Shown here one piece after another: positions 1 through 64,000 of a stretch of 64,000 bases of DNA; the first letter of the stretch is position 1, and each line of letters opens with the position of its first letter. A program made the translations under genes and the position numbers. Origin of the DNA: a virus (lineage: Duplodnaviria; Heunggongvirae; Uroviricota; Caudoviricetes); IMG/VR virus record IMGVR_UViG_3300005326_000042, positions 64,001-128,000 of that record, one strand, 5' to 3'. Under the pieces are notes generated by a model. The model searched no databases, had not been told where the DNA came from, and saw only the letters and a program-made list of their open reading frames with translations.

Positions 1-78
1 TGGCCGCAGAGCAGTTTAACGCTTTCGTGAGGAGGCCGTTTGTGGTTCTTTGCTTAAAAAATAACGGAGGTGTTTTAG

Positions 79-417
79 ATGCCATGTAATGTAATATTTT
101 TAGATAAATTAAATGCTCATGAACTTGAAGTGACTTGGAACAATATTCCAGAACTTATAAAGGATTTCTTTTGTAGTCTTTACCAATGTGTGTTGGAAGA
201 AGACTCTTTGTGGTTGCATTCTCTGTCGGCAGTTGTTTTTCATTTTGGATGGATCACAGGAGCGCAAAACGACAGACTTACAAGATCAAGGCTCCCTTAT
301 AGCGGATTTCACGACACTTGTTATAAAGTATTTCTCGGAAATACGTGGACTGTCGAAGTTTGGACATTGGGAGTAATTACTGATAAATATACAATTCCAT
401 CTCAAGACCGAATCTAA
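79..417 (+). CDS. Hypothetical protein; C-terminal half paralogous to the fragment at 1694-1912
   Basis: ORF preceded by GGAGGTG RBS; RLPxxGFHxxCYKxFLGNxW motif shared with the downstream copy, with synonymous third-position changes. Confidence 0.7.
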   Translation: MPCNVIFLDKLNAHELEVTWNNIPELIKDFFCSLYQCVLEEDSLWLHSLSAVVFHFGWITGAQNDRLTRSRLPYSGFHDTCYKVFLGNTWTVEVWTLGVITDKYTIPSQDRI

Positions 418-469
418 AACACCCATATTATATCTTTCATAGTACTTAAACTTTTTCGGTTCCTAAGCG

Positions 470-508
470 AAACATTTAAATACTAAGAATTACATAATAA
501 GGTTTGAA
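470..508 (+). promoter_or_regulatory. Archaeal BRE/TATA promoter of tnpB (likely leaderless mRNA)
   Basis: CGAAACATTTAAATA ~25 nt upstream of ATG 509; same motif at 40361. Confidence 0.6.
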
Positions 509-1690
509 ATGAAATCCACTTATAAATTTAGAATATATCCTTCAAAGGATCAAATTTCTAAACTAAATAACACTTTGGATACTTGTAGGTGGGTTTATAA
601 TCAAACTTTAAGTCTTAGGAAAGAATCATATGAGAAAAATCAACTGTCTCTTTCCAAGTATGATACTCATAAATATCTAACATCTTGGAAAGACGAACAC
701 CCGTTCCTAAGAGAGGTAAATGCCCAAGTCCTTCAGAATGTCCAAGAACGGGTAGATCTCGCTTTCCAAGGATTCTTCAGGCGTGTTAAAAACCATGAGA
801 ATCCTGGATACCCAAGATTCAAAGGAAAGGGTTACTACGATTCTTTTACTTATCCTCAGTATGGGTTCAAGATTTTAGAATCCAAGGAATTATACCTTTC
901 TAAGATAGGAAATGTTAAGATTAAGTACCATCGCGAGATTGAAGGAACCATAAAGAGACTTACAATTCAGCGCACTATTAGAAATAAGTGGTATACTTGT
1001 TTCTCTGTTGTAAAGGATTCTTTAAACGAGATTCAGCCTAACGGCTTGCACGGCGAAGCCGTGCTTAAGCACGATGGAATCATGCGGGCCGTTGGAATAG
1101 ATATGGGTATTAAAACTTTTGCTACTCTTTCAGACGGAAACACTATTGAGTATCCATTCTTCTTTAAAGAAGAACAAGAGAACCTTAAACGAGTGCAACA
1201 GAAACTTTCTAAAGCGAAGAAAGGTTCTAGAGAATACATCAAACATTTAAAAGTCGTTCAACGTATTCATGAGAGAACAGGTTTTAGAAGAGATAATTTT
1301 GCTCATCAAGAATCCAAAGTTTTGGTGAATAACTACGGTTTAATATGTTTTGAGGATTTAGATACTAAATCAATGCTTGAAAACGGCACTAAATCCCTAA
1401 GCAGAAACATAATGGATGCCTCTTGGAATAAGTTTCTAAGACTAACTCAGTTCAAGGCTGAAAGTGCCGGTTCTAGAGTAGTGTTAGTTGATCCTAAGAA
1501 TACATCTCAGATATGTTCCAGATGTGGTTTCAAAGTAGTTAAGGATTTAAAAGAGCGCACTCATTCCTGTCCAATGTGTGGTTTGGAAATGGATAGAGAT
1601 TTGAATGCGGCTTTGAATATTCTCAGACTGGGATTACAGTCTGTTAGCGTAGGAAGCTATAGAAGCCCCAGCCTTAATGCTGGGGAGTAG
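509..1690 (+). CDS. tnpB: IS200/IS605-family TnpB RNA-guided endonuclease
   Basis: N-terminal YKFRIYP HTH; RuvC motifs GIDMG, CFEDL, DRDLNAA intact; CSRC/CPMC zinc finger. Confidence 0.95.
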   Translation: MKSTYKFRIYPSKDQISKLNNTLDTCRWVYNQTLSLRKESYEKNQLSLSKYDTHKYLTSWKDEHPFLREVNAQVLQNVQERVDLAFQGFFRRVKNHENPGYPRFKGKGYYDSFTYPQYGFKILESKELYLSKIGNVKIKYHREIEGTIKRLTIQRTIRNKWYTCFSVVKDSLNEIQPNGLHGEAVLKHDGIMRAVGIDMGIKTFATLSDGNTIEYPFFFKEEQENLKRVQQKLSKAKKGSREYIKHLKVVQRIHERTGFRRDNFAHQESKVLVNNYGLICFEDLDTKSMLENGTKSLSRNIMDASWNKFLRLTQFKAESAGSRVVLVDPKNTSQICSRCGFKVVKDLKERTHSCPMCGLEMDRDLNAALNILRLGLQSVSVGSYRSPSLNAGE

Positions 1691-1714
1691 TCATTAAACG
1701 ATTTCCAGAAAATA
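1640..1714 (+). ncRNA. Putative TnpB omegaRNA/reRNA 3' end plus flanking guide (boundaries approximate)
   Basis: Right-end hairpin at 1666-1685 overlapping the tnpB 3' end, as is established for TnpB systems. Confidence 0.5.
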
Positions 1715-1912
1715 TACGTGTCCCTCATATGTTGGGGCATTTGGGAAGACACTAGTTATGATCTGCATTACGATTTTGTTCCGAGGCTTCCCGGCACGGG
1801 TTTCCACCCAGTTTGTTACAAGATCTTCTTGGGGAACATTTGGGAGATTGAAATTTGGAGATTGGGTGAGATAATAAATAAGTATACAATCCCAAGTACA
1901 TTAAGTCCTTAG
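1694..1912 (+). pseudogene. 5'-truncated paralog of ORF 79-417, beginning at the IS right end
   Basis: Open frame from 1694 with no ATG or RBS; 25/38 aa identical to the C-terminus of ORF 79-417. Confidence 0.6.
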
Positions 1913-2129
1913 CACATTTTCGGAATTGTTCTATTCTAGCAAAGTTGCCCGAATCGCCTCGCGCAATATCAGCGAGGCTTATAGACCTTTGGTATATTAC
2001 TTTTTCATCCGATGATTTTATTACTTTTTAAATATTATGCACACCTATTATATAGGATAAACTTTATATACGATGTCCGATAATCTCGTATTAATAGAAA
2101 CATAAGAAATTGAGAGGAGTTAGATCAAA

Positions 2130-2342
2130 TTGATAACAAAAATGCATTCACCGCTGAGGTCTCGAACTTTAAATAGAGTTACAACTTTGAATGATTTAGA
2201 GGAAGAAGGACAGCTCATTTTATACTCGCGAAAATATCTCGACCTAAAAGGAAGGGAAGGCACGAGATACTTCGCGCAGCACTGTGAAACTGGGGAACTT
2301 TGGGAGATTAGTTCTTTGGCGTTCAAAGCTCGGACAGAGTGA
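2130..2342 (+). CDS. Hypothetical protein
   Basis: ORF downstream of a TATA-like promoter and GAGGAG RBS. Confidence 0.5.
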   Translation: MITKMHSPLRSRTLNRVTTLNDLEEEGQLILYSRKYLDLKGREGTRYFAQHCETGELWEISSLAFKARTE

Positions 2343-2455
2343 GCGATAAATCCCATCTCCTTTAAATACTTTATTCCATAATCGAAAGTGACCACATGAT
2401 AATCACAATCATCTATAAATAGAATGAAAGATAAACCGATATTAGAGGAATTGAA

Positions 2456-2704
2456 ATGGTAAGATCAAGAATGAGAATAATTGTTAACCGCGAATCTGAA
2501 GATTCTGGGACCGTGAGAGCGAAATTTAAAGGTAGAACTTGGTTTGGTGAAATTGCAATGCCGAGCTTGAGTAGAACGCGAAGATCTTGTGAACTTAAAT
2601 CTGGAGGTAAGTTTTTTTCACAATTCAAGGGACCAATCTATGGCACGTTATTCAAATTAGCTCCTCAAAAAAGTAAAGTTATTGAAGTGTTTATTGACAT
2701 TTGA
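2456..2704 (+). CDS. Hypothetical basic protein
   Basis: ORF with GAGGA RBS. Confidence 0.55.
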   Translation: MVRSRMRIIVNRESEDSGTVRAKFKGRTWFGEIAMPSLSRTRRSCELKSGGKFFSQFKGPIYGTLFKLAPQKSKVIEVFIDI

Positions 2705-2727
2705 GTATTCTACCTTCTATTTTTTTT

Positions 2728-2769
2728 AGCACAGCTTCGCTGTGCTTTAAGTGAATGCGGAGCATTCAC
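2728..2769. repeat. Two adjacent 8-bp-stem/3-nt-loop perfect hairpins
   Basis: AGCACAGC-TTC-GCTGTGCT and GTGAATGC-GGA-GCATTCAC. Confidence 0.85.
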
Positions 2770-2994
2770 ATCCCACAACCTTAAATACTACTTCCTATAA
2801 TTCCTCAACTTGGAGTGGATTTGAAAATAACGCAGATAGCGAAAGCTTTCTAACCATGATTTAATACCGATCATATTTATAAAAATCGCCATCAGTTAAC
2901 TATATATATCAGAGAAGATAATGTAGTGCTATGCGAGTAAGGATGTTTCCGAAGATGAAGTCCGTACTCGCGCAAATTAGGGAAGTGATTTAAA

Positions 2995-3378
2995 ATGGCA
3001 AGCGATATAACTGAGGCTCTAAGAAATCCGGTAAGAATCGCACTGAGAAACGGAAAAGTATTCGACGCAGCCATACTTAATATTTCAAGCGACGGAGAGA
3101 GAATAGAAATTATAAGACTTCCCAGCAGGAGACGCGAGTTCTTGAATTATGGCTCCGAACCTGGGGAGGTAAGTGAAATCTGCCCAGTATACGCTAATCC
3201 TTGTTCCGAGAGAATGTCACTATATCATTCTCCAAAAAAGTTTAATACACAATTTGGGCGATTTCACAAGGGTGGGGAATATCATAATGTTTTTAGAAGT
3301 TCAAGACCAGAAGGGGTTATAACTACAGTAGTTCCTGAAATGCCAAATTTTGCTGAGAAGTTTCCTTCTCATTCGTAA
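2995..3378 (+). CDS. Hypothetical protein
   Basis: 127-aa ORF with RBS. Confidence 0.6.
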   Translation: MASDITEALRNPVRIALRNGKVFDAAILNISSDGERIEIIRLPSRRREFLNYGSEPGEVSEICPVYANPCSERMSLYHSPKKFNTQFGRFHKGGEYHNVFRSSRPEGVITTVVPEMPNFAEKFPSHS

Positions 3379-3408
3379 ACTTTAAGTATCTTGAGAGATA
3401 ATTAGTGG

Positions 3409-3672
3409 ATGGAGATTATTATGAAATATACAAGAGGAAACTTAGAGGCAGCTTTAAAACAAATCGATCCAGATGTTTTCGATGTCTTTAAGAATAAAGC
3501 AAAGATGGATCTGCCATCTATCCTTGATGAAATGTTTGTTTTAGGGTTTGTTAGAAGTTTGAAACAAAGAAAGCTTCTTGTTTCTCTAAATTGGTGGGAT
3601 ATGGATATTTTGATGAAGGCTTATGACGATTTGCATAATGGTGCTGGCTATTTTAAGTTTGAAGAGGAGTAG
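3409..3672 (+). CDS. Hypothetical protein (start may be 3421)
   Basis: ORF in a tightly packed operon. Confidence 0.55.
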   Translation: MEIIMKYTRGNLEAALKQIDPDVFDVFKNKAKMDLPSILDEMFVLGFVRSLKQRKLLVSLNWWDMDILMKAYDDLHNGAGYFKFEEE

Positions 3673-3675
3673 AAA

Positions 3676-3858
3676 ATGATTAAGACAGATTTTGATGTAG
3701 GTTATTATCTGGGCTTAATTTTTGCTGGAGCAATATCCTTCTTACTTCATTGGTTAGGTTCGGATTGGACGGAGGCAATTGCAATGTCTATGATATTTGG
3801 TTTTCTAGGCTTTGTTTTTTGTCTTTATAAGATATGGAGAGATCATGCCGCCAACTGA
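3676..3858 (+). CDS. Small two-TM membrane protein
   Basis: GAGGAG RBS; two hydrophobic segments. Confidence 0.55.
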   Translation: MIKTDFDVGYYLGLIFAGAISFLLHWLGSDWTEAIAMSMIFGFLGFVFCLYKIWRDHAAN

Positions 3859-4195
3859 ATACACAAATTGGCTTAAAACGCTTAAGGCGGGTGATAAAGT
3901 AGCTATCAACTTAGCAAATTTTAGCTCAGAAAAACCCGTATGGCTAATCACAAAAGTAAAAACCATTACCGAGGACCACAAAATTCGAGTAGACGATAAG
4001 AGTAAAAATGGTTTGCTCTTTAATAGGTATGGGGTCGCACAGACGGGCCAGTGGGAAAGGAGGCTCCAGGAAGTTAGCCCAGAAATTTTAGAATACATTG
4101 AGAAGGAAAAGTTGGTTAAGAAGATACGGAAAATTGAGCTGTTTGATCTTAGTTTAGAAAAACTTGATAATATTGTGAAGGTGGTAGAAGGATGA
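3845..4195 (+). CDS. Hypothetical protein (SH3/KOW-like LKAGDKV motif)
   Basis: GGAGA RBS before ATG 3845; overlaps neighbours. Confidence 0.55.
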   Translation: MPPTEYTNWLKTLKAGDKVAINLANFSSEKPVWLITKVKTITEDHKIRVDDKSKNGLLFNRYGVAQTGQWERRLQEVSPEILEYIEKEKLVKKIRKIELFDLSLEKLDNIVKVVEG

Positions 4196-4392
4196 TAATC
4201 AGCGACTTGTATTTATCAGACGAAGATGTGCCGTATCTCGAATCTGGAATGGATGAAAAAGTAGACAGGGCGCAAAGATGGATTCAAGCTAACCAAACTG
4301 AGATAGGGAATAGATTCTTTGAAGATATAGTAGAGGATTATCTAAAAATTCGCCCACATGATTATCGGGCGTTTATGTTTTGTTTGGTGTGA
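4192..4392 (+). CDS. Hypothetical protein
   Basis: ATGA overlap with the previous ORF. Confidence 0.5.
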   Translation: MIISDLYLSDEDVPYLESGMDEKVDRAQRWIQANQTEIGNRFFEDIVEDYLKIRPHDYRAFMFCLV

Positions 4393-4443
4393 TGAATTTG
4401 GAGGAATTTAGAGATCTTTGATTAAAAAGAAGGATTTAAAAAA

Positions 4444-4872
4444 ATGACCAAAATAACCGACTTTCATAAAAGAGAAACTAATTTTCTTTCAAATTTCTAT
4501 CCAACAAGTGATCCTTATCCAACCCTAGAACATCATTATCAGGCTGCTAAAACTCTAATTCCAGAAGAACAAGAGAAGATCCTTGCCGCCGAAACTCCAG
4601 GCGCGGCGAAGAAGTTGGGTCGAAAAGCCCATGTGAGATCTGATTGGGAGAAGGTAAAATTAGGTGTCATGGAAGAACTTCTTAGAAGAAAATTCTCAGA
4701 TCCAGAACTTGCGGAGCTATTAATAAATACAGGAGACGCAGAATTAATAGAAGGAAATTATTGGCATGATAATTTCTGGGGTGATTGTAGTTGTGAGAAG
4801 TGTAAAAGAAAGGAAGGAAAGAACCATCTGGGAAAGTTATTGATGAAGATAAGGAGTGAATTAAATGAATAA
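4444..4872 (+). CDS. NADAR (YbiA-like) family hydrolase
   Basis: FLSNFYP, YPTLEHHYQAAK, AKKLGR, W..VKLGVMEELLRRKF, GNYWHDNFWG, GKNHLGKLLM motifs. Confidence 0.92.
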   Translation: MTKITDFHKRETNFLSNFYPTSDPYPTLEHHYQAAKTLIPEEQEKILAAETPGAAKKLGRKAHVRSDWEKVKLGVMEELLRRKFSDPELAELLINTGDAELIEGNYWHDNFWGDCSCEKCKRKEGKNHLGKLLMKIRSELNE

Positions 4873-5291
4873 TCGTAACTACGGTATAATATTTGGTATA
4901 CTTGGTTTTATTCAAATATTGGACAGCCTTACTGAACAAAATCCAACTTGGGCTATCATTACGTTGGTTTGGGCGCTGGTCTTACTTATGTTCGCCGCGA
5001 ACGCATTCCGATTAGAAATCAAGGAGAATGGGGTATGAAAGATTTCTTATATTTTGTCATCGCAGTTTGTATATTTTTGCTAACTATGAATTATCTGGGA
5101 TATCCGCCGTCGTCACTTTTGTGAGGGAATAATATGAAAATTACTAAATTTAAAATAGAAATCGTTGGAGTCACGGAGAAAGGCAACAAAGTAACCTATA
5201 AACACGATGGAAAGGGTGTGGAGACTATGATTAAAATTCACAGAATCTTCGACGAGATAAAAGAGATTTTTGATTAAAGAGGAATTTAAAA

Positions 5292-5510
5292 ATGACCCAA
5301 AACGAGGAACATCTTTTAGCCAGCTTAGAAGTGGGAACTAAAGTTATAAAATCTGCAACAGAAGCCCTTACTAAGCTCAATCAAGAAAATCTAAAACTGC
5401 GAGCGGCGTATACAACCTATCGTACAATCCATTATCAAGAAGATGGAAGTTCGAGAGATGTTGCCGAGAGGTTGGCAAAAGAGGATTTAGAAAGACTGTT
5501 GGAGGGTTGA
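5292..5510 (+). CDS. Hypothetical coiled-coil protein
   Basis: GAGGA RBS. Confidence 0.55.
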   Translation: MTQNEEHLLASLEVGTKVIKSATEALTKLNQENLKLRAAYTTYRTIHYQEDGSSRDVAERLAKEDLERLLEG

Positions 5511-5767
5511 TGTCCCTCTTCTGCCTCGAAGTAATAGCAGATCAAACAGGTGTTCCAATTTGCGAAATCCTAAATCTTCTCCTTAAAGTATCGAACAGAT
5601 CTCGCGCAACTTCAGATGATCTTTGTGAAACCGTATATTATGCCGTCCTTTGGGGAGAAAAATATCCTGATGCGGTATTTAAGATGGAAAAGTTGTTCAA
5701 TTTAGGATACGTTAAGGAAATGATCGCTGAGAAATTGAAACGGGAGCATGTGAGAAATGGACCCTGA
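5507..5767 (+). CDS. Hypothetical protein
   Basis: Overlapping start, operon context. Confidence 0.5.
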   Translation: MMSLFCLEVIADQTGVPICEILNLLLKVSNRSRATSDDLCETVYYAVLWGEKYPDAVFKMEKLFNLGYVKEMIAEKLKREHVRNGP

Positions 5768-5892
5768 TTTGTTATGGAAAATAAGTGTAACCTGTTTTTT
5801 AATAGGCAACGCTTGTTTCTCAATTGGAGTGGTGCAGAAGTTGCAATCTATCCTTAAAAAATTAGAAAAGATTGAGGAGAGGAGTCGGTAAT

Positions 5893-6465
5893 ATGCCCGA
5901 AAAATTCTTCATCTGCAAAACCTGCGGCGACCTAACCACAGAGGCCAAAATAAACGAAGATATAGATAACGGCGGAATGGGTCTCTGCGGCTGCGAGTAT
6001 ATACGACCTGAGTGGAACGGAAAAGAATTTGAGCCAGATTACTACAAGAGGTATAACGATTATACGGAAATTCCAGAAAATGTGTATAATTATTTGCGCG
6101 AGGAGACGAATACTGTAATGAGATTGTGGATGTTGAATTCGTATCTAAGAAGCTCCAGAAAACCAAAGATATACCTCGCGGCATTCTCAGATTATTTTGC
6201 AGGGCCAGGATATAGCGGTTATGCACTTGCCGAAGACGGAACGGGAGTGTGTGGACATTTCTCATCGAGTATAGACTTTGCAAAACACGATCTAGGTTTA
6301 ACATCAAATTGGAAACACGAACACTATATCAAACACTATCCAGAAGGATATGAACTTGAGTGGGTAGATGATCCAGATAATCACGAAGGATGGAAGAAGG
6401 CAATGGAGCTTAATAAGAGGCTGGAAGAATGCAAGTTAAAACAGAACTCCAAAATTGTACCCTAG
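5893..6465 (+). CDS. Hypothetical protein with N-terminal CxxC...CxC putative Zn site
   Basis: GGAG RBS; CKTC and CGC motifs. Confidence 0.6.
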   Translation: MPEKFFICKTCGDLTTEAKINEDIDNGGMGLCGCEYIRPEWNGKEFEPDYYKRYNDYTEIPENVYNYLREETNTVMRLWMLNSYLRSSRKPKIYLAAFSDYFAGPGYSGYALAEDGTGVCGHFSSSIDFAKHDLGLTSNWKHEHYIKHYPEGYELEWVDDPDNHEGWKKAMELNKRLEECKLKQNSKIVP

Positions 6466-6617
6466 AAATTAAATATATTGGAACTGAAGAACAAATAGCC
6501 TTTCAGCAGCTTTTAGATCGCTTTAATAATTTATCTGTTTCTTTCCGCGATCTTGGAGAAGCAATAAATAAGGCTCTGACGAATGCGTTTGAGATTTTGG
6601 GAGGTTCTTTGGAGTGA
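6429..6617 (+). CDS. Hypothetical protein
   Basis: Operon context. Confidence 0.4.
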   Translation: MQVKTELQNCTLEIKYIGTEEQIAFQQLLDRFNNLSVSFRDLGEAINKALTNAFEILGGSLE

Positions 6618-7105
6618 CATATAATATTGAAGTAATTGTAGAAACCGTTACAAATAAGCCCATCCTTATTTTTCCAAAAAATACTATTGGTAAAAGGATA
6701 GATAAGGAAATTCGCCTAATGTACGGAACACAAAGGAATGGAAAACCGCACGATTGGAGATCCAGGGAATTAAAAGAGCACAAAAAAGCCATAATAATGA
6801 GAGAAGATTACAACAAAGCTCTAGACAATGCTGACTACTACAGGGAATTGGTCGATGAAAAAGCAGCAGAAAATCAGAAATTGCAGAAAATAAACGCAGA
6901 ATTATCGGAAAAACTGGATTTTCTGCAAAAGAAGACAACGGAATTATTCGTAATCCGAAGATGTTACGAAAGAATGATCCAGGAAAAGATGGGAAAATTA
7001 CCAAGCTGGTTAGAAGCCATCAAGGAAGATGACGCTGCGGAAGCAGAGTTCGAGGTCGAAGAAATACTTGATGAAATTTCTAATAAAATAAAAGCGAGGA
7101 GCTAG
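6614..7105 (+). CDS. Hypothetical coiled-coil protein
   Basis: 163-aa ORF, GGAGG RBS. Confidence 0.6.
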   Translation: MTYNIEVIVETVTNKPILIFPKNTIGKRIDKEIRLMYGTQRNGKPHDWRSRELKEHKKAIIMREDYNKALDNADYYRELVDEKAAENQKLQKINAELSEKLDFLQKKTTELFVIRRCYERMIQEKMGKLPSWLEAIKEDDAAEAEFEVEEILDEISNKIKARS

Positions 7106-7143
7106 AAATTTTCTTACAAATCTCTAACCCATTTTGTCAACCT

Positions 7144-7455
7144 TTAAGCCTCGCCAGGCTCTTCGTGAGGCCCTACAACCTCTGGGTGACTCAAATCCGC
7201 AAGAAGTGCCACATAAGATACATCATTATGTGTTGCGGGGAAATATCCTTCCTGGGCATTCTCGATCTTTCCCTTTATTAGATCTAGAGCTTCCAAGAAA
7301 GTCTGCTTATCTTTAGTCTCAATTCCGGCGACATTTCTGCCGGATGCGCTCTTCAGAACTTCGTTAGCTACTCTCTTGATGTACTGAGAAATAGCTATTA
7401 CTTCGTCGTTCCACACTACAACAGTTGCGTCTATTGGTCGTACCATTTTAAACAC
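7144..7455 (-). CDS. Hypothetical protein
   Basis: AGGTG RBS on the minus strand; divergent promoter near 7480-7515. Confidence 0.55.
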   Translation of the reverse strand: MFKMVRPIDATVVVWNDEVIAISQYIKRVANEVLKSASGRNVAGIETKDKQTFLEALDLIKGKIENAQEGYFPATHNDVSYVALLADLSHPEVVGPHEEPGEA

Positions 7456-7696
7456 CTAAATAAAATTGTTTTGTTCGAACGCATATTATAAAATTAATAT
7501 TATTTATACTTTTCGATACCAATGTTCAGGATTTCAAATAAGCAGATGGTAATTGATTCAAGGCTTGCTCTAGGATCTGTAGGATGTAATTAATTGATGA
7601 ATATTTTGGATTAGTATTTATTTTACAATCGTCATGCTGCGATTAAAATTTTCCAACCGAAAACTATAAATATTAATAAAATTATATTAATAGTTT

Positions 7697-8815
7697 ATGA
7701 GTGAAGAATTAAATATTAATCTTTTTATAAAGATGTATTATAAAGATTTCTTATCTCCCATTGAAATATCTAAAAAGTTCGATATAGGTATTAGAAAATT
7801 TTATAAAATTTTAAATAATTTAAATCTTCCTAAAAGAGGAAAACATAGAAAAGAAGCCCTTAGTAGTGAAGAAAAAATTAAAATATTATCAATATTAAGT
7901 AGAGATTTTGACAAAGAACTAGAAAAAAGCAATATTAAAATAAACTTTATTAAAACAGATAATAAGAAAAACATTAATATCGATGAGTTTAAAAAGCTAT
8001 ATTATGAAGAAAATCTACCACTTAAAGAAATACTTTTGAAATTAAATATATCTATACGCATGCTTTATGATTTCATGGAGAAAAATAATCTTGAACCTAA
8101 GCATAAACATAAAAAACATGCCAAACATGATGTTCCCAAAAACAGAATTTCAAATGAGTTAGTTGAAGATTTGTATCTTAACTCAGATTTATCTATTCCA
8201 AAAATAGCGGAAAAATTAAGATTAACAGAACATTCTTTGTCAGACAAAATTAAGGAATTAAATCTCCCCAAAAGAAAGGATTGGAAATATAAAAGGGTGG
8301 AAGGTTTTGATAAAAATGAATTATATGGGAAATATTGGATTGAAAACAAAAGTTTAGAAGAAATTGCAAAAGAATATGATACTACGTCTACTCTAATACG
8401 AAAGGCTCTAATCTTTAACGAGATATCAAGAAGAGATAAATTTGGGAAAGAAGTTATTGAGAGAGTAAAAGAAAAATTAAGAAAAAGAACCGGACCTTTA
8501 GCTGGAGGTTGGAAGGGAGGGTTATGTAAAAACCCTTATCCTGAGAGTTTTGATAACGATCTAAAAAAGGAAATAAGAGAAAAATTTAAACACACTTGTT
8601 TTATTTGTGGGGTGCATGAAGAAGTCTGCGCGAGAAAATTATCAGTACATCACATAAATTATAATAAAGAATGTGAAGAAGATTGGAATTTAGTAGCATT
8701 GTGTGGAAAATGCCATTCTAAAACTACCGCTTCTAAAAGATGGTATTGGTTTAACTTACTTGTGAGTTTTTGGACGGAAAATTCAGAGATCAACCTTTCT
8801 CCTATAAAATTTTAA
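7697..8815 (+). CDS. HNH homing endonuclease with tandem N-terminal HTH-like repeats
   Basis: C-terminal CFICG...LSVHHINYNK...NLVALCGKCH; repeated LY...LS..EI..K helical units; own TATA promoter at ~7659. Confidence 0.85.
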   Translation: MSEELNINLFIKMYYKDFLSPIEISKKFDIGIRKFYKILNNLNLPKRGKHRKEALSSEEKIKILSILSRDFDKELEKSNIKINFIKTDNKKNINIDEFKKLYYEENLPLKEILLKLNISIRMLYDFMEKNNLEPKHKHKKHAKHDVPKNRISNELVEDLYLNSDLSIPKIAEKLRLTEHSLSDKIKELNLPKRKDWKYKRVEGFDKNELYGKYWIENKSLEEIAKEYDTTSTLIRKALIFNEISRRDKFGKEVIERVKEKLRKRTGPLAGGWKGGLCKNPYPESFDNDLKKEIREKFKHTCFICGVHEEVCARKLSVHHINYNKECEEDWNLVALCGKCHSKTTASKRWYWFNLLVSFWTENSEINLSPIKF

Positions 8816-9110
8816 TTTTCGCTATGCTACGACTCTGCGGGGAAAATTTCGGCTTATTATACTCTGTTTTAGAAAAAAATCAAAATATGTAAAAACAGTC
8901 ATCTCTCCGTGGCCGAAGAGTTTATCATGATTCTTCATTCAATTTCTTCCTCCTCTCCTTTTAAACTCCTGTAAGTATTTTAATGCCCGTTGCGACTAAT
9001 AGCCCTGTAATTGAGAGACATCCTATAATTCCAATGATCAATAGAAGAGTTAGAAATATCTTGTTAAGTATATCTATAACATTCATATTAAGACCCCCCC
9101 CCCCAGAGCC

Positions 9111-9389
9111 CTACTCCTCTAAACATCCAGTTTTTATTTCCTTCTCAAAATGTTGTTCAATAAATTGGAAATACTCGTCAAAACCGATCATTCCTTGACT
9201 CCTCATAATCTGAAGGCTTAAGATATATTGTAAATCCTCCATAGTCTTTACGTCCATGTCTGCCAGATTAAGCAGAGTGGATCTACCCTCAAAAATCGTA
9301 TCTTTTATGACCCAAAAATTTGGATTGTGGTTATCGATTACGATTTGATGAGTATTAATTATTGGAACTTCTGAACCCATGTTAATCAC
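9111..9389 (-). CDS. Hypothetical protein
   Basis: GAGGTGA RBS. Confidence 0.55.
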   Translation of the reverse strand: MINMGSEVPIINTHQIVIDNHNPNFWVIKDTIFEGRSTLLNLADMDVKTMEDLQYILSLQIMRSQGMIGFDEYFQFIEQHFEKEIKTGCLEE

Positions 9390-9724
9390 CTCAAATGTTT
9401 CTCTCCTTTATTTTCAATTTCTAAATTGATTTCCAGTTCATCAATCAACTTTTCCATCAATTCCCCAGCAGTCACCATCTCGGGGAATACACTATCTTTC
9501 ATTCTCTCCGCTAGGTTGCGAAGGGGTTGGGTTAAAGATTCTTCGGGCATTTTAATCAACCTCGTAACCCTCTTCCTTCAGGACATCATAAAAGTCTTTG
9601 GTAACTATCTCATTCATTTTAACTCCACGCGCCTTTATTAAGGCTAGGAGATGATTCTCTTCATCTCCGAATTCTTCTAAAAGCATTCCGTATGTTCTCA
9701 GTATTAACGACTGTATTTTCATTT

Positions 9725-10264
9725 TTAATCACTCTCTGTCCACTCTATTTTATACGTAATCCCCAAATTCTCATCAACCAACTCATCTTTTAGACTCGCC
9801 GCTATAACTTCTCTGTTATAGCTCGCGTGGTTGTCTACCCATTCGTCCTCTATTTCTTCAATCTCTTCCTTATATTTCTCAAGTAATTCCTCAATCTGAG
9901 AGTCATATAACTCATTCTGATCCATTCCTTTTCGGTTGAAGAAGTCTTTTCGGGCTTCCTCGCGGGTTTCTCCGAAGTTGAATTCCAGATCTTCTAATTC
10001 CTTGGTTTCCTCAAATAGATATTCTATTCCAAATGAGGATATTTTATTGTAATTGAAGTCAGGCCCGTAAGAGTTGCCAGCTTGGACCCAATGGACTTTT
10101 GTATAGTATGGATTATCAGGGGAACCTCCCTTTTCTGCCGCTTCGACCATTTTAGGAAAGATATCCAGATTATAAGAACCCGTTTCGTAGGTTTCTGGAT
10201 CGTGGTCATGAATAAATGCTTTTATTACGGATTCTTTGTCTAATGAGATATAAATTGTTTGCAT
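9725..10264 (-). CDS. Hypothetical acidic protein
   Basis: GGGTGA RBS; 179 aa. Confidence 0.65.
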   Translation of the reverse strand: MQTIYISLDKESVIKAFIHDHDPETYETGSYNLDIFPKMVEAAEKGGSPDNPYYTKVHWVQAGNSYGPDFNYNKISSFGIEYLFEETKELEDLEFNFGETREEARKDFFNRKGMDQNELYDSQIEELLEKYKEEIEEIEDEWVDNHASYNREVIAASLKDELVDENLGITYKIEWTESD

Positions 10265-10339
10265 TTCAAATCACCCTTCAATTAAACACTCTTGACGCTC
10301 AACCTCGCTGTTGCTCGGCGTCACTAAACTCTCAGATTC

Positions 10340-10570
10340 CTACGGAATCTTCGAGATCCAATACTCAGCCCACAGATTAATCTTCTTCTGTTCCTCATTC
10401 CTTACAGCGTTATAATAATTTCTGTTGGCTTCCTTATACTCCTGATTTAATTTCTCAAACTCCTCTCTATATTTCTCGCGCTCCTCGGTTGACATCTTTT
10501 GGAGATCGAGGTAGAGGTTATTGAGATTATTATATTTTTCGTCCATGATGGATTTGAGGGAGGAAAGCAT
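10340..10570 (-). CDS. Hypothetical coiled-coil protein
   Basis: GGGAG RBS. Confidence 0.5.
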   Translation of the reverse strand: MLSSLKSIMDEKYNNLNNLYLDLQKMSTEEREKYREEFEKLNQEYKEANRNYYNAVRNEEQKKINLWAEYWISKIP

Positions 10571-10720
10571 TTTTACTCCCTCTTAGCGCCGTTTAGCCAG
10601 GCAGTCCTCTTAGCGGCATCTTCTGGATTATCATGGTCGCTTTCTGGTTGAAACTTTCCAGATGGATCATAGAACCCAACTGTCCATAGATATGCTTCTG
10701 TCCGAAGGTATACCCACATT

Positions 10721-11173
10721 TTACTCACTCTCCCCAAGCACCTCAGCTATAAGTTCTGCCTTTGCCGCCACATCTTTATATTCTTTTTCAAGTTCCTTAA
10801 GCTTTTCTGCGTAAAGTCTGAGGAATTCTGGGAATCTTTTAATTGCAAACTTCTTAATGTGGCGAGGGGATTCGGTAATTAGAGTCGATTCGGGTATCTC
10901 TCCCCACTTGCGAGCCCACAGACCCCAATCTTTTGTGACTTTAAGATAATATTCGGTCTTTCCGAGATATGGATCGTTTTCTACATAAAAGGGTTCTGGA
11001 TCTATAAACTTAATCCCTGCAATTGGCCCGATTTTCTCAAAATATTTGTCCACAACTTCCAGGACTTCAGAAATCTTATCACTGTAGCGCACTATGTTTT
11101 GACTGCGCTCGGTGATGTATGTGATTGTTTCTGTGTCTATTCCTATTTCGTTCCCAATTATGTCTTCTGGCAT
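10721..11173 (-). CDS. Hypothetical protein
   Basis: AGGTGA RBS; 150 aa. Confidence 0.65.
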   Translation of the reverse strand: MPEDIIGNEIGIDTETITYITERSQNIVRYSDKISEVLEVVDKYFEKIGPIAGIKFIDPEPFYVENDPYLGKTEYYLKVTKDWGLWARKWGEIPESTLITESPRHIKKFAIKRFPEFLRLYAEKLKELEKEYKDVAAKAELIAEVLGESE

Positions 11174-11287
11174 ATTTTATTCACCTTCCAATGAACTTTT
11201 TCTGCCGACCCTTCCAAGTCGGGTTTCTCAGAGTTCTTCCGAACTCTGAGAAACCCTATTATCTCTCTGAGAATAAATAGTTTTCGG

Positions 11288-11503
11288 TTAGGTCACATCA
11301 TAGTTGCTTACCTTGATCGTAAGAGCCTCATGGCAGCTCATTGTAACCTCGCAGAGCGTTTCGGTAAGCGTATGTACACCTTCACAGCGCAGATAATTAC
11401 CACAGACTCTACATCGGATTCCTTCGCTCACGATTGCTTCCCGCGCGGCTTTTCTCCATTCTGGGTCGAAAAAATTTACTTCGTCTGCTTGAACGTCTGA
11501 CAT
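11288..11503 (-). CDS. Small Cys-containing hypothetical protein
   Basis: CRVC...C...C...C pattern; RBS. Confidence 0.5.
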   Translation of the reverse strand: MSDVQADEVNFFDPEWRKAAREAIVSEGIRCRVCGNYLRCEGVHTLTETLCEVTMSCHEALTIKVSNYDVT

Positions 11504-11514
11504 TTTAAATCACT

Positions 11515-11796
11515 TCACAATACATATACCAAATAATTTCCCGCCTCAATCTTTCCGACCTTACACAGATACTTCAATACAGATCTAGTATTGTGCTTTA
11601 TATTTGAAGTAAACAGGTAGTGATTAATTCTCTTTTCATCTTCTTCGTCAAGATTTGAATCTATATTCTTATAGAGGTGCAGGGTGTTTCCTTGAGACTC
11701 TTCATCTCTTTGAATTGAATATACCTTATCAAACTGCTCTTCGATTATTTTCTCCAATTCCCAAGAATTAATTACAATTACTTCCATCTTTTCCAT
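11515..11796 (-). CDS. Hypothetical protein
   Basis: GAGGCG RBS; operon. Confidence 0.55.
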   Translation of the reverse strand: MEKMEVIVINSWELEKIIEEQFDKVYSIQRDEESQGNTLHLYKNIDSNLDEEDEKRINHYLFTSNIKHNTRSVLKYLCKVGKIEAGNYLVYVL

Positions 11797-11806
11797 TCTA
11801 ATCGCC

Positions 11807-12037
11807 TCACAAATTGTTTACGATGACAGTATTATTATAATCTCTCTTCCTAGCCTTAGATCCGGTTCCTTTAAATACAACTTGGTTAAACTTCTCAGCA
11901 ATATACCATCTTAATTCAATTCCGTCCCATTCTTCAGGGATCTTCCCCGTTTCTATATTGGTTATAATTTCGTCTGCTACGGCAGTTGTAAGTTGCTGCA
12001 CAAAGCTTATTTTCTCATTCATATCCATTCTAATCAT
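11807..12037 (-). CDS. Hypothetical protein
   Basis: GAGGA RBS; first gene of the minus-strand block. Confidence 0.55.
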   Translation of the reverse strand: MIRMDMNEKISFVQQLTTAVADEIITNIETGKIPEEWDGIELRWYIAEKFNQVVFKGTGSKARKRDYNNTVIVNNL

Positions 12038-12325
12038 CCTCTATACATCCTATTATCCTTCATCTTATTTAAATCTATCCTTCAACCAATATTATATAAA
12101 ACCCTCATAGGTTTCGGACACTAATTATCCCCACCATATATAAAACCCAGAAAAACATAGTCACAATAGCCGCGCCATAGAGAAATCCGAGAGCAAACGG
12201 ATCTTTAATTTCAAACATCTTCATAGAAAAGAGATAGGGAAGGGGAAGATTTAAAGATTCCGGATACCTAGTCTATCGACTGTTCACCGAAAAGTTCTTA
12301 TCCTATAAGAGATAACAAGTGGTCT

Positions 12326-12565
12326 ATGGAAGACAAATACGAAGCATTAATGAAAATAGAGATTAGATCTGCCGAGAATAGCGTGAATAACGGAATTGAA
12401 AGGATTGAAGAGATCTTAAGAAGAGTAAAGCACAGTGTAGAGTTTAATCGGTCATTGAACGACTTGGGAGAATTGCAGTCAACAGCAACTATATTTGACT
12501 GCGATGTTACTAGACTCGCGACACTTAGAAAGGCGTTGGCGAACTATCGCGAGATGAAGGAGTAA
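12326..12565 (+). CDS. Hypothetical coiled-coil protein
   Basis: First ORF of the divergent plus-strand block. Confidence 0.55.
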   Translation: MEDKYEALMKIEIRSAENSVNNGIERIEEILRRVKHSVEFNRSLNDLGELQSTATIFDCDVTRLATLRKALANYREMKE

Positions 12566-12569
12566 AATC

Positions 12570-12800
12570 ATGGTCAACAAACTTGAATTTTATTTAAGTA
12601 AGCTGCCGTATAGGATTCAAAAAAATAATGTATGGTACTACCTAAGTATAACAAAAGCTCCACTTGAGGTGTTAGGACGTTATTGGATAGTGGAGTATAT
12701 AGATCCGACCTTCACACAGGTTCCTTGTAGTATTTTCAGAGTTGAGAAGGAAGACTTAAGAGTTGCCGCAGAAGAGGTATTAAAAATGATGGAGGATTGA
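12570..12800 (+). CDS. Hypothetical protein
   Basis: GGAG RBS; operon. Confidence 0.55.
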   Translation: MVNKLEFYLSKLPYRIQKNNVWYYLSITKAPLEVLGRYWIVEYIDPTFTQVPCSIFRVEKEDLRVAAEEVLKMMED

Positions 12801-12801
12801 C

Positions 12802-13035
12802 ATGTCCCGCTCCCGTCTAGAAATCCTTCGCGACATTTTAAACGTGTGCCGCGAGGCATCAGCAAAAAGTAGAATAACGCAGAGGGCAAACTTAAACTAC
12901 AAGACTACGGAGATATACTTAGAAATCCTTCTTAATGAGAAATGGATTCATGAGAACGGAAAATATAAGATAACCGAAGAAGGATTGAGGATGTTGGAGA
13001 AGATGGAAAAGGTTGCTGAAGAGCTGGGAGAATAA
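12802..13035 (+). CDS. Archaeal winged-helix transcriptional regulator (COG3432/HTH_45-like)
   Basis: RSRLEILRDIL...KSRITQRANLNY...YL..L...YKITEEG pattern. Confidence 0.85.
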   Translation: MSRSRLEILRDILNVCREASAKSRITQRANLNYKTTEIYLEILLNEKWIHENGKYKITEEGLRMLEKMEKVAEELGE

Positions 13036-13114
13036 GTACTAGAGATGTTTTTCGCGGGTTGTGGACAGGTTTAAATAAGATGAGAGATAATTGGGATGTG
13101 AGGAGGAAATTAAT

Positions 13115-13327
13115 ATGGCTGAGAGTACAATTCAGGAAACCTTAAAGAAAAATATTGGAATGTGGGCAACTGTTAGATTTGGAGAAACGGGATTGATGAC
13201 TAGAATAGATGCGGTAGACGATATAAGTTTGGTTTCATCTTATCCCGATAATAATGGACATAAACAATCCGTAATCAATATAGATAAAATTTGGGGAGTC
13301 ACAATTTGGGGTGAGGAGAAGCCATGA
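13115..13327 (+). CDS. Hypothetical small beta-rich protein
   Basis: GGAGG RBS before ATG 13115. Confidence 0.55.
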   Translation: MAESTIQETLKKNIGMWATVRFGETGLMTRIDAVDDISLVSSYPDNNGHKQSVINIDKIWGVTIWGEEKP

Positions 13328-13770
13328 TCTATAATGATGGATTCGCTACATATAACGTAAGTATGCCTGACGAAGTTGAAGTAATCGAGGTTTTAAATGT
13401 AAATGATCCTTTAGTTCATTTGGGTGATTTAATACATGATCTTCACATAAATGATTTGATTTCAAAACTCAGAGGATCTAACTACAAGAGTTATCTGCTG
13501 AAGTGGAAGGGAGATTTTTATTCTCCGAAAGGAGTCCATCTTGGAAATTATACGGCTACTTGGTTCCAGCATGGTATTGTTTCGGGAGTTTCCGATAAAA
13601 TTGCAGAAGGGAAATGTTCAGGGGAAATAATGTGCAAAACGCCGTGTAAGGATATTGGAGATTATACAAGAGTGAAAAATGATGGGAAAGAGAATATGAT
13701 GGTTGTAAGGATGTGGAGCCGAAGCGATTATCAGATCGCGAAGGGAGACTTAACTTATGTCCGAAATTAA
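13324..13770 (+). CDS. Hypothetical protein
   Basis: ATGA overlap; 148 aa. Confidence 0.55.
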   Translation: MIYNDGFATYNVSMPDEVEVIEVLNVNDPLVHLGDLIHDLHINDLISKLRGSNYKSYLLKWKGDFYSPKGVHLGNYTATWFQHGIVSGVSDKIAEGKCSGEIMCKTPCKDIGDYTRVKNDGKENMMVVRMWSRSDYQIAKGDLTYVRN

Positions 13771-14125
13771 AGATCTAAAAGCAAAGATTAAGATTGAAGA
13801 AACAGTAATCAAGGGAGCCAAGGAGAATATCAGAGTATGGGAAGAGAAGATTAAAGAATTAGAAAATACAGATATTTTATCTGGAAAAATAGAGAATATT
13901 GTAATCGATGAAGACGGAAATATTAAATCTGAAAACAGAATACAATTGGGTGGATTTGGAGACTATAAAGGGATTTGGTGGTCGAACAATGGGTTTGAGG
14001 GAATCATTGGATCTAAATTTAAAGAAGAGGATATTGGAGAGGCTTTCAAGTTTGCACAGCAGATTGTGGGAAAGATAAGGTTATTTGTAGATGGGAGAAT
14101 GGAAATTGTGAGGGAGGAAATTTAA
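13757..14125 (+). CDS. Hypothetical protein with N-terminal coiled coil
   Basis: GGGAG RBS. Confidence 0.6.
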   Translation: MSEIKDLKAKIKIEETVIKGAKENIRVWEEKIKELENTDILSGKIENIVIDEDGNIKSENRIQLGGFGDYKGIWWSNNGFEGIIGSKFKEEDIGEAFKFAQQIVGKIRLFVDGRMEIVREEI

Positions 14126-14407
14126 ATGCCAGATGTACGAATTAAGAAAGACCCTGGAATCGCAGCAGTTCTAAGCTTCTTTATAAGTGGTCTAGGCCAA
14201 ATTTATAATGGGGATATGGCAAAAGGATTCATAATCATGGGAATTCAGGTTATAAATATATTTCTGATGTTCCTGCTGATCGGATTCATTACCTTCCCAC
14301 TTGTCTGGCTTTTCGCTATTTGGGATGCCTATAGAGTAGCTAAGAACTCTCATAAAGATCCATCGACAGAATGGAAAGGCATACAGGGTATGATAAGAGA
14401 TAGGTGA
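14126..14407 (+). CDS. TM2-domain-like membrane protein
   Basis: K.PGIAAVLSFFISGLGQIYNG motif plus hydrophobic helices ending WLFAIWDAY. Confidence 0.8.
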   Translation: MPDVRIKKDPGIAAVLSFFISGLGQIYNGDMAKGFIIMGIQVINIFLMFLLIGFITFPLVWLFAIWDAYRVAKNSHKDPSTEWKGIQGMIRDR

Positions 14408-14429
14408 AAGAGTAGATATTTCTCGCGCG

Positions 14430-14655
14430 CCAAAAAATCACAATTTTCTGAATCTTATTTTTCGGTTTGTGGCAATTTTCTGGAAGGGGAACGTGCAAAT
14501 TTCGGATTTCTGGAACTTTTGGTTTTCTGCAAATTTTCAATTTACGGCTACAACTATTTAGAATATGCTCCAAAATGGGCTACAATTTCCACAAAAATCT
14601 CAAAATTTTGCACAAGTTTTGCCACAATTTCCAGAAAAATCCACAACTTTTCGCT
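14430..14655. repeat. Degenerate CAAnTTTyC repeats forming phased A/T tracts
   Basis: About 10 imperfect copies; A-tracts at 14584, 14593, 14602, 14614, 14626, 14635, 14645. Confidence 0.55.
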
Positions 14656-14713
14656 GCGAGATTCGACAACTATTTATATGATGAGAGATAATAGGATGTG
14701 TGGAGGAAAATTC

Positions 14714-14896
14714 ATGGAAGCAATTGCGATAAACAAGGAGAAAGTCGATAGATGGATGACAGAGATGAATAATAATTCTATGAATCCCGGAACAGTAAAT
14801 GCTATTATGCTTCTGTTAGATACTTGTGTAGAAGCTGCTGAGAATGGAGAAAAGAGGAAGTTTGTATTAGTAAATAAAAATGGACAGGAGATTTAA
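14714..14896 (+). CDS. Hypothetical protein
   Basis: GGAGG RBS before ATG 14714, downstream of a TATA box at ~14670. Confidence 0.55.
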   Translation: MEAIAINKEKVDRWMTEMNNNSMNPGTVNAIMLLLDTCVEAAENGEKRKFVLVNKNGQEI

Positions 14897-14898
14897 AC

Positions 14899-15327
14899 AT
14901 GTACGAGCAAACAAGAATAAGTATTGTCGCGATGTTTGTAATCATCGCGGGAATGTATTGTATAGGATCTGGATCTGCGTTTGAAGTTGGAGGAGACGTT
15001 ATACAGGTCGAGACTCCGAAAGAGGTTTCTATCAACGGAGAAATATATTATCTGGACGGAATAATGTATTCTCTGGATGAGCGAGAATTCTATGAAGCTG
15101 TATGTAGCATAGAAGATAAGATAGGAATGTCGGATAGAATTGAATTTCGTGTAGTCGATGAGGTTCAAGATCCAATGAGCACAGATAGGAATGATACTAT
15201 AAAGGTTATCGAGATGGAAATAGTTTATAGTGGAGACGAAATAGATGGGAACGAATGGGTCCAGGAGGAGATAAATAGGATTAATTCATCTTTTGGAGGT
15301 TGTGAGTTTTGTGATTTTTGTGATTAG
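14899..15327 (+). CDS. Acidic protein with N-terminal signal/TM helix
   Basis: GGAGA RBS; hydrophobic N-terminus; C-terminal CEFCDFC. Confidence 0.6.
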   Translation: MYEQTRISIVAMFVIIAGMYCIGSGSAFEVGGDVIQVETPKEVSINGEIYYLDGIMYSLDEREFYEAVCSIEDKIGMSDRIEFRVVDEVQDPMSTDRNDTIKVIEMEIVYSGDEIDGNEWVQEEINRINSSFGGCEFCDFCD

Positions 15328-16107
15328 TTTTAATATTTTTTTTTATTTTCTGCCGGAGAAATAAATAATTTCTTTTTAAAAATTTGATTTTTGGCCGCCT
15401 ATATACCAAAATCCCTGCAGAAAATTTTCGACGTTATTATACTGTATTTTTGAGATTTTTAGAAAATTGCGTTCTAGGTCGCCCGCGCCTAGGAGATTGA
15501 ATTATAACGATTTATCATGATTTATAATGGTCTACTTCGATTTTATATATTAGACAGTTTTGGTATCTATTTAATATTATTTTTAGACAGTTATTTTATT
15601 GATTTAAATTATATTTAGGGAGTTATTAGATCCTTGGTTTTGTTGCTACGGATCTATCATTGTTAATACTTATAATTTAGATCTTATTATTCTTTTATGA
15701 CCTATTCTTAAATTTCTGCTATCGACATATAGGCTTTATAGTTATTTATATTCTTGGAAAAAAGATAAAAGTATCGGTAAAAGAAAAATGGAGCTAAGAC
15801 AGAATAGAAGTATTAAGAAATTAATTTATAATATTACGATTTAGAATCGATTTAAAGGGTTAAATTATAAGTCTAATAGGGAATTGTCTTAGTGAGCTTA
15901 AGAACTGGTCTTAAAAATTAAAATATGGATTCATGTTTATATTATTTTTATATAAATAGAAGTAAATAAGATATGGTAGCTGAATATGGAATTTTTAAGA
16001 TAAAGGATTAATTGCCGTGAAAATAGGATATCATTTGAAGGAATAGCCAGGATTTTTTAACACATATTAATTATTTAAAAAATGTCATAAAAATAAGCGC
16101 AAAAGAA

Positions 16108-16398
16108 TTAATGAATTATTAAATTCCATTCAATTATATTAAATTGCTTATCAAAAGATAAGGACGTTAATTCAATCATTAAATTCTCATGTATGTAACA
16201 TTCTATATTAAAATCTTCTGAATCTTCTTTTGAAATATCGTCCACTAAAATTAAGTGTTCTCTCCAGTCAATTTGTGACATTTTTCTATTCATTCCCACA
16301 ATCTTAAATTCATAAAAAGAAGTATCTATTTTATATTTTTCTAATATTTCTTTAGTTTGATTAATAATTTCTATTTGGTTTCTCTTAGATATCTTCAT
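16108..16398 (-). CDS. Hypothetical protein
   Basis: Last ORF of the AT-rich minus-strand operon; GGAGG RBS. Confidence 0.5.
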   Translation of the reverse strand: MKISKRNQIEIINQTKEILEKYKIDTSFYEFKIVGMNRKMSQIDWREHLILVDDISKEDSEDFNIECYIHENLMIELTSLSFDKQFNIIEWNLIIH

Positions 16399-16594
16399 TT
16401 TCTAACCTCCCAGAAATATAAGACTTTAAAGATATTTTATTAATTTTAGGCAGTGATTTAAATTTATCATCCTCATATATTATTTTTTCTATCATCAGTT
16501 TTTTTTGATCCTTAGATAACTCATCTAGGGAAATAATATTAAGAGCAATTGCTCTTAAATTTTTCTCTTTCTTGATGGATAAGGATTTTTTCAT
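16385..16594 (-). CDS. Hypothetical protein
   Basis: GGAGA RBS; operon. Confidence 0.5.
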   Translation of the reverse strand: MKKSLSIKKEKNLRAIALNIISLDELSKDQKKLMIEKIIYEDDKFKSLPKINKISLKSYISGRLENEDI

Positions 16595-16614
16595 TTCTGG
16601 TTGTCTCCTTAAAA

Positions 16615-17094
16615 TTATTCAGATTCTTCTATCTCTATTTCGTTTATCTCCTCATCGGTAAAACCCAACTCCTTAAGCTGAGATATTAGATTACTTATCT
16701 CCTCTTCCTCAACTTCTTTTATATAATCATTAGAAGAGTCGGATTCAATTCCCCACAAACCACCGCTAGAGATATCTTGAAGGACTCCATTAATATTTAT
16801 TTCTGCGATTACTCTTATTCCGATATAATGCCAATTTCCATTATTTAGAGACTCCATCCTTTCGTAATTCTTAATTGCCCATCTAAAAAGTTCTTTTCTT
16901 TCTTCTCTGGTTTTGCCTTCGGATGGAGAAGGATAAAGCTTAAATCGTTCGTATTGGTTCCTTTCGGGAGGATAACCGTAATGTTTCCTTTCGATTATCC
17001 ATTTTCCATATTCTGAAGTATATTCTCCTAAATAACTTGTATCGGGAGATTCATCTATTTCGTGTACGATTTTAATTGAAGCTATCTGTTTCAT
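16615..17094 (-). CDS. Hypothetical phage protein (GGLWGIESDS motif)
   Basis: 159-aa ORF with RBS. Confidence 0.65.
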   Translation of the reverse strand: MKQIASIKIVHEIDESPDTSYLGEYTSEYGKWIIERKHYGYPPERNQYERFKLYPSPSEGKTREERKELFRWAIKNYERMESLNNGNWHYIGIRVIAEININGVLQDISSGGLWGIESDSSNDYIKEVEEEEISNLISQLKELGFTDEEINEIEIEESE

Positions 17095-17097
17095 TTC

Positions 17098-17364
17098 TTA
17101 ATCCCTTCCTCTATTCCATGCCTTTAATTCGTGCAACGTCTTTACATGGTTTATTAGATTTAATCTATATGTATCATCAGATCTTTTTTCATATTCTCCT
17201 AAATAATACATTATCCTAAATTCTATGGATAGTATTAATGTATTTAGAGCATCTATCATAAAATTATCTTCTAGGCTATAAACGGCTATTTCTTTTCTGG
17301 ATTTAATTATGTTTTCTCTATATTTGATTAATCTTAGAACTTGGTCTATATTTGTATCATTCAT
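17098..17364 (-). CDS. Hypothetical protein
   Basis: GGAGTGA RBS. Confidence 0.55.
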   Translation of the reverse strand: MNDTNIDQVLRLIKYRENIIKSRKEIAVYSLEDNFMIDALNTLILSIEFRIMYYLGEYEKRSDDTYRLNLINHVKTLHELKAWNRGRD

Positions 17365-17370
17365 TTTAAA

Positions 17371-17877
17371 TCACTCCTCCATATAAATATCTAAATCTAT
17401 TTGTTTCATTATATCAAGGAAGAAATAAGAGTAATTCTTTAATACCGTCTCAAATTCTGCATCAATGTATACTATATTATTCTTCTTATCAAACCTCACA
17501 TATTTCTTTTCACGTCTTCCAAATTTAAAAACGTCTCCTCTATCAATAGTGTACTTTTCTTTTATAGGACTCACATAAAGGGTTTTGCCAGTATCGTATT
17601 CTTTCGCGGCGCGAGTTAAGGATATCTTCTTAAGATTTAATTTAACTTTAGAATTCAGGATATCTTTTCCGAGAAGTCCCAAATCCTTAAGATAGATATT
17701 CTCAAACTCCTTTTCATCTAAGTTGTATAAAAGTTGAATCCAGTTTGATAAGCTCTTTGAATCACATAAGGTTAAACATTCTATTGGATTTTGTACCATA
17801 TTTCCTAAAGCCTTTTTAATTTTAAGTAAGTTAGGTTTATCGTTTAAAACTAGATCTCTAATTTGTTGTAGTTCCAT
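17371..17877 (-). CDS. Hypothetical protein
   Basis: GGAG RBS; 168 aa. Confidence 0.6.
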   Translation of the reverse strand: MELQQIRDLVLNDKPNLLKIKKALGNMVQNPIECLTLCDSKSLSNWIQLLYNLDEKEFENIYLKDLGLLGKDILNSKVKLNLKKISLTRAAKEYDTGKTLYVSPIKEKYTIDRGDVFKFGRREKKYVRFDKKNNIVYIDAEFETVLKNYSYFFLDIMKQIDLDIYMEE

Positions 17878-18087
17878 TTAAATCAACTCCTCATAATATC
17901 CAAGTACATATCTTAATAAATTTATCTGCCCTTCGGTATAACTGATAATATTTCCGTATTCTTTATTAAATTCTTTTGATTTGTTTAATTCGTTGTAGTG
18001 GCCTATTGCTATTTCTAATTGTTTAAGATCTTCTTCTAATTTTTCTTTTGATGGAGGTTCAAATCTTTTCATGGAATCCCTCAACAA
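17878..18087 (-). CDS. Hypothetical protein
   Basis: Operon context. Confidence 0.45.
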   Translation of the reverse strand: MLRDSMKRFEPPSKEKLEEDLKQLEIAIGHYNELNKSKEFNKEYGNIISYTEGQINLLRYVLGYYEELI

Positions 18088-18404
18088 TAATATCTATAAG
18101 CCTTGACGAAAGGTCCGTCAATTTCATCTTCTCCGACGATTTTAATTAAAATCCCACTAAAAAAAGATTCTGTAAAAATACCGTCGAATTCCTTTAAATG
18201 TGGTTGTGCCTTCTTATTTATTATAGTAGCCTCAGATAAGAAATAAGTGTTTCCTTTATATTTAAAGCATTTTTCATAATAATTGTCTTTATCCTCTTTT
18301 TCGATATTCCATTCTGGAATTTCTTCATCTAATGGAATTAAATGATCGTTTCCGATGATTGTTAAAGAAGTAATTGAATTCTCCTGTTGAATTATTTTTT
18401 TCAT
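18081..18404 (-). CDS. Hypothetical phage protein (FDG...ESFFSGILIKI motif)
   Basis: GGAGA RBS. Confidence 0.6.
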   Translation of the reverse strand: MKKIIQQENSITSLTIIGNDHLIPLDEEIPEWNIEKEDKDNYYEKCFKYKGNTYFLSEATIINKKAQPHLKEFDGIFTESFFSGILIKIVGEDEIDGPFVKAYRYYC

Positions 18405-18724
18405 TTCTTTTCATCTCCTTTTAAATTTGGGAAATATTTAGACCAAAATTTTATATAAGATTCTCTATCCTCGTCTCTCACTTCAGCAAAAAGATATCTA
18501 TCCATCGCTTCAACAGCTTTATTTGTGTCTTCTTTAGCAATATTTATATAAATATTAGCTCTTTCCTTAGAAATTTTCAAATAGGTTCGCGGCGCGAGCT
18601 GTTGGTTTAGTTGATGGGAAATATAATATTGATCTCTTTCTTTTGAGTATTCTAAATCTGTCCAGGATGTTCGCATTTCATTACTTGAATTGATGATTAT
18701 CTCATTTCCTTCCATTCTAGTCAT
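18401..18724 (-). CDS. Hypothetical protein
   Basis: GAGGGA RBS. Confidence 0.55.
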   Translation of the reverse strand: MTRMEGNEIIINSSNEMRTSWTDLEYSKERDQYYISHQLNQQLAPRTYLKISKERANIYINIAKEDTNKAVEAMDRYLFAEVRDEDRESYIKFWSKYFPNLKGDEKK

Positions 18725-18795
18725 ACAAATTCCCTCTTTTATTTGCCTTAAAAATATCTACCATAAAAAGATTTTGAACTTAATATGTGTAGTTT

Positions 18796-19287
18796 TTAAG
18801 GTTCGTAGTCTTCATAATTTGACGCATGGATATCTAGGACTTGTATAAACATGATTCCATATACATCTACATAAACTAAATCACCTTCATATTTTGTAAC
18901 CTCTCGACTGTTTGCGATTATTTTAAATCCTGGTAAATCGTCGGTAGATACATAAGCTGAATTTATATCCTTAATATTTTCCATCTTTTCGGCTATATTT
19001 TTCATATTATGCAAAACATAAGGATATTTCTTTTCGTCCCTTAATAGATCTGAGTTAATCACATTAAGGTTTAAATTATCAATTGGAAGATTTAAGGGTT
19101 TAAGAGTAACAGAATTATATTTAGGAGTCGGAATAAGGATTTTTACAAGACCAAATTCTTTTGAGTAATAAAATTTATCTTTATCCTTAATTTTTCCCTC
19201 TTCTTTTGCTTTTTGGATTTCAAAATTTATTTTGTAGTCGTATTCCTTTTCTGGTATTAAGGTTAGTGGGTAAGAATCTTTAATCAT
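18796..19287 (-). CDS. Hypothetical protein
   Basis: GAGGT RBS; 163 aa. Confidence 0.6.
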   Translation of the reverse strand: MIKDSYPLTLIPEKEYDYKINFEIQKAKEEGKIKDKDKFYYSKEFGLVKILIPTPKYNSVTLKPLNLPIDNLNLNVINSDLLRDEKKYPYVLHNMKNIAEKMENIKDINSAYVSTDDLPGFKIIANSREVTKYEGDLVYVDVYGIMFIQVLDIHASNYEDYEP

Positions 19288-19454
19288 AGATTAACCTCTA
19301 TTTTGTATCTAAATTTCTGTTCTTAAATGATCTTCCACATTTAGAGCAATACCAAATTCTATAATATCCATCCTCATCTTTTTGGATTAAATTTGATGGA
19401 TCATAGAAAAGCTTATCTTTTGCGCCACATGCACAAATCATATTTTAAACTCCT

Positions 19455-19802
19455 TTAAATTGGCACTCCATAACTTAAGCCATCCCACATATTATATCTG
19501 CCTCCCCTTTCCTTTAGCTTAAGTTTTATCGGTAATCCTCTAGGATCTCCCGTTACATCTATTCTTATATTCCATTTTTTAGCTATTTCCTGTATTTCTT
19601 CTTCCATCTTATTCATTCTTTTTTCTTGTAATTTTGTTAATCCTCTCTCATCATTGGCGTATATTTCGTTATATCTTTGAATTCTTGGAGAGAAGATAAT
19701 TAATCTATCTATATCTTCTATTCTAGCGTTCGGTACAACTTCTTTTATAGCTTCAATTAATTCTTCTTTTTCTGCTAAGAATTTTTTAAGTTTAGATCTC
19801 AT
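19455..19802 (-). CDS. Hypothetical phage protein (GDPRG motif)
   Basis: GAGGA RBS. Confidence 0.6.
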   Translation of the reverse strand: MRSKLKKFLAEKEELIEAIKEVVPNARIEDIDRLIIFSPRIQRYNEIYANDERGLTKLQEKRMNKMEEEIQEIAKKWNIRIDVTGDPRGLPIKLKLKERGGRYNMWDGLSYGVPI

Positions 19803-19805
19803 GTT

Positions 19806-20009
19806 TTAATCCTCTTTTATTTCCTTAATTCTAAATTTGCCTACAACTACGTTAGATTTAATGTTATTCCATTTGTTCAAAAGATATCCTTCTTTATTTG
19901 TTAAATAATCATATTCTCCTTTATCTATCTGTTTAATTATCCCTTCTAACACCTCTTTAATTTCAATCTTTTTAGGTATTTCTGCCTTTATTTCTAGTTT
20001 TTTATACAT
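19806..20009 (-). CDS. Hypothetical protein
   Basis: AGGTGG RBS. Confidence 0.5.
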   Translation of the reverse strand: MYKKLEIKAEIPKKIEIKEVLEGIIKQIDKGEYDYLTNKEGYLLNKWNNIKSNVVVGKFRIKEIKED

Positions 20010-20072
20010 TTAACCACCTTTCCACAAATTCGACCGTATGAAGATTTAGAACATCCTTCATAAATACGTTTA

Positions 20073-20348
20073 TTAAAGAATAGTTATGTCAGCCAATAAT
20101 GATTTATTGCCTAATTCCTTAAATTCATACACTACTATTAAACCTCCCTCATAACTCTTTAGTATCTCCTCATTACTTGAAGCTACAAATACGTATTTGT
20201 AATTTGATGTCTCAATGCATGAGGAGTTATAGAAGGTTAGTATATTGTCTAAATAGATATTACCTTCCGAAACATTTATCTGTTGTGCATTTCCCACGTT
20301 TGCGGCGCAAAGTATTACGAATATTGTTAAAAGTGTTACTGCTCTCAT
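20073..20348 (-). CDS. Small secreted protein with signal peptide
   Basis: MRAVTLLTIFVILCAANVGNA signal; GGAGG RBS. Confidence 0.6.
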   Translation of the reverse strand: MRAVTLLTIFVILCAANVGNAQQINVSEGNIYLDNILTFYNSSCIETSNYKYVFVASSNEEILKSYEGGLIVVYEFKELGNKSLLADITIL

Positions 20349-20820
20349 ATTTGAACCTCCTCTTTAGTTATGTTTTGTTCTATCTTGGCAGAATGTAGCA
20401 TTTCACAGTCAATATTTAATTTGTTAATCTAATCGGGAGAAATTATAATTGTTTCCTTAAACCTATTAAGATTTAAGGCGATTATTATTAATTATTTAAT
20501 TTACATGAAATTGTTTAATCTCATGTAGTAAATTATTGGCATTAAAGAAAATATTGTAAAATAAATGTAATATATTTTTGTATCGAAGGAAAGATCTTTT
20601 CTCATAGAAACCTAAAATAATATAGAATTAAAGATATAAAAAAAGCAATTATAAGTTTTCCTATAATATCGTATTTGGTCATATCAGTATTCTCCGATAA
20701 GTTTATCTGTTTCAATATCAAAGACTTTTACATGGTTATCGTCGAAATAATAGATCTTTTCAGATTCATTTCTAATTACATTTCTTACTAATGGTATACT
20801 GTTTTGCATTTTAAATCACC

Positions 20821-21087
20821 TTATCTAAATATCTCATAAAATCCGTTATTCTTATAGTAAATTTCGGCATTTCCCTGTCTTAAGATTATTTCTCCTATTT
20901 CTTCAAGCCCCACAATATCAGCTTGATTCATTAATTTATCATATTCATTCCAGATAAAATCATTTATTTCTCTTCTTTTGTCTTTCATAGCGTTCTTTTT
21001 GTAATAATATTCAAATCTCTCTATTGTTTCAAAATTTCTTGCTGTTTCAACTCCATATTCTGAGACTAAAAACTGTGGTAGTTGCAT
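20821..21087 (-). CDS. Hypothetical protein
   Basis: GAGGA RBS. Confidence 0.55.
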   Translation of the reverse strand: MQLPQFLVSEYGVETARNFETIERFEYYYKKNAMKDKRREINDFIWNEYDKLMNQADIVGLEEIGEIILRQGNAEIYYKNNGFYEIFR

Positions 21088-21229
21088 TTAATTCCTCTTG
21101 GATAGTTAATTATATTTTCTGAAATTTCACTTAGATTTATAAAGATTTCATTCTGTCGATTCCTTACAAGAACTGCTTTGTTTGCCGCGAAATGACGGCG
21201 TTTAATTTTTCGTCCGTTGTGCATATTAA

Positions 21230-21688
21230 TCAACCCTCTAAAGTTCCATTTATATATTCTTGGTCCTTATTGTAATCCGTTAAAGTTTTATAAAGGTTAT
21301 TCGATAACTTTTGAACCATACAAGAATATAAAGGTCCATCTTCTTTTGATATATCAACTTCTCCTAAAGCGTTATTTAATAGTATTTCAAGTATTCTTTT
21401 TGTTGGTATTTTATTAATCAAATCCTGAAAAACCTTTTCATTATTCTCGTTTTCTTTTTCCATCTTTTCTTTTTGCATTTTCCAACTTGATTTTATTGGT
21501 AATCCATTTATCCTGTCTCCTTCTTTATCAAGTTCTTTATCTATGTTATCAATATATACATTCATAAAAGTTAATATTTGTTTTGATGCACTTAAATTTT
21601 GAGGATATGGATAATTCAAGGCTTTTCTAAAGTATTCTATTTCTGTTTCAAGTTTTCCTAATTTCTCTTCGATATAGATATTTTGCAT
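21230..21688 (-). CDS. Hypothetical protein
   Basis: GGAGA RBS; 152 aa. Confidence 0.6.
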   Translation of the reverse strand: MQNIYIEEKLGKLETEIEYFRKALNYPYPQNLSASKQILTFMNVYIDNIDKELDKEGDRINGLPIKSSWKMQKEKMEKENENNEKVFQDLINKIPTKRILEILLNNALGEVDISKEDGPLYSCMVQKLSNNLYKTLTDYNKDQEYINGTLEG

Positions 21689-21849
21689 ATTTTACATCTC
21701 CTTTTAGATCAAAGAAACGAATAAACCGACAAAAAAAGTTATGCTCGCAAACGCTACAATAGAAATTAGATTTTGCTTTAGGTTGTATATCATGTTTTAT
21801 CAGACTCCTTTTTAAGCCTTAAAAATTGCTGGTTAAAGAGCTTTATACT

Positions 21850-24810
21850 TTTTGAATCCATAAGATATTAGTATCTAGGATTACTTTTCTAAGGCTCTTT
21901 AAATCCAGTTTTTAAGAACTTACTCTTTAATTTATTGGTTTTGAAACAATTAATCCCCTTCTAGGTTTTGAGATTTCAATCTTTACAGCAGTCACAGAGC
22001 TTTAGAATTCCTTGAATCATGAGAAATATATTCTAGCATCGCTAAGGACTTCTTACGGTTTGCCGCGAAATGCAGCTTCCGGTTTTTGCGTCTATCACAA
22101 AGGAATATTCAAGCCAAGTCTTCCTTTGCTCATCTCAGAGTTTTGCTTAAACTCTTACAAATAACACGTTCTTTTCTTGAGTATATAAGTTTAACGTATT
22201 GGCATATTTATACAAATAAGACGTATATAAAGAATAACTACGTTGTTTAAATAGGATAAGTTTATCGTATGCGCTCAGTATTACGATTTAAAAATAATGT
22301 GATAAATCGCGCCGAAAAGAGACCTTTTGTCTCTTTTCTTAAAGCACGGTGTGCCGTGCGCCAAAAAGAGGCGATTATACTAAAATAAGAGCTTTAGTCT
22401 CTCCGAAAATGCGGCGGTCTCACTGATAACGGTTTTAAAATTGGTCTTAGAAATGTCTTATTATATTGATAAAATAGCATAATTAATTTTGGATAAGAGA
22501 ATTATGTATAAATTTTGGGTTATGTCTAATTCTCTTATAATTAGATGGATAGCACAGCTTTGCTGTGCATTTCAATAGTTTAGGATATTGACCTTGTAAA
22601 ATCTCCATATAGCCGTTTTATTCTGGATTATGGAGAATAATCTTAACTCCTGGTTTTACTAGGCTTAAATCGATTTTAACAGAAATTAATATATAATGAC
22701 TAGGAGACAGAATTAAGTTAATCAAGGAATAAAAGAAGTTTTGCGGATATTTATATACAATTGTACAAATAGGAATAAAGAATTTAAGAATCGATAAGCG
22801 TTAGTTTTGGAGAATAAGATATCTGTTTTATGGGAATAAAGAAAAGTATTTTGCGAAGCAAAATAGGCGAGGATCAGCAGATCCTCGCTTTAAAAATAAT
22901 ATCTATTTATAGAAATAGTTATATACATTTCGCGCGATCTATCGATAACGGTTTGTACAAAAAGGATAAATAATTAAGATTTGTGTACTTTTGGAGAATT
23001 AAGGTATTTGTACAAAAGGAGAAATATTGTTTAAAATGTACACTTTTGTACAATTGGAAGTGTGAAATTTCGCGGAAAAAGGATAAATACTATAAAATGT
23101 AAAATTTGTTTTTAAAACTTTACAGGAATGCTGTAAAAAAAAAAAAGAACTGTTCTAGATCGTTTTCGGTTCTCCTGCTATCGATTCTTAAAAAACATAA
23201 CTTTTTCCTCCTACCTTTATTTCTTCTTTTCTATTACTTATATTCTGTACTACTATTATTACTTACCTCCCTCTTTTTTTTTTTTTTAAGAAAAAAAGAA
23301 AGTAAAGTAATATATAACAAATTAGAATCAGTCTCCATGTTTTAAAAATTGTATTACATTTGAAATATTGTACATTTTAGCCGCCCCTGTTATCAGTCAG
23401 TAAAATAGAAGGTCAAGGCATAATTATATATAATTCATTTTAGACAGTTAGTCAGTTGATTTAATAATCGTTTGAATATATAAATAGCAGTGGACCATGT
23501 ACTTGTGTAACTTCCTAAATTTCTTTTAGGTGTACAAAAAGTGACATTTTCGCGTAACACTCATATATATTCGACCATATATGTTGTACAATTATAAAGT
23601 TGCTATTATAATAATAAATCGTAAGATTTAAGGGCACAATGTCAGCAGCTATTTTTATTTGTCATTATTATTAAACTTATACGATATAAATATCTATTGG
23701 CCATTTTCGCATTTTTCTTTAGGAAGTGATCAAGATTTGTAAAAACGAATATTTTTTGATTTTTTTGACAATTTGAAAAAGGTCTTGCTGATATTGAAAA
23801 ATCGTTTTTAGAAAATGATAACGATTGTTTTTATAAAGCGATTAATATATTAAAAATCGATATTATATTGAGCATTTTATTAAAATCATTTATATATTAA
23901 TATTAATATATTAAAAACCGTGATGTAAGTCAACAGATAATTATATTGTAACAAGTGAATAATAATTAGCATCTCAAAAATGAGATGCTTCTCAAAAATG
24001 AGATGCTAATTTCTATATAGTAACCTTACATTTATTTAAAAACTATTACATTTATTTAAATACCTATATTTACATATTGAAATAATAGTTCTATTTAAAG
24101 ATATACGTACTATAATTTAATTAAATTATAATATGTTTAATAAAACAAAAACTTTAACTTCATAAAATAAAACTCTCAGTTCAATAAATAAATAAATGTT
24201 TAAATAAATAGACACTATATTAAATTTCTGTTCACTCCCATAAACAGAGACTATAGGAATAGAAACAATGTGTCTCCTGCTATCGAAAAAATCGTTATCA
24301 GTAAAGCCCTTGTTTTCCTGTCGCGAACATGTATACATGTCCAGTTAGATCTATATTGATAATAATGTATAGATTTTAATCTAGGTTACTGATATTGATT
24401 TTTGATTGATTTACGTGTATCGGTTTTAAAATCGATATGCCATCTACATAAATGATTAGTTAATTTATATAAATAAAATGTTATGGTTGTCCAGGATGCT
24501 TTAATGTTGCGATGTTTATAATTTCAATTTAATTAAATAGATGTTATAATTGAAGAAATAATAATAGTGTTTATATAGATTAAAAGATATATTTATGTAA
24601 ATGATGTTGTAATATATTATAAAAGAATTATGTAACGCTTTATCATAACTATATTTGTATTACTATCAAATCAAATCGTATTACTAATTAATGCTATAAC
24701 TGTTTAAATATTTTTAGAGGGAGGGGCATATCGCTTCTTTATTCCGCTGCCGCGTCAGAGAGCGATTGTGCCATTTTTCAAATTTTAGTATAACGAAAGA
24801 TAACTATTCC
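21850..24810. other. ~3 kb AT-rich non-coding region; candidate replication origin or genome terminus
   Basis: No credible ORFs; 8 TGTACA palindromes, repeated ATCGAT and GATAACG, hairpins, A12/T14 runs; sits between divergent gene blocks. Confidence 0.5.
23966..24011. repeat. Tandem overlapping inverted repeat
   Basis: ATTAGCATCTCA-AAAA-TGAGATGCT-TCTCA-AAAA-TGAGATGCTAAT. Confidence 0.8.
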
Positions 24811-24851
24811 CGATGAAAACATTTATATACTAAGAAATATATTTAGTTATT

Positions 24852-25013
24852 ATGCGAAGAAATATAAATATCACTTTGGATAAAGATTTGGTTGCTTGGA
24901 TAGATGATGAAATTTCTAGAAATAACTTCCGCAGTAGAAGTCATTTAATTCAAAAAGCCGTACAGATGTTTAAAAATGGCTTGGAATCTCAAAAAGGAGA
25001 TTCAGATTGGTAG
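24852..25013 (+). CDS. Ribbon-helix-helix (CopG/NikR-like) DNA-binding protein, 53 aa (below the ORF-track cutoff)
   Basis: MRRNINITLDKDLVAWIDDEISRNNFRSRSHLIQKAVQMF; TATA promoter ~25 nt upstream. Confidence 0.85.
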   Translation: MRRNINITLDKDLVAWIDDEISRNNFRSRSHLIQKAVQMFKNGLESQKGDSDW

Positions 25014-25064
25014 AAAATTTTTTTAAATAAAAATTTTCATACAATACATGGTTTAGGTGTTTAA

Positions 25065-25793
25065 ATGGATGCTAACGAATTTTCTATTTTATATGAAGAT
25101 CTATTTGATAGTGAAAGACAAGACAACTATTCTCTGAGAGAAAACGGAAAAATCGTTTGTAGTCTCGGAGACTTAAAAAATGCTGTAAAATCTGGAGCAA
25201 CCCATAATTCCTTATTAGAAACGTTTAGATTTACAAAAGAAAGATTAAATTATTATTTATCTTTATATCAGTTATATAGTAAAGTAAAAGAGAATATTAA
25301 AAAAGAAAAGAACATAATTAAAATAAAATCTACCGTGTCTGAAGAAGACGACGTTGAAGACTTTATTGTAAATAATAGGGGTCTTGTTGTAAAGAAAGAA
25401 AAGTTTGTTGTGTCCGAAAAAGGATATGTTCAATATTACTTTTTAGATGATAATAATAAAAGAAAGATAAAATTCTCCCACAGAAAAGTTATGGAGGACC
25501 ATCTAGGTAGAGAATTAGATAAAGACGAGACCGTACATCATATTGATTTTGACAAAACAAATAATTATTTGGATAATTTATATTTGTGTTGCAGGGAAGA
25601 TCACGGAAATATAAACAAAAACATATTTGATATTTTTCGTTATTTATTTCAAGAAGAGCTTATTAGATTTGTAGACGGAATATACATTTTAGATGAATAT
25701 TTCTATGACGAAATTGACCGTTATAAATGTCAAAAGAAAGTATTTAACGACAATCTAAAATATTATGGTCAACCAAAAGGTGATATAGACTAA
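25065..25793 (+). CDS. HNH endonuclease (HNH_3-like)
   Basis: HRKVMEDHLGRELDKDETVHHIDFDKTNNYLDNLYLC. Confidence 0.85.
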   Translation: MDANEFSILYEDLFDSERQDNYSLRENGKIVCSLGDLKNAVKSGATHNSLLETFRFTKERLNYYLSLYQLYSKVKENIKKEKNIIKIKSTVSEEDDVEDFIVNNRGLVVKKEKFVVSEKGYVQYYFLDDNNKRKIKFSHRKVMEDHLGRELDKDETVHHIDFDKTNNYLDNLYLCCREDHGNINKNIFDIFRYLFQEELIRFVDGIYILDEYFYDEIDRYKCQKKVFNDNLKYYGQPKGDID

Positions 25794-26076
25794 ACCTAAT
25801 TTTTTCTAACCAAAAACAAATGACAATACACCCGCTCGGCTCACTAACCTCGCATAGCAGCCCTGTTGGGCTGCATCACTTTCATTCTTTAAAACATTTT
25901 TATATTTCTTTAAATCACGATCCTTATTCTTCAGAACATTTTCATCCCATTTTCTCCAAACCCAATTTCACCTCAGTCTCAATTTTTCTTACTAAAAATA
26001 AACGACAATACGAGTCTTCATCAGAAGGATCGCCAATAGTAAACTTTAAATAGTAATACAGATATAATACAATCTA

Positions 26077-26673
26077 ATGGCTTGTGGCTCGTATACGAAT
26101 TCCTGTGCAACTTCAGGATATTACTCAGATTCGGTGGCTCCTTTTATATATCAAAACAGCGGCTGCTATGGTTACACAGGATCTTCCGAATGTGGGCCAT
26201 ATTACGTAGACCACTCTGGCTGTTATGTTAATGTGATTTTTTCCAACTGGCCCGATTTTGACGATACTCACACCGATTGGTGCAATGATCACACCCATTA
26301 TGTTTGGCAAGATAATTGTTGGGATCACACCCACACTCTGTGGGACGAATGGCCCGATTGTGATGGCTGTCATGAAGACGTTGGAGGAAGTTGTGATCCG
26401 CCTTGGGCAGATGCTTGGGATAATCACGAGTGTTCTTGGGGCAATTTCTGCGACTATGATGGCGGGTACAAATATGGTTGCAATATTTTCACAAACTTCG
26501 GAGATGCATATGAATACACCGACGCTGGATGGTGTGACGGCTACTCTAATGGAAATTATAGCTACATTGACGCAAGTTGGTGCGATGATTATACAGACAC
26601 CAATTTAGGCTGGAACGACTTTTATAATGTGCCGTTCAACAACTTTTGCAATCATAACGATACTTATAATTGA
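26077..26673 (+). CDS. Cys/Trp/Tyr/Asp-rich repeat protein; putative radical SAM substrate
   Basis: 30 [WYFH]-x-[DN] triplets in 198 aa, ~16 Cys, one Lys, no Arg; first gene after a TATA promoter; directly upstream of the rSAM gene. Confidence 0.75.
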   Translation: MACGSYTNSCATSGYYSDSVAPFIYQNSGCYGYTGSSECGPYYVDHSGCYVNVIFSNWPDFDDTHTDWCNDHTHYVWQDNCWDHTHTLWDEWPDCDGCHEDVGGSCDPPWADAWDNHECSWGNFCDYDGGYKYGCNIFTNFGDAYEYTDAGWCDGYSNGNYSYIDASWCDDYTDTNLGWNDFYNVPFNNFCNHNDTYN

Positions 26674-26682
26674 GGAAACGAC

Positions 26683-28011
26683 ATGGTAACAGTACTTTTT
26701 TATCCTATAGCAGACAAATGTGTAAACAATTGTGCCTACTGTTTTGAAGACGAAAACCACCGCAAAACAAAGATATATGATAGTTACAATAAATATGCAA
26801 TGGCACAAAAACACTCTGAGATTGTAGAATATCATAAATCTATTAATGAACATACTCGGACAATTCTTCACGGAGGAGAGGTGCTATCTCTCCCGATTGA
26901 AGATTTTGAATTCTTCTTGGTTGAAATGAAGAAGAGCCAATTGAATCCTTCAATTCAAACGAGTCTTGGGGTTCCTTTTACTCCTGAACATATACGTTTA
27001 ATAAAAAAATATAGCGTTAACATCGGGGTATCTGTAGATGGTCCGAGAGAATTAAATACGCTCCGTGGTCCAAGAGACCCAATTTTGAACAAGAAATTTC
27101 AAGATACAGTATATAATAATTTGAATCTCTTAAGCAAAGAAGGTATTAGTAAGGGATGTATAACTATTTTAACCAAACAAAATGCTACTGGAGAAAACTT
27201 GGACAAAATGATCCAATGGCATATAGATAACAGAATTGGCGGAAGATTTAATCCCATGTTTTCCCCTTGGTATGATAGTAATCCGGAGATAAAAGAACAA
27301 GAACTTTCTCCAGAGGAACTTACTATTGCATACTTAAAACTTTTTGAGGCAACTTTAAAAACCCCAGGATTTGAATTTGCCCTTGCCTCCGATATGAGAA
27401 AATTTTTGTTAGGCAACTTCAATGTAGTGTGCGTCCTTGGAGGGTGCGACTACCTTTATACCACCTGCCAAACTATAATGCCTGATGGCGAGGTTTCCAG
27501 ATGCGATAGATGTTTCCAGGACGGCTACTATTATACTTCAAAAACCAAGAACTTCGACGCGAGAAAAGTTGCGCTCTCTCAAACAGAATGCAGTCATTGC
27601 AGGTATTTCCCATTTTGCGGAGGTAGTTGTCCTGCTGAGGGAGCGAACGGAGATTTTAGATCAAAAACCCGATTTTGTCAAGCTATGTATTCTCTCTTTG
27701 AGGCCGTGGAGAAGTCATTAAGAGCTTCGTTTAAGAACATAATATTGGCCACAGATATTATAGATTATCCGAAAGATTATCTTTCTAAACGGAAGAGATT
27801 TAATCCATTTAGATTCGAGAATTATCAACAGCTTGATGACGACATAAAATTAAAACCGTATCATCCCCTGTCAAAAGAACAGCAACAGAAAGAAAAAGGG
27901 AACTGCGGGTGTAATAAGAAAAAAGATGATTCTGGTCTTCAAAAAGAAAACACGAATAATCAAGAAAAGTTTATGCACGCAGACTATCCGAATTCAGGCT
28001 TGAGGCACTAA
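26683..28011 (+). CDS. Radical SAM/SPASM-domain maturase
   Basis: CVNNCAYC (CxxxCxxC), HGGE, SVDGP motifs; SPASM Cys pattern C..GGC...C...DGEVSRC / CxxCxxxxxCxGxCP...C. Confidence 0.93.
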   Translation: MVTVLFYPIADKCVNNCAYCFEDENHRKTKIYDSYNKYAMAQKHSEIVEYHKSINEHTRTILHGGEVLSLPIEDFEFFLVEMKKSQLNPSIQTSLGVPFTPEHIRLIKKYSVNIGVSVDGPRELNTLRGPRDPILNKKFQDTVYNNLNLLSKEGISKGCITILTKQNATGENLDKMIQWHIDNRIGGRFNPMFSPWYDSNPEIKEQELSPEELTIAYLKLFEATLKTPGFEFALASDMRKFLLGNFNVVCVLGGCDYLYTTCQTIMPDGEVSRCDRCFQDGYYYTSKTKNFDARKVALSQTECSHCRYFPFCGGSCPAEGANGDFRSKTRFCQAMYSLFEAVEKSLRASFKNIILATDIIDYPKDYLSKRKRFNPFRFENYQQLDDDIKLKPYHPLSKEQQQKEKGNCGCNKKKDDSGLQKENTNNQEKFMHADYPNSGLRH

Positions 28012-28013
28012 CC

Positions 28014-28826
28014 ATGATAAACGAACCAAAACCTTATACTACGATTCTTCCAAAATGTGGACATTCTTATTTTTATAACCTATCTGAGGCAGCATTAAAA
28101 TTGAGTTTTGATGTCGAAATGAAGTCTATTCAGGAAGATATCCGCGCGGCAAACGTCTTTTATCTTACGCCAGACTACTACGATTTTCAACTAGAGCAAA
28201 TTCTTGATCTTGGCCTCGTTTTCTTCCCCCTTTCCAGAGTGGAAAATTACACAGGATTTACTCACAAACAAACACCTGTTGCAAACTTAGACAAAAATTC
28301 TATGTCTTTTGGGGTTGTAGCCAAGGATTTGAAAACTGCAAAAGAGTTTAAAGAATATTATATAAAAACAGATCATACGGGTATGGGTAAGATCCTCGGA
28401 TACCCAGATTGTTGTATTCAAGCCTTTAATCAGTATACAAAAAAATACCCAGATCCAGTATATGAAATCGCGCGGAATACCCCACATACTATAGAGAATG
28501 GGGTTATCGTTTTAGAAGATATTTCTTATCAACTCCAAATTCATCATAGATATTTTGGGTTCAAAATAATCCCCTGGTTCCCTTGCAGCTATATTTGTGA
28601 CGCTTCGTTAGAAGCGTGTGAGGTTTGGTTAGATTTAATGAGGAAAATAGATTCTGAGACTACAGAGAAAATAATATCTGTTCTTACTATGCCCTCAACT
28701 TGGAGTCTCTTTAATTCTCAAGTTGTTGTAAACAAACCGCCACATAAGAAGAGTGTGTATGTCGGTTATTCTACTAGCTACTATGATCCGATAAAACAAG
28801 ACGTTGAATTTAGGAGCTTGGTTTGA
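28014..28826 (+). CDS. Conserved protein with LGYPxCC motif (DUF483-like)
   Basis: GKILGYPDCCIQAF and PWFPCSYIC motifs. Confidence 0.55.
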   Translation: MINEPKPYTTILPKCGHSYFYNLSEAALKLSFDVEMKSIQEDIRAANVFYLTPDYYDFQLEQILDLGLVFFPLSRVENYTGFTHKQTPVANLDKNSMSFGVVAKDLKTAKEFKEYYIKTDHTGMGKILGYPDCCIQAFNQYTKKYPDPVYEIARNTPHTIENGVIVLEDISYQLQIHHRYFGFKIIPWFPCSYICDASLEACEVWLDLMRKIDSETTEKIISVLTMPSTWSLFNSQVVVNKPPHKKSVYVGYSTSYYDPIKQDVEFRSLV

Positions 28827-29713
28827 TGTTTAAGAACCTAATGTTTTATCGGGATTATAATAAGCACGATGTAGAAACTGACGGGAGTTTGTTAACCGCC
28901 ATATTTACAATCAAAAATGCTATTTCTGGAGGATATTTCTTTGTCGAATCTATCCTTTCGGCCATCCCTTTTGTAGATCGTCTTTTTCTGAACGACGGTG
29001 GTTCTGATGACGGAACGAGAGAATACTTAAAAAGAATTCAAGAAATGTTCCCAGATAAAATTGTTTTATACCAAATTCCAGATAGAGTTGGAAACAACTG
29101 GTTCTCGATCGATAATGGCTTAAACAGGATGATTAAAGATGTAAAAAGTGAGTGGATCTTCGAAATCCAGGGTGATGAGATTCTAGATCCAATTAACTTT
29201 AAACTAGCTTTGAAAGAGTTGAAGAAAAGCGAGAATTTTAACTCCCTTCGTCACAATCGCTTAGATTTAACTTGGTTTGACAAAGAGCCTCATTATACTA
29301 TGAGAACCGTGCGTTTTGTAAGAAATGTACCGAATCTTACTTCATATTATGGGGGAGACAATTTTCATATAGGTTTTATGGGAAAACCCTCAGAGAACTT
29401 TACTTTACATAATACTCCCCCTGAGAGGCAGGTATTTAATGTTAACTTAAAACATTATTTAGTTCCTTTTGAATTAAATAATATTGAAAAAATTCGAAGA
29501 CATGCCGAGGAACTTGCTCCTAATGCTTCAGACAGGAAAGAAATATACCAAAGAGAGCGAATACCCGACACAAAAAGAGATTACAGTCGAGAAATCTGCG
29601 ATCATGTTCCTCAAATTCTTAGAGGTATTTCTAAAGAGAAAAAGTATTTTGTAAGAGAAGAGCTATTTGACAAGTTGTGGTTATCCAATGTTGGTGGTCT
29701 AAATGGTCTGTAA
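28823..29713 (+). CDS. Glycosyltransferase family 2 (GT-A)
   Basis: LFLNDGGSDDGTREYL and WIFEIQGDE motifs. Confidence 0.85.
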   Translation: MMFKNLMFYRDYNKHDVETDGSLLTAIFTIKNAISGGYFFVESILSAIPFVDRLFLNDGGSDDGTREYLKRIQEMFPDKIVLYQIPDRVGNNWFSIDNGLNRMIKDVKSEWIFEIQGDEILDPINFKLALKELKKSENFNSLRHNRLDLTWFDKEPHYTMRTVRFVRNVPNLTSYYGGDNFHIGFMGKPSENFTLHNTPPERQVFNVNLKHYLVPFELNNIEKIRRHAEELAPNASDRKEIYQRERIPDTKRDYSREICDHVPQILRGISKEKKYFVREELFDKLWLSNVGGLNGL

Positions 29714-29915
29714 AAAGAATAAACTTGAAGTTGTTAAGTCCGAAATAAAGAACATGGAGATGAACATCTATCGTGTTGGTCTCCAGGCTAAAATAAATGA
29801 AATGCTCGGAAAAGGAACTGAAGCTTTACTAAAAGAAATTGATGGTTTTGAAAAAGCTTTGGTTTTTCTTAAAGAGGAGGAAGAGAGGGTTACGGCGGAG
29901 GAAGATACGAAGTAG
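29703..29915 (+). CDS. Small coiled-coil protein
   Basis: GGTGGT RBS; overlap with the GT gene. Confidence 0.55.
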   Translation: MVCKKNKLEVVKSEIKNMEMNIYRVGLQAKINEMLGKGTEALLKEIDGFEKALVFLKEEEERVTAEEDTK

Positions 29916-29942
29916 ACTACAAGTATTTAAACATTTCTCTTC

Positions 29943-29986
29943 TCATTTTTATCTAATTAATTATTTTAAAAACCAAATTATACTAA
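29943..29986 (+). promoter_or_regulatory. Putative late promoter motif
   Basis: TCATTTTTATCTAATTAATTATTTTAAAAACCAAATTATACTAA; variant of the motif at 41550 and 60547. Confidence 0.6.
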
Positions 29987-30014
29987 CTAAAGTAAACATC
30001 ACCCCAGAATCTGG

Positions 30015-30797
30015 GTGAGCTATATGACTGCGAACTGGAAAAACAACAGAGATCGGTTAGAAAAACCGACTTTTGAATCCAAGACAACTACGCTTAATAC
30101 TTATGCAAACGTAGCTGTTACTTCTGCGGATAGTGTAACATTTTGGAATACCGAAGGACTTCATACCAAAGTACTTCGATTTACTGCGACTACCAATAAT
30201 TTGCTTGTAAAAATATTGGGTTCTCTGGATAGTGCGGGAACATTTCCCGACACCGTGGAAGCTGAGTTTGCAGTAAACGTTGGAACCCCAGTTCGAAAAA
30301 CCATAGCTAATTATTATGATGCTTTAAGGGTTCAGGTAAAACCTGCGGCCGATAATGTACATGGGACTCTGGCAGTCCAGGCTAGAGGGTCTACGGGTAC
30401 TGATCCGACTGATACGGAGATAACGGTTGGAGACGTTGATGCCAACTTGCAGGTTGGAGATGTTGATGTAGGGGCCGCGAATCCTGTGCCGGTTTCTATG
30501 TCTGCAAGTATGGCAACTACAATCGCTGTAGAGAATGTTACACTTACAGTTGTCGATACCGAATACAGTTATACAATCCCAAATAACTGTAAATCTATTG
30601 AATTCTGGTCTAGAAATGGATATCCAGTTAGATTTGAATTTACAACTGGACATGTAGCTACTCCAACTGGAGATTACCTAACACTTAAATCAAACAACAC
30701 TTATGCAAGTCCACCGTCTCTCAATCTGTCTTCCAAGACAGTTTACTTCGCCTCTGACAACGCTGGCGACATCGTGGAAATTTTGGCTTGGAGCTGA
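30015..30797 (+). CDS. Putative virion structural/fibre-adaptor protein
   Basis: Beta-rich, Thr/Val-rich; VGDVDANLQVGDVDVGAANPVPV linker typical of phage fibre proteins; follows the late motif. Confidence 0.55.
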   Translation: MSYMTANWKNNRDRLEKPTFESKTTTLNTYANVAVTSADSVTFWNTEGLHTKVLRFTATTNNLLVKILGSLDSAGTFPDTVEAEFAVNVGTPVRKTIANYYDALRVQVKPAADNVHGTLAVQARGSTGTDPTDTEITVGDVDANLQVGDVDVGAANPVPVSMSASMATTIAVENVTLTVVDTEYSYTIPNNCKSIEFWSRNGYPVRFEFTTGHVATPTGDYLTLKSNNTYASPPSLNLSSKTVYFASDNAGDIVEILAWS

Positions 30798-30801
30798 GAA
30801 A

Positions 30802-32400
30802 ATGCCACAGAAATTAGATAAGGCTCCAAAGGGCGCATACGATGCCATAGTCTTCATCGAAGGTAGCCAGGTCGTGGCGGAGGATGCGGATGGGAGGAAG
30901 ATAGCTAGTGGAGTGGCTGGGACGGACGATACCACCGTATTTCAGGCTGCTGCAAATAATTATGCCGGGGTGATTGATGTCGGATCAAACGGTCTTATCT
31001 TAAATGATACCATACAACTTCAGGACGGGCATATCATAAATGGCAATGGCCGCAACATCGATGTGCAAGGACTTAATAGTGTGTTATTCAATTTTGTCGG
31101 AACCAGGAAAGACACTACTTCTCGTATCGCCGGTGTTCGCGATGTTCGTGCTCTTGGCCTTGTCAGCAATACGGGGTGCATTTTTTCGCAATTCAATGAC
31201 ATGGATTATTGCCAGCCAATCGTCGAAAATATTTATCTTCAGCGCGTTGCCAGTGGCGTATGGCTAACAGGAGATTGTTATAACTCTATAATCAGAGATC
31301 TTTATTGGCTCGGTATCGGTCCAGATGGCATAGGCGTGAAACTCACCAGAGGCGGTGGCTATTCACACAATACCACGATTGACCATTTTGTCGCTGGACA
31401 AAATTGGATAACTACGCTTGGAGGATATCCACTTTATCCGATTTGGATCGACAATGATCAGTCGTCCATTAATATGAATAATATTTGGATCGAGGGAATT
31501 TTTCAGCATGGTATACACACTGGAAGTCTATCCTCAATCATGGTGTTAGATTCTGTTGTGAATATCGGTCGTCCTACTCCAACTGATTACGTCGTGAACG
31601 AACTAGATGGCGTCAGTCGAGCCACATTCAGCAACGTTACAATGGTCGTCGGTGGCACTCGGATTACGGGTGCGTGTGGTAGAATTGATTTCCACCACTG
31701 CAATAACTGGACTATGTATGCTAACTATGGTGGATACCTCCTCGACATCCAAGCAAATGCAACAATAGAGAAATTGTCTATAGATCATTGTGAAATTGTT
31801 ACTCAGCTTGCATGGCCTACACTCAATTTTGCATCTGGAACTAATGTAAAATCATTTAACTTCAGTGATAACACGGTTTCAGGCAAGACCACCGGAACCG
31901 ATAAAGGTAGATTCTTGTTAACCGATGCAACTTCGGTTATTGGTTATTTCGATATGCATGATAATATATTCCGTGACATTGTGCTAACTCCTAATACGTA
32001 TTGGCTCCGATTGCAAAACACCGCTGGCAATCTCGATGGCCGAATTCATTCCAACACATTCAGAAACATTTCTGTTCCTGGGCCACTCCCGTTGATATCA
32101 ATTGTAGGCGGGTTGGAAGTATATAATAATAAAATATCTGGGTGTACCGGCACTATTACACTTGGATTGTGTAACGTTCATAACAACGATGGTCATCTCA
32201 CTGAATCCTCCGGTTCCTCCACAGGCACAGACTCCGAGCAAACCATCGCCCACGGTCTAGCCGCAATCCCAACCGGCTGCAAAGCATGGATCAAGTATCT
32301 TGTAGGCGCGAGATACGTCACCGAGATGATACCCTTTGATGCAACCAACGTGTATCCGACAGTTGCATCAGGGGTTGCTTATGAATGGAGGATAGAATAA
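30802..32400 (+). CDS. Tailspike-like right-handed beta-helix (pectate-lyase-like) receptor-binding protein
   Basis: Start likely ATG 30802; GTDDTTVFQAA N-terminus, repeated N/I-x-x-N beta-helix turns, C-terminal TIAHGL domain. Confidence 0.75.
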   Translation: MPQKLDKAPKGAYDAIVFIEGSQVVAEDADGRKIASGVAGTDDTTVFQAAANNYAGVIDVGSNGLILNDTIQLQDGHIINGNGRNIDVQGLNSVLFNFVGTRKDTTSRIAGVRDVRALGLVSNTGCIFSQFNDMDYCQPIVENIYLQRVASGVWLTGDCYNSIIRDLYWLGIGPDGIGVKLTRGGGYSHNTTIDHFVAGQNWITTLGGYPLYPIWIDNDQSSINMNNIWIEGIFQHGIHTGSLSSIMVLDSVVNIGRPTPTDYVVNELDGVSRATFSNVTMVVGGTRITGACGRIDFHHCNNWTMYANYGGYLLDIQANATIEKLSIDHCEIVTQLAWPTLNFASGTNVKSFNFSDNTVSGKTTGTDKGRFLLTDATSVIGYFDMHDNIFRDIVLTPNTYWLRLQNTAGNLDGRIHSNTFRNISVPGPLPLISIVGGLEVYNNKISGCTGTITLGLCNVHNNDGHLTESSGSSTGTDSEQTIAHGLAAIPTGCKAWIKYLVGARYVTEMIPFDATNVYPTVASGVAYEWRIE

Positions 32401-32778
32401 ATGAAAACTGTTTATATTTTTTTGGCAATAATTCTAATTATTGGATCGACTCAGGGTATGGGAATAACAACAGCACTAAATCGAACAGTGACTACAACCC
32501 CAGGAATTGTGTACTTCGTGGGGAACGCGACATATAATCAGACTGTTACGCTTCCAGATGCGGCGACCGTTGGCTGGAAAGGTTATATGATTCCTTTTAT
32601 AGTTGTTGTTGATCCAGGAGCAAATTACTTTAGAATTAATGCAACTGGTGGAGATGACATCTCAGGAAACAACTGTTATGTGACCACGGATGCGGTTGCT
32701 TCTTTAATCCTGACAAGCGACGGTACGAACTATAGAGTTATTGGGACACCGCTAGGAACTTGGAATAGTCATGCATGA
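32401..32778 (+). CDS. Small signal-peptide protein; paralog of the C-terminal domain of 60631-62007
   Basis: Hydrophobic N-terminus; VVDPxANYxRINATGGDDI...SDGTNY shared. Confidence 0.7.
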   Translation: MKTVYIFLAIILIIGSTQGMGITTALNRTVTTTPGIVYFVGNATYNQTVTLPDAATVGWKGYMIPFIVVVDPGANYFRINATGGDDISGNNCYVTTDAVASLILTSDGTNYRVIGTPLGTWNSHA

Positions 32779-32790
32779 AGAAATGGAATA

Positions 32791-32820
32791 GCGGGTTTAT
32801 TACCTGCTATCTATTTTTTA
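32791..32820 (+). terminator. Hairpin plus T-tract terminator
   Basis: ATAGCGGG-tttatta-CCTGCTAT followed by a T run. Confidence 0.55.
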
Positions 32821-32930
32821 TCTACAAACCAATTATTAGTAAATATCCCTAGTGTTATCTTTTTCTCCCGCAACCTTTAAATACAATAAAATATATTATC
32901 ATCTAACACTCTTTTTCTGGAGAATCTTTA

Positions 32931-33533
32931 ATGCAGAAACCAAAATCTTATGAAGAAATGGAACATGAAATTTCTAAGGTCTTATCTGAAGCCAAAAAAA
33001 TAAGACAAAAATCGCAAGCTAAATACGGATTTCATTTTATAGATAACTATGATGAGTTCGGGCCTCTCGGTTTTAGGGTGAACGACGAAGAAATTTCTGC
33101 GAGGTTGAAGACACTTTCTGAATCTTACCTTAAGGCGGAAGATAAGAGGAAATGGTTTGTAGAAAATAGGGATACACTTAGAAATGTTCTTTACGATAAG
33201 TTAAACTTTTGTGCTCTTTTTCTTTATTATCTGGAGAATACGTATTGGAACGATTCTCATCCACCTAGGATAGCATCTGATTCTTATCCCAAACCTTCTT
33301 ACGCAAGTCCTTCGAAAGTGGGTAAATTTGGCAAGAAAATACTCAACGATATTGTGAAGACATCACCCTCGATCCTCCCGCGTGAGTTGAATGAGGCTTT
33401 AAGAGAAAGGGATAAAACTCATGAGTATGTAATAAATATCTGTAATCTCGAAGATTTTGTTAATCCAGAGAAAGTTAAAGAACAACTAAAGAAAATTATT
33501 GACGACTCCTTTTCTCAATCATGGGTTGATTAA
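32931..33533 (+). CDS. Hypothetical protein
   Basis: 200-aa ORF after a TATA promoter (~32870). Confidence 0.65.
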   Translation: MQKPKSYEEMEHEISKVLSEAKKIRQKSQAKYGFHFIDNYDEFGPLGFRVNDEEISARLKTLSESYLKAEDKRKWFVENRDTLRNVLYDKLNFCALFLYYLENTYWNDSHPPRIASDSYPKPSYASPSKVGKFGKKILNDIVKTSPSILPRELNEALRERDKTHEYVINICNLEDFVNPEKVKEQLKKIIDDSFSQSWVD

Positions 33534-33534
33534 A

Positions 33535-34188
33535 ATGCCGCCGAGAAATATATCATACAGTCAGGTTTCTTGCTACGCGAAATGTCCTTATCAGTTTTAT
33601 TTGAAGTACGTTTTGGGCGAGAAAGAACCTATAAAATCTCCTGCACTTGAGTTGGGTTCTAAAGTACACGATATGATTGCGAAAGGGATGTTTGTATCGA
33701 GCGACCCCACTGAACAAACAATGCTTACCAACGCAAAAAAATTTCTCGACTCTATGCCTTCTGGTGGAATATCTGAAACGAGCTTTAATGATCCACACAA
33801 TCCGGGGAGATTCTACGGTTCGGTTTGCGGGCAAAGCGCGGTAGCAGTTTTTGATGTTTATTGGGAGCCAGAAGTGTCCACTGGTTGTGATTTCAAATCT
33901 GGAAAATTTTACAGTTCTTATACGGATCAATTTGAAATGCAATGTTACTTTTTAAATGAAACATTTAAGCAGAAATATGATCAGAACTTGAAGAAATTTC
34001 ATTTTCTCTTCTTAAGAGACGGCTCTGTTTATAGTCCAAAACTACTTACTGAGGATAAAATAAAAAATAAAACAGAGAAAGCTATAAAAAAAGTCCTATT
34101 TGGGATTTCTGAAGGCAATTATGAGAAGAAATGTTCAAGCTTCTGTAACTATTGTGGAATGAATACTATTTGTGCTTTAGGTTTGTGA
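33535..34188 (+). CDS. PD-(D/E)XK nuclease, Cas4/RecB-like, with Fe-S staple cysteines
   Basis: ISYSQ..Y.KCP..FYL.Y, LGSKVH, DFKSG, QMQCY, C-terminal CxxCxxCxxxxxC. Confidence 0.85.
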   Translation: MPPRNISYSQVSCYAKCPYQFYLKYVLGEKEPIKSPALELGSKVHDMIAKGMFVSSDPTEQTMLTNAKKFLDSMPSGGISETSFNDPHNPGRFYGSVCGQSAVAVFDVYWEPEVSTGCDFKSGKFYSSYTDQFEMQCYFLNETFKQKYDQNLKKFHFLFLRDGSVYSPKLLTEDKIKNKTEKAIKKVLFGISEGNYEKKCSSFCNYCGMNTICALGL

Positions 34189-35054
34189 TTTTTGTGAAGA
34201 ACGATTTAACTCCTGAAGAAAAGGCAATTAAAAAGAAGGAAAATCAAAAAAGATATTTAGAAAAACATAGAATAGAATTAAATGAAAAGAGTAAAATCTA
34301 TTACCAAGAAAATAAAGATTACTATCAGAAATATCGTGAAGTTTATTATATGGAAAATAAGGAGGATCTTTTAGCGTCGAGAAGAGAAAGATATCAAGAA
34401 AATAAAGAATCTATAAGCAAAAGAAGGAAAGAACTTAGGAATCGTCCAGAGGAAAAAGAAAAGAGGCGGCTTCGCTATGAACGTGAAAAAGACAATATAA
34501 GTGAAAAAAGAAGGATAGAATATTTAGAATTAAAAGAGAAGATATATAAAATATTAGGGAAGAAGTGTAATATTTGTGGCATAACTACCGAAAAATACTT
34601 AACCCTAGATCATAAAAACGGAGGAGGAAGAAAGGACAGGAAAGCTAGTGGCGGAAAGATTGGTATTTTAAGACGGTTGAGGAAAAATGGTTGGTCTAAA
34701 AAAGAGATTATATCTGAATTTCAAATCTTATGTTTTAATTGCAATTGTAGTAGAGGGACTAGAGATTATTTTGATATAGACCCTAAGTTTTTAAATGTTA
34801 GACAATGCGGGAATATTAAAATATGGAAAGAAGCATACAATTTCTTTGGCGGAAAGTGCGAAATATGTGGCGAGACCGAAATAAAATATCTTACAATTGA
34901 TCATAGAAATAAAGATGGAGCAGAACGCAGAAGAAATGGAGAAGGTGGAAGCGTAAGATTATTGCGCCAATTTAGGAAACTAAAATGGAACGAATCCATC
35001 AGAAATGATTTTAGGATGCTTTGTTATAATTGTAACTGTAGTCAAGATTTGTAA
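34152..35054 (+). CDS. Endonuclease with two tandem HNH-like domains and a basic N-terminal helix
   Basis: CNICG..LTLDHKNG..QILCFNCN and CEICG..LTIDHRNK..RMLCYNCN; start codon uncertain. Confidence 0.8.
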   Translation: MWNEYYLCFRFVIFVKNDLTPEEKAIKKKENQKRYLEKHRIELNEKSKIYYQENKDYYQKYREVYYMENKEDLLASRRERYQENKESISKRRKELRNRPEEKEKRRLRYEREKDNISEKRRIEYLELKEKIYKILGKKCNICGITTEKYLTLDHKNGGGRKDRKASGGKIGILRRLRKNGWSKKEIISEFQILCFNCNCSRGTRDYFDIDPKFLNVRQCGNIKIWKEAYNFFGGKCEICGETEIKYLTIDHRNKDGAERRRNGEGGSVRLLRQFRKLKWNESIRNDFRMLCYNCNCSQDL

Positions 35055-35067
35055 GAGGAGGTTTAAA

Positions 35068-35421
35068 ATGTCTAAAAAGAAAGGTCCATATTGTCCAGAC
35101 TTTAGTCTAGTTGCTGGAAAGAAAACCCCTTGTCTCAAGGAAGAATGCGAGTGGTGGATGAGTCTTGAAGGTAAAGAAATCCAAGGTAAGAAGATTGAAG
35201 GATATTGTCTCAAAAAATCAGACTCTTTCAATATGGGAGATGTTTCTTGTACCCTTGATGAGATAAAAGAACATCTTTGTGTAATCGCCCAAGCGTTTTT
35301 TAACGGAATGCAGCAAAATCAACAGCCAGGATGTACTCAACAGACAACTCCAGAAGGCGAGGCAGATTATGGGACAGTTATTGAAGAGTCCAGAAAGACG
35401 GAAGTGAATGGGTATGGGTAA
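35068..35421 (+). CDS. Cys-rich hypothetical protein (possible Zn binding)
   Basis: GGAGG RBS at ATG 35068; YCP...C.KE.C.WW...YC. Confidence 0.6.
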   Translation: MSKKKGPYCPDFSLVAGKKTPCLKEECEWWMSLEGKEIQGKKIEGYCLKKSDSFNMGDVSCTLDEIKEHLCVIAQAFFNGMQQNQQPGCTQQTTPEGEADYGTVIEESRKTEVNGYG

Positions 35422-35629
35422 ATTAAACGATTTAATTATCTTTTATGCCGCAGCTATGATCGGATTATGCTCTATCGGCATAGGGAGAATCTGGATTTCT
35501 GTACATACTGGAGATTTAGATCAATTATTGGCTATGATTTTGATGTGTTTTGGGTTTGTTGAGATAATTATGCTGGTTTTGACTGAAATCAATATGTATT
35601 TTGTGGGAAGAAGGAGGTTGAGAGGGTGA
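35408..35629 (+). CDS. Two-TM membrane protein
   Basis: Two hydrophobic helices. Confidence 0.5.
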   Translation: MGMGKLNDLIIFYAAAMIGLCSIGIGRIWISVHTGDLDQLLAMILMCFGFVEIIMLVLTEINMYFVGRRRLRG

Positions 35630-36159
35630 GAGTGGCAGTGGATATCGATTCAGTGATTGCAGACCTTATGGGTTCTCTTATACCTAGATTGAATCAAGAA
35701 TATGATTTAAATCTCAAATATGAAGATATTACAACGTGGGATCACCCCATTTGCGGCCATTCTATAGGTGAGGACATTAAAAGATACCTTGCAGATCCGA
35801 AATTTGTCTTAAATATTGAACCAATTGAGGGTTCTATAGAAGCTGTAAGGCAATTACATAAGAAACACGAGGTGATTGTGGCGACGGGCCGTCCGAATTA
35901 CTGTAAAAGCTCAACTTTACATTGGTTAATTGACAAATATCCACATGATAAAGTTGTCTTTGGTTCAGAAAAGACGGTTCAGAGGTTGGGAGCACAGGTT
36001 CTCGTTGATGATGCGTCCCATTATTTAGACAGATTCCTTAAATCTGGAGGCATAATGGGGATTTTAATGAGCTGTCCTTGGAATCAAAAGTGTAATACTG
36101 GCTTCCGCGCGGCCAATTGGAATAGTATTTTAGAAATAATTGATACTTTGGGTGATTAA
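35626..36159 (+). CDS. 5'(3')-deoxyribonucleotidase, NT5C/HAD family
   Basis: VAVDIDSVIAD motif I, ATGR motif II, K, LVDD motif IV. Confidence 0.88.
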   Translation: MRVAVDIDSVIADLMGSLIPRLNQEYDLNLKYEDITTWDHPICGHSIGEDIKRYLADPKFVLNIEPIEGSIEAVRQLHKKHEVIVATGRPNYCKSSTLHWLIDKYPHDKVVFGSEKTVQRLGAQVLVDDASHYLDRFLKSGGIMGILMSCPWNQKCNTGFRAANWNSILEIIDTLGD

Positions 36160-36379
36160 ATGCTCTCTGACGAAGAAAAGAAGCTCTTGGATGGAGCGTA
36201 TTCCAACCTTTTTGGAGCGAAACAGTATCTTTTTAAGGAAAATTTGAGTTCTGAAGAGAAAAATATGATAAAATTTCTAATTTCTTCTGCTCAGGAGAAG
36301 ATTAAGAAGGTGAGAGGAAATAAATAATATACTTTCCTATCACAAACTTTAAATAGTATAAAATTACATATTATAATAA

Positions 36380-36769
36380 ATGTCTCATAAAAATTCCGAC
36401 AAGCGCCGCGCCTATAAGAAGGCGTGGGCCAAGAAAAATAAGTCGAAAACCAAAAATTATAGTAAAAATTGGCGTAATAAGATCAAAACATGGTATCTTG
36501 AACTAAAATCTAACGGTTTTTGTGTAATTTGCGGAGAAGGCAGAAGTGCAGTCTTGGAGCTGCATCACAGACTTCCGTCTGAAAAAACTTTCTCTATCTA
36601 TGAAGGCGTAAAACGCGGAATTTCTCTCAAAAGACTCCAACTTGAGGTCGCTAAATGTTCATTTTTGTGTAATAAATGCCACAGACTTTTACATACTGAT
36701 GCTTTAACCGATTGGGAGAAGAAACAATGGAGAAGACATATAGAGGATCTAGAAAGTGGGGAGTCCTAG
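36380..36769 (+). CDS. HNH endonuclease
   Basis: CVICG...LELHH...EVAKC..LCNKCHRLLH; own TATA promoter. Confidence 0.85.
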   Translation: MSHKNSDKRRAYKKAWAKKNKSKTKNYSKNWRNKIKTWYLELKSNGFCVICGEGRSAVLELHHRLPSEKTFSIYEGVKRGISLKRLQLEVAKCSFLCNKCHRLLHTDALTDWEKKQWRRHIEDLESGES

Positions 36770-36998
36770 TGTATGATCACTACAGGAAACTATTTATAGG
36801 TTAAGAGATACTGTAATGGATGTACTATTTTGGTGTGATTTAAATGTCTGACGATAACGAATTCTTTTTACTCTGGAAGCGAGACGGCTTCGAGCGATGG
36901 TTCTCAATAAATTTAGGAGAACCTGAGAATGTTGTCTATGCCCTCCTTGGTTTGGGGCTTATAAAGGAGATACCTAATGTGGACGGGGAGATGGAGTA

Positions 36999-37361
36999 AT
37001 GGAATACTCAGTCTACGATTTGGAAACCTGCATCCAGCAGGGAGAAATCCTTGAGAAACAGCTTTTGGAAAATGAGTTTCTAGAAGAAGAAATCCACAAG
37101 TCCCTCGCCCGCCAGGGATTCGGGAAACAGGTCTGGAAGTATGATGTTTGGAAACATGGTGCAGACGCTGATGTGATTGTTGTGTTTTCTCAGAATAAGG
37201 AGTGGTTGGAGAAAGTTAGCTTTGTTACTTATAACGAAGGTTACGATAAGGACAAGGCATATGATGTTGATGGGAAGATATTGGAGTCTCCCAGTGATGC
37301 TTATTTCATGGATTGGAATCCGAAGATGGGAGAACTTAAGATAGTGCCGAAGGTGTTTTAA
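36999..37361 (+). CDS. Hypothetical protein
   Basis: GGAG RBS; 120 aa. Confidence 0.6.
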   Translation: MEYSVYDLETCIQQGEILEKQLLENEFLEEEIHKSLARQGFGKQVWKYDVWKHGADADVIVVFSQNKEWLEKVSFVTYNEGYDKDKAYDVDGKILESPSDAYFMDWNPKMGELKIVPKVF

Positions 37362-38231
37362 ATGAACGAAAAATTTCCTGAAATTGTGACGAATCCTGAG
37401 TTGATTCGAGCTAATATACGATCTGTTGTAGATAAGTGTTTTCCGACTTTTAGATTCCCCTTAAAATTTGGAAGTATGTCTATAACTGACGGCAATGTAG
37501 ATACTATGGATTGCGCTGGAGTAAGAACGGAATTTTCAGAAAAGGACTTGGATAGTAAAACTTTCGTCCAAGATGTTAAAGATGTTTATGAGGTAATGGG
37601 TTGGAACATTGTAGATCGACTGTGGAAAGACTTTATTGGTGAATTAAAACAATGTAAGCCGCGTGGAATGGTTAGATGCCAAGCCGACAGCTTTACTCCT
37701 TGGTCTAAAAGTTCCAATCCTTATATAAATCTCGGATTTCTCTGTGAAGATATAGACGAGGAAGACGAAAACCGAATCAACGGATATAGACTCGATACTT
37801 TTCTGGTGTGTGAGAAAGATTTCTATAAGTTTGTGACGAACTCCATAGTAAAAGAGAAGGTAGATGAAGAAATTACTAAGATCAAGGGAGCATATGAAGC
37901 AGCGGTTTATCTGAAGGGGCATTGTGATGATATCAGGTATTCTTTAAAAACTCGTGAACCAGGGATCTGGGTAATTGGTGTTCCAGATGATATACTACCC
38001 GAAGGTTCTTTAATTGGAATTTGTTCTTATGAACGCAAATCTGGCGTTAATCTCTATGTGGTTGTTGATCGACATTTTGGATCTATATATAAAAAAGATA
38101 ATATTTTAGGAACTCCCATAAATGTCAGAGTTGTTGAAGACGAAAATTCCGTAAAGATTACCGCTTGGCTTAAGATGTTTGTAGACATTGAGGACGCAAA
38201 GGATGTATTTTGTTTGGAGAATGTGATTTAG
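37362..38231 (+). CDS. Diverged paralog of the major capsid protein with a shortened E-loop region
   Basis: Collinear blocks with MCP 43888-44859: R.EF...DL...TF..DV...Y....WNI.D (14/31 ungapped), WS...NP, GY.LDT..V, PG.WVIGV..D...EG, D..FG, P.NV. Confidence 0.8.
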   Translation: MNEKFPEIVTNPELIRANIRSVVDKCFPTFRFPLKFGSMSITDGNVDTMDCAGVRTEFSEKDLDSKTFVQDVKDVYEVMGWNIVDRLWKDFIGELKQCKPRGMVRCQADSFTPWSKSSNPYINLGFLCEDIDEEDENRINGYRLDTFLVCEKDFYKFVTNSIVKEKVDEEITKIKGAYEAAVYLKGHCDDIRYSLKTREPGIWVIGVPDDILPEGSLIGICSYERKSGVNLYVVVDRHFGSIYKKDNILGTPINVRVVEDENSVKITAWLKMFVDIEDAKDVFCLENVI

Positions 38232-38352
38232 TGAACATAAATTTAGAAAAAGTTGGAATTGGAATATTCTTCCAACTTTTAACTTTAGGAGCTATAAAAA
38301 TAATAGAAATTTATTCTCAAGTTGACTTAATTTAACTTTTTGGTGATTATTT

Positions 38353-39381
38353 ATGATGCATCAAGTCTATTCTAGCGAAGCGGCTGAGTATAAAGACCGC
38401 GAGTGGTTGAGGTTTCAGATATGGGAGTTGGGAAAGAGTAAAAAATATTTGGCGAACGAATATAAATTAGGAGAAACAACCATTCGATATTGGTATAATA
38501 AAAAATATAAGTATAATAATTTAAAATATCAAAAATATTATCGCGAGAGCACTAAAACAAGTGAAGAATCCAGAAAAGATTGCCAAATATATTTTATGAA
38601 ATTATATAAAGACAGAAACTGGCTTTTAACACAAATTAATGTTTTTGGAAAGAGTCAAAGGGAAGTTGCAAAAGAATGTGGGGTTGTTGAGTCTGTTATT
38701 ACTTATTGGTATAATGAGAGTAGTAAAGAAAACAGTAGAAAATATCACATAAAATGGCATAATGATAACATTAATGAAATTAAAGATAAAGGAAAAAAGT
38801 ATCGATCAAAAAATAAAAAAATTATAAGTGAAAAAGGAAAACAAAAACATCGAGATATAAAAATTCAAGTTTTTAATATCTTGGGCGGATGTAAGTGTCA
38901 ATTATGTGATGTAACAGATATAGACAAGTTAAATGTAGATCATATAGATGGAACAGGATATGAGGACAAAAGAAATGGATATGAAGGTCCAAAACTATAT
39001 CGTTCTATTGTAAATAGAACGTACCCACGGAGTTTATCTAACCTTAGAGTCCTTTGTTGGAACCATAATCTTGCTAGAACCAGAGAATATTTGGATCTTC
39101 CTCCAGAAAAACAAACTAAAGGACAAAAACATAAAACCAAGCTTTGGAAAGAGGCACTTGAGTTCTTTGGCCCTTGTCCATGTGGAATAACAGAGTTAAA
39201 ATTTTTAACTATATCTCATATTCACAACGATGGGGCAGAACGTAGAAGAAGCGGAGAACCCAAGGCACATGGGCTTCTTGGTCGTTTTCGTCAACTTGGT
39301 TATCCCCAATCTCTCAAAAACGATTACCGTCTAGAATGCGCCAACTGTAACTGTTCTCGCCGCGCGGAGGAAGAAGAATAG
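38353..39381 (+). CDS. Double HNH-like endonuclease with N-terminal HTH repeats
   Basis: CQLC..LNVDHID..LRVLCWNHN plus CPCG..LTISHIHNDG..LECANCNC; paralog of 40634. Confidence 0.8.
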   Translation: MMHQVYSSEAAEYKDREWLRFQIWELGKSKKYLANEYKLGETTIRYWYNKKYKYNNLKYQKYYRESTKTSEESRKDCQIYFMKLYKDRNWLLTQINVFGKSQREVAKECGVVESVITYWYNESSKENSRKYHIKWHNDNINEIKDKGKKYRSKNKKIISEKGKQKHRDIKIQVFNILGGCKCQLCDVTDIDKLNVDHIDGTGYEDKRNGYEGPKLYRSIVNRTYPRSLSNLRVLCWNHNLARTREYLDLPPEKQTKGQKHKTKLWKEALEFFGPCPCGITELKFLTISHIHNDGAERRRSGEPKAHGLLGRFRQLGYPQSLKNDYRLECANCNCSRRAEEEE

Positions 39382-40172
39382 TCTTCCACAAAAGTAAATT
39401 CTCGTCTACTGCGGCTATATCTAATTTCTATTTTTCTCTTTATATTATAAATTGTTGATAGTTCTTTAACTCTGCTTTTTATAATCCAATTTGTTTTATT
39501 TGTGCTTAGATGTTCTTCGTGTAGTAGAACCCAACAGGTGTCTTTATCTTTAATTATGTCGTAATAGTTTCTTTTGTTTATTCTATGACCTTGAGGAATT
39601 TGGAAAATTATAATCTCAAAAATATATATTCTATTCCCAGCGGGCTGTTGACGTTGTTTATAAGAAGTGAGCATTATTGTTTGAAGTTGCGACTGTGGTC
39701 CTATTTCTATTTCTTCTATTTTATTTTTTATTTTATTTATATTGTCTCCTATTTCTGTTATTTTTGAGTTTAGCTGGCTCATTTCTTTAAATATTCTGTT
39801 TCTTTCGTTTTTAATAAGATTTAATCCTTCTATTATTCTTTTATATGATGTTCTATTTATTATTTTTCGTACCATTTCTGTTCTTCTCGGTCTTATCGAT
39901 GGTTTAATGGGTTGGTGAGAGCCGCCAGAGTTTACGATACTTATTTCAAGCCTCGTAGTGTTTATTTCTTTTTCAACTCTCCTTATTGACTTATCTAGTT
40001 CTTGTATTTTTATACCATTTTTGATTATTTCAAACTTTATCTCTTTTACATTTGTTCTATATGCTTCGAGTTCTTTTTGCAACGCATCTTTTGTAAGGTT
40101 TCTCTTTATTATAGTTTCTCTCCATTCTTGATAGGTTCTTTCTGGAATTATGTTGGAGGTATTCTCTTTCAT
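39324..40172 (-). CDS. Hypothetical protein with long coiled coils
   Basis: 282-aa ORF, heptad pattern; lone minus-strand gene. Confidence 0.6.
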   Translation of the reverse strand: MKENTSNIIPERTYQEWRETIIKRNLTKDALQKELEAYRTNVKEIKFEIIKNGIKIQELDKSIRRVEKEINTTRLEISIVNSGGSHQPIKPSIRPRRTEMVRKIINRTSYKRIIEGLNLIKNERNRIFKEMSQLNSKITEIGDNINKIKNKIEEIEIGPQSQLQTIMLTSYKQRQQPAGNRIYIFEIIIFQIPQGHRINKRNYYDIIKDKDTCWVLLHEEHLSTNKTNWIIKSRVKELSTIYNIKRKIEIRYSRSRREFTFVEDYSSSSARREQLQLAHSRR

Positions 40173-40397
40173 ATAAGACTCTCACGCATCAAATTATTTA
40201 AGTTTAGTGGTTGATGCTAAAATGTGTAGATTAGTCCATCAATGTTTATATCCATACGCCATTTAGAATTCCTTTAAACCCTCTTTTCTTTTACCTACCT
40301 CATAACTCCTGTGCGAGGTAGGAATTTCCTATTTTATGAAATATTTTAATAATTTGCGACCGAAACATTTAAATATTATAAATTACATATTATATTT

Positions 40398-40492
40398 AGC
40401 ACTCAACTCCGACTCAAATAATCTGTAAGTTAAATCCTTCCTGCCCGAATAATCTCCTCTCTTCCCTCCTGGAGTTTGGGTTGAGTGCTTTT
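40398..40492 (+). ncRNA. Candidate ~92-nt sRNA: long terminal stem with a pyrimidine-rich loop
   Basis: Starts ~25 nt after CGAAACATTTAAATA; ~18-bp stem AGCACTCAAC.../...GTTGAGTGCT followed by TTT. Confidence 0.55.
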
Positions 40493-40537
40493 AGATTTTG
40501 ATGGAAAGGTTTTTATATTTTGAAGAACATCTATAGT

Positions 40538-40600
40538 ATGGCTTAGTGGGATTATATTGTTTTCTGTAACATATAAAAGACCAACCCACTAAGCCATTTC
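40538..40600 (+). ncRNA. Candidate ~60-nt hairpin sRNA
   Basis: Own TATA (GAAAGGTTTTTATA, ~40504); perfect 13-bp stem ATGGCTTAGTGGG/CCCACTAAGCCAT. Confidence 0.45.
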
Positions 40601-40633
40601 TATTTATTTCTAAAATAGATAACTTTATATAGT

Positions 40634-41545
40634 ATGAGATATCTTATTTGCTGGGTCTTTTATATGGAAGAAATTAAATTTGATTTTGTATTAGCGGATG
40701 TTTTAGCGTTGCCTTTGTATAGGAACAAGGTTTGGTTGCATTACGAGATAGATGTGGAAAAGAAAACTCAAAAACGGGTTGCAAAAGATTTTGGGATAAA
40801 TAAATCGTCTATTTCTTATTGGTATAGTGAGGAAAGGAGAATCCACAGAAAACAATATAATAATACATATAGAGAGGAAAATAAAGAAAAATGTTCGGAA
40901 TACGGTAAACAGTACAGAAGAAACAACATGCAAAGGATTAAGAAGTATAATAAAGAATATCAAAAGGATTATCGTATTAAAAATAGAGATAAAATTAATC
41001 GGCAGGTAAGAGAAATAGTGAAGAATATTAAAATTCAAGCTTTCGAAATTCTAGGTGGATGTAAATGTCAATTATGCGAGGTAACAGATGTAGATGAACT
41101 TACTATAGATCATATTGATTCAACAGGGTATTTAGACAAAAAAGAAGGGTATTCTGATCAAACATTATATTATGCTATTGTTAAAGGAACTTATCCAAAA
41201 GAAAGATTATCGAATTTAAGAGTCCTTTGCTACAATCACAACGATGCGAGGATTAGAGAATATCTAGATCTTCCTTATGAACTACAGACCAAATATCAAA
41301 GAAGCCAAACTAAACTCTGGAAAGAAGCTTTTGACTTCTTTGGAGGATGTCCATGCGGAATTACGGAATTAAAATTCTTAACAGTTTCTCACATTCACAA
41401 CGATGGGGCTGAACGGAGGAGGAATGGAGAACCCGGTGGGTATGGTTTATTAAAAAGATTTAGAAGACTTGGTTGGACCGAATCTTTGAAGAACGATTAT
41501 AGGCTTGAATGTGCGAATTGTAACTGTAAAAAGAAAACATTTTAA
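40634..41545 (+). CDS. Double HNH-like endonuclease (paralog of 38353; start may be 40664)
   Basis: CQLC..LTIDHID..LRVLCYNHN plus CPCG..SHIHNDG..LECANCNC. Confidence 0.8.
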   Translation: MRYLICWVFYMEEIKFDFVLADVLALPLYRNKVWLHYEIDVEKKTQKRVAKDFGINKSSISYWYSEERRIHRKQYNNTYREENKEKCSEYGKQYRRNNMQRIKKYNKEYQKDYRIKNRDKINRQVREIVKNIKIQAFEILGGCKCQLCEVTDVDELTIDHIDSTGYLDKKEGYSDQTLYYAIVKGTYPKERLSNLRVLCYNHNDARIREYLDLPYELQTKYQRSQTKLWKEAFDFFGGCPCGITELKFLTVSHIHNDGAERRRNGEPGGYGLLKRFRRLGWTESLKNDYRLECANCNCKKKTF

Positions 41546-41549
41546 GTAA

Positions 41550-41578
41550 TCATTTTTATTCAATTAACTTTTTTAAAA
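41550..41578 (+). promoter_or_regulatory. Putative late promoter motif (29-nt exact copy at 60547)
   Basis: TCATTTTTATTCAATTAACTTTTTTAAAA upstream of the head operon. Confidence 0.7.
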
Positions 41579-41614
41579 TCACTAATATATCACGACTTAA
41601 CACATTAAGCTTTA

Positions 41615-43216
41615 ATGCCGTCTGGATTTAGAGCAAATTTTCCAATAAATAATTTAAAATTTGAGTCTTCGGATTCAGGATTAATGGTAGATCTTCTAGC
41701 TATAGGCATAAATACTCCCATGCCTGTTGTTAATCCAGAAACTGGCGACAATCTTTTTAATGAGGATGGAACTCCTAAAACCTTCGCGGCAACGGAACAA
41801 TTATTGAGAGATGCCGTTGAGCATTTTGAAGGTGGAATTCTTAATTTAAATCACACTCCAGTTAAAGTTGGAGACATAAGTTCTGTTTATTTTTCTAACG
41901 GATTCGCTTTAAAAGGTTTGGTAACATGCGATAGAATAGCAGATCATGTTAGAAATAATACATATTCTGGTTTGAGCGCGGAAGGTCAGGTTTTGGGAAA
42001 TCCTACCTCTCCAAATGCGATTCGAGTTACTGCTGTTTCATTTTTAACTGAACTTCCTGGAGCATGTGATAAAGAAATTTGTCACGTAAAAGCTTTTGCT
42101 GGAAGCGATGGTGCGGAAGATGTTGATTTTGAGGCTTCTTGGGAACCCGCATACGAAAAATACTGGTCATATATAATAGACCAAAATGAGAAAATTAATC
42201 AATCCCGCGCAAAGAAAATATTCCTTCTTCTAGATGGAGATCCCCAGAATAAAGGATCTTGGAAATATCCTTGTGCAGTTATCGGCTCTGATGGCGAACC
42301 TCACGATGATGAAGAGGGCTTAATGGCCGCATACAAAAGGGCCGCGCAGCAAGGCGAAACGGGATTATTTTCTAAGATTAAATCTAGGATGCGCAAGATT
42401 GGTATGGAAATTCCTGATGGATTAAAGGGCTCCAAACCAAAGCTCCAAGTTCAATACGATAAAGAAAACAAGAAGTTTTCTGCATCTGTTTTAGATCCCC
42501 TTACTAATGATATTTTAGAAACTCAAGAAGTGATTGTTGTTGAAAATTCTCCAAATATTAAGGACGGAGTAAACATGCCGAAAAAAGAAGAAAAAGTTGA
42601 AGTAGCGGAGGAAGCTCCGGCCACAGAAAAGGCTATCGAAGCTCCGCCCGCGAAAGCTGAAGTTCCTGTTGTTGAAACCCCAGTAATTCCTGAAAAGAAA
42701 GAGGAACCTGCGGTTAAGACAGAGGAAGTTGAGAAGAAAGAGATTCCTGTTATAAAGCCGGAGATTTTGGAAAACGAAATTCATGAACTTGATCCTTGGG
42801 TTGTAATAAAGTCAACTCTTGGGATTTCCAACATGGATGAGTTTAACCAGATAAAATCTGCTGCTGAGAAACTTCCGTCTCTTGAAAATAAAGTAAAGGA
42901 ACTTTCCAGTTATAAGGCCGAATCTCAGAAGAAATGGATTCGTGAGACGTATTCGCCAGCTATTTGGGACGGTAAAACAAAGATTGGAGATTCTGAAGTT
43001 CCTAAAATAGATGTTGTGTTCGAACAATATCTTAAAGATCCTGCCGCGTTTGTTCAGGAAAATTTTGAAGATTCCATGTCTTTTGCAGCTTCTAAAAAGG
43101 GTGTAAAAATGGCAGGCTCTGCTGTAGAATCTGTTGAGACTGAAAAAACTAGACGAGAAGCGGAAGTTGACGGCGCGGTTAGTCACATCTTCCATAAGAC
43201 AGGAAAAAGACGTTAA
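41615..43216 (+). CDS. Prohead protease/scaffold fusion
   Basis: N-terminal LNLNH...G...GLSAE...AVS protease-like domain; acidic Pro/Glu linker; helical scaffold C-terminus; position upstream of decoration gene and MCP. Confidence 0.75.
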   Translation: MPSGFRANFPINNLKFESSDSGLMVDLLAIGINTPMPVVNPETGDNLFNEDGTPKTFAATEQLLRDAVEHFEGGILNLNHTPVKVGDISSVYFSNGFALKGLVTCDRIADHVRNNTYSGLSAEGQVLGNPTSPNAIRVTAVSFLTELPGACDKEICHVKAFAGSDGAEDVDFEASWEPAYEKYWSYIIDQNEKINQSRAKKIFLLLDGDPQNKGSWKYPCAVIGSDGEPHDDEEGLMAAYKRAAQQGETGLFSKIKSRMRKIGMEIPDGLKGSKPKLQVQYDKENKKFSASVLDPLTNDILETQEVIVVENSPNIKDGVNMPKKEEKVEVAEEAPATEKAIEAPPAKAEVPVVETPVIPEKKEEPAVKTEEVEKKEIPVIKPEILENEIHELDPWVVIKSTLGISNMDEFNQIKSAAEKLPSLENKVKELSSYKAESQKKWIRETYSPAIWDGKTKIGDSEVPKIDVVFEQYLKDPAAFVQENFEDSMSFAASKKGVKMAGSAVESVETEKTRREAEVDGAVSHIFHKTGKRR

Positions 43217-43232
43217 ATTTTGGTGATAATTT

Positions 43233-43877
43233 ATGGCAAACAGATATTCCGTTGAGGCCGTAAAAGGTCGAACAAACTATATGGACGGGCGTGTTTCCGG
43301 CCCCGTAGTTTTAGATGCTTTTGTGGAACAGGGCGCGATTACTGTAACTAACGCAAATACAGTTGAGTACAAAGGTAAGAAGCTTGGAATGAAGTCTCTA
43401 ACTTTTGCCACTGAGTTTAATATCGATACAGTAAACGCTGGAGATCAATTTATGCAGCTTGCTTCAGATAGCGAAGGCACAACTGCATATACCTACGAAG
43501 CACTAAAAGGAAAACCCATTGTAACAGCCATTTCTGGCACTGGAGGAGTTGCAGGAAATCTTCTGACTTACGGAGGCTCTCTTGTAAACGAACCAACAAC
43601 CACGGCTGCTGCGAACACAATTACAGAAAGGGTTTCCGGTCTGTACTATCGTGTTGAGGCTGTAAAATTCTACGCTATGGAATACCATCCTGTAAAGGTT
43701 CTGGTAACTGGTGAGGCCGCAATTGTTCCTGGAGATGCCCTTACTTATGATGTGAGCGCAGATGCTTGGGTTAAGGATGCAGATGGTACTGCCGTAATTT
43801 CATGCCACTATGCAGGATCTGACGCTTTGTATGTCGGAGCACTCTTTGGCCCGCGCTTCGCAGTATCTCAGGCGTAA
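43233..43877 (+). CDS. Head decoration/cement protein
   Basis: Between scaffold and MCP; Gly/Ala/Val beta-rich; AAIVPGDAL motif. Confidence 0.65.
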   Translation: MANRYSVEAVKGRTNYMDGRVSGPVVLDAFVEQGAITVTNANTVEYKGKKLGMKSLTFATEFNIDTVNAGDQFMQLASDSEGTTAYTYEALKGKPIVTAISGTGGVAGNLLTYGGSLVNEPTTTAAANTITERVSGLYYRVEAVKFYAMEYHPVKVLVTGEAAIVPGDALTYDVSADAWVKDADGTAVISCHYAGSDALYVGALFGPRFAVSQA

Positions 43878-43887
43878 GGTGATATAA

Positions 43888-44859
43888 ATGCCACAACCTC
43901 CACATAATGATATTTACTACAACGATCAAGATATAATCTCTAAGATTGTTAGAGAACTTCTGCTTCCTGAACTTCCGATGTTAACCAGAATTCCGTTTAC
44001 TCTGGTGGATCAGAAGACGATAATTGCGAAGAGACAGTCTTATACTGTAGACTCAGATCCCCATAAGAAGTTAGCTTCTAAAGGTGGTACGACTCTTGGT
44101 GCATGGCCTACCGTAACTCTCAGTCAAGATGAGGCCGTAAGCCTAAACACCGCCATGAGAAAGACTAGAGCCGAGTTTACTGTAGATGACCTCGCTCTTG
44201 GAACTTTTGAGAAGGATGTAATGGAATGTTACGCCACTGCTGCATGGAATATCGCTGATGATATAAATGCTTCACTTGTTACAGCTATGATTAGCGGCTA
44301 TGGTGCTCAAACAACCCAATTTGATATTAAGACATCTGGCGTTTGGTCTGGAAACGCAAACCCAATTGGAGATATCAGGGCTATTGCTCAGGATATGAAA
44401 GCCAAGAGGGGCTACAAGTTGGACACCATCATCGTCGAGACTACAAACTATCAGGAAATGTTTGACTTTTTAGAAACGAATGACCTTGATGTCGATTATG
44501 CTAGAAATCAGATTGCTCCAGACAGGAGATTCTACGAGGAAATAACCTACCTTAAAGTCCCTGGCTGCTGGGTGATTGGTGTCACATCAGATACCGGACT
44601 CTCTGAGGGCGCTATTCTCGGTCTTGGAACCTTCAAGGGAACTCCCTGCGTAGAGAACCTTGCCTACTTCGATCCAAAGTTCGGGAACAAAGAAGTTGTC
44701 GAGGGTGACACTCAGGGTATTGGTCCCGCTAACATACCATTGAACGTTAATCCTTACACAATGCCGGATAATAGAACCAGCATGGTCGAAATGTGGATTG
44801 ATAGTGTTCCAAATGTTGGCAATAGTTACGGCGTGTTCTATAAATCTTCCGGTATTTAA
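43888..44859 (+). CDS. Major capsid protein (HK97 fold)
   Basis: 323 aa, position after the decoration gene, WS...NPIGDI and DTIIV P/A-domain motifs; followed by a terminator. Confidence 0.85.
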   Translation: MPQPPHNDIYYNDQDIISKIVRELLLPELPMLTRIPFTLVDQKTIIAKRQSYTVDSDPHKKLASKGGTTLGAWPTVTLSQDEAVSLNTAMRKTRAEFTVDDLALGTFEKDVMECYATAAWNIADDINASLVTAMISGYGAQTTQFDIKTSGVWSGNANPIGDIRAIAQDMKAKRGYKLDTIIVETTNYQEMFDFLETNDLDVDYARNQIAPDRRFYEEITYLKVPGCWVIGVTSDTGLSEGAILGLGTFKGTPCVENLAYFDPKFGNKEVVEGDTQGIGPANIPLNVNPYTMPDNRTSMVEMWIDSVPNVGNSYGVFYKSSGI

Positions 44860-44875
44860 ACCGGAGGATTTTCTA
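44844..44875 (+). terminator. Hairpin terminator after MCP
   Basis: TCTTCCGGT-atttaa-ACCGGAGGA followed by TTTT. Confidence 0.65.
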
Positions 44876-44893
44876 ATTTTTTAGGAGGAAATT

Positions 44894-45406
44894 ATGAGAG
44901 AATCAAAGAAAGATACTGGGTCTATTTTTACAAAGAAGATAAAAGATACTGAAGAACCAGAGATACAGGATAATCTAGAGGAAGAATCTCCAAAAGCCGA
45001 ACTAGATCTGTCTAAAAAAGCAGATGATTTTTCTAGTCCAGAAAAGAGAGTCGCAAGTACAGAATTATCTGGAACCAATGTCCTAACTCGAACTATTCTC
45101 GTTGATGGTTTTGTAGATGATATAAGGAAAGTTGTCTCTGAACTTTCTCCCGGCGAAATTCCTATTGCCCTTGTAAAGGAAGAAGTTGTTAAGAGGAGAT
45201 ATGGTAGAGCTAGATATTTACTTGTTATTCGAAAGATTCCTGGATCTATAGAAAATGCGGTTATAGTAGAAGCAAAAGGTATCGACGATCTGAACAGGAA
45301 GCTTTCTGAGAAACTGACTACTGAAACTAAGGTTCTGTTGGCTATGTCTCCTGTTAACAAGAGAGATCCGCAGAATATGTATGTTGCAATACTTGTAAAG
45401 GAGTGA
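44894..45406 (+). CDS. Hypothetical protein in the head module
   Basis: GGAGG RBS; acidic disordered N-terminus. Confidence 0.6.
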   Translation: MRESKKDTGSIFTKKIKDTEEPEIQDNLEEESPKAELDLSKKADDFSSPEKRVASTELSGTNVLTRTILVDGFVDDIRKVVSELSPGEIPIALVKEEVVKRRYGRARYLLVIRKIPGSIENAVIVEAKGIDDLNRKLSEKLTTETKVLLAMSPVNKRDPQNMYVAILVKE

Positions 45407-45413
45407 ATCCCAA

Positions 45414-45932
45414 ATGGCCTCTTCCGTTAGTGACTGGGTAAAAGTGTACTGGTCAACCCTAGAAACTCAACTCGACGCGATAGATACAGATCTATTCGAC
45501 GAACTAGCTGCTGAGGCCGTAACTCGTATTGCCGAGTTTGATACTTCTTTTCTTTCTACTTCTGCTATAACCCGCGCACAAGCATTATATGTTTGTGTCG
45601 AGTCGGGTGGATTTTCGAGCGTAGGCGGCTATGCGGCTGAAAGACATTATGATACTCTCAAATTGTTCGATAGAACTTGGAAAAAACAAACAAATTATGA
45701 TATGTGGATAGGTGAACTTTGCAGATTGTTGAGAGTTACACCGAAGGAACTTCTTGCTAAGAGCGCAACTGCTAGAGCATCACTCTACAACAAATACAAG
45801 ATTAATAGCGTGTTCCTAGCCCCAGATTTATCACAAAGAGCCTCGCCGTTTAGGGATTATGAGATGGACGACGTCCGCACTGACCGCAAAGACTACCCAC
45901 TCGATAATAGGTACGGAGATCCAGACGGATGA
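45414..45932 (+). CDS. Putative head-tail adaptor
   Basis: Helical; position after MCP. Confidence 0.5.
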   Translation: MASSVSDWVKVYWSTLETQLDAIDTDLFDELAAEAVTRIAEFDTSFLSTSAITRAQALYVCVESGGFSSVGGYAAERHYDTLKLFDRTWKKQTNYDMWIGELCRLLRVTPKELLAKSATARASLYNKYKINSVFLAPDLSQRASPFRDYEMDDVRTDRKDYPLDNRYGDPDG

Positions 45933-46492
45933 TCGGCTCCGAATCCTACACCGTAACCCGTCCATATTCCTATCTCTATAGCGGAGCTAGTGGAACCAAT
46001 AAAACCCCAACTACAACTCCCCCAACAGGAGGTTGTTGCCTAAGAATAGAAGGTGTCGGAACCGCAGGGACTGTTAAGATTTACGGAACTTACGGTGGAG
46101 TTGTCACAACAGAAACTATCTCCACTTTCGACACCGATAAAGTTGGATTTAGTTATAACAAATGGACTGCAATAACTAAATTTGATATCACAACTTTTAC
46201 TTCTGTTGTTATATATCCTGCATCATCTAGCGGAGAGAAAATTCGACTGTCAACATCATCAACATTTGTCTTGATGTGCGATTCTTATGACATAAATGAA
46301 ACTCAATTCCGTGGAGAATATATAGAATATGGTGGAAAGACGTATAAGACTTACAAAGCCATACAATATGATGACAGATTTACTTTACAGTTTGATGATA
46401 AAGTTACGATTGATGGGATAGATTATAGGATTGTGTCGATTAAGTCAGACCGAAAAGGTGGGAAGCTCGCGTTTGGAGTGGTGTGGCGATGA
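45929..46492 (+). CDS. Putative head closure/head-tail joining protein
   Basis: C-terminal DKVTIDGIDYRIVSI motif typical of SPP1 gp16-like proteins. Confidence 0.55.
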   Translation: MIGSESYTVTRPYSYLYSGASGTNKTPTTTPPTGGCCLRIEGVGTAGTVKIYGTYGGVVTTETISTFDTDKVGFSYNKWTAITKFDITTFTSVVIYPASSSGEKIRLSTSSTFVLMCDSYDINETQFRGEYIEYGGKTYKTYKAIQYDDRFTLQFDDKVTIDGIDYRIVSIKSDRKGGKLAFGVVWR

Positions 46493-46881
46493 CTGAAAGC
46501 GTCGAAGAAGCCGCACAACAGATTTTCAGATGGGGCCTCCAGAGATGGCAGGAAACGGTTGCTGAAATTAAAGTCATGTCTGCCGAGGCGGAAGAAAATA
46601 TGAAAAATGGTGCTCCTGGTCCGGATTCTGGCACTCTAGATTCCGCTATTAAATCTGAAGATGAAGGAATGGGCCTTTGGAAATGGGGCGTAAAAACTTA
46701 CATTGAAGACATTCCAAATCCTATAACCGGATGGTCTGCTGCTTATTACGGAATGCTTTGGGAAAACGGCCACTTTAATTTCTATACAAAGAGATCCGAG
46801 CCTCCATTATATTACATGTCTGGTGGAGCTGAGGAAGCATATATGCATTTTATTTCTAGAATGGCTGGGTTGTGGGTGTAA
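46489..46881 (+). CDS. HK97-gp10-like tail component
   Basis: APGPDSGTLDSAI...Y...WE.GH pattern; position. Confidence 0.6.
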   Translation: MTESVEEAAQQIFRWGLQRWQETVAEIKVMSAEAEENMKNGAPGPDSGTLDSAIKSEDEGMGLWKWGVKTYIEDIPNPITGWSAAYYGMLWENGHFNFYTKRSEPPLYYMSGGAEEAYMHFISRMAGLWV

Positions 46882-47307
46882 ATGGCTTATTTGAATCCAT
46901 TAAGTACAATCGTAAAAACAATGAGGTCGGACGCAACTCTTATCGCTTTACTTCCTGCTTCAAAAATACACTCAAATTATATTCCAGATGAACCAAACCT
47001 TCCAGGAGTTTTTGTTACTCCCTTGAGAGTTCCCTTAAAGCAAATAATAGCTTCCGCTCATCAACCAGAACAAATACTTACTGGTACTGGAACTTGGCAA
47101 ATTGATGCGCTATCTGAGGAAAGTACAGAAAAGGCAGAAGAGATTGGTTTAAGGGCTTGCGAAGCTTGTTTACCTTCTATTCCAACCGCTGGTTTATTTG
47201 CTTTAGACTTTACTCAGTATAGCGTGTCGTTTGACAAGAGTTATGGGTGTTATAGAGCTATATATCGCTTAACTGCAAGATATATGGAATTAATTACAGG
47301 AACTTGA
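46882..47307 (+). CDS. Tail terminator/completion protein
   Basis: LI.LLP..KIH....P..P.LP; WQIDALS...AEEI pattern; position. Confidence 0.65.
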   Translation: MAYLNPLSTIVKTMRSDATLIALLPASKIHSNYIPDEPNLPGVFVTPLRVPLKQIIASAHQPEQILTGTGTWQIDALSEESTEKAEEIGLRACEACLPSIPTAGLFALDFTQYSVSFDKSYGCYRAIYRLTARYMELITGT

Positions 47308-47315
47308 ATTTATAT

Positions 47316-47360
47316 TTTTATATAATTAATTTTTTTAAATTAGTCTATTTATATTAATCC
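47316..47360 (+). promoter_or_regulatory. Putative late promoter motif upstream of the tape measure gene
   Basis: TTTTTATATAATTAATTTTTTTAAAT variant. Confidence 0.5.
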
Positions 47361-47380
47361 TCTTAACCTATCTCTGATTT

Positions 47381-50300
47381 TTGATGCCTGCCCAAAATTT
47401 CCAGACTTTCTTTTTGTTCGAGGCGCGGGGCCTCCAACAAGTCCAAGCACAATTCCGAGCTACTGCTAACGCTATTCGTAACGAAGCTCGACAGTTGGGT
47501 CAAATTAATTTTGCGGCAGGGGCAAGTCAACAACTCGCGGTTTTACGAAATTTGGATAACACTGTTACCATGCTTGCGGCTCACACAGGGGCGCTTGGAT
47601 CATCCTTTCAGCGAACCAACGCTTCCCTAAACCAAACTGCCACCGCAGCTACCAGAACTGCAACTTCCACGAGGCAAGTGAATACTGAGTTTTTAAAAAT
47701 GGGAACCCTAGCTGGAACCGCAGGGATGGCAATTAGTAGAACTGTTTCTACTTTAAGTACGCTTGGAACCGCTGGGAAAACTGGATTCAGAAGCATAATT
47801 ACTGGAGCCGAAGCCGCAGTTGGAGCCGTAAATATGCTTACTGCCTCCCTCGGAAGAGCTGCTTCTATGGCAGGTCGTATGGCAATGGTTATGTCCGCCC
47901 CTGCTATGGGCATGAAAGGAGCAGCCCTTTGGGCTTCGCCGCTTGCAGCAGGCGCTTTAGCAACTTATGCTCGCCCCGGAGATATAGCAGCTATTGGCGC
48001 AGGATATGGTATTTACAAATATTCCCAGTGGGATAAACTTTCGGATGTTGCCGCAGCAAAACAAGGTTGGCGCACGAACCAATATTATCCTCAATATGGA
48101 ATGACGGGTGCTCAACTCCAAAAATATACGTCAGAAAAGGGAATTGACGAAGCTAAAACCCTATCTCTTCGGCAAGATGTTTACGCTACAACAAGCGAAA
48201 TTTTGAAGATGAGAGCTGAGTACAGCGCAATGGGCGGAGATATAGTATCCACAAATAGCGAAATAATGAAGTCATTTCTTGACTATTCTGCTGCTACAGG
48301 TACTGAAGCAGAAACCGGAATGGCTACGATATATTCCCAAGCGTTAACATTTTTTGGTAAAAAAGGTACTACTGGCGCTGAAGCTCAACAAAATTTCCAA
48401 AAAACAACAGATCTGTTAGTAAATCTCGTTAACCAAACTAGAATGAGTGGAGAAGACGTTGAAACCTCCCTCCGTCAATCTGCTGCTGTTCTAGCAAGTA
48501 TGGGCATGACTCAGGAACAAACTTATGCCTCTGTCGGTACTCTTAGAAATTTAGGAAGAACTCCATCTCAAGCTGGCGGAGATCTCCGAAGGTTGGCGCT
48601 TCGTTTTACTCCAAATTGGACTGAGCTTCAACAAGAAGAGGCTAAAGAACTTGGAGAATGGGTTGATGCAGAAGGAGAACAAAAGAGACTTAGTGCGACT
48701 AATGATATTTTAGATAAGATAGGAATGTCTTGGTCTGATATTAAAGTTGGGGCTAAAGATTCTCAAGGAAATATAAATGGAGTTCTCGAAAACGTTTTAA
48801 AGTTAGAAAAAGCAATGGATCGGGCGGGCTTTACAGATCTTCAGAAAGCTTCGGCTAGAGAACAAATTGGCGGGGTTTATGCCTCCACCGCTTGGGAAAT
48901 GCTTGCTAAAAATCCAGATCTTTATGCCGAGCTTTACGCGGGTCAGTTAAATTCTGTTGGTGAGGCTGCTGAAACCGTTCAGGTTGCGAATGATAATCTT
49001 GGCGGCTCTTTCCAAAATCTAAAAGATGCCGTTGAAGCCTCTGCGGGAAGTTTGGGAGAACACTTAGAACCAGGACTCAGAAGAACCTTTGACTTTATCT
49101 CTGGAAAAGCTATTCCTACCATGAATAAGTTAGGTGGTGCTCTCTCTCAAGGTAATTTCTTCACCGCAGGCTCCCTCTTCTTCGCCTCAATGGGCTCCCT
49201 AAAAGACATAGCTACTGATAAACTAACAAATCTGTTTACAACCTTAACTGATGGTGAAGCATGGGGCGAAATTGGAAACGTCCTCCAGACAGGCATCATA
49301 AAAGGCGTAGATTCTCTAGAGGAATTCAGCCAAGGTTTTAATTCTATAATGTCTGGCGAAGGACTTGGAGCAACTGCTGGTGGAGCCCTTGGCTGGATTC
49401 AAGATACAATAGATGCTATAGATTTTAACCAATTATCCAACATAAAAGACAATATCCTCGAAGGTCTCCAAAATGGAATCAACCGTGGTATAGATTGGAT
49501 GAAGAACCAAGATTGGGGCCAAATATATAATAATTTATATCAATCTATTTTGGGTGGCTTAGAACAGATTGGAAGCTTTATCCAAAACTTAGACTGGGAT
49601 GGAATCTTCCAAACCATGAAGAGTGTTATGGAAGGGATAGACTGGTCTACTCTTGGTCAAAGATTGGGGGAAGATTTAAGTGTTGCAGCAGATTGGATTT
49701 TAGAGAGAGCAAAACAGCTTCCGTGGAGCGAAGTTGTTTCTGCTGCGGGCAACGCATTAAGTAGGATTATAATAAATATTGATTGGCTCCCCATAATTAC
49801 AAAAGCCGCTCAAGTCGGAATAGATATCGGTATTCTTATATACGAAGGCGTAGCTCAATCCGATCTCGGTACAATCTTCTACAACTGGGCCGCAGACCTT
49901 GTTAATGCGTTTGTAGGAGCTGTAAATACCGTTTCTATGATGATAGCAACCATCCCGATGGCTCTGGGATCAATTCCAAGTATATTGTCAAACGCAGCTA
50001 CGGATGCGATGGGTTTAGAAGGGAGCAATAAAGAGATTGTAAACAAAGCAATTGAAGAGTTTATTACTCCTCATGCTCCCCGAAATCCTCTTGCGCTTCC
50101 TCTTCCAAACCAACAGACAGAAACCGAAGGAGAACCAATCACTCTTGGAGGCATGGTTGCAAACGCTCCCGCGCGATGGAATACGGGAAAAGAATCTTTT
50201 AACGAATTGAAGGCAGATTCTCCTTGGGGAAAAATCTTATCTTCTTGGGGAGATTTACTAGAAGAGGGGAAAGAGACATTTCTACAAATAAGAGATGGTG

Positions 50301-53200
50301 AACAAGTAGAATATGAAGGCGGATCGGAGAGCGTTAGTGAGAGTGGTGCTCTATGGCCGAATGTGGGATACGAAAAAATTATTCCAGATTTAACAAAGGC
50401 AACTTGGGATGCCGCTGTCAAAGATTATGTCTCGATGTCTCCCGAACCAGAAGATGTAAGAATGGGATATTTTGATTCTGATTTTTCAGCTTTAAAAGAT
50501 TTTGGAACATTCTTAAGAGAAGATTTGACAGATCGGAAACAATATGTGGAAGGACAGCAACAATGTCTACAATATTCTGAACAGGTTATAAGAGGATACA
50601 AAAAACACGCGCAGCAAACCGAGTCTACGGTTGATGACATTTGGGCAAGTCAAATGAAGCTTGCTTATTTTCCACCAATGGAAGAAGGAGAACTTGGACA
50701 TTTTGGTGTCGCCGTTTCTCCATCTGGAAAGTGGACGGAAGCGAGTACTTATCTTTATGACGTTACAGAGACCGATAAGTACTTGGGCAGACCTGAAGAT
50801 TGGTCTGGTCCAGAAGGGTATGATCCAGGTCTTATAAAAATATTTGATGAATATGAACACAAACAGGGTTCTGCAACAGATGTAATATCATATCCAGAAG
50901 ATGCGTTTTTGTTTAAAGAAAACCCAGATCTCTTTCCAATAACTGCTGAGTTAGCCCCAGCGACTTTGGTTAGAGGTGGAGGCCCAATCGGAGACATTGC
51001 TCGTAGAGCGGGTGGATCTACAGGTGGTTATGATGTCAGCGAGATCGAAAGAAGTTCAACACCTGAAGGATCGGATTCTGTTTTTGGGAAAGCTGTTAAT
51101 TCTTTTGTTGAGAACAGTAAAGATTCGTCCAAAGACAACAAAGAATCGTCTAAAAATATTAAAGATGCGTCCAAAAACTTTGTAGATTCTTCCTCTGATA
51201 TTAGAGAATTTGTAAAAACTTCTGAACAAGGTACTACGGTTCGCCTTACTGGTCCAAATGGGGAAGACCTTACATCTTCTTTAGGATTATCACAAGTTGA
51301 AGGCGTTTATAACGAATTAACCCGTAAAGGAAAAGTAGTTTCTGGTATTAGATCGGATTCTGAGTTGGGGAATTCCATCGGTTCTAATACAAAAGCCGTA
51401 AATGGTTTAGAAAAAACTATCCAGAACCAAACCTCAGTCACTCAAGAACAAAACGAAATTATAGGATCTCCAGATTACCCATATTCCTACTCTCACCTTC
51501 CAGAAGAGTTAAGAAGTCTTGTTTCTGATCAGGATTATTCTGGTATATCAGAGCTTATGTCAGATCATCCTTATTACGTAAGCAAACCCCCAGAATTTTG
51601 GGCAGGTGTTGATGAATACGATAAAAATACAATAAATGATCTGGCTCAAATTTTGTATGCTGGAACGCGACTCACCGGAATGGAAAAGAAAGAATTAAGA
51701 TCGATAGATTCCAGACCCGGAATAAACGACCCTCTTATTGCAGAATATGCTAAAGGCGCAGATATAAATAAAAAATATTTGGAAGGCTTGGATCAAATTT
51801 ATTGGAACATATATGATGCCGGGCAGTCTCAAACTCTAACTCAAAAAGAGGCCAATGGATACTTAGAAGAAATAGGTGGTATCCTTAACGGAATAGACTG
51901 GACTATGGAGCAGGATATAAACGAAAGATCCAAAATCTTAATGCAAAACGAAGAGGGAAGGTTTAAGGAATTAATTCCTTATCTAAAAGCTCTTGAAAAT
52001 ATTGCGACTAATACAGATCCCAACAACCCCAATAATCCTCTAAACCAAGCTAATGGCGGTCCAGCTTCAGACGCCGCTCAACAAGCAATACTTGAATCTC
52101 AACAAAAAGCGCAAGATTTCGTAGAGTCCCAATTATATTCAACAATATGTGATATTGAAGGTTTCTTTACACCAGAAAAAAGTCTTCCGATGGGAACACT
52201 GAGTCATCCTCTTCTGAATGCCGCTGGTGCAGGATCACTAATTAATGTAAACGGAAACTGGTACACTCGCGAAGAATATAAAGAAATGACAGGAACTACT
52301 CCTGGATTAACAGATATAGCCATGAGAATGAAAGGTGGCCCGTTTGATACTCCAGGAATTGCGAGAATAGGAAGCTTTACGGGACATACCGATTCAACGG
52401 TTCAAGAGGATATTACTGAGGGTTTTAAAGAGGGCGGGGTTTTTGATGATGAATCGTTGGGAGACCTCGCAAGATATTGGGCGGGAGAAGTTGAGAACAT
52501 AAGATCGGGCAAATCTCCTCGTTTTACATATCCACATGCTGCCAAAGAAAATGTAGAAGATTTGAGTTTCCTTGGCCCAGAAGGAGAAGCGTTAGAAAGA
52601 GAAGTTCTTGCGATTGTAAAGTTTGAAGCTGACACTTCTGTAATAGATGACGTTAAATCAAGTTTATCCGAAGGTGCAGAATTCAACGTCAACGTCCAAG
52701 CCCCGAACGCAGACGCAGTTGCAGGATTGTTAGGTTCTCTCGGTGGTGGGGCCTCTTATACCGTTGTTGTGGACGTAATAATGTCGGGCGGGATGGGAAT
52801 GAGTGAAGGGTATTTCGGAGATATAAATTTTGCTTCGGGGTCCGGCCTAACCGCTAATGTTGGTGGAAACTTCTTCGATTATGGCGGTATTCAGAGTGTT
52901 GGAGGACTTGGATTTTTTGGTGGATTTGGAAACGCTCCGCAATTTGCAGAAGGCGGATATACCGGAGATTATGAAGGCCAAGCCTATGTTCACCCCCATG
53001 AATATATTTTCAATCAAGATCAAATGGGTGTAGTAAGAGAAATGGTTGGCGCGGCAAGTGGTTCGGGCGGGAACACCTACAACGTTTATGTAAGTGTTGA
53101 CAATTCCGGTTCTCTAAACACCCAAAACTCAGTAGACGCCTTTTCCACAAAAATAGCTCGCGCCGTGAAAGCCGAACTTCAAGACGAGATGATGAACTAA
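47381..53200 (+). CDS. Tape measure protein
   Basis: 1939 aa, Ala/Gly-rich helical; tape-measure core; W-containing 11/22-aa repeats; C-terminal FAEGG...VHPHE motif. Confidence 0.9.
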   Translation: MMPAQNFQTFFLFEARGLQQVQAQFRATANAIRNEARQLGQINFAAGASQQLAVLRNLDNTVTMLAAHTGALGSSFQRTNASLNQTATAATRTATSTRQVNTEFLKMGTLAGTAGMAISRTVSTLSTLGTAGKTGFRSIITGAEAAVGAVNMLTASLGRAASMAGRMAMVMSAPAMGMKGAALWASPLAAGALATYARPGDIAAIGAGYGIYKYSQWDKLSDVAAAKQGWRTNQYYPQYGMTGAQLQKYTSEKGIDEAKTLSLRQDVYATTSEILKMRAEYSAMGGDIVSTNSEIMKSFLDYSAATGTEAETGMATIYSQALTFFGKKGTTGAEAQQNFQKTTDLLVNLVNQTRMSGEDVETSLRQSAAVLASMGMTQEQTYASVGTLRNLGRTPSQAGGDLRRLALRFTPNWTELQQEEAKELGEWVDAEGEQKRLSATNDILDKIGMSWSDIKVGAKDSQGNINGVLENVLKLEKAMDRAGFTDLQKASAREQIGGVYASTAWEMLAKNPDLYAELYAGQLNSVGEAAETVQVANDNLGGSFQNLKDAVEASAGSLGEHLEPGLRRTFDFISGKAIPTMNKLGGALSQGNFFTAGSLFFASMGSLKDIATDKLTNLFTTLTDGEAWGEIGNVLQTGIIKGVDSLEEFSQGFNSIMSGEGLGATAGGALGWIQDTIDAIDFNQLSNIKDNILEGLQNGINRGIDWMKNQDWGQIYNNLYQSILGGLEQIGSFIQNLDWDGIFQTMKSVMEGIDWSTLGQRLGEDLSVAADWILERAKQLPWSEVVSAAGNALSRIIINIDWLPIITKAAQVGIDIGILIYEGVAQSDLGTIFYNWAADLVNAFVGAVNTVSMMIATIPMALGSIPSILSNAATDAMGLEGSNKEIVNKAIEEFITPHAPRNPLALPLPNQQTETEGEPITLGGMVANAPARWNTGKESFNELKADSPWGKILSSWGDLLEEGKETFLQIRDGEQVEYEGGSESVSESGALWPNVGYEKIIPDLTKATWDAAVKDYVSMSPEPEDVRMGYFDSDFSALKDFGTFLREDLTDRKQYVEGQQQCLQYSEQVIRGYKKHAQQTESTVDDIWASQMKLAYFPPMEEGELGHFGVAVSPSGKWTEASTYLYDVTETDKYLGRPEDWSGPEGYDPGLIKIFDEYEHKQGSATDVISYPEDAFLFKENPDLFPITAELAPATLVRGGGPIGDIARRAGGSTGGYDVSEIERSSTPEGSDSVFGKAVNSFVENSKDSSKDNKESSKNIKDASKNFVDSSSDIREFVKTSEQGTTVRLTGPNGEDLTSSLGLSQVEGVYNELTRKGKVVSGIRSDSELGNSIGSNTKAVNGLEKTIQNQTSVTQEQNEIIGSPDYPYSYSHLPEELRSLVSDQDYSGISELMSDHPYYVSKPPEFWAGVDEYDKNTINDLAQILYAGTRLTGMEKKELRSIDSRPGINDPLIAEYAKGADINKKYLEGLDQIYWNIYDAGQSQTLTQKEANGYLEEIGGILNGIDWTMEQDINERSKILMQNEEGRFKELIPYLKALENIATNTDPNNPNNPLNQANGGPASDAAQQAILESQQKAQDFVESQLYSTICDIEGFFTPEKSLPMGTLSHPLLNAAGAGSLINVNGNWYTREEYKEMTGTTPGLTDIAMRMKGGPFDTPGIARIGSFTGHTDSTVQEDITEGFKEGGVFDDESLGDLARYWAGEVENIRSGKSPRFTYPHAAKENVEDLSFLGPEGEALEREVLAIVKFEADTSVIDDVKSSLSEGAEFNVNVQAPNADAVAGLLGSLGGGASYTVVVDVIMSGGMGMSEGYFGDINFASGSGLTANVGGNFFDYGGIQSVGGLGFFGGFGNAPQFAEGGYTGDYEGQAYVHPHEYIFNQDQMGVVREMVGAASGSGGNTYNVYVSVDNSGSLNTQNSVDAFSTKIARAVKAELQDEMMN

Positions 53201-55872
53201 TGGCTTTTGATACTCAGAGTTTTGATATTTCTTATTTTGATAAAAATACCACTAATGTTGATAATCAAGTTAAACTTTTGTGGGACCAAGCGGGCTCTGT
53301 AGATAATTTAGTAAAACTTCTTTGGGACCAAAAAGCTTATTCTGATGGATACGTTAAGCTTTTGTGGGATAATAAAGTTTATGTTGATAATTATGTAAAA
53401 CTTCTTTGGGACAATAGGATATCTGTTGATCAATCAGTTAAACTTTTGTGGGATCAAACTGGGTCCGTAAGTAACGCCGTTAAGCTTCTCTGGGACCAAA
53501 TAGGTGTTGTGGACTCCTCCGTTCAACTTGTCTGGCGCGAAGCTCCTTCCATAACTCTATTTTCTGATTCAAGAGGCTATTTGGAAGTTGTAACTCCGCA
53601 AGGTTCTTATTTATATCCAAGAATTCGAACAGGAAAAATTAGTATTCAACAAACAACCGATACTGCTACGTTTGATACCCTCGATTTCAAAGATTATATT
53701 CCCGAAGATTCTCTCGTGAGATTCTACTTAAACAATAGCGTAAAACTATTCGAAGGGAGAGTTAGAAAAACAACTTTGCTTCCTGAAGGATTTTACCGTG
53801 TAAGTGTTTCTGAATATTCTGAAATCCTTAAACCAGAACCTCCAAAAGGCGGATTATATCTTGTAAAAAATACATGGCACAATGTCCAACTTCAGTATTT
53901 GTTGTCCAGCAATAAACCTTCTGATAACAACAATACTCTTGGTCTTCTCTATATGGCAAGCTCCAACTTGATAGGATTTGTCGAGCACGATCAGACGCAT
54001 TATATTTACAAGTTGGAGTATGAAGGAATCGTTTATTCTATATCGGAAGTCTGGGAAGACGAGTCCCTTTTAACAAAAAGAGCAAGTCTAGCAGATCTGA
54101 ACTCTGCCTCTGGTTGGTATCACGATGATACGAATAAAATCCTATATGTTAGATGTACAGATAATGTTCACCCCTATTTCCACGTAATTACTGCTCCAAA
54201 CATTTGGGATTCTGCTGTCCCGATGAGAATCGGGAATATTCAAAATCAAGCTACAACCGTTATTACTTATTGGGATACTGGATACGGGGAATCTCCTTAC
54301 GATAATATTAAACTTCTCTTGGATGCTCTAAGTCTTGAAAAAGAGCATGTGATGCGAAGCGGCATTTGTTATATGGATATTGCCACAAAAGTTGGCGCAG
54401 GGACAAGTTCTTCTCCAGCTTCTTTCTATCTTGAGGGTAATAATTTAAAAGAACTCGAAGAATTTGTCATGTCTGACGCCAGAACCTCAGCAAATGCAGT
54501 CCATATAGGAGGATATGGTCAAGGTGCTGCGCAGGTAGTAGGTTTCAGACACATAAATATGGGTCGTGGTGGACGATTCCTATTCATCGACGATGCAACT
54601 CTTCACTCAGACGCAATGGCCGAGGACTACGCACAAAGTTATCTTGATAAAGCCTATCTTCCAGCCAGAAGCATCACCGCTTCTGTAGACCTGAAACGAG
54701 GTTCTGCAATTGAACAGAGAAGAAAAGGAGATTATGTCCATTTCTCAATACCAACTCTCAAAGTAGAACAGGATCTCAGGATTCAGGAATTGTCAATTGA
54801 TTTATCTAAATATCAGATGTCAATTACTGCGGGAGATTATCTTGTTTCTCTTGAGGAACAATTAAAGGCAATGAAAACCGCCGCAGAAAAATATCTGAGA
54901 CATCTATCAACTGAGATTGAGGAGTTTAACTGGCCCTGGTCTGACAACCTCGTATCTAATGCCGCTAAGAGCGAAAAATTCTCGATTACCGCAGACGCAA
55001 TGAAAATGCAGACTATAGAACTTTCATGTTCTACACAGCTTTATAGAGATGAGGCGGCAAAAGGATCAGGATCAGGAAGCCCTGGGGGTGGAGGTGGGAG
55101 TTCTCCAGATGGCGGAAGCTCAAGCGAACCTTCAGGCGGGCATACTCACAATTTAGTTTCCGGCGACACTGGTGCTCCGAGTGCAATAGTAAGTGTTGCC
55201 ACAGAAGGACACACTCATGTTGTAGGCAGTGGAACTACTGGGTCTTCAACCACTGGAATTAGTATTCAGCAAGGGACACATCCTTCAGCTTGTTGTACGG
55301 GAGTGAATTGTGGCAAAGAGTTTTTAACTGGAGTAAACATATCTATCGGTCCAGACCCAGGACACGACCATACTGTTACTGGTCTAACAGGTGAACCGAG
55401 CGCAACAGTAGCCGTTGGTTCCGACTCCCATATTCATACTCTTGTAAACCTTGCAACCACTACAGAGTTGGCCCATTCTCACGGTATGCCTACGGCCAAT
55501 CCATATTTTGATAACAGTGGATCTGAACTTGAAATAGATCCAGTAACCAAAGATGTTAATCCCGGATGGAGATCCGGACTTTATGATATGGTTAGCTCCG
55601 TACCTTATACGTTTAAAAAGCCTCCCGGTTCCGATCCAGAAATGTATCTTACTATTAAGATAAATGGAACTGAAATAGATGGAAGTCCGTTTGTAATAAA
55701 TGTGGAAGATTCAATTGGACCAGTGTTGGTAGATGACATCGTAACTGGAGCTGGAGAATACGAAGTTACAGTTTCTCTTGCAAACAAAACAACTCCCGCC
55801 GATCAATGTCAGATTCATTTCTCTGTACAGGTTAGAGGGAAGATATTTGTGGATACGATTGTGGGAAGTTGA
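53200..55872 (+). CDS. Tail tip/baseplate-hub protein with N-terminal 14-aa repeats and an HxH needle
   Basis: Follows TMP; 7x VDNxVKLLWD; Tal-like middle region; five HxH motifs. Confidence 0.7.
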   Translation: MAFDTQSFDISYFDKNTTNVDNQVKLLWDQAGSVDNLVKLLWDQKAYSDGYVKLLWDNKVYVDNYVKLLWDNRISVDQSVKLLWDQTGSVSNAVKLLWDQIGVVDSSVQLVWREAPSITLFSDSRGYLEVVTPQGSYLYPRIRTGKISIQQTTDTATFDTLDFKDYIPEDSLVRFYLNNSVKLFEGRVRKTTLLPEGFYRVSVSEYSEILKPEPPKGGLYLVKNTWHNVQLQYLLSSNKPSDNNNTLGLLYMASSNLIGFVEHDQTHYIYKLEYEGIVYSISEVWEDESLLTKRASLADLNSASGWYHDDTNKILYVRCTDNVHPYFHVITAPNIWDSAVPMRIGNIQNQATTVITYWDTGYGESPYDNIKLLLDALSLEKEHVMRSGICYMDIATKVGAGTSSSPASFYLEGNNLKELEEFVMSDARTSANAVHIGGYGQGAAQVVGFRHINMGRGGRFLFIDDATLHSDAMAEDYAQSYLDKAYLPARSITASVDLKRGSAIEQRRKGDYVHFSIPTLKVEQDLRIQELSIDLSKYQMSITAGDYLVSLEEQLKAMKTAAEKYLRHLSTEIEEFNWPWSDNLVSNAAKSEKFSITADAMKMQTIELSCSTQLYRDEAAKGSGSGSPGGGGGSSPDGGSSSEPSGGHTHNLVSGDTGAPSAIVSVATEGHTHVVGSGTTGSSTTGISIQQGTHPSACCTGVNCGKEFLTGVNISIGPDPGHDHTVTGLTGEPSATVAVGSDSHIHTLVNLATTTELAHSHGMPTANPYFDNSGSELEIDPVTKDVNPGWRSGLYDMVSSVPYTFKKPPGSDPEMYLTIKINGTEIDGSPFVINVEDSIGPVLVDDIVTGAGEYEVTVSLANKTTPADQCQIHFSVQVRGKIFVDTIVGS
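53251..53545 (+). repeat. Seven 42-bp coding tandem repeats
   Basis: GT.AA.CTT.T.TGGGA units encoding VKLLWD. Confidence 0.85.
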
Positions 55873-55916
55873 TAGAAAGGTTTAAATAGATATAATTATA
55901 TTTATATCTGATTATT

Positions 55917-56264
55917 ATGAGTGAAGAAAAGAAATTTAAGGCTTACCAATTTGACGATGGAACCCAAGTAAACGGTTGGTGCTATGAAAAGTTCATCGAT
56001 CTCGTAATGAACAACGAAGCAACCTATGACATCCTCGATGTTTATTCAAGACTCCAGAGAATCGAAGTTGTCAAAGATGAAAATGGTTTCGTTGTAGACG
56101 TAATACAAATCTTTCCCAAGATCGATGAAACCGTTGTCAAATTTGCAAACAAAAATTTCATAGAATTTCATAAACTGGCTCAAGAAACTAAAATGACCGA
56201 GGACGAAAAGTTAGAATCCAGACGGTATAAATTACAGAAATGGTGGAGTGCGGTTTCTGAATGA
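55917..56264 (+). CDS. Hypothetical protein (possible fibre chaperone)
   Basis: Own TATA promoter at ~55876. Confidence 0.6.
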   Translation: MSEEKKFKAYQFDDGTQVNGWCYEKFIDLVMNNEATYDILDVYSRLQRIEVVKDENGFVVDVIQIFPKIDETVVKFANKNFIEFHKLAQETKMTEDEKLESRRYKLQKWWSAVSE

Positions 56265-57388
56265 CGGCTAACGATTGGTATTTAAATTCCCTTCAACTTG
56301 ATCCTTCAAGTGACATCTATATTACAGAAGCCATAGGATTTAAATCCTCATCCAAATCTGATTCAACTACTTCTTGGTCTGGAACAGATATATCCATCCG
56401 AAATATCCAACCACAACCAATAAAAGTTAGTCTCAAGGGGTTTGCAACTACTCGTACTGGATGGTCAAATTTAATGCAGTACGATTCATCAAATTATAAT
56501 TGGAATACTGATGTAGATAATGTTTACTTAATAGAAGATCTATCTAGAAGATGGAAAGTTCGAAAAATGAGTGTGTCGCCAACTTTTGATAGAAATGTTC
56601 TTCCTTTTGATATAGACCTTGAACTTGATAAAATTTCTCCAGAAGGCTATGTAGAAAATCAAGCTACAGGGACAGTTACAACTTCTCCTACAAATATAAC
56701 ATCTCTTGTAAACGCAGGCGATAAAGATACAAATTTCAAATCTATTGCAATTACAGGAGCTTATGCTTCAGGGGCTAATCTTGCTTATCCAATTTTAACT
56801 CAGGCTTCAGTAGGATATGACCTTTTAGTTGCAAATGTTCTTTTAGATACCGCTACTTTTACTTTCTATGATGATCTTACGGCAAAGCACTATTATTTGG
56901 ATACTTTAACGAGTGGTACAAAGAATACAAGAAACTGTAATTCTTCTACAAACGTGACTTTCAGTACAGATAGATTACAAATTGCAGCTTCTGGAGAACT
57001 GAAGTATAAACTTGATCTCGCCCATCCTCTAATGCAAGATCCAATTTTAACTTTAAGTATAGAAAATTTGGTTTCTGATCCTATATTACAGGTTTCACCA
57101 GATGACACTAATTGGTGGGACGTAGAAAAAACTCTTGTAGGTGGGAATCAGATTGATTACAATTTAACAAAATTGGCTGGATATTCTACTTTCTATTGGA
57201 GAATAGTAACTGATTCTGGAGATTCTTTGGATATTACAAGAATCGAATTAGAATCCTGGCATAACTACTCTGGTCAGGGGAATATTCCTTATCTGAGGAA
57301 AAATAGTGTTTCTGAAACACTTGCAGCTACAATGTCTGCTGGAAACTTGACTTATGATATTAGATATAGGAACAAATACAACATATGA
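56261..57388 (+). CDS. Distal-tail (Dit)-like protein with an inserted beta-sandwich
   Basis: Size, composition and tail-module position. Confidence 0.55.
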   Translation: MTANDWYLNSLQLDPSSDIYITEAIGFKSSSKSDSTTSWSGTDISIRNIQPQPIKVSLKGFATTRTGWSNLMQYDSSNYNWNTDVDNVYLIEDLSRRWKVRKMSVSPTFDRNVLPFDIDLELDKISPEGYVENQATGTVTTSPTNITSLVNAGDKDTNFKSIAITGAYASGANLAYPILTQASVGYDLLVANVLLDTATFTFYDDLTAKHYYLDTLTSGTKNTRNCNSSTNVTFSTDRLQIAASGELKYKLDLAHPLMQDPILTLSIENLVSDPILQVSPDDTNWWDVEKTLVGGNQIDYNLTKLAGYSTFYWRIVTDSGDSLDITRIELESWHNYSGQGNIPYLRKNSVSETLAATMSAGNLTYDIRYRNKYNI

Positions 57389-57472
57389 ATAGAAAACTTT
57401 TTATATTTAAAGAGATATTATTTAAATATTATTTATTACTGAGAACTTTAATGTAGTGAAAGGTGGTTCAAA

Positions 57473-58201
57473 ATGCCTATTGTTGTTGCAGACCTCATAT
57501 ACTATCTTACAAAATCAACCGCATCGGCCGATGGTGAAGCTGGCGGAAATGGACTTGGAGGTTATAGATCCTCGGATGCTATAACTACGAACACAGATAA
57601 TAATCTCTTCGACGATATTACAGGTGCAGAAAGCGCATCTGGGGATGCCGAATATCGCGCTATGATGATTAAAAATACTCATGCTTCTTTAACTCTTGGT
57701 AGTCCTAAAGTTTGGATGGATTCCAATTCACCTCAAACGGCCTTAACGGTAGAACTTGCTGCTGGCGGCTCTGAAGTATCAGTAACTGTTTCTTCTACTA
57801 CAGGATTTCCTGCATCTGGAGCTATTTTTGTTGAGGATGAGGAAATTACATATACTTCAACAGATGCTACCAACTTCTTGGGAGCTTCAAGAGGAGCAAA
57901 TGGAACAACTAAGGCGCTCCATTCTGTTGGTGCTAAAGCAGAACACAATCAATTAAGAATTGCTATAGAAGATCCTTCAAACAATTCAACTGGATATATT
58001 CAAACTATTGCGGATGAATCCACTGCCCCAACGGGTCTTTCTTGGACTGCAAACTACACTTATGCAACTGGATTATCCGTTCAAGATCTTGCTGCGGGGG
58101 AGTTTTATGGAATCTGGCTTAGAAGAAAAATTCCTGCTGGATGTAATGCGAAGACGGGAATTTATGTAACGCCTCGTATACGTGGAGAAACTGCGGAGTA
58201 G
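57473..58201 (+). CDS. Virion structural protein with an inserted fibre domain
   Basis: NNLFDD.TG.ES..G..EYR motif; insert V.STTGFP..G.I.VEDE.I.YT...RG..GT. Confidence 0.6.
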   Translation: MPIVVADLIYYLTKSTASADGEAGGNGLGGYRSSDAITTNTDNNLFDDITGAESASGDAEYRAMMIKNTHASLTLGSPKVWMDSNSPQTALTVELAAGGSEVSVTVSSTTGFPASGAIFVEDEEITYTSTDATNFLGASRGANGTTKALHSVGAKAEHNQLRIAIEDPSNNSTGYIQTIADESTAPTGLSWTANYTYATGLSVQDLAAGEFYGIWLRRKIPAGCNAKTGIYVTPRIRGETAE

Positions 58202-58204
58202 ACT

Positions 58205-59110
58205 ATGACTAAAAACTGGGCTATTTTTCCAAAAGCATCAGAAAATATAATAGATAGCTCTGCCCATATGCAGTATCTCAAAGGTGCTCTTGGGGGATAT
58301 GGAGTTTTAACTGGATGTGCGGTTTCAAGAGCTTCTGATAGCTCAGTTACTGCCGCTTCTGGCACATATACAAATAATGGAGTTAAAACCACTTTTGCAG
58401 GAGACACTTTAAGTAGCATTACCGCAGCCGCCGCAGGGAAACATCGCTATGATCTAGTATACATTGATGGAGCGGACGATACTCTAAAACTTGCAGCAGG
58501 AACTGAAGAAACTCCTACAGATGTAAATGATTTTCTGGAAAATAAACTTCCTCTTCCAGCTTCTGTTTCTGACACAGATTGGATTGTTCTTGCTGTAATA
58601 AGGGTTACAGACGCGGGAATTACAGATGCCGAATTCGGGACTTATGCTACAAATTCTGTAGCAGACATGAGAATGTCATTTGCTTTTGGGGTCGATGATT
58701 CAACTTTACAAGTTGATAGTAACGGAATTGTATCAGTAAAAACTAGTGCGACCCAAAAATCTGTTTGGTCTAACTTCCTTATTGACGGTGGAGGGTCAGT
58801 AATTGAAACGGGGATTAGAGGTTATATAACTGTTCCTGCATGTACAATTTTAGCTGTCAGACTACTTGCTGATCAAACAGGCTCTATTGTCGTCGATCTT
58901 TGGAAGGATACTCTAGGAAATTACGCACCAACAGATGCCGACTCTATCTGTGCAGCGGCTGTCCCAACTTTAAGTTCTGCGATCACGATGGAAGATACGA
59001 CTTTAACTGGCTGGACCACATCTTGTTCGGACGGAGATATTATATTTTTCAACGTTGATAGTTGCACGACTATAACAAAATGTACCGTTGCTCTAAAAAT
59101 ACGAATATGA
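58205..59110 (+). CDS. Tail fibre/baseplate-attached fibre protein
   Basis: RYDLV domain plus C-terminal IDGGG...LLADQ.GSIV.D.WK...PTLSSA domain. Confidence 0.65.
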   Translation: MTKNWAIFPKASENIIDSSAHMQYLKGALGGYGVLTGCAVSRASDSSVTAASGTYTNNGVKTTFAGDTLSSITAAAAGKHRYDLVYIDGADDTLKLAAGTEETPTDVNDFLENKLPLPASVSDTDWIVLAVIRVTDAGITDAEFGTYATNSVADMRMSFAFGVDDSTLQVDSNGIVSVKTSATQKSVWSNFLIDGGGSVIETGIRGYITVPACTILAVRLLADQTGSIVVDLWKDTLGNYAPTDADSICAAAVPTLSSAITMEDTTLTGWTTSCSDGDIIFFNVDSCTTITKCTVALKIRI

Positions 59111-59119
59111 GGTTTAAAT

Positions 59120-60136
59120 ATGGTTAACGTTTGTGTTTTTAGGAGGGATGTAACAACCCCCAGTGGGTGGACAGAAGTTCCGGCTCTGCTTCAGAACAGA
59201 TTAATCCTCGCAGACGGCACACCTCTAGATACTGGCGGATCAGATACTCACACTCATAGTCTTACTGGTACTTCAGTATCTACATGGTCTTCGCATATGA
59301 CGTATGTTTGGGTGGCTACCGGTGGGGGCGCTTTATACGGCGCTCAGAATCATACTCATAGTATAAGCTCATCGTCTTCTACGTCTGAAAGTAATTTACC
59401 TTCGTATAAAAACCACAGAATGGTTTATCGTTCTATGACTGGCTGGGATGGGAAAATTCCTGCGGGGTCGGTTATATTTCGAGAAGAAGTCCCAACCGGT
59501 TATAGCAGAGTTGATGCAGGAGAATCATATTTTATTAGAATTGCTGGAACCGCAGGAGGTACGGGCGGATCAGACTCACACAATCATACTTGCTCGGTAA
59601 CTTTAGCAAATTGGACTGGGGCAGCGGCGAGATGGCCGCGCGTCAGTGCACCAACCTTATCTGTAATAAACGGTATACACGGTCACAATTCGGCAAATGG
59701 CTTATCTGGTAGTACTACATATGATTACAAATATTGGGGTTGCGGGCTAATATCTGCGGATTCTGAAGAAGAGGTTGTAATAAATTCTTATTTATTGTTC
59801 GATAACACTCCGAGTGAAACGCAATGGGAAGTAGTTACTGCGACAGGAAGATATTTAAAGTGTCTAAGTACTTATACTGTTGCAACAGGCGGAACGAATA
59901 CTACTTTAACTCATACACATACTTTATCAATGACTTCTAATACGTCAAATAATTGTAACAGTGCTGATGCCGGTACAAATGCCACGGGAGATTATTGTTC
60001 ACACACTCATACAATTACGGCAAGTTTGGGTTCGCAGGAAATTCAACCACCTTTTGTTGTGTTTGTATTAGCAAGAGCAAAAGTAAATCTTGGAACAAAG
60101 ATAAGGTCTTTTTTTGTATCAACTTTTGGAGCATGA
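59120..60136 (+). CDS. Tail fibre with three collar-like/HxH repeats
   Basis: P.G/W...TGG....H.H unit three times; six HxH motifs. Confidence 0.7.
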   Translation: MVNVCVFRRDVTTPSGWTEVPALLQNRLILADGTPLDTGGSDTHTHSLTGTSVSTWSSHMTYVWVATGGGALYGAQNHTHSISSSSSTSESNLPSYKNHRMVYRSMTGWDGKIPAGSVIFREEVPTGYSRVDAGESYFIRIAGTAGGTGGSDSHNHTCSVTLANWTGAAARWPRVSAPTLSVINGIHGHNSANGLSGSTTYDYKYWGCGLISADSEEEVVINSYLLFDNTPSETQWEVVTATGRYLKCLSTYTVATGGTNTTLTHTHTLSMTSNTSNNCNSADAGTNATGDYCSHTHTITASLGSQEIQPPFVVFVLARAKVNLGTKIRSFFVSTFGA

Positions 60137-60140
60137 AATT

Positions 60141-60545
60141 ATGTCGGATGATTTTGTAACTAAAGAAGAATATAACAGTCTTCTTAATAAAATAAAGGTT
60201 TTGGAATCTAGAATATATCACCCATTGCCTTTCGTTATCGAGGACGTAGCAACCACAGAATCTATTTTTACCATTCTTATCGAGAAAGGAATTACTACCT
60301 CACGAGAAATCGGGAAATATATGAATTTATATGGGACCGCAATTGATGTTATTTTAGCAATTATGTATGATAAAAAAATCGCAACTCCTGAAGATGTTGG
60401 CTTATATATAATTGCTTTCCATCATGTATTAAGAATGAAGCTAACTGATCCAGACATGACAACAGAAAAGGCTGTACAAGAAAGGGTTGATTTTGTAGGG
60501 GAGATTAAAAAATCTAAAACTCCCCTTAAACTCATGGGACAATGA
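60141..60545 (+). CDS. Hypothetical helical protein
   Basis: GGAG RBS before ATG 60141. Confidence 0.55.
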   Translation: MSDDFVTKEEYNSLLNKIKVLESRIYHPLPFVIEDVATTESIFTILIEKGITTSREIGKYMNLYGTAIDVILAIMYDKKIATPEDVGLYIIAFHHVLRMKLTDPDMTTEKAVQERVDFVGEIKKSKTPLKLMGQ

Positions 60546-60546
60546 T

Positions 60547-60590
60547 TCATTTTTATTCAATTAACTTTTTTAAAAAGCAAATTATATTTA
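60547..60590 (+). promoter_or_regulatory. Putative late promoter motif
   Basis: 29-nt exact match to 41550-41578. Confidence 0.7.
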
Positions 60591-60630
60591 AACTTCACAC
60601 TTCTCATCAAGCTAAAATTTTGGTGATGAA

Positions 60631-62007
60631 ATGCGAAGTTTAATTATTCTTCTGATAACTGCTCTTGTTTTTATAGGTATGGCAGGAGCAGACCCGTTTC
60701 TGGACGTTAAGGGTACTCCACATCTACAGAAATCCATCCATGCAGTTTCTGGTGTAGGTATTACTTTTGAAGGTGGAGCCTCTAATCTTGATATGAGTGC
60801 TTCTACTGGTACTGTTTCTCTTCCATCTGGAACATTTACTATGACAAACGGAGCCGCCATTCCTGCTAATGAAAGTATAACTATGGCCGCAGGTTCTGGT
60901 GGAATAACGGTTGGTACTGGTGGAATTACAGCAACTTCTAGTCCACTTAATGTTCTGCAAAATACAACTTGGGCTTCTGGAAAATCTCTTACGATGGCAG
61001 GAGCCTCCACACTCACTCTTGGGACGACTGGTCTTACTGCCGTAAGCTCTCCGATTAATGTTCTACAAAACCTTACAATGGCTTCTGCAAAATCTATTGC
61101 AATGTCTGGAGCCTCTACAATTACTACAGGAACTGGAACCGTAGATGTTAACGGTGCGATGACCACAAAAGGAATCGCTATGGATTCTGGTTACAGCTTA
61201 ACCCAAGTAGGTGCGGCTGGGATAACTCTTGGTACAAACGGTCTGTATGCTGTAAGTTCCCCTCTAAATGTTCATGAAAATATGACAATGGCTTCCGCTA
61301 AATCTATTGCCATGTCTGGGGCCAGCACATTTACTTCAGGAACTGGCACTTTTGATGTAAACGGGCTTCTGACAACTAAAGACATTACTCTTGACGCAAA
61401 CGAAAACATCACAATGAGCGGAACCGGAACTGTTACTACAGGTACTGGTGCGGTAGACGTTAACGGTCCGATGACCGCAGTGAATGTTACTCTTGATGCT
61501 AATAAGAACCTCGTCCTCTCTGGAACAGGAGTTATAAGCGGTGCGGCTAGTGTATCCACCGCTGATGCCTCCATAACCGATGACGCGAATTTTGGAGACG
61601 CGGTTAAAGTTGGCGGACTGGCTGAAGTTAATTCTCTTGATGTTAATTTGTCTTCAACCTTTGGTTTGCCTCCTGCTCTTCCGATGAGTGGAGTCATAAC
61701 AGCCGCTACAACCACATACACAACCTCAAATATTGATTCTTTTATTGAAGTAGATGCTTCTGGTGGGAATAGAACGGTTATTCTTCCAGATGCCGCTGCT
61801 TCCGGAATGGAAGGATGTCCGATCTGGATTAAAGCTGTCGTTGATCCCGCAGCAAACTATCTCAGAATTAATGCTACTGGCGGCGACGATATTGACGATG
61901 CCAACTATTATGTGACCACTGAGAATCAGGCCAGCGTAATGGTTGTCAGCGACGGCACAAACTATCAGGTGTTTGCCGTGGACCAAGCTTGGAGTCAACA
62001 CGCCTAG
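60631..62007 (+). CDS. Signal-peptide, Thr/Gly/Ser-rich repetitive adhesin-like protein
   Basis: MRSLIILLITALVFIGMAGA signal; repeats SSP.NV..N.TMASAKSIAMSGAST and TGTG..DVNG; C-terminal domain shared with 32401. Confidence 0.75.
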   Translation: MRSLIILLITALVFIGMAGADPFLDVKGTPHLQKSIHAVSGVGITFEGGASNLDMSASTGTVSLPSGTFTMTNGAAIPANESITMAAGSGGITVGTGGITATSSPLNVLQNTTWASGKSLTMAGASTLTLGTTGLTAVSSPINVLQNLTMASAKSIAMSGASTITTGTGTVDVNGAMTTKGIAMDSGYSLTQVGAAGITLGTNGLYAVSSPLNVHENMTMASAKSIAMSGASTFTSGTGTFDVNGLLTTKDITLDANENITMSGTGTVTTGTGAVDVNGPMTAVNVTLDANKNLVLSGTGVISGAASVSTADASITDDANFGDAVKVGGLAEVNSLDVNLSSTFGLPPALPMSGVITAATTTYTTSNIDSFIEVDASGGNRTVILPDAAASGMEGCPIWIKAVVDPAANYLRINATGGDDIDDANYYVTTENQASVMVVSDGTNYQVFAVDQAWSQHA

Positions 62008-62033
62008 ACTCCAACATTTTTAAGGTGATTTTT

Positions 62034-62159
62034 ATGCCTAAAGTTACGTTTACTGAAAATGGGCAGGTTGTAGAAAAAGAATTCTCAACCGAGTCTGAAG
62101 CTAAGGATTTTAAAAAGATTTTAAAATCCAAAGGTATTAAAGGGAAATGGGAGTGGTAG
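62034..62159 (+). CDS. 41-aa hypothetical protein (below the ORF-track cutoff)
   Basis: AGGTGA RBS; MPKVTFTENGQVVEKEFSTESEAKDFKKILKSKGIKGKWEW. Confidence 0.5.
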   Translation: MPKVTFTENGQVVEKEFSTESEAKDFKKILKSKGIKGKWEW

Positions 62160-62162
62160 AAT

Positions 62163-62408
62163 ATGGTCGATGGAATTGTTTCTGAGGAAGAGGCCAGAGG
62201 AAAAGGAACTCTTCTAGAGCAATATGGCGGACCAAGATTTATTCTTGCGGGAGTAGGATTTCTCTCATACATTCTAATGGTTATCCTAAATCAACTACTT
62301 GTTGTCTTTGGAAAAGCGTCAATGGTTATTGACCCCGCATTTAGTTCTTTGGTTCTACTGATGATTGGTGGATATTTTGTAAGTAGAACTCTCGAAAAGA
62401 AAATTTAA
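62163..62408 (+). CDS. Holin-like two-TM protein
   Basis: Two TM helices, basic C-terminus with GGYFVSR.LEK. Confidence 0.55.
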   Translation: MVDGIVSEEEARGKGTLLEQYGGPRFILAGVGFLSYILMVILNQLLVVFGKASMVIDPAFSSLVLLMIGGYFVSRTLEKKI

Positions 62409-62426
62409 TTTATTTGGTGATTTACG

Positions 62427-64000
62427 ATGAGTACATGGGAAAATAAGACGGCAATAGAGTCTAGGGTTGGGCTCGCCGTCGAAACAACTGAAGGAACCGC
62501 AATTGCGGAACCTACTGTTGAATTGTTTATGATTGAGGGAAACGCCCCCGATCTTCGAGCTGTGTGGGATAACACAATCAAGATGCGGGCATTTAATGAG
62601 CCATATAAGAGAGATTCGATCAGGGGCTACTACCACGCAGAAGCGGATACTCCTGGACTGAAGTTCTGTCCATCAAATGGTATTCCTGAAATTCTGGAAG
62701 TCGCATTTGGTAATGAGTGGTATTCAAAACAGGTTTATGCCCTTGAAGTTGAGACAGGAGGCGGCGCTACTTTCGCAAGAGGAAATAAACTGTTTGGAAA
62801 AACTTCTCTTGCCAGAGCAGAAGTAGTTAGAGTTGTAAGCGACGTTCTGTGGCTTACGGGTTCTCAGGGAACTTTTGGCGAAGGCGAAGATCTTCTCAAT
62901 AAACCATCAGGAACTGATTATGGGAAGAACACCGCAACTATAGATGGCGCGGGAATATCTCACAACGCAGTGTCTGGCTATTACTGTCATAAAATGGATG
63001 CGGTAAGAGACTTCAACTATGCATACTTGGTTAAAGTATCTACTACATCGGCACAAGCTTGTGTCGCAGACCCGATGATAGACTTCTCTGAGTATGGTGT
63101 ATCTACGGGAAATAAGAGAGTATTCGTAACTGTAAAAGACACTGCCACTCCGCAGGTTCCGATATCTGGATGGCTGGGTGCTCCGTGTATGTACCTAGCA
63201 TACGATGGTGGTACTGCTGCCTTTACTGTGGGCGCTAAACTGTCTGCAAAAACAGGCGGAGGCGGTGCGGTAGTAATTGGAAACATTATCTCAATAGTGG
63301 GCGATGCAACATCAGGATACCTGTTTGTAGAGCAGGACGCAACAGCTAGAACAATTCTGGATGAAGACGTTCTATCCGACGATAACGGCACTCCAGGCGC
63401 AGCCGTCGCAAATATGACTCCAATTCCTGCATATTTGAACAACGCCTGTAAGGTTTACAACAATGCTGATTCATCTGGCGCAACTCAGAACTGGAACGGA
63501 AACACAACTTCATTTGATGAAACCGATGTGTTGACTTTCACAGCACAACAGAGGAAATTTGATCAGAAATCTCTCACTATGTTCGTCAAGGATGCAGGAG
63601 CCGATACAAGACGCGGAATAGGGATGAAAGTTCGGGAACTTGCGTTTGATATTACCGCAGATAAGTTCACTTTCGATTGTTCGTTCCTTGGCAGAGCACT
63701 CGATGATCCGACAACCGAACCAGCGTATCCAGGCGGGATTACAAATACTTCTCCGTTTGGGGCGCAAACGAGAACTTTCGAACTTGACGGTTCTTCGAGT
63801 GGTCAGGCTACTCAGGTTAACAGGGCTAGATTTTCTGCAACTTTTGATTTTAGTCCAGCTAAGGGTGTTGTGATTACTGAGAATAACCCGACGAATTTGC
63901 AACCAACTGCATATAATATTCTGGGAACTTTGGATGTTTTGTGGTTGTCTGATCAATTATTAAAGGATTTCTGGAATAATGCAAGTGCAACAGCTCCTGT
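62427..64000 (+). CDS. Major tail tube protein with a large domain insertion (3'-truncated by the window; missed by the ORF track)
   Basis: GGTGA RBS; 524 codons open to the window end; SRVGLAVETTEGT / F.P..G..E.LE.AFG and KSLT...G..V.EL.F...F...G tube-like motifs. Confidence 0.75.
   Translation, partial: MSTWENKTAIESRVGLAVETTEGTAIAEPTVELFMIEGNAPDLRAVWDNTIKMRAFNEPYKRDSIRGYYHAEADTPGLKFCPSNGIPEILEVAFGNEWYSKQVYALEVETGGGATFARGNKLFGKTSLARAEVVRVVSDVLWLTGSQGTFGEGEDLLNKPSGTDYGKNTATIDGAGISHNAVSGYYCHKMDAVRDFNYAYLVKVSTTSAQACVADPMIDFSEYGVSTGNKRVFVTVKDTATPQVPISGWLGAPCMYLAYDGGTAAFTVGAKLSAKTGGGGAVVIGNIISIVGDATSGYLFVEQDATARTILDEDVLSDDNGTPGAAVANMTPIPAYLNNACKVYNNADSSGATQNWNGNTTSFDETDVLTFTAQQRKFDQKSLTMFVKDAGADTRRGIGMKVRELAFDITADKFTFDCSFLGRALDDPTTEPAYPGGITNTSPFGAQTRTFELDGSSSGQATQVNRARFSATFDFSPAKGVVITENNPTNLQPTAYNILGTLDVLWLSDQLLKDFWNNASATAP

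What the first reader, a model, noticed from the sequence alone, without database searches (positions are those of the whole stretch)
26077..28011. Viral radical SAM/SPASM enzyme with a 198-aa substrate built from 30 aromatic-x-Asp/Asn triplets
Seen: ORF 26077-26673 contains 30 [W/Y/F/H]-x-[D/N] triplets (YTN, YSD, YQN, YVD, YVN, FSN, WPD, FDD, HTD, WCN, WQD, WPD, HED, WAD, WDN, WGN, FCD, FTN, FGD, YTD, WCD, YSN, YID, WCD, YTD, WND, FYN, FNN, FCN, HND). Many are back-to-back, for example FSN-WPD-FDD and FNN-FCN-HND. It has ~16 Cys, one Lys, no Arg and no obvious leader. It is the first gene after a TATA promoter and lies 9 bp upstream of an rSAM/SPASM enzyme whose CxxxCxxC starts near residue 13, with no N-terminal RRE domain. 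Known: triceptide/cyclophane-forming rSAM-SPASM enzymes (FxsB, XyeB, GrrM, YxD-type) crosslink an aromatic residue to the residue at +2. Inference: this archaeal virus may install dozens of three-residue cyclophane (or thioether) crosslinks on a protein-sized substrate. The product would be a rigid, protease-resistant virion element or effector rather than a short RiPP. I know of no described system of this kind in an archaeal virus.
Basis: partly seen in the sequence, partly recalled or inferred. Interest (0 to 1): 0.92.

Follow-up and report, generated by a model that had tools for sequence, protein, structure and literature searches.

The report
Viral enzyme cassette cross-linking a repeat protein
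A large virus, probably of an archaeon, encodes a 198-residue protein packed with 30 aromatic-x-Asp/Asn motifs next to a radical SAM enzyme, a tightly bound partner protein of unknown fold and a sugar transferase; the set probably stitches dozens of small rings into a whole protein, chemistry so far shown only on short bacterial peptides.

Summary
ORF 26077-26673 has 30 [WYFH]-x-[DN] triplets against 12.0±2.7 in shuffles (0 of 5000 reach 30). Only the +2 spacing is enriched.

It is a real gene. Ten relatives share a conserved ~60-residue N-terminus, a C-terminal PFxNFCNHxDTY motif and 25-38 triplets each. Gene callers mostly miss it.

The enzyme (26683-28011) is a full radical SAM/SPASM protein without an RRE. 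It sits in a 50-member clade, separated at 99% support from sulfatase-maturase-like enzymes. In that clade 44 loci carry a DUF483-type partner just downstream (fused in some bacteria), and 37 hold a triplet-rich ORF. None of the 47 loci outside the clade has either.

A complex model supports enzyme-partner binding (0.82 against a best control of 0.01). A GT2-like gene completes a four-gene operon behind a conserved archaeal-type TATA box.

The chemistry is inferred, not shown. Three-residue cyclophane (triceptide-like) crosslinks are the best reading. The enzyme reaches no curated family cut-off, and scores alike against anSME and the triceptide synthase ChlB.

This scan has already met the wider His-x-Asp, rSAM and DUF483 module on other phage DNA, and a Thermus-phage preprint names the module without explaining it. 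This window adds a virus-only, Cys-rich, mixed-aromatic subfamily, probably archaeal.

The parts
26046..26053 (+). Archaeal-type TATA box (TTTAAATA) 24 nt before the substrate ATG; implies a leaderless or near-leaderless operon mRNA
   Evidence: Read directly. CTTTA[AT]ATA lies at the same distance from the ATG in L001, L002, L004, L006, L011, L012, L016 and L017, although the flanks differ.
26077..26673 (+). Substrate candidate: 198-aa acidic protein with 30 aromatic-x-Asp/Asn triplets, 16 Cys (6 conserved in the family), a conserved ~60-aa N-terminus and a C-terminal PFNNFCNHNDTY motif
   Evidence: No Pfam, NCBIfam or PHROG family. AF2 model unstructured, pLDDT 35.
26683..28011 (+). Radical SAM/SPASM enzyme, 442 aa: CxxxCxxC at C13/C17/C20, ten conserved Cys at 250-332 (two auxiliary clusters), no RRE, poorly conserved Lys/Glu/Gln-rich tail after about residue 365
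   Evidence: Pfam Radical_SAM 41.9 bits and TIGR04085 SPASM 27.1 bits. Invariant columns. Tree. PDB profile hits anSME 66.4 and ChlB 64.5 bits.
28014..28826 (+). DUF483-type partner protein, 270 aa, with conserved LGYPxCC and PCSxxC (four Cys); predicted to bind the SPASM domain
   Evidence: PF04467 24.4 bits. Directly downstream of the rSAM in 44 of 50 clade loci and fused to it in some bacteria. AF2 pLDDT 94.9 with no clear solved fold. Complex model 0.82 against control 0.01.
28823..29713 (+). GT2-like glycosyltransferase, 296 aa (NDGGSDDGT motif), overlapping the partner gene's stop
   Evidence: Pfam Glycos_transf_2 22.4 bits, just under the cut-off. Follows the DUF483 gene in 17 related viral loci at E 1e-42 to 1e-101. 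Weak PDB hit to the flagellin O-GlcNAc transferase GmaR, E 0.024.
29703..29915 (+). Small 70-aa Glu/Lys-rich ORF overlapping the GT gene's end; membership uncertain
   Evidence: Called ORFs of 45-68 aa lie after the GT-like gene in L001, L004 and L006, but no sequence match at E 1e-4.
30703..32400 (+). Context only: right-handed beta-helix, tailspike/depolymerase-like protein (real start probably near 30802), 1 kb downstream of the cassette
   Evidence: Atlas structure match TM 0.68 over 403 residues to NosD/Beta_helix/pectate-lyase-like clusters. No Pfam hit.

Best explanation
Genes 26077-29713 form one operon behind an archaeal-type TATA box. It encodes, in order, a protein-sized substrate, a radical SAM/SPASM enzyme, a DUF483-type partner and a GT2-like glycosyltransferase.

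Inferred mechanism. The rSAM enzyme and the DUF483 partner form a heterodimer, with the partner docked on the SPASM domain. The complex works along the unstructured 198-aa protein and forms, at many of its 30 aromatic-x-Asp/Asn triplets, a carbon-carbon bond between the aromatic ring (Trp, Tyr, Phe or His) and the beta-carbon of the Asp/Asn two residues on. That is the three-residue cyclophane of triceptides, costing 2 Da per ring. The partner replaces the missing RRE and/or handles electrons through its four conserved cysteines. The transferase then adds sugar.

The product stays protein-sized: a heavily cross-linked, very acidic, protease-resistant protein, most likely used outside the cell (on the virion or at the host surface).

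Shown here: the gene is real and conserved; the triplet statistics; the clade-wide co-occurrence of enzyme, partner and triplet-rich ORF; enzyme-partner fusions; the enzyme is a complete rSAM/SPASM protein without an RRE.

Inferred: the enzyme-substrate relation, the type of bond, the partner's role, glycosylation and the product's use.
For: (1) Motif. Thirty triplets against 12.0±2.7 expected, with only the +2 offset enriched. The same holds in all 11 family members (z 5.2-9.9). The middle of the protein diverges in sequence yet keeps 25-38 triplets.

(2) Linkage. A tree of 97 rSAMs splits at SH-aLRT 99 into a 47-member anSME-like clade and a 50-member clade. The anSME-like clade has no partner and no triplet-rich ORF. 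In the 50-member clade, 44 loci have the DUF483 partner and 37 hold an ORF with triplet z>=4. The viral substrates reach about 1000 aa with 149 triplets (L009) and 795 aa with 130 (L030). Bacterial relatives have 80-200-aa His-x-Asp precursors.

(3) Partner. It is fused to the rSAM in some bacteria and in AlphaFold DB clusters. Complex model ipSAE 0.82 against a best control of 0.01; the runs share at least 86% of contacts and the partner's pLDDT is at least 87. The mark was reached by 58 of 80 solved complexes and 2 of 110 mismatched pairs, and these counts hold only roughly because own alignments were used. No solved DUF483 fold exists for the model to recall.

(4) Chemistry precedent. Triceptide synthases link Trp, Phe, Tyr and His to the C-beta of the +2 residue, including Asn and Asp: XncB, OscB, YxdB, HaaB, YhhB (PMC11002830; PMC11499958). 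The best NCBIfam hits are DynA (69 bits) and YhhB (67.5). The solved triceptide synthase ChlB scores 64.5 bits against the family profile.

(5) Substrate state. It is predicted unstructured (pLDDT 35), which suits a processive peptide-modifying enzyme. It is the only triplet-dense protein in the genome.

(6) Operon. Gaps of 9, 2 and -4 nt. The GT-like gene is syntenic in 17 loci.
Against: No chemistry was measured. The enzyme is far below every curated cut-off: 69 against 450 for DynA, 28.7 against 450 for XyeB and 41.5 against 310 for GrrM/OscB. It scores about as well against anaerobic sulfatase maturase (57.7 bits; PDB anSME 66.4 against ChlB 64.5), so sequence alone does not pick cyclophane formation.

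Known triceptide clusters have no DUF483 partner, and their precursors are short with a leader.

This subfamily is Cys-rich (16-24 Cys, 6 conserved) and some relatives show an enriched [DN]-x-C spacing (z up to 6.1), so thioether or metal chemistry may act as well or instead.

Thirteen of the 50 clade loci showed no triplet-rich ORF by my threshold.

Unlike in the Thermus phages, the cassette is about 20 kb from the tail module, so a virion role rests only on a beta-helix gene 1 kb downstream.
Confidence: 0.55

Rival explanations
1. Same enzyme-substrate pair, different chemistry. The rSAM/SPASM enzyme installs thioether (ranthionine- or sactionine-type) bridges from the many Cys residues to Asp/Asn or other carbons, as CrpC does on the Cys-rich protein CrpA in Methanococcus voltae and PapB/QhpD do on Cys...Asp/Glu motifs.
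For: The substrate has 16 Cys. Six are conserved in the family and 31 of 338 family triplets have Cys in the middle position. [DN]-x-C is enriched in four relatives (z 2.6-6.1). PapB-family hits appear (34.8 bits here, 80.8 bits as top hit for the relative in L040). A protein-sized rSAM thioether substrate exists in methanogens (PMC13692751).
Against: The same enzyme clade works next to substrates with 0-1 Cys and up to 130 His-x-Asp/Asn triplets (L018, L022, L030, L033, Thermus phage Cumys), so Cys cannot be the shared target. In the window's own protein no Cys-to-D/N offset stands out apart from Cys as the middle residue. CrpC is TIGR04463 and has an RRE; neither is the case here. One sub-branch (L011-L017) keeps only the 6 conserved Cys yet 32-38 triplets.
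Confidence: 0.13
2. Multi-core RiPP precursor. The 198-aa protein is modified and then cut into many small cyclophane peptides that act as diffusible effectors (for example antimicrobials or signals released at lysis) and is not kept as a protein.
For: Known triceptide and other RiPP precursors can carry several repeated cores (PMC11499958). Back-to-back triplets such as FSN-WPD-FDD resemble tandem cores.
Against: No protease or exporter lies in the cassette, or in the syntenic loci L001, L002, L004 and L006. There are no regular repeat units or cleavage-site-like spacers, and the middle region is irregular. In other viruses the repeats are the C-terminal part of 300-1000-aa proteins with folded N-terminal domains next to baseplate and fibre genes, which argues for an intact protein product.
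Confidence: 0.12
3. The triplet-rich protein is not the main substrate, or is modified at one site only. It is a metal-binding or structural acidic protein, and the rSAM-DUF483 pair either modifies a single conserved site (for example the C-terminal FCNH motif) or acts on nucleic acid, as proposed for the Thermus phage 'rSAM module'.
For: The Thermus phage preprint suggests an unknown DNA modification, because cyanobacterial homologues lie near deazapurine genes (10.1101/2024.08.14.607894). His/Asp/Cys-rich repeats can bind metals. The conserved termini could be the only functional sites.
Against: The enzyme is a SPASM-type member whose nearest named relatives all act on peptides or proteins. 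The one neighbour that co-varies with the enzyme-partner pair across viruses and six or more bacterial phyla is a triplet-rich ORF. Selection keeps triplet number while sequence drifts, which is hard to explain if a single site mattered.
Confidence: 0.1

Closest known systems
Triceptide systems: three-residue cyclophane-forming rSAM/SPASM enzymes XncB/XyeB, OscB/GrrM, MscB/FxsB, YxdB, HaaB, YhhB, HtkB, ChlB (PMC11002830, PMC11499958)
   Same: An rSAM/SPASM enzyme encoded next to a substrate with aromatic-X-X motifs. Trp, Phe, Tyr and His as ring donors and Asn/Asp as the +2 acceptor all have precedents. The best NCBIfam hits include YhhB, AmcB and GrrM/OscB, and the solved ChlB scores 64.5 bits.
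   Different: Every curated model is missed by a wide margin. The substrate is a whole 198-aa protein (up to about 1000 aa in relatives) with 30-149 motifs and no leader. An obligatory DUF483 partner and a GT2-like gene are present. The system is encoded by viruses. No product has been characterised.
Dynobactin maturase DynA (NF041298)
   Same: Top NCBIfam hit (69 bits). From my own knowledge of the dynobactin literature, DynA makes a Trp-to-Asn C-beta C-C link across three residues.
   Different: 69 bits against a cut-off of 450. The dynobactin precursor is a short leader-core peptide with a single W-x-N. There is no DUF483 partner.
'rSAM module' of Thermus phages Cumys, phiMa and phiLo (10.1101/2024.08.14.607894)
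   Same: Same three-gene order: repeat protein, rSAM, DUF483 protein. The rSAM is 27-28% identical and lies in the same clade. Cumys_13 is a 344-aa protein with about 61 His-x-Asp-type triplets.
   Different: There the substrate is His-only, Cys-free, has an N-terminal folded repeat domain and follows the baseplate and tail-collar-fibre genes. The authors did not report the triplets and guessed at DNA modification. The host is bacterial. There is no GT-like gene.
CrpA/CrpC of Methanococcus voltae (protein thioether crosslinks by an rSAM/SPASM enzyme; PMC13692751)
   Same: A precedent for an rSAM/SPASM enzyme modifying a large, repeat-rich, Cys-rich protein in methanogen biology. A helper protein (CrpB) raises the extent of modification.
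   Different: CrpC is TIGR04463 with an RRE. The motif is C-x-x-Q/D in a regular 17-residue repeat, and the chemistry is S-C. It is a cellular system, not a viral one.
Anaerobic sulfatase-maturating enzyme (anSME; TIGR03942, PDB 4K36-4K39)
   Same: The closest solved full-length structure by profile (66.4 bits over residues 4-347), with the same three-cluster SPASM architecture and no RRE.
   Different: 57.7 bits against a cut-off of 349. It falls in a separate clade at 99% support. No sulfatase neighbour and no C/S-x-P/A-x-R motif. anSME-like loci have neither a DUF483 partner nor triplet ORFs.

Membership tests
Triceptide synthase / triceptide system (3-CyFE) | Radical SAM core with a CxxxCxxC cluster motif | tested here: met
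   C13, C17 and C20 are invariant in 25 homologues. Pfam Radical_SAM 41.9 bits against a cut-off of 29.5.
Triceptide synthase / triceptide system (3-CyFE) | C-terminal SPASM domain with the cysteines for two auxiliary [4Fe-4S] clusters | tested here: met
   TIGR04085 27.1 bits against a cut-off of 27. C250, C255, C262, C274, C277, C303, C306, C312, C316 and C332 are conserved.
Triceptide synthase / triceptide system (3-CyFE) | Adjacent substrate gene with conserved aromatic(1)-X(2)-X(3) motifs | tested here: met
   Thirty triplets, z about 6.8, with only the +2 offset enriched. The same holds in 10 relatives and in 37 of 50 clade loci.
Triceptide synthase / triceptide system (3-CyFE) | Score above the curated cut-off of a named 3-CyFE model (TIGR04496 XyeB, TIGR04261 GrrM/OscB, TIGR04269 FxsB, NF041707 YhhB, NF041718 AmcB) | tested here: not met
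   28.7 of 450, 41.5 of 310, 35.3 of 370, 67.5 of 445 and 54.8 of 425 bits.
Triceptide synthase / triceptide system (3-CyFE) | Short precursor peptide with a leader and a core | tested here: not met
   The substrate is a 198-aa protein with triplets from residue 6 to residue 195, and the conserved N-terminus itself consists of triplets.
Triceptide synthase / triceptide system (3-CyFE) | Product carries aryl-to-C-beta(+2) crosslinks (-2 Da each) | not testable with these tools
   Needs co-expression with MS/MS or NMR.
Anaerobic sulfatase maturase (TIGR03942) | Score over the cut-off, and groups with anSMEs in a tree | tested here: not met
   57.7 of 349 bits. Separated from 47 anSME-like enzymes at SH-aLRT 99.
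Ranthipeptide/sactipeptide-type maturases (PapB NF047865, CteB, CrpC TIGR04463) | N-terminal RRE domain, and a model score over the cut-off | tested here: not met
   The cluster motif starts at residue 13, leaving no room for an RRE. PapB scores 34.8 of 340 bits, and TIGR04463 is not among the hits.
Ranthipeptide/sactipeptide-type maturases (PapB NF047865, CteB, CrpC TIGR04463) | Regular Cys-x(n)-Asp/Gln motif in the substrate | tested here: inconclusive
   No consistent Cys-to-D/N offset in the window's protein. [DN]-x-C is enriched in some relatives.
rSAM + DUF483 + repeat-protein module (Thermus phage Cumys/phiMa type) | DUF483-type gene directly downstream of a related rSAM/SPASM gene | tested here: met
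   28014-28826 starts 2 nt after the rSAM stop. PF04467 scores 24.4 bits alone and 25.3 with its neighbours in the frame. HMM E 5.5e-128 to the family built from the window's own partner and five relatives.
rSAM + DUF483 + repeat-protein module (Thermus phage Cumys/phiMa type) | Aromatic-x-Asp/Asn-rich protein gene directly upstream | tested here: met

The most novel reading that the evidence does not exclude
A virus of an archaeon uses a new two-protein machine, an RRE-less rSAM/SPASM enzyme locked to a DUF483 partner of unknown fold that carries four conserved cysteines, to install some thirty three-residue cyclophanes on all four aromatic residue types in one 198-aa protein, and then glycosylates it. 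The result is a protein-sized, hyper-cross-linked 'triceptide' that serves as a virion or host-surface component. This would be the first enzymatic C-C cross-linking of a viral protein, and the first function for DUF483.
Probability: 0.4. Interest if true: 0.9.

Novelty: new variant of a known kind. Interest (0 to 1): 0.78.

Why it matters
Radical SAM cyclophane chemistry is known only on short bacterial peptides carrying one to a few rings. Here, and across more than fifty related viral and bacterial loci, the same kind of motif fills whole proteins (30-149 copies) and is always tied to a partner protein family (DUF483) with no known function or solved fold.

If the inferred chemistry holds, three things follow. 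Viruses would be post-translationally hard-wiring their own proteins with C-C bonds. DUF483 would gain a function. Protein engineers would gain an enzyme pair that staples long, leaderless sequences.

The system is directly testable, because cultured Thermus phages (Cumys, phiMa, phiLo) carry the same module.

Tried and rejected
- **Substrate homologue searches.** A word-index search found only the query itself. An exhaustive HMMER search of 1.84 billion proteins found only two partial relatives. The family became visible only by translating DNA upstream of rSAM homologues, because gene callers miss or mis-frame it.
- **Curated families.** Pfam, NCBIfam, PHROGs and PADLOC give no family for the substrate or for related His-x-Asp precursors. 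The PADLOC pVip hits to the rSAM are weak core similarity only.
- **DUF483 fold.** Foldseek against PDB found nothing at E<=0.001. The VIA wide search gave at best 2guk (Z 7.2, 104 residues) and NleE (Z 5.0), both in the range of common arrangements, so I assign no fold. Swiss-Prot models gave only the uncharacterised AF_0426.
- **Contaminated profile.** A second HMM iteration for the partner was contaminated by rSAM-DUF483 fusions and was discarded. Only the first-iteration profile was used.
- **Capsid and portal-region proteins.** They have no match in the phage collection.
- **Sigma-70 promoter scan.** It found no more sites than in shuffles.
- **TATA motif genome-wide.** Only a few ORFs carry it at about -32, so this is weak evidence by itself.
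- **Sequencing runs.** No RNA holder was listed. The one full DNA holder is probably the source sample, labelled a groundwater metagenome.
- **Literature.** Searches found no paper describing viral triceptide-like proteins.
- **Reference tree.** I did not build a tree with reference triceptide synthases, because no reference sequences were at hand and identities are about 20-25%.
- **Histidinobutyrine lanthipeptide paper.** PMC10206099 was opened and found irrelevant.
Full report
**Observation**

It has 16 Cys, one Lys and no Arg. Shuffling the same residues gives 12.0±2.66 triplets, with a maximum of 23, and none of 5000 shuffles reaches 30. Aromatic-to-D/N offsets of 1, 3, 4 and 5 are at or below expectation, so the signal lies in the spacing and not in the composition.

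The stop codon lies 9 nt before the ATG of a 442-aa radical SAM protein whose CxxxCxxC is C13/C17/C20.

**The ORF is a real, conserved gene that gene callers miss**

A word-index search returned only the query. An exhaustive HMMER search of 1.84 billion proteins returned two partial relatives.

The rSAM, in contrast, has about 35 relatives at 42-55% identity. I fetched their contigs and translated the DNA upstream. Every locus holds an uncalled or mis-framed ORF ending just before the rSAM, with three shared features:
- a conserved ~60-residue N-terminus (MxCGxYSNHCNxxGYYxDY...YQNxxCY...EC...Y.VDN..CYxNV);
- a conserved C-terminus (PFxNFCNHxDTY);
- an unalignable middle that still carries 25-38 triplets.

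In all 11 members only the +2 offset is enriched (z 5.2-9.9). Between relatives, third-codon positions differ about twice as often as first or second positions (302 against 167 and 140). Within the virus's 147.8-kb genome this is the only strongly triplet-dense protein. AlphaFold2 with the family alignment gives no fold (pLDDT 35).

**The enzyme**

It has the Radical_SAM core and a complete SPASM domain with ten conserved cysteines between residues 250 and 332. The cluster motif starts at residue 13, so there is no RRE.

No curated NCBIfam model is reached. The best hits are DynA (69 bits), YhhB (67.5), anSME (57.7), TIGR04083 (57.5) and AmcB (54.8), against cut-offs of 300-450. Relatives behave the same way. 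Against solved structures, the family profile scores anSME at 66.4 bits and the triceptide synthase ChlB at 64.5 bits. Sequence similarity therefore places it among peptide- and protein-modifying SPASM enzymes but does not name the reaction.

**The wider family and the partner**

Scans of viral contigs and of one genome per prokaryotic species gave 27 viral and 80 cellular loci. A maximum-likelihood tree of 97 distinct rSAMs splits at SH-aLRT 99 into two clades:
- a 47-member clade, mostly anSME-like enzymes of Bacteroidota;
- a 50-member clade that holds the window.

The window itself sits in a virus-only group of 13 (support 100).

A DUF483-type gene lies directly downstream of the rSAM in 44 of the 50 clade loci and in none of the 47 others. 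In several bacteria the two are one reading frame (L039, L042, L044, L046, L047). AlphaFold DB clusters also show the DUF483 fold as the C-terminal domain of 600-1070-aa radical SAM proteins.

An ORF with triplet enrichment z>=4 is present in 37 of the 50 clade loci and in 0 of the 47 others. The clade's candidate substrates vary widely:
- 80-200-aa His-x-Asp precursors in Acidobacteriota, Bacillota, Chloroflexota, Actinomycetota and others;
- 186-795-aa viral proteins with up to 130 H-x-D/N triplets;
- an ORF of about 1000 aa with 149 triplets (L009).

These loci are related to one another, so the counts are not independent events. The association nevertheless holds across several deep branches.

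**What the partner is**

The window's partner (28014-28826) scores 24.4 bits to PF04467. The family conserves LGYPxCC and PCSxxC, that is four cysteines.

Its AlphaFold2 model is confident (pLDDT 94.9, pTM 0.90). It has no convincing solved relative: Foldseek finds nothing at E<=0.001, and the best VIA matches are 2guk (Z 7.2) and NleE (Z 5.0), within the range of chance arrangements.

A complex prediction of rSAM residues 1-365 with the partner supports binding:
- ipSAE 0.82 against a best control of 0.01;
- the runs agree in at least 86% of contacts;
- partner pLDDT at least 87.

The mark was reached by 58 of 80 solved complexes and 2 of 110 mismatched pairs. Those counts hold only roughly here, because my own alignments were used.

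The interface joins the SPASM region (258-302, 324-327) to the partner's N-terminal strand and C-terminal sheet. This is a model, not a measurement. The natural fusions say the same thing independently. Whether the four cysteines hold Zn or an Fe-S cluster, and whether the partner recognises the substrate or moves electrons, is my inference only.

**The rest of the operon and its surroundings**

A GT2-like gene (28823-29713; NDGGSDDGT motif; Pfam 22.4 bits against a cut-off of 23.3) overlaps the partner's stop. It follows the DUF483 gene in 17 related viral loci. Its only PDB hit is weak, to GmaR, a flagellin O-GlcNAc transferase (E 0.024).

TTTAAATA lies 24 nt before the substrate's ATG, and CTTTA[AT]ATA lies at the same distance in eight relatives whose flanks otherwise differ. 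This is the layout of an archaeal TATA box driving a leaderless mRNA.

One kilobase downstream lies a right-handed beta-helix, tailspike-like protein (TM 0.68 over 403 residues). The tail module proper (tape measure at 47381-53200) is about 20 kb away.

**Host**

The record is a 147,773-bp virus genome with direct terminal repeats. Several lines point to an archaeal host:
- Its DnaE-UDG fusion is closest, among isolates, to Methanobacterium virus PhiF1.
- Its primase-helicase is closest to viruses of Methanosarcinales and Methanoculleus.
- It encodes an anaerobic ribonucleotide reductase.
- The probable source run is labelled a groundwater metagenome.

Together with the TATA evidence, an archaeal host, perhaps a methanogen, is likely but not proven. 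Earlier notes of this scan on the same genome reached the same view.

**Mechanism**

The best-supported reading is that the rSAM-DUF483 pair modifies the unstructured protein at its aromatic-x-D/N triplets. The triplet is exactly the unit of triceptide chemistry, and published enzymes cover every residue type seen here:
- Trp to C-beta of Asn/Asp/Arg (XncB, OscB);
- Phe to Asn (XncB, OscB);
- Tyr to Asp (YxdB);
- His to Ala/Arg/Lys (HaaB, YhhB, HtkB) (PMC11002830; PMC11499958).

I therefore favour three-residue cyclophanes, with confidence about 0.55 for the whole statement. My confidence that this protein is the enzyme's substrate is higher, about 0.85.

The rivals are:
- **Thioether bridges from the many cysteines.** A protein-sized precedent, CrpA/CrpC, exists in Methanococcus voltae (PMC13692751). 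That enzyme, however, is TIGR04463 with an RRE, and most substrates in this clade have no cysteine.
- **A multi-core precursor cut into small peptides.** No protease or exporter lies in any syntenic locus.
- **A single-site or nucleic-acid target.** The latter was suggested for the Thermus phage module.

**Comparison with what is known, and novelty**

A 2024 preprint on Thermus phages named a three-gene 'rSAM module' (unknown protein, rSAM, DUF483), noted the fusions and guessed at DNA modification. In the passages I read it does not mention the repeats. I found that Cumys_13 carries about 61 His-x-Asp-type triplets after three N-terminal WIEG-type repeats, directly after the baseplate and tail-collar-fibre genes.

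This scan has also already reported the His-x-Asp, rSAM and DUF483 module on other phage DNA several times. Those are unchecked AI notes. I re-derived the association independently here.

What this window adds is a distinct, virus-only branch with these features:
- a small stand-alone substrate that uses all four aromatic residues;
- six conserved cysteines plus many variable ones;
- conserved termini;
- a GT2-like fourth gene;
- an archaeal-type promoter.

I class it as a new variant of a known kind (rSAM/SPASM side-chain cross-linking). It is not a member of any curated triceptide-synthase family.

**Limits**

No chemistry, expression or virion data exist. The deep position of the clade relative to reference triceptide synthases was not resolved. 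Thirteen clade loci lacked a triplet-rich ORF by my threshold and were not examined further. The roles of the partner, the transferase, the cysteines and the final product are inferences.

Noticed in passing
G000 56403-57509 (-), outside the window (L118:16403-17509): A second radical SAM/SPASM gene (368 aa) in the same virus, unrelated to the cassette, with no DUF483 neighbour. Its best NCBIfam hit is TIGR04133 at 51 bits.
   Followed up: partly
window 509-1690 (+): TnpB/Cas12f-like IS605 OrfB protein (Cas12f1-like TNB domain, OrfB_IS605 and HTH_OrfB_IS605) inside the virus genome.
   Followed up: no
G000 137715-141740 (-) (L119:9715-13740): A 1341-aa fusion of a uracil-DNA glycosylase domain with a DnaE-type Pol III alpha. 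Its closest isolate relative is Methanobacterium virus PhiF1, where the match spans two annotated pieces.
   Followed up: partly
L009:966-3956 and L023 (IMG/VR contigs): An ORF of about 1000 aa with 149 aromatic-x-D/N triplets (z about 20) upstream of a 46%-identical rSAM. It contains an internal copy of the FCNH motif that ends the window's substrate, as if several substrate units were fused.
   Followed up: no
L018, L020-L022, L026, L030, L032, L033, L115 (Thermus phage Cumys_13): His-x-Asp repeat proteins of the 30%-identity viral branch start with two or three copies of a ~30-residue motif (GSxW[IV]EGxxLxY[IV]DxxGxxR) that has no Pfam or NCBIfam family. It may be the fibre-attachment or enzyme-docking domain.
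   Followed up: no
L086:3516-3896 (Acidobacteriota MAG): A Gly/Trp-rich repeat peptide (WGNGG/WRNGG units) next to a more distant rSAM. It looks like a GrrA/GrrM-type triceptide locus picked up by the same scan.
   Followed up: no
window 25065-25793 (+): An HNH_3 endonuclease gene directly upstream of the cassette. Homologues sit upstream of the cassette in L002 and L006 too, probably as a mobile homing-type element.
   Followed up: partly
window 26077-26673 and relatives L001, L002, L004, L006: [D/N]-x-Cys is enriched in four relatives (z 2.6-6.1), giving aromatic-x-N-x-C pentads such as FGNTC and WGGNFC. In the window's own protein Cys is often the middle residue of the triplet instead (WCD, WCN, FCD, FCN). 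The role of the cysteines is unexplained.
   Followed up: partly

What the first reader, a model, noticed from the sequence alone, without database searches (positions are those of the whole stretch)
37362..38231. A second, diverged major-capsid-protein paralog hidden among non-structural genes
Seen: the 289-aa ORF aligns collinearly with the MCP at 43888. RTEFSEKDLDSKTFVQDVKDVYEVMGWNIVD vs RAEFTVDDLALGTFEKDVMECYATAAWNIAD is 14/31 identical without gaps. Other matching blocks are WSKSSNP/WSGNANP, GYRLDTFLV/GYKLDTIIV, PGIWVIGVPDD..PEG/PGCWVIGVTSD...SEG and DRHFG/DPKFG. The segment expected to form the E-loop is about 37 aa shorter (26 vs 63 aa). The gene lies 5.6 kb upstream of the head operon, with no late-promoter motif. 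Inference: it may be a vertex/penton protein (T4 gp24 analogy), a capsid-size modulator, an assembly-poisoning factor against co-infecting relatives, or a decoy for capsid-sensing immunity.
Basis: partly seen in the sequence, partly recalled or inferred. Interest (0 to 1): 0.78.

Follow-up and report, generated by a model that had tools for sequence, protein, structure and literature searches.

The report
Dispensable second capsid-protein paralogue
A 148-kb, probably archaeal, tailed virus carries an intact but very diverged extra copy of its own shell-protein gene, and related viruses lose, replace or swap this copy freely, so it is an optional accessory protein and not a fixed building block like the corner protein of phage T4.

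Summary
ORF 37362-38231 (289 aa) is a true paralogue of the 323-aa major capsid protein (MCP) at 43888: BLASTP E 2e-16, z 26.8 against shuffles. Its AlphaFold2 model (pLDDT 78) has an HK97 fold. The E-loop region is 36 aa shorter than in the MCP.

Paralogues and MCPs form two clades (100/100 support), so the duplication is old. The gene is under purifying selection (dN/dS 0.10-0.27).

It behaves as an accessory gene:
- It has its own small unit with an ordinary TATA-type promoter and lies outside the four operons that carry the 25-nt late motif.
- It sits in variable slots on either side of the core head block, next to mobile HNH genes.
- It is absent from a complete relative and cleanly replaced by an HNH gene in another.
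- It is only 36% identical between viruses whose MCPs are 84% identical.
- Its E-loop length varies (42-75 aa against a fixed 78 in MCPs).

An obligatory T4 gp24-type vertex role and a capsid-size role are disfavoured. My best guess (0.4) is a facultative minor shell subunit. The main rival (0.3) is an interference or decoy role. No expression or virion data could be obtained.

This scan has noted dual-MCP phages before on other DNA, but those pairs were read as conserved hexon/penton pairs, most of them adjacent.

The parts
36786..36800 (+). Candidate BRE/TATA-type promoter GAAACTATTTATAGG of the three-gene unit
   Evidence: Read from the sequence. It resembles the AAACTTTAAATA boxes before 26077, 32931 and 36380. 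It is not the late motif. Promoter function is inferred, not shown.
36844..36999 (+). 51-aa ORF, first gene of the unit, no known family
   Evidence: Its stop overlaps the next start. No relatives were found in the fetched loci.
36999..37361 (+). 120-aa acidic ORF, abuts the paralogue with no gap, no known family
37362..38231 (+). MCP paralogue P0001, 289 aa, HK97 fold with a short E-loop (residues 34-59) and a private insertion (187-199)
38249..38286 (+). Hairpin followed by a T-run, possible end of the unit
   Evidence: Fold -12.7 kcal/mol, z -2.2. Weak support; the consensus terminator scan did not report it.
38353..39381 (+). HTH plus tandem HNH-type nuclease gene (mobile family, many copies in the genome)
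   Evidence: Relatives carry copies at other places.
40634..41545 (+). Second copy of the same HNH-type nuclease family
41554..41578 (+). 25-nt late-type motif before the head operon
   Evidence: four matches in the window against 0.01 expected. In relatives the same motif lies directly after the paralogue.
41615..43216 (+). 533-aa first head gene. Protease-scaffold fusion is my reading of the sequence only.
   Evidence: Conserved in all relatives. No Pfam or PHROG hit.
43233..43877 (+). 214-aa head gene between scaffold-like gene and MCP (the position of lambda gpD; inference)
   Evidence: Duplicated in tandem in L004.
43888..44859 (+). Major capsid protein P0002, 323 aa
45929..46492 (+). 187-aa neck-region gene. 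In L018, L004 and L021 its orthologue directly follows the paralogue.

Best explanation
The gene encodes an intact HK97-fold protein that comes from an old duplication of this virus lineage's own MCP. It has become an optional accessory gene. It is transcribed from its own ordinary TATA-type promoter and not from the late-motif operons. It sits in variable slots at either edge of the core head block. It keeps the MCP-like N-arm, spine helix, A-domain and P-domain, while the E-loop is free to shrink.

Most likely mechanism (inferred): the N-arm, its best-conserved part, lets the same scaffold recruit it. It then joins the MCP lattice as a facultative minor shell subunit. A fivefold vertex is the most plausible site, because only one environment has to be satisfied there. 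The MCP can build complete capsids without it.

Shown here: paralogy, fold, purifying selection, dispensability, allele exchange and separate promoter type. Inferred: recruitment by the scaffold, incorporation into the shell and the site of incorporation.
For: - Paralogy and fold.
- Paralogues and MCPs are two clades with 100/100 support, so there was one old duplication and no recent capture from an unrelated virus.
- Purifying selection: dN/dS is 0.27 and 0.10 for the two parts of the L034/L021 pair. MCP values are 0.04-0.08 and the neighbouring 188-aa structural gene gives 0.13-0.23.
- Position: in the three loci that show both genes (window, L018, L004, L021) it lies within about 7 kb of the MCP and on the same strand. 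In the window, L032 and probably L030 it is upstream of the first head gene. In L018, L004 and L021 it is directly upstream of the 188-aa neck-region gene.
- The N-arm is the best-conserved region of the paralogue clade (60% mean pairwise identity; 47% for P0001 against the others) and keeps the MCP-like pattern.
- The only demonstrated role of a second MCP paralogue in tailed viruses is penton formation: T4 gp24 (PMC3012670) and Jabs MCPp (bioRxiv 10.64898/2026.07.24.740622). T4 gp24 can be bypassed by gp23 mutations (PMC3012670), so dispensability is compatible with a vertex site.
Against: - The gene is not behind the late motif that precedes every structural operon. In relatives it sits at the end of a unit led by a small RHH-like gene with an ordinary TATA box, and the late motif begins right after its stop.
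- It is absent from complete genome G001 and from G002, whose MCPs are 90% and 96% identical to that of paralogue-bearing L021. In L009 an HNH/Zn-ribbon gene replaces it exactly.
- Paralogue divergence does not track MCP divergence. For L018-L021 the MCPs are 84% identical and the paralogues 36%; for L004-L018 the values are 45% and 41%. This gives no sign of co-adaptation with a lattice partner.
- E-loop length varies from 42 to 75 residues, against an invariant 78 in 15 MCPs. That is unexpected for a subunit locked into a lattice.
- There are no virion, expression or assembly data.
Confidence: 0.4

Rival explanations
1. Conflict protein that is not part of the virion. An MCP look-alike is expressed on its own schedule and binds what normally binds or senses MCP. 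It could poison capsid assembly of co-infecting related viruses (dominant-negative subunit), or it could soak up a host sensor of capsid protein (decoy).
For: - It has its own ordinary promoter, led by an RHH-like gene in relatives, outside the late operons.
- It lies in a variable island with mobile HNH cassettes, and presence or absence differs among near-identical backbones.
- Whole-allele swaps occur between flanks that are 94-99% identical, with only the first 57 and last 66 nt of the gene conserved.
- Paralogue divergence is unrelated to MCP divergence, and the E-loop, the lattice-locking element, is dispensable.
- The same island in L018 and L009 holds a second shortened copy of a morphogenesis gene: a 261-287-aa protein related only to the N-terminal ATPase part of the large terminase.
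Against: - To my knowledge no MCP-derived decoy or poison has been demonstrated in any virus.
- dN/dS is below 0.3, which shows no sign of positive selection in the one pair that could be measured.
- A poison would also need the virus's own MCP to be immune, yet no co-variation with the MCP is seen.
- The terminase-like short gene does not strictly co-occur with the paralogue.
Confidence: 0.3
2. Obligatory, dedicated penton protein of the T4 gp24 or Jabs MCPp type. The MCP forms hexons only and the paralogue forms the eleven non-portal vertices.
For: - It is an HK97-fold paralogue of the MCP in the same genome.
- There is precedent in PMC3012670 and bioRxiv 10.64898/2026.07.24.740622.
Against: - A complete relative lacks it while its MCP is 90% identical to that of a carrier.
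- It is replaced by an HNH gene in L009.
- It is not adjacent to the MCP and is not late-motif driven.
- The A-domain is not reduced, unlike Jabs MCPp.
- E-loop length is unconstrained.
Confidence: 0.08
3. The paralogue forms a separate, portal-less, encapsulin-like shell in the infected cell, perhaps enclosing a product of the co-transcribed small genes.
For: - The protein is compact, has a short E-loop and an N-terminal helix.
- It is co-transcribed with two small ORFs.
Against: - It has no Pfam encapsulin match.
- The ESM Atlas neighbours are viral capsid clusters.
- The N-helix pattern is shared with the virus's own MCP.
- The upstream partner genes are not conserved among lineages (RHH-like 81 aa, or 86/87/94 aa, or 51/120 aa).
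- Other clade members have long E-loops.
Confidence: 0.07
4. Decaying duplicate or recombination leftover with no function.
For: - P0001 has the longest branch in the family (1.8 substitutions per site) and has lost several family motifs, for example NIPLNVN to GTPINVRV.
- One relative (L034) has a frameshift at a T-run.
- The gene is frequently lost.
Against: - Intact full-length ORFs occur in at least seven lineages.
- dN/dS is 0.10-0.27.
- The model folds confidently.
- The gene is tightly coupled to upstream genes, with its own promoter-like box.
Confidence: 0.05

Closest known systems
Bacteriophage T4 gp23 (hexons) and gp24 (vertex pentons)
   Different: - In T4 gene 24 lies next to gene 23, as I recall. 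Here the gene is 5.6 kb away, in its own unit without the late motif.
- It is present or absent among viruses with 90-96% identical MCPs.
- It is exchanged as a cassette and has an E-loop of unconstrained length.
Mycobacterium abscessus siphophage Jabs MCPh (ORF72) and MCPp (ORF73), bioRxiv 10.64898/2026.07.24.740622
   Same: A short MCP paralogue (257 aa, 18% identical to the hexon protein) with a canonical HK97 fold.
   Different: - Jabs MCPp is encoded by the neighbouring ORF (ORF73 next to ORF72), has a reduced axial domain, and its E-loop tip makes a defined contact with hexons.
- Here the A-domain is not reduced (it even has a private 13-residue insertion), the E-loop is the variable part, and the gene is optional.
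Ekchuahviridae (ANME-1 head-tailed viruses GBV301/GBV302) with two HK97 MCPs, PMC9894754
   Same: Archaeal-type tailed viruses with two divergent MCP genes of unknown division of labour. The paper calls this unusual among Caudoviricetes.
   Different: - There each MCP has its own maturation protease, and MCP-2 appears to have been acquired from another virus group.
- Here there is no second protease. The paralogue clade is sister to the lineage's own MCP clade, so it arose by duplication.
Family 1 encapsulins (for example M. xanthus EncA, T. maritima encapsulin)
   Different: - There is no sequence-family match.
- It is viral, is a paralogue of a working MCP, and has no conserved cargo gene.
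- The Z margin over phage MCPs is only 1-2 units.

Membership tests
HK97-fold capsid protein superfamily | HK97 fold: N-arm, E-loop, spine helix, P-domain and A-domain | tested here: met
Paralogue of this virus's own MCP | Significant collinear sequence similarity to the MCP of the same genome | tested here: met
   BLASTP E 2e-16. z = 26.8 against 1000 shuffles. The paralogue profile finds the MCPs of five relatives at E 1e-33 to 1e-39.
Dedicated penton protein (T4 gp24 / Jabs MCPp type) | Located at the fivefold vertices of the virion as homopentamers | not testable with these tools
   This needs virion proteomics or cryo-EM. The virus is known only from metagenomes.
Dedicated penton protein (T4 gp24 / Jabs MCPp type) | Gene adjacent to the MCP gene and co-regulated with it | tested here: not met
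   It is 5.6 kb upstream and has its own TATA-like box. The late motif is found only at 29947, 41554, 47316 and 60551. In relatives it is also separated from the MCP and preceded by an ordinary promoter.
Dedicated penton protein (T4 gp24 / Jabs MCPp type) | Kept together with the MCP throughout the lineage | tested here: not met
   It is absent from complete G001 and from G002, G003 (downstream side) and L009. The MCPs of carriers and non-carriers are up to 96% identical.
Encapsulin (family 1) | Match to the encapsulin sequence family (Pfam Linocin_M18 or related) | tested here: not met
   No Pfam family at E up to 1. No PDB sequence match at E up to 10 with the family profile.
Encapsulin (family 1) | Conserved adjacent cargo gene with a targeting peptide | tested here: not met
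   The upstream genes differ between lineages and are unrelated to each other.
Ekchuahvirus-type dual MCP module | Second MCP accompanied by its own maturation protease | tested here: not met
   The neighbours are 51-aa and 120-aa ORFs and HNH genes with no protease signature. PF04586 has no match anywhere in the genome, so this test is weak.

The most novel reading that the evidence does not exclude
The paralogue, together with the shortened terminase-ATPase-like gene in the same variable island of related viruses, is a purpose-kept look-alike of a morphogenesis protein. It would be used as a weapon or shield: a dominant-negative subunit that wrecks capsid assembly or packaging of competing related viruses, or a decoy for host immune sensors that recognise capsid and terminase proteins. 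It would be exchanged between viruses as a cassette behind an RHH-regulated promoter.
Probability: 0.2. Interest if true: 0.85.

Novelty: new variant of a known kind. Interest (0 to 1): 0.55.

Why it matters
Second MCP genes in tailed viruses are rare. So far they are explained by one model: a fixed hexon/penton division of labour, as in T4 and Jabs. Here an anciently duplicated MCP paralogue is kept under selection but behaves like a mobile accessory gene. It is optional, swapped as a cassette, separately transcribed and relaxed in its lattice-locking loop.

If it is a facultative shell subunit, capsid composition can vary between near-identical viruses. If it is not in the virion, it would be the first capsid-fold protein recruited to another task inside a virus genome. 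That would bear on how encapsulins and other HK97-fold offshoots arise.

The lineage offers natural with/without pairs (L021 against L006 or G001, and L021 against L009) for a direct test.

Tried and rejected
- **Database searches:** Pfam, PHROG and PDB-sequence searches of P0001 gave nothing useful. A tblastn of the MCP against GenBank phages found no match. A word-indexed protein search with P0001 found only itself; the exhaustive search was needed to find relatives.
- **MCP model:** the AlphaFold2 model built from 15 close orthologues failed (pLDDT 42).
- **Self-assembly test:** Complex prediction with three copies of P0001 returned 'no answer' (score 0.00, controls not run). This is no evidence either way.
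- **Other head genes:** searches of the genome for Pfam terminase (PF03237) and prohead protease (PF04586) found nothing. The large terminase was found by PHROG instead.
- **Upstream partner:** I looked for a conserved upstream partner of the paralogue. The 81-aa RHH-like gene of relatives has no counterpart in this genome, and the 51-aa and 120-aa ORFs have no relatives in the fetched loci.
- **Co-evolution with the MCP:** I considered this after seeing both the MCP block and the paralogue body swapped between L004 and L018. I rejected it, because across four genomes paralogue identity is unrelated to MCP identity.

Full report
**What the window is.** The window is bases 64001-128000 of a 147,773-bp IMG/VR virus record with direct terminal repeats, rated complete. 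G+C is low (27-44%). Genes are preceded by TATA-type boxes about 25-30 nt upstream and by GGTGAT ribosome-binding sites. Earlier notes of this scan call it a probable virus of a methanogenic archaeon. I did not test the host.

**The head region.** It reads, in order:
- a 533-aa gene (41615), which looks like a protease-scaffold fusion from its sequence only;
- a 214-aa gene (43233);
- the 323-aa MCP P0002 (43888);
- small neck-type genes (44894-47307);
- a 1939-aa tape-measure-like gene (47381).

The large terminase lies outside the window at genome 130183-131904 (phrog_38, E 1e-27).

- ORF 37362-38231 gives the 289-aa protein P0001.
- BLASTP against P0002 gives E 2e-16, 23% identity over 243 collinear residues.
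- The Smith-Waterman score is 168, against 34 +/- 5 in 1000 shuffles (z 26.8).
- The E-loop is short. The model has strands 34-37 and 54-59 before the spine helix 68-96. The distance from the conserved Phe/Leu anchor to the spine-helix Tyr is 42 residues, against 78 in the MCP.

**Relatives and history.** The exhaustive protein search found a small family: P0020-P0025, and later P0027. These proteins share P0001's N-terminus (FPEIxTNPE...) and C-terminus (FYLE[DN]VI).
- In a maximum-likelihood tree the seven paralogues and the fifteen MCP orthologues form two clades with 100/100 support. P0001 is the longest branch, at 1.8.
- The duplication is therefore old. It predates the split of the two MCP subclades, which are about 45% identical.
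- The gene is under purifying selection where that can be measured. For L034 against L021, dN/dS is 0.27 (N part) and 0.10 (C part). MCP values are 0.04-0.08, and the neighbouring 188-aa structural gene gives 0.13-0.23.

**Where the gene sits.**
- In L018 (a 138-kb contig), L004 and L021 the paralogue lies downstream of the MCP, at the end of a variable island. That island also holds a metacaspase cassette, other small genes and HNH nuclease genes. The orthologue of window gene 45929 follows directly.
- In L032 it lies directly upstream of the first head gene. L030 shares the window's upstream HNH gene but does not reach a head gene.
- The window has the L032 arrangement plus two inserted HNH-type nuclease genes (38353 and 40634).
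- The gene is therefore always at an edge of the core head block, and 'among non-structural genes' is only superficially true.

**Regulation.** A 25-nt motif (TTTTATYYAATTAAYTWTTTTAAAA) occurs four times in the window against 0.01 expected. The sites are 29947, 41554, 47316 and 60551, each before a structural operon.
- The paralogue is not behind one. It is the third gene of a tight unit (51-aa ORF, 120-aa ORF, paralogue). The unit is preceded by GAAACTATTTATAGG (36786-36800), a variant of the ordinary AAACTTTAAATA boxes. A modest hairpin with a T-run follows it.
- In relatives the unit starts with a conserved 81-aa gene. From its sequence pattern I read that gene as ribbon-helix-helix-like; it has no Pfam or PHROG hit. 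It sits behind an ordinary TATA box, and the late motif begins right at the paralogue's stop codon.
- Function of these motifs is inferred.

**The gene is optional and exchangeable.**
- A profile of the paralogue clade finds only the MCP in G001 (145 kb, terminal repeats, complete) and in G002. Their MCPs are 90% and 96% identical to that of paralogue-bearing L021.
- Between L021 and L006 the whole island is missing (L021 6734-11399). Between L021 and L009 homology breaks inside the RHH-like gene and resumes exactly at the late motif. L009 has a 365-aa HNH/Zn-ribbon gene in place of the paralogue.
- L004 and L018 are 94-99% identical in DNA on both sides, including the first 57 and last 66 nt of the paralogue. 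The body of the gene is unalignable (41% protein identity).
- Paralogue identity does not follow MCP identity. For L018-L021 the MCPs are 84% identical and the paralogues 36%. For L004-L018 the values are 45% and 41%.
- Within the clade the N-arm is the best-conserved part (60%) and the E-loop the worst (27%). The anchor-to-spine length ranges over 42, 42, 49, 59, 69, 72 and 75 residues, against an invariant 78 in fifteen MCPs.

**Interpretation.** The fold, the purifying selection and the conserved MCP-like N-arm say the protein still works as a capsid-type subunit. The position at the head block is consistent with a head-related task.

The accessory behaviour rules out a fixed hexon/penton division of labour like T4 gp23/gp24 or Jabs MCPh/MCPp. 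An MCP that is 90-96% identical builds capsids without the paralogue. A capsid-size role is unlikely, because genomes with and without the gene are equally long.

- My best reading (0.4) is a facultative minor shell subunit, most plausibly at the vertices. T4 shows that a vertex paralogue can be bypassed (PMC3012670).
- The main rival (0.3) is a non-virion conflict role, as a poison of competitors' assembly or a decoy for capsid sensors. Several features fit this rival at least as well: the separate ordinary promoter, the island context, the cassette exchange and the unconstrained E-loop. So does a second shortened morphogenesis paralogue in the same island of relatives, a 261-287-aa terminase-ATPase-like protein. 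This rival has no precedent that I know of, and the one measurable pair shows no positive selection.
- An encapsulin-like separate shell (0.07) is suggested only by slightly higher structural scores. It lacks a conserved cargo gene.
- Decay (0.05) is contradicted by selection and by intact genes in seven lineages.

**Comparison with what is known.** Laso-Perez et al. (PMC9894754) describe two MCPs in ekchuahviruses, each with its own protease, and call dual MCPs unusual in Caudoviricetes. Here there is no second protease, and the origin is duplication within the lineage. This scan has reported dual-MCP phages before on other DNA. Those pairs were read as conserved hexon/penton pairs, most of them side by side. 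The present case differs in being dispensable, exchangeable and separately transcribed. I rate it a new variant of a known kind, with moderate interest.

**Limits.**
- The MCP's own model failed.
- The homo-oligomer prediction gave no answer.
- No expression or virion data exist.
- P0001 has no close allele, so selection on this particular copy is unmeasured.
- The host assignment is untested.

Noticed in passing
window 29947-29971, 41554-41578, 47316-47340, 60551-60575: A 25-nt AT-rich motif (TTTTATYYAATTAAYTWTTTTAAAA) precedes four structural operons. It occurs 4 times against 0.01 expected. Related viruses have the same motif (TTTATTTAATTCAYTTTTTTAAAA) before the corresponding operons. It is probably a late-promoter element.
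   Followed up: partly
L009:6570-7355 and L018:7236-8099: The variable island of related viruses encodes a 261-287-aa protein homologous only to the N-terminal ATPase part of the large terminase (phrog_38 E 6e-9 and 2e-4; BLASTP to this genome's TerL 3e-11 and 2e-13). It is a second shortened morphogenesis paralogue, driven by a late motif. This genome has no such copy.
   Followed up: partly
L018:9753-9998, L004:15928-16173, L021:9572-9811, L034:1061-1303, L019:58-300, L009:8923-9093: An 81-aa RHH-like gene (MPTVYLDDRA...) behind a TATA box leads the paralogue unit. It is 71-98% identical between viruses whose paralogues are only 36-41% identical. In L009 a shortened copy leads an HNH/Zn-ribbon gene instead. 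It has no Pfam or PHROG hit.
   Followed up: partly
L004:7000-11500 compared with L018:1-3800: These two viruses are otherwise 94-99% identical. They differ by a swapped block covering the C-terminal part of the scaffold-like gene, the 213-aa gene, the MCP and part of the next gene (MCPs 45% identical). This indicates mosaic exchange of the head core.
   Followed up: partly
L004:8685-9317 and 9330-9983: Tandem duplication of the 214-aa gene that lies between the scaffold-like gene and the MCP. Both copies are 69% identical to window 43233-43877.
   Followed up: no
L034:1309-2315: The paralogue is split by a frameshift at a T-run (GAAAATTTTTTAAGG). It could be an assembly error, a real pseudogene or a slippery site. 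It is a single contig.
   Followed up: partly
L031:289-1191 (P0026): This 300-aa member of the MCP clade, sister to P0016, also has a truncated E-loop region (43 against 78 residues), a private 32-residue insertion and a long branch. The contig is too short to tell whether it is a sole MCP or another secondary copy.
   Followed up: no
window 39324-40172, minus strand: A 282-aa antisense ORF with a coiled-coil-like, lysine/isoleucine-rich sequence lies between the two HNH genes and overlaps the end of the first. It may be spurious.
   Followed up: no
window 35626-36159: A virus-encoded NT5C-type 5'(3')-deoxyribonucleotidase (Pfam PF06941, E 4e-25) lies 1.2 kb upstream of the paralogue unit.
   Followed up: no
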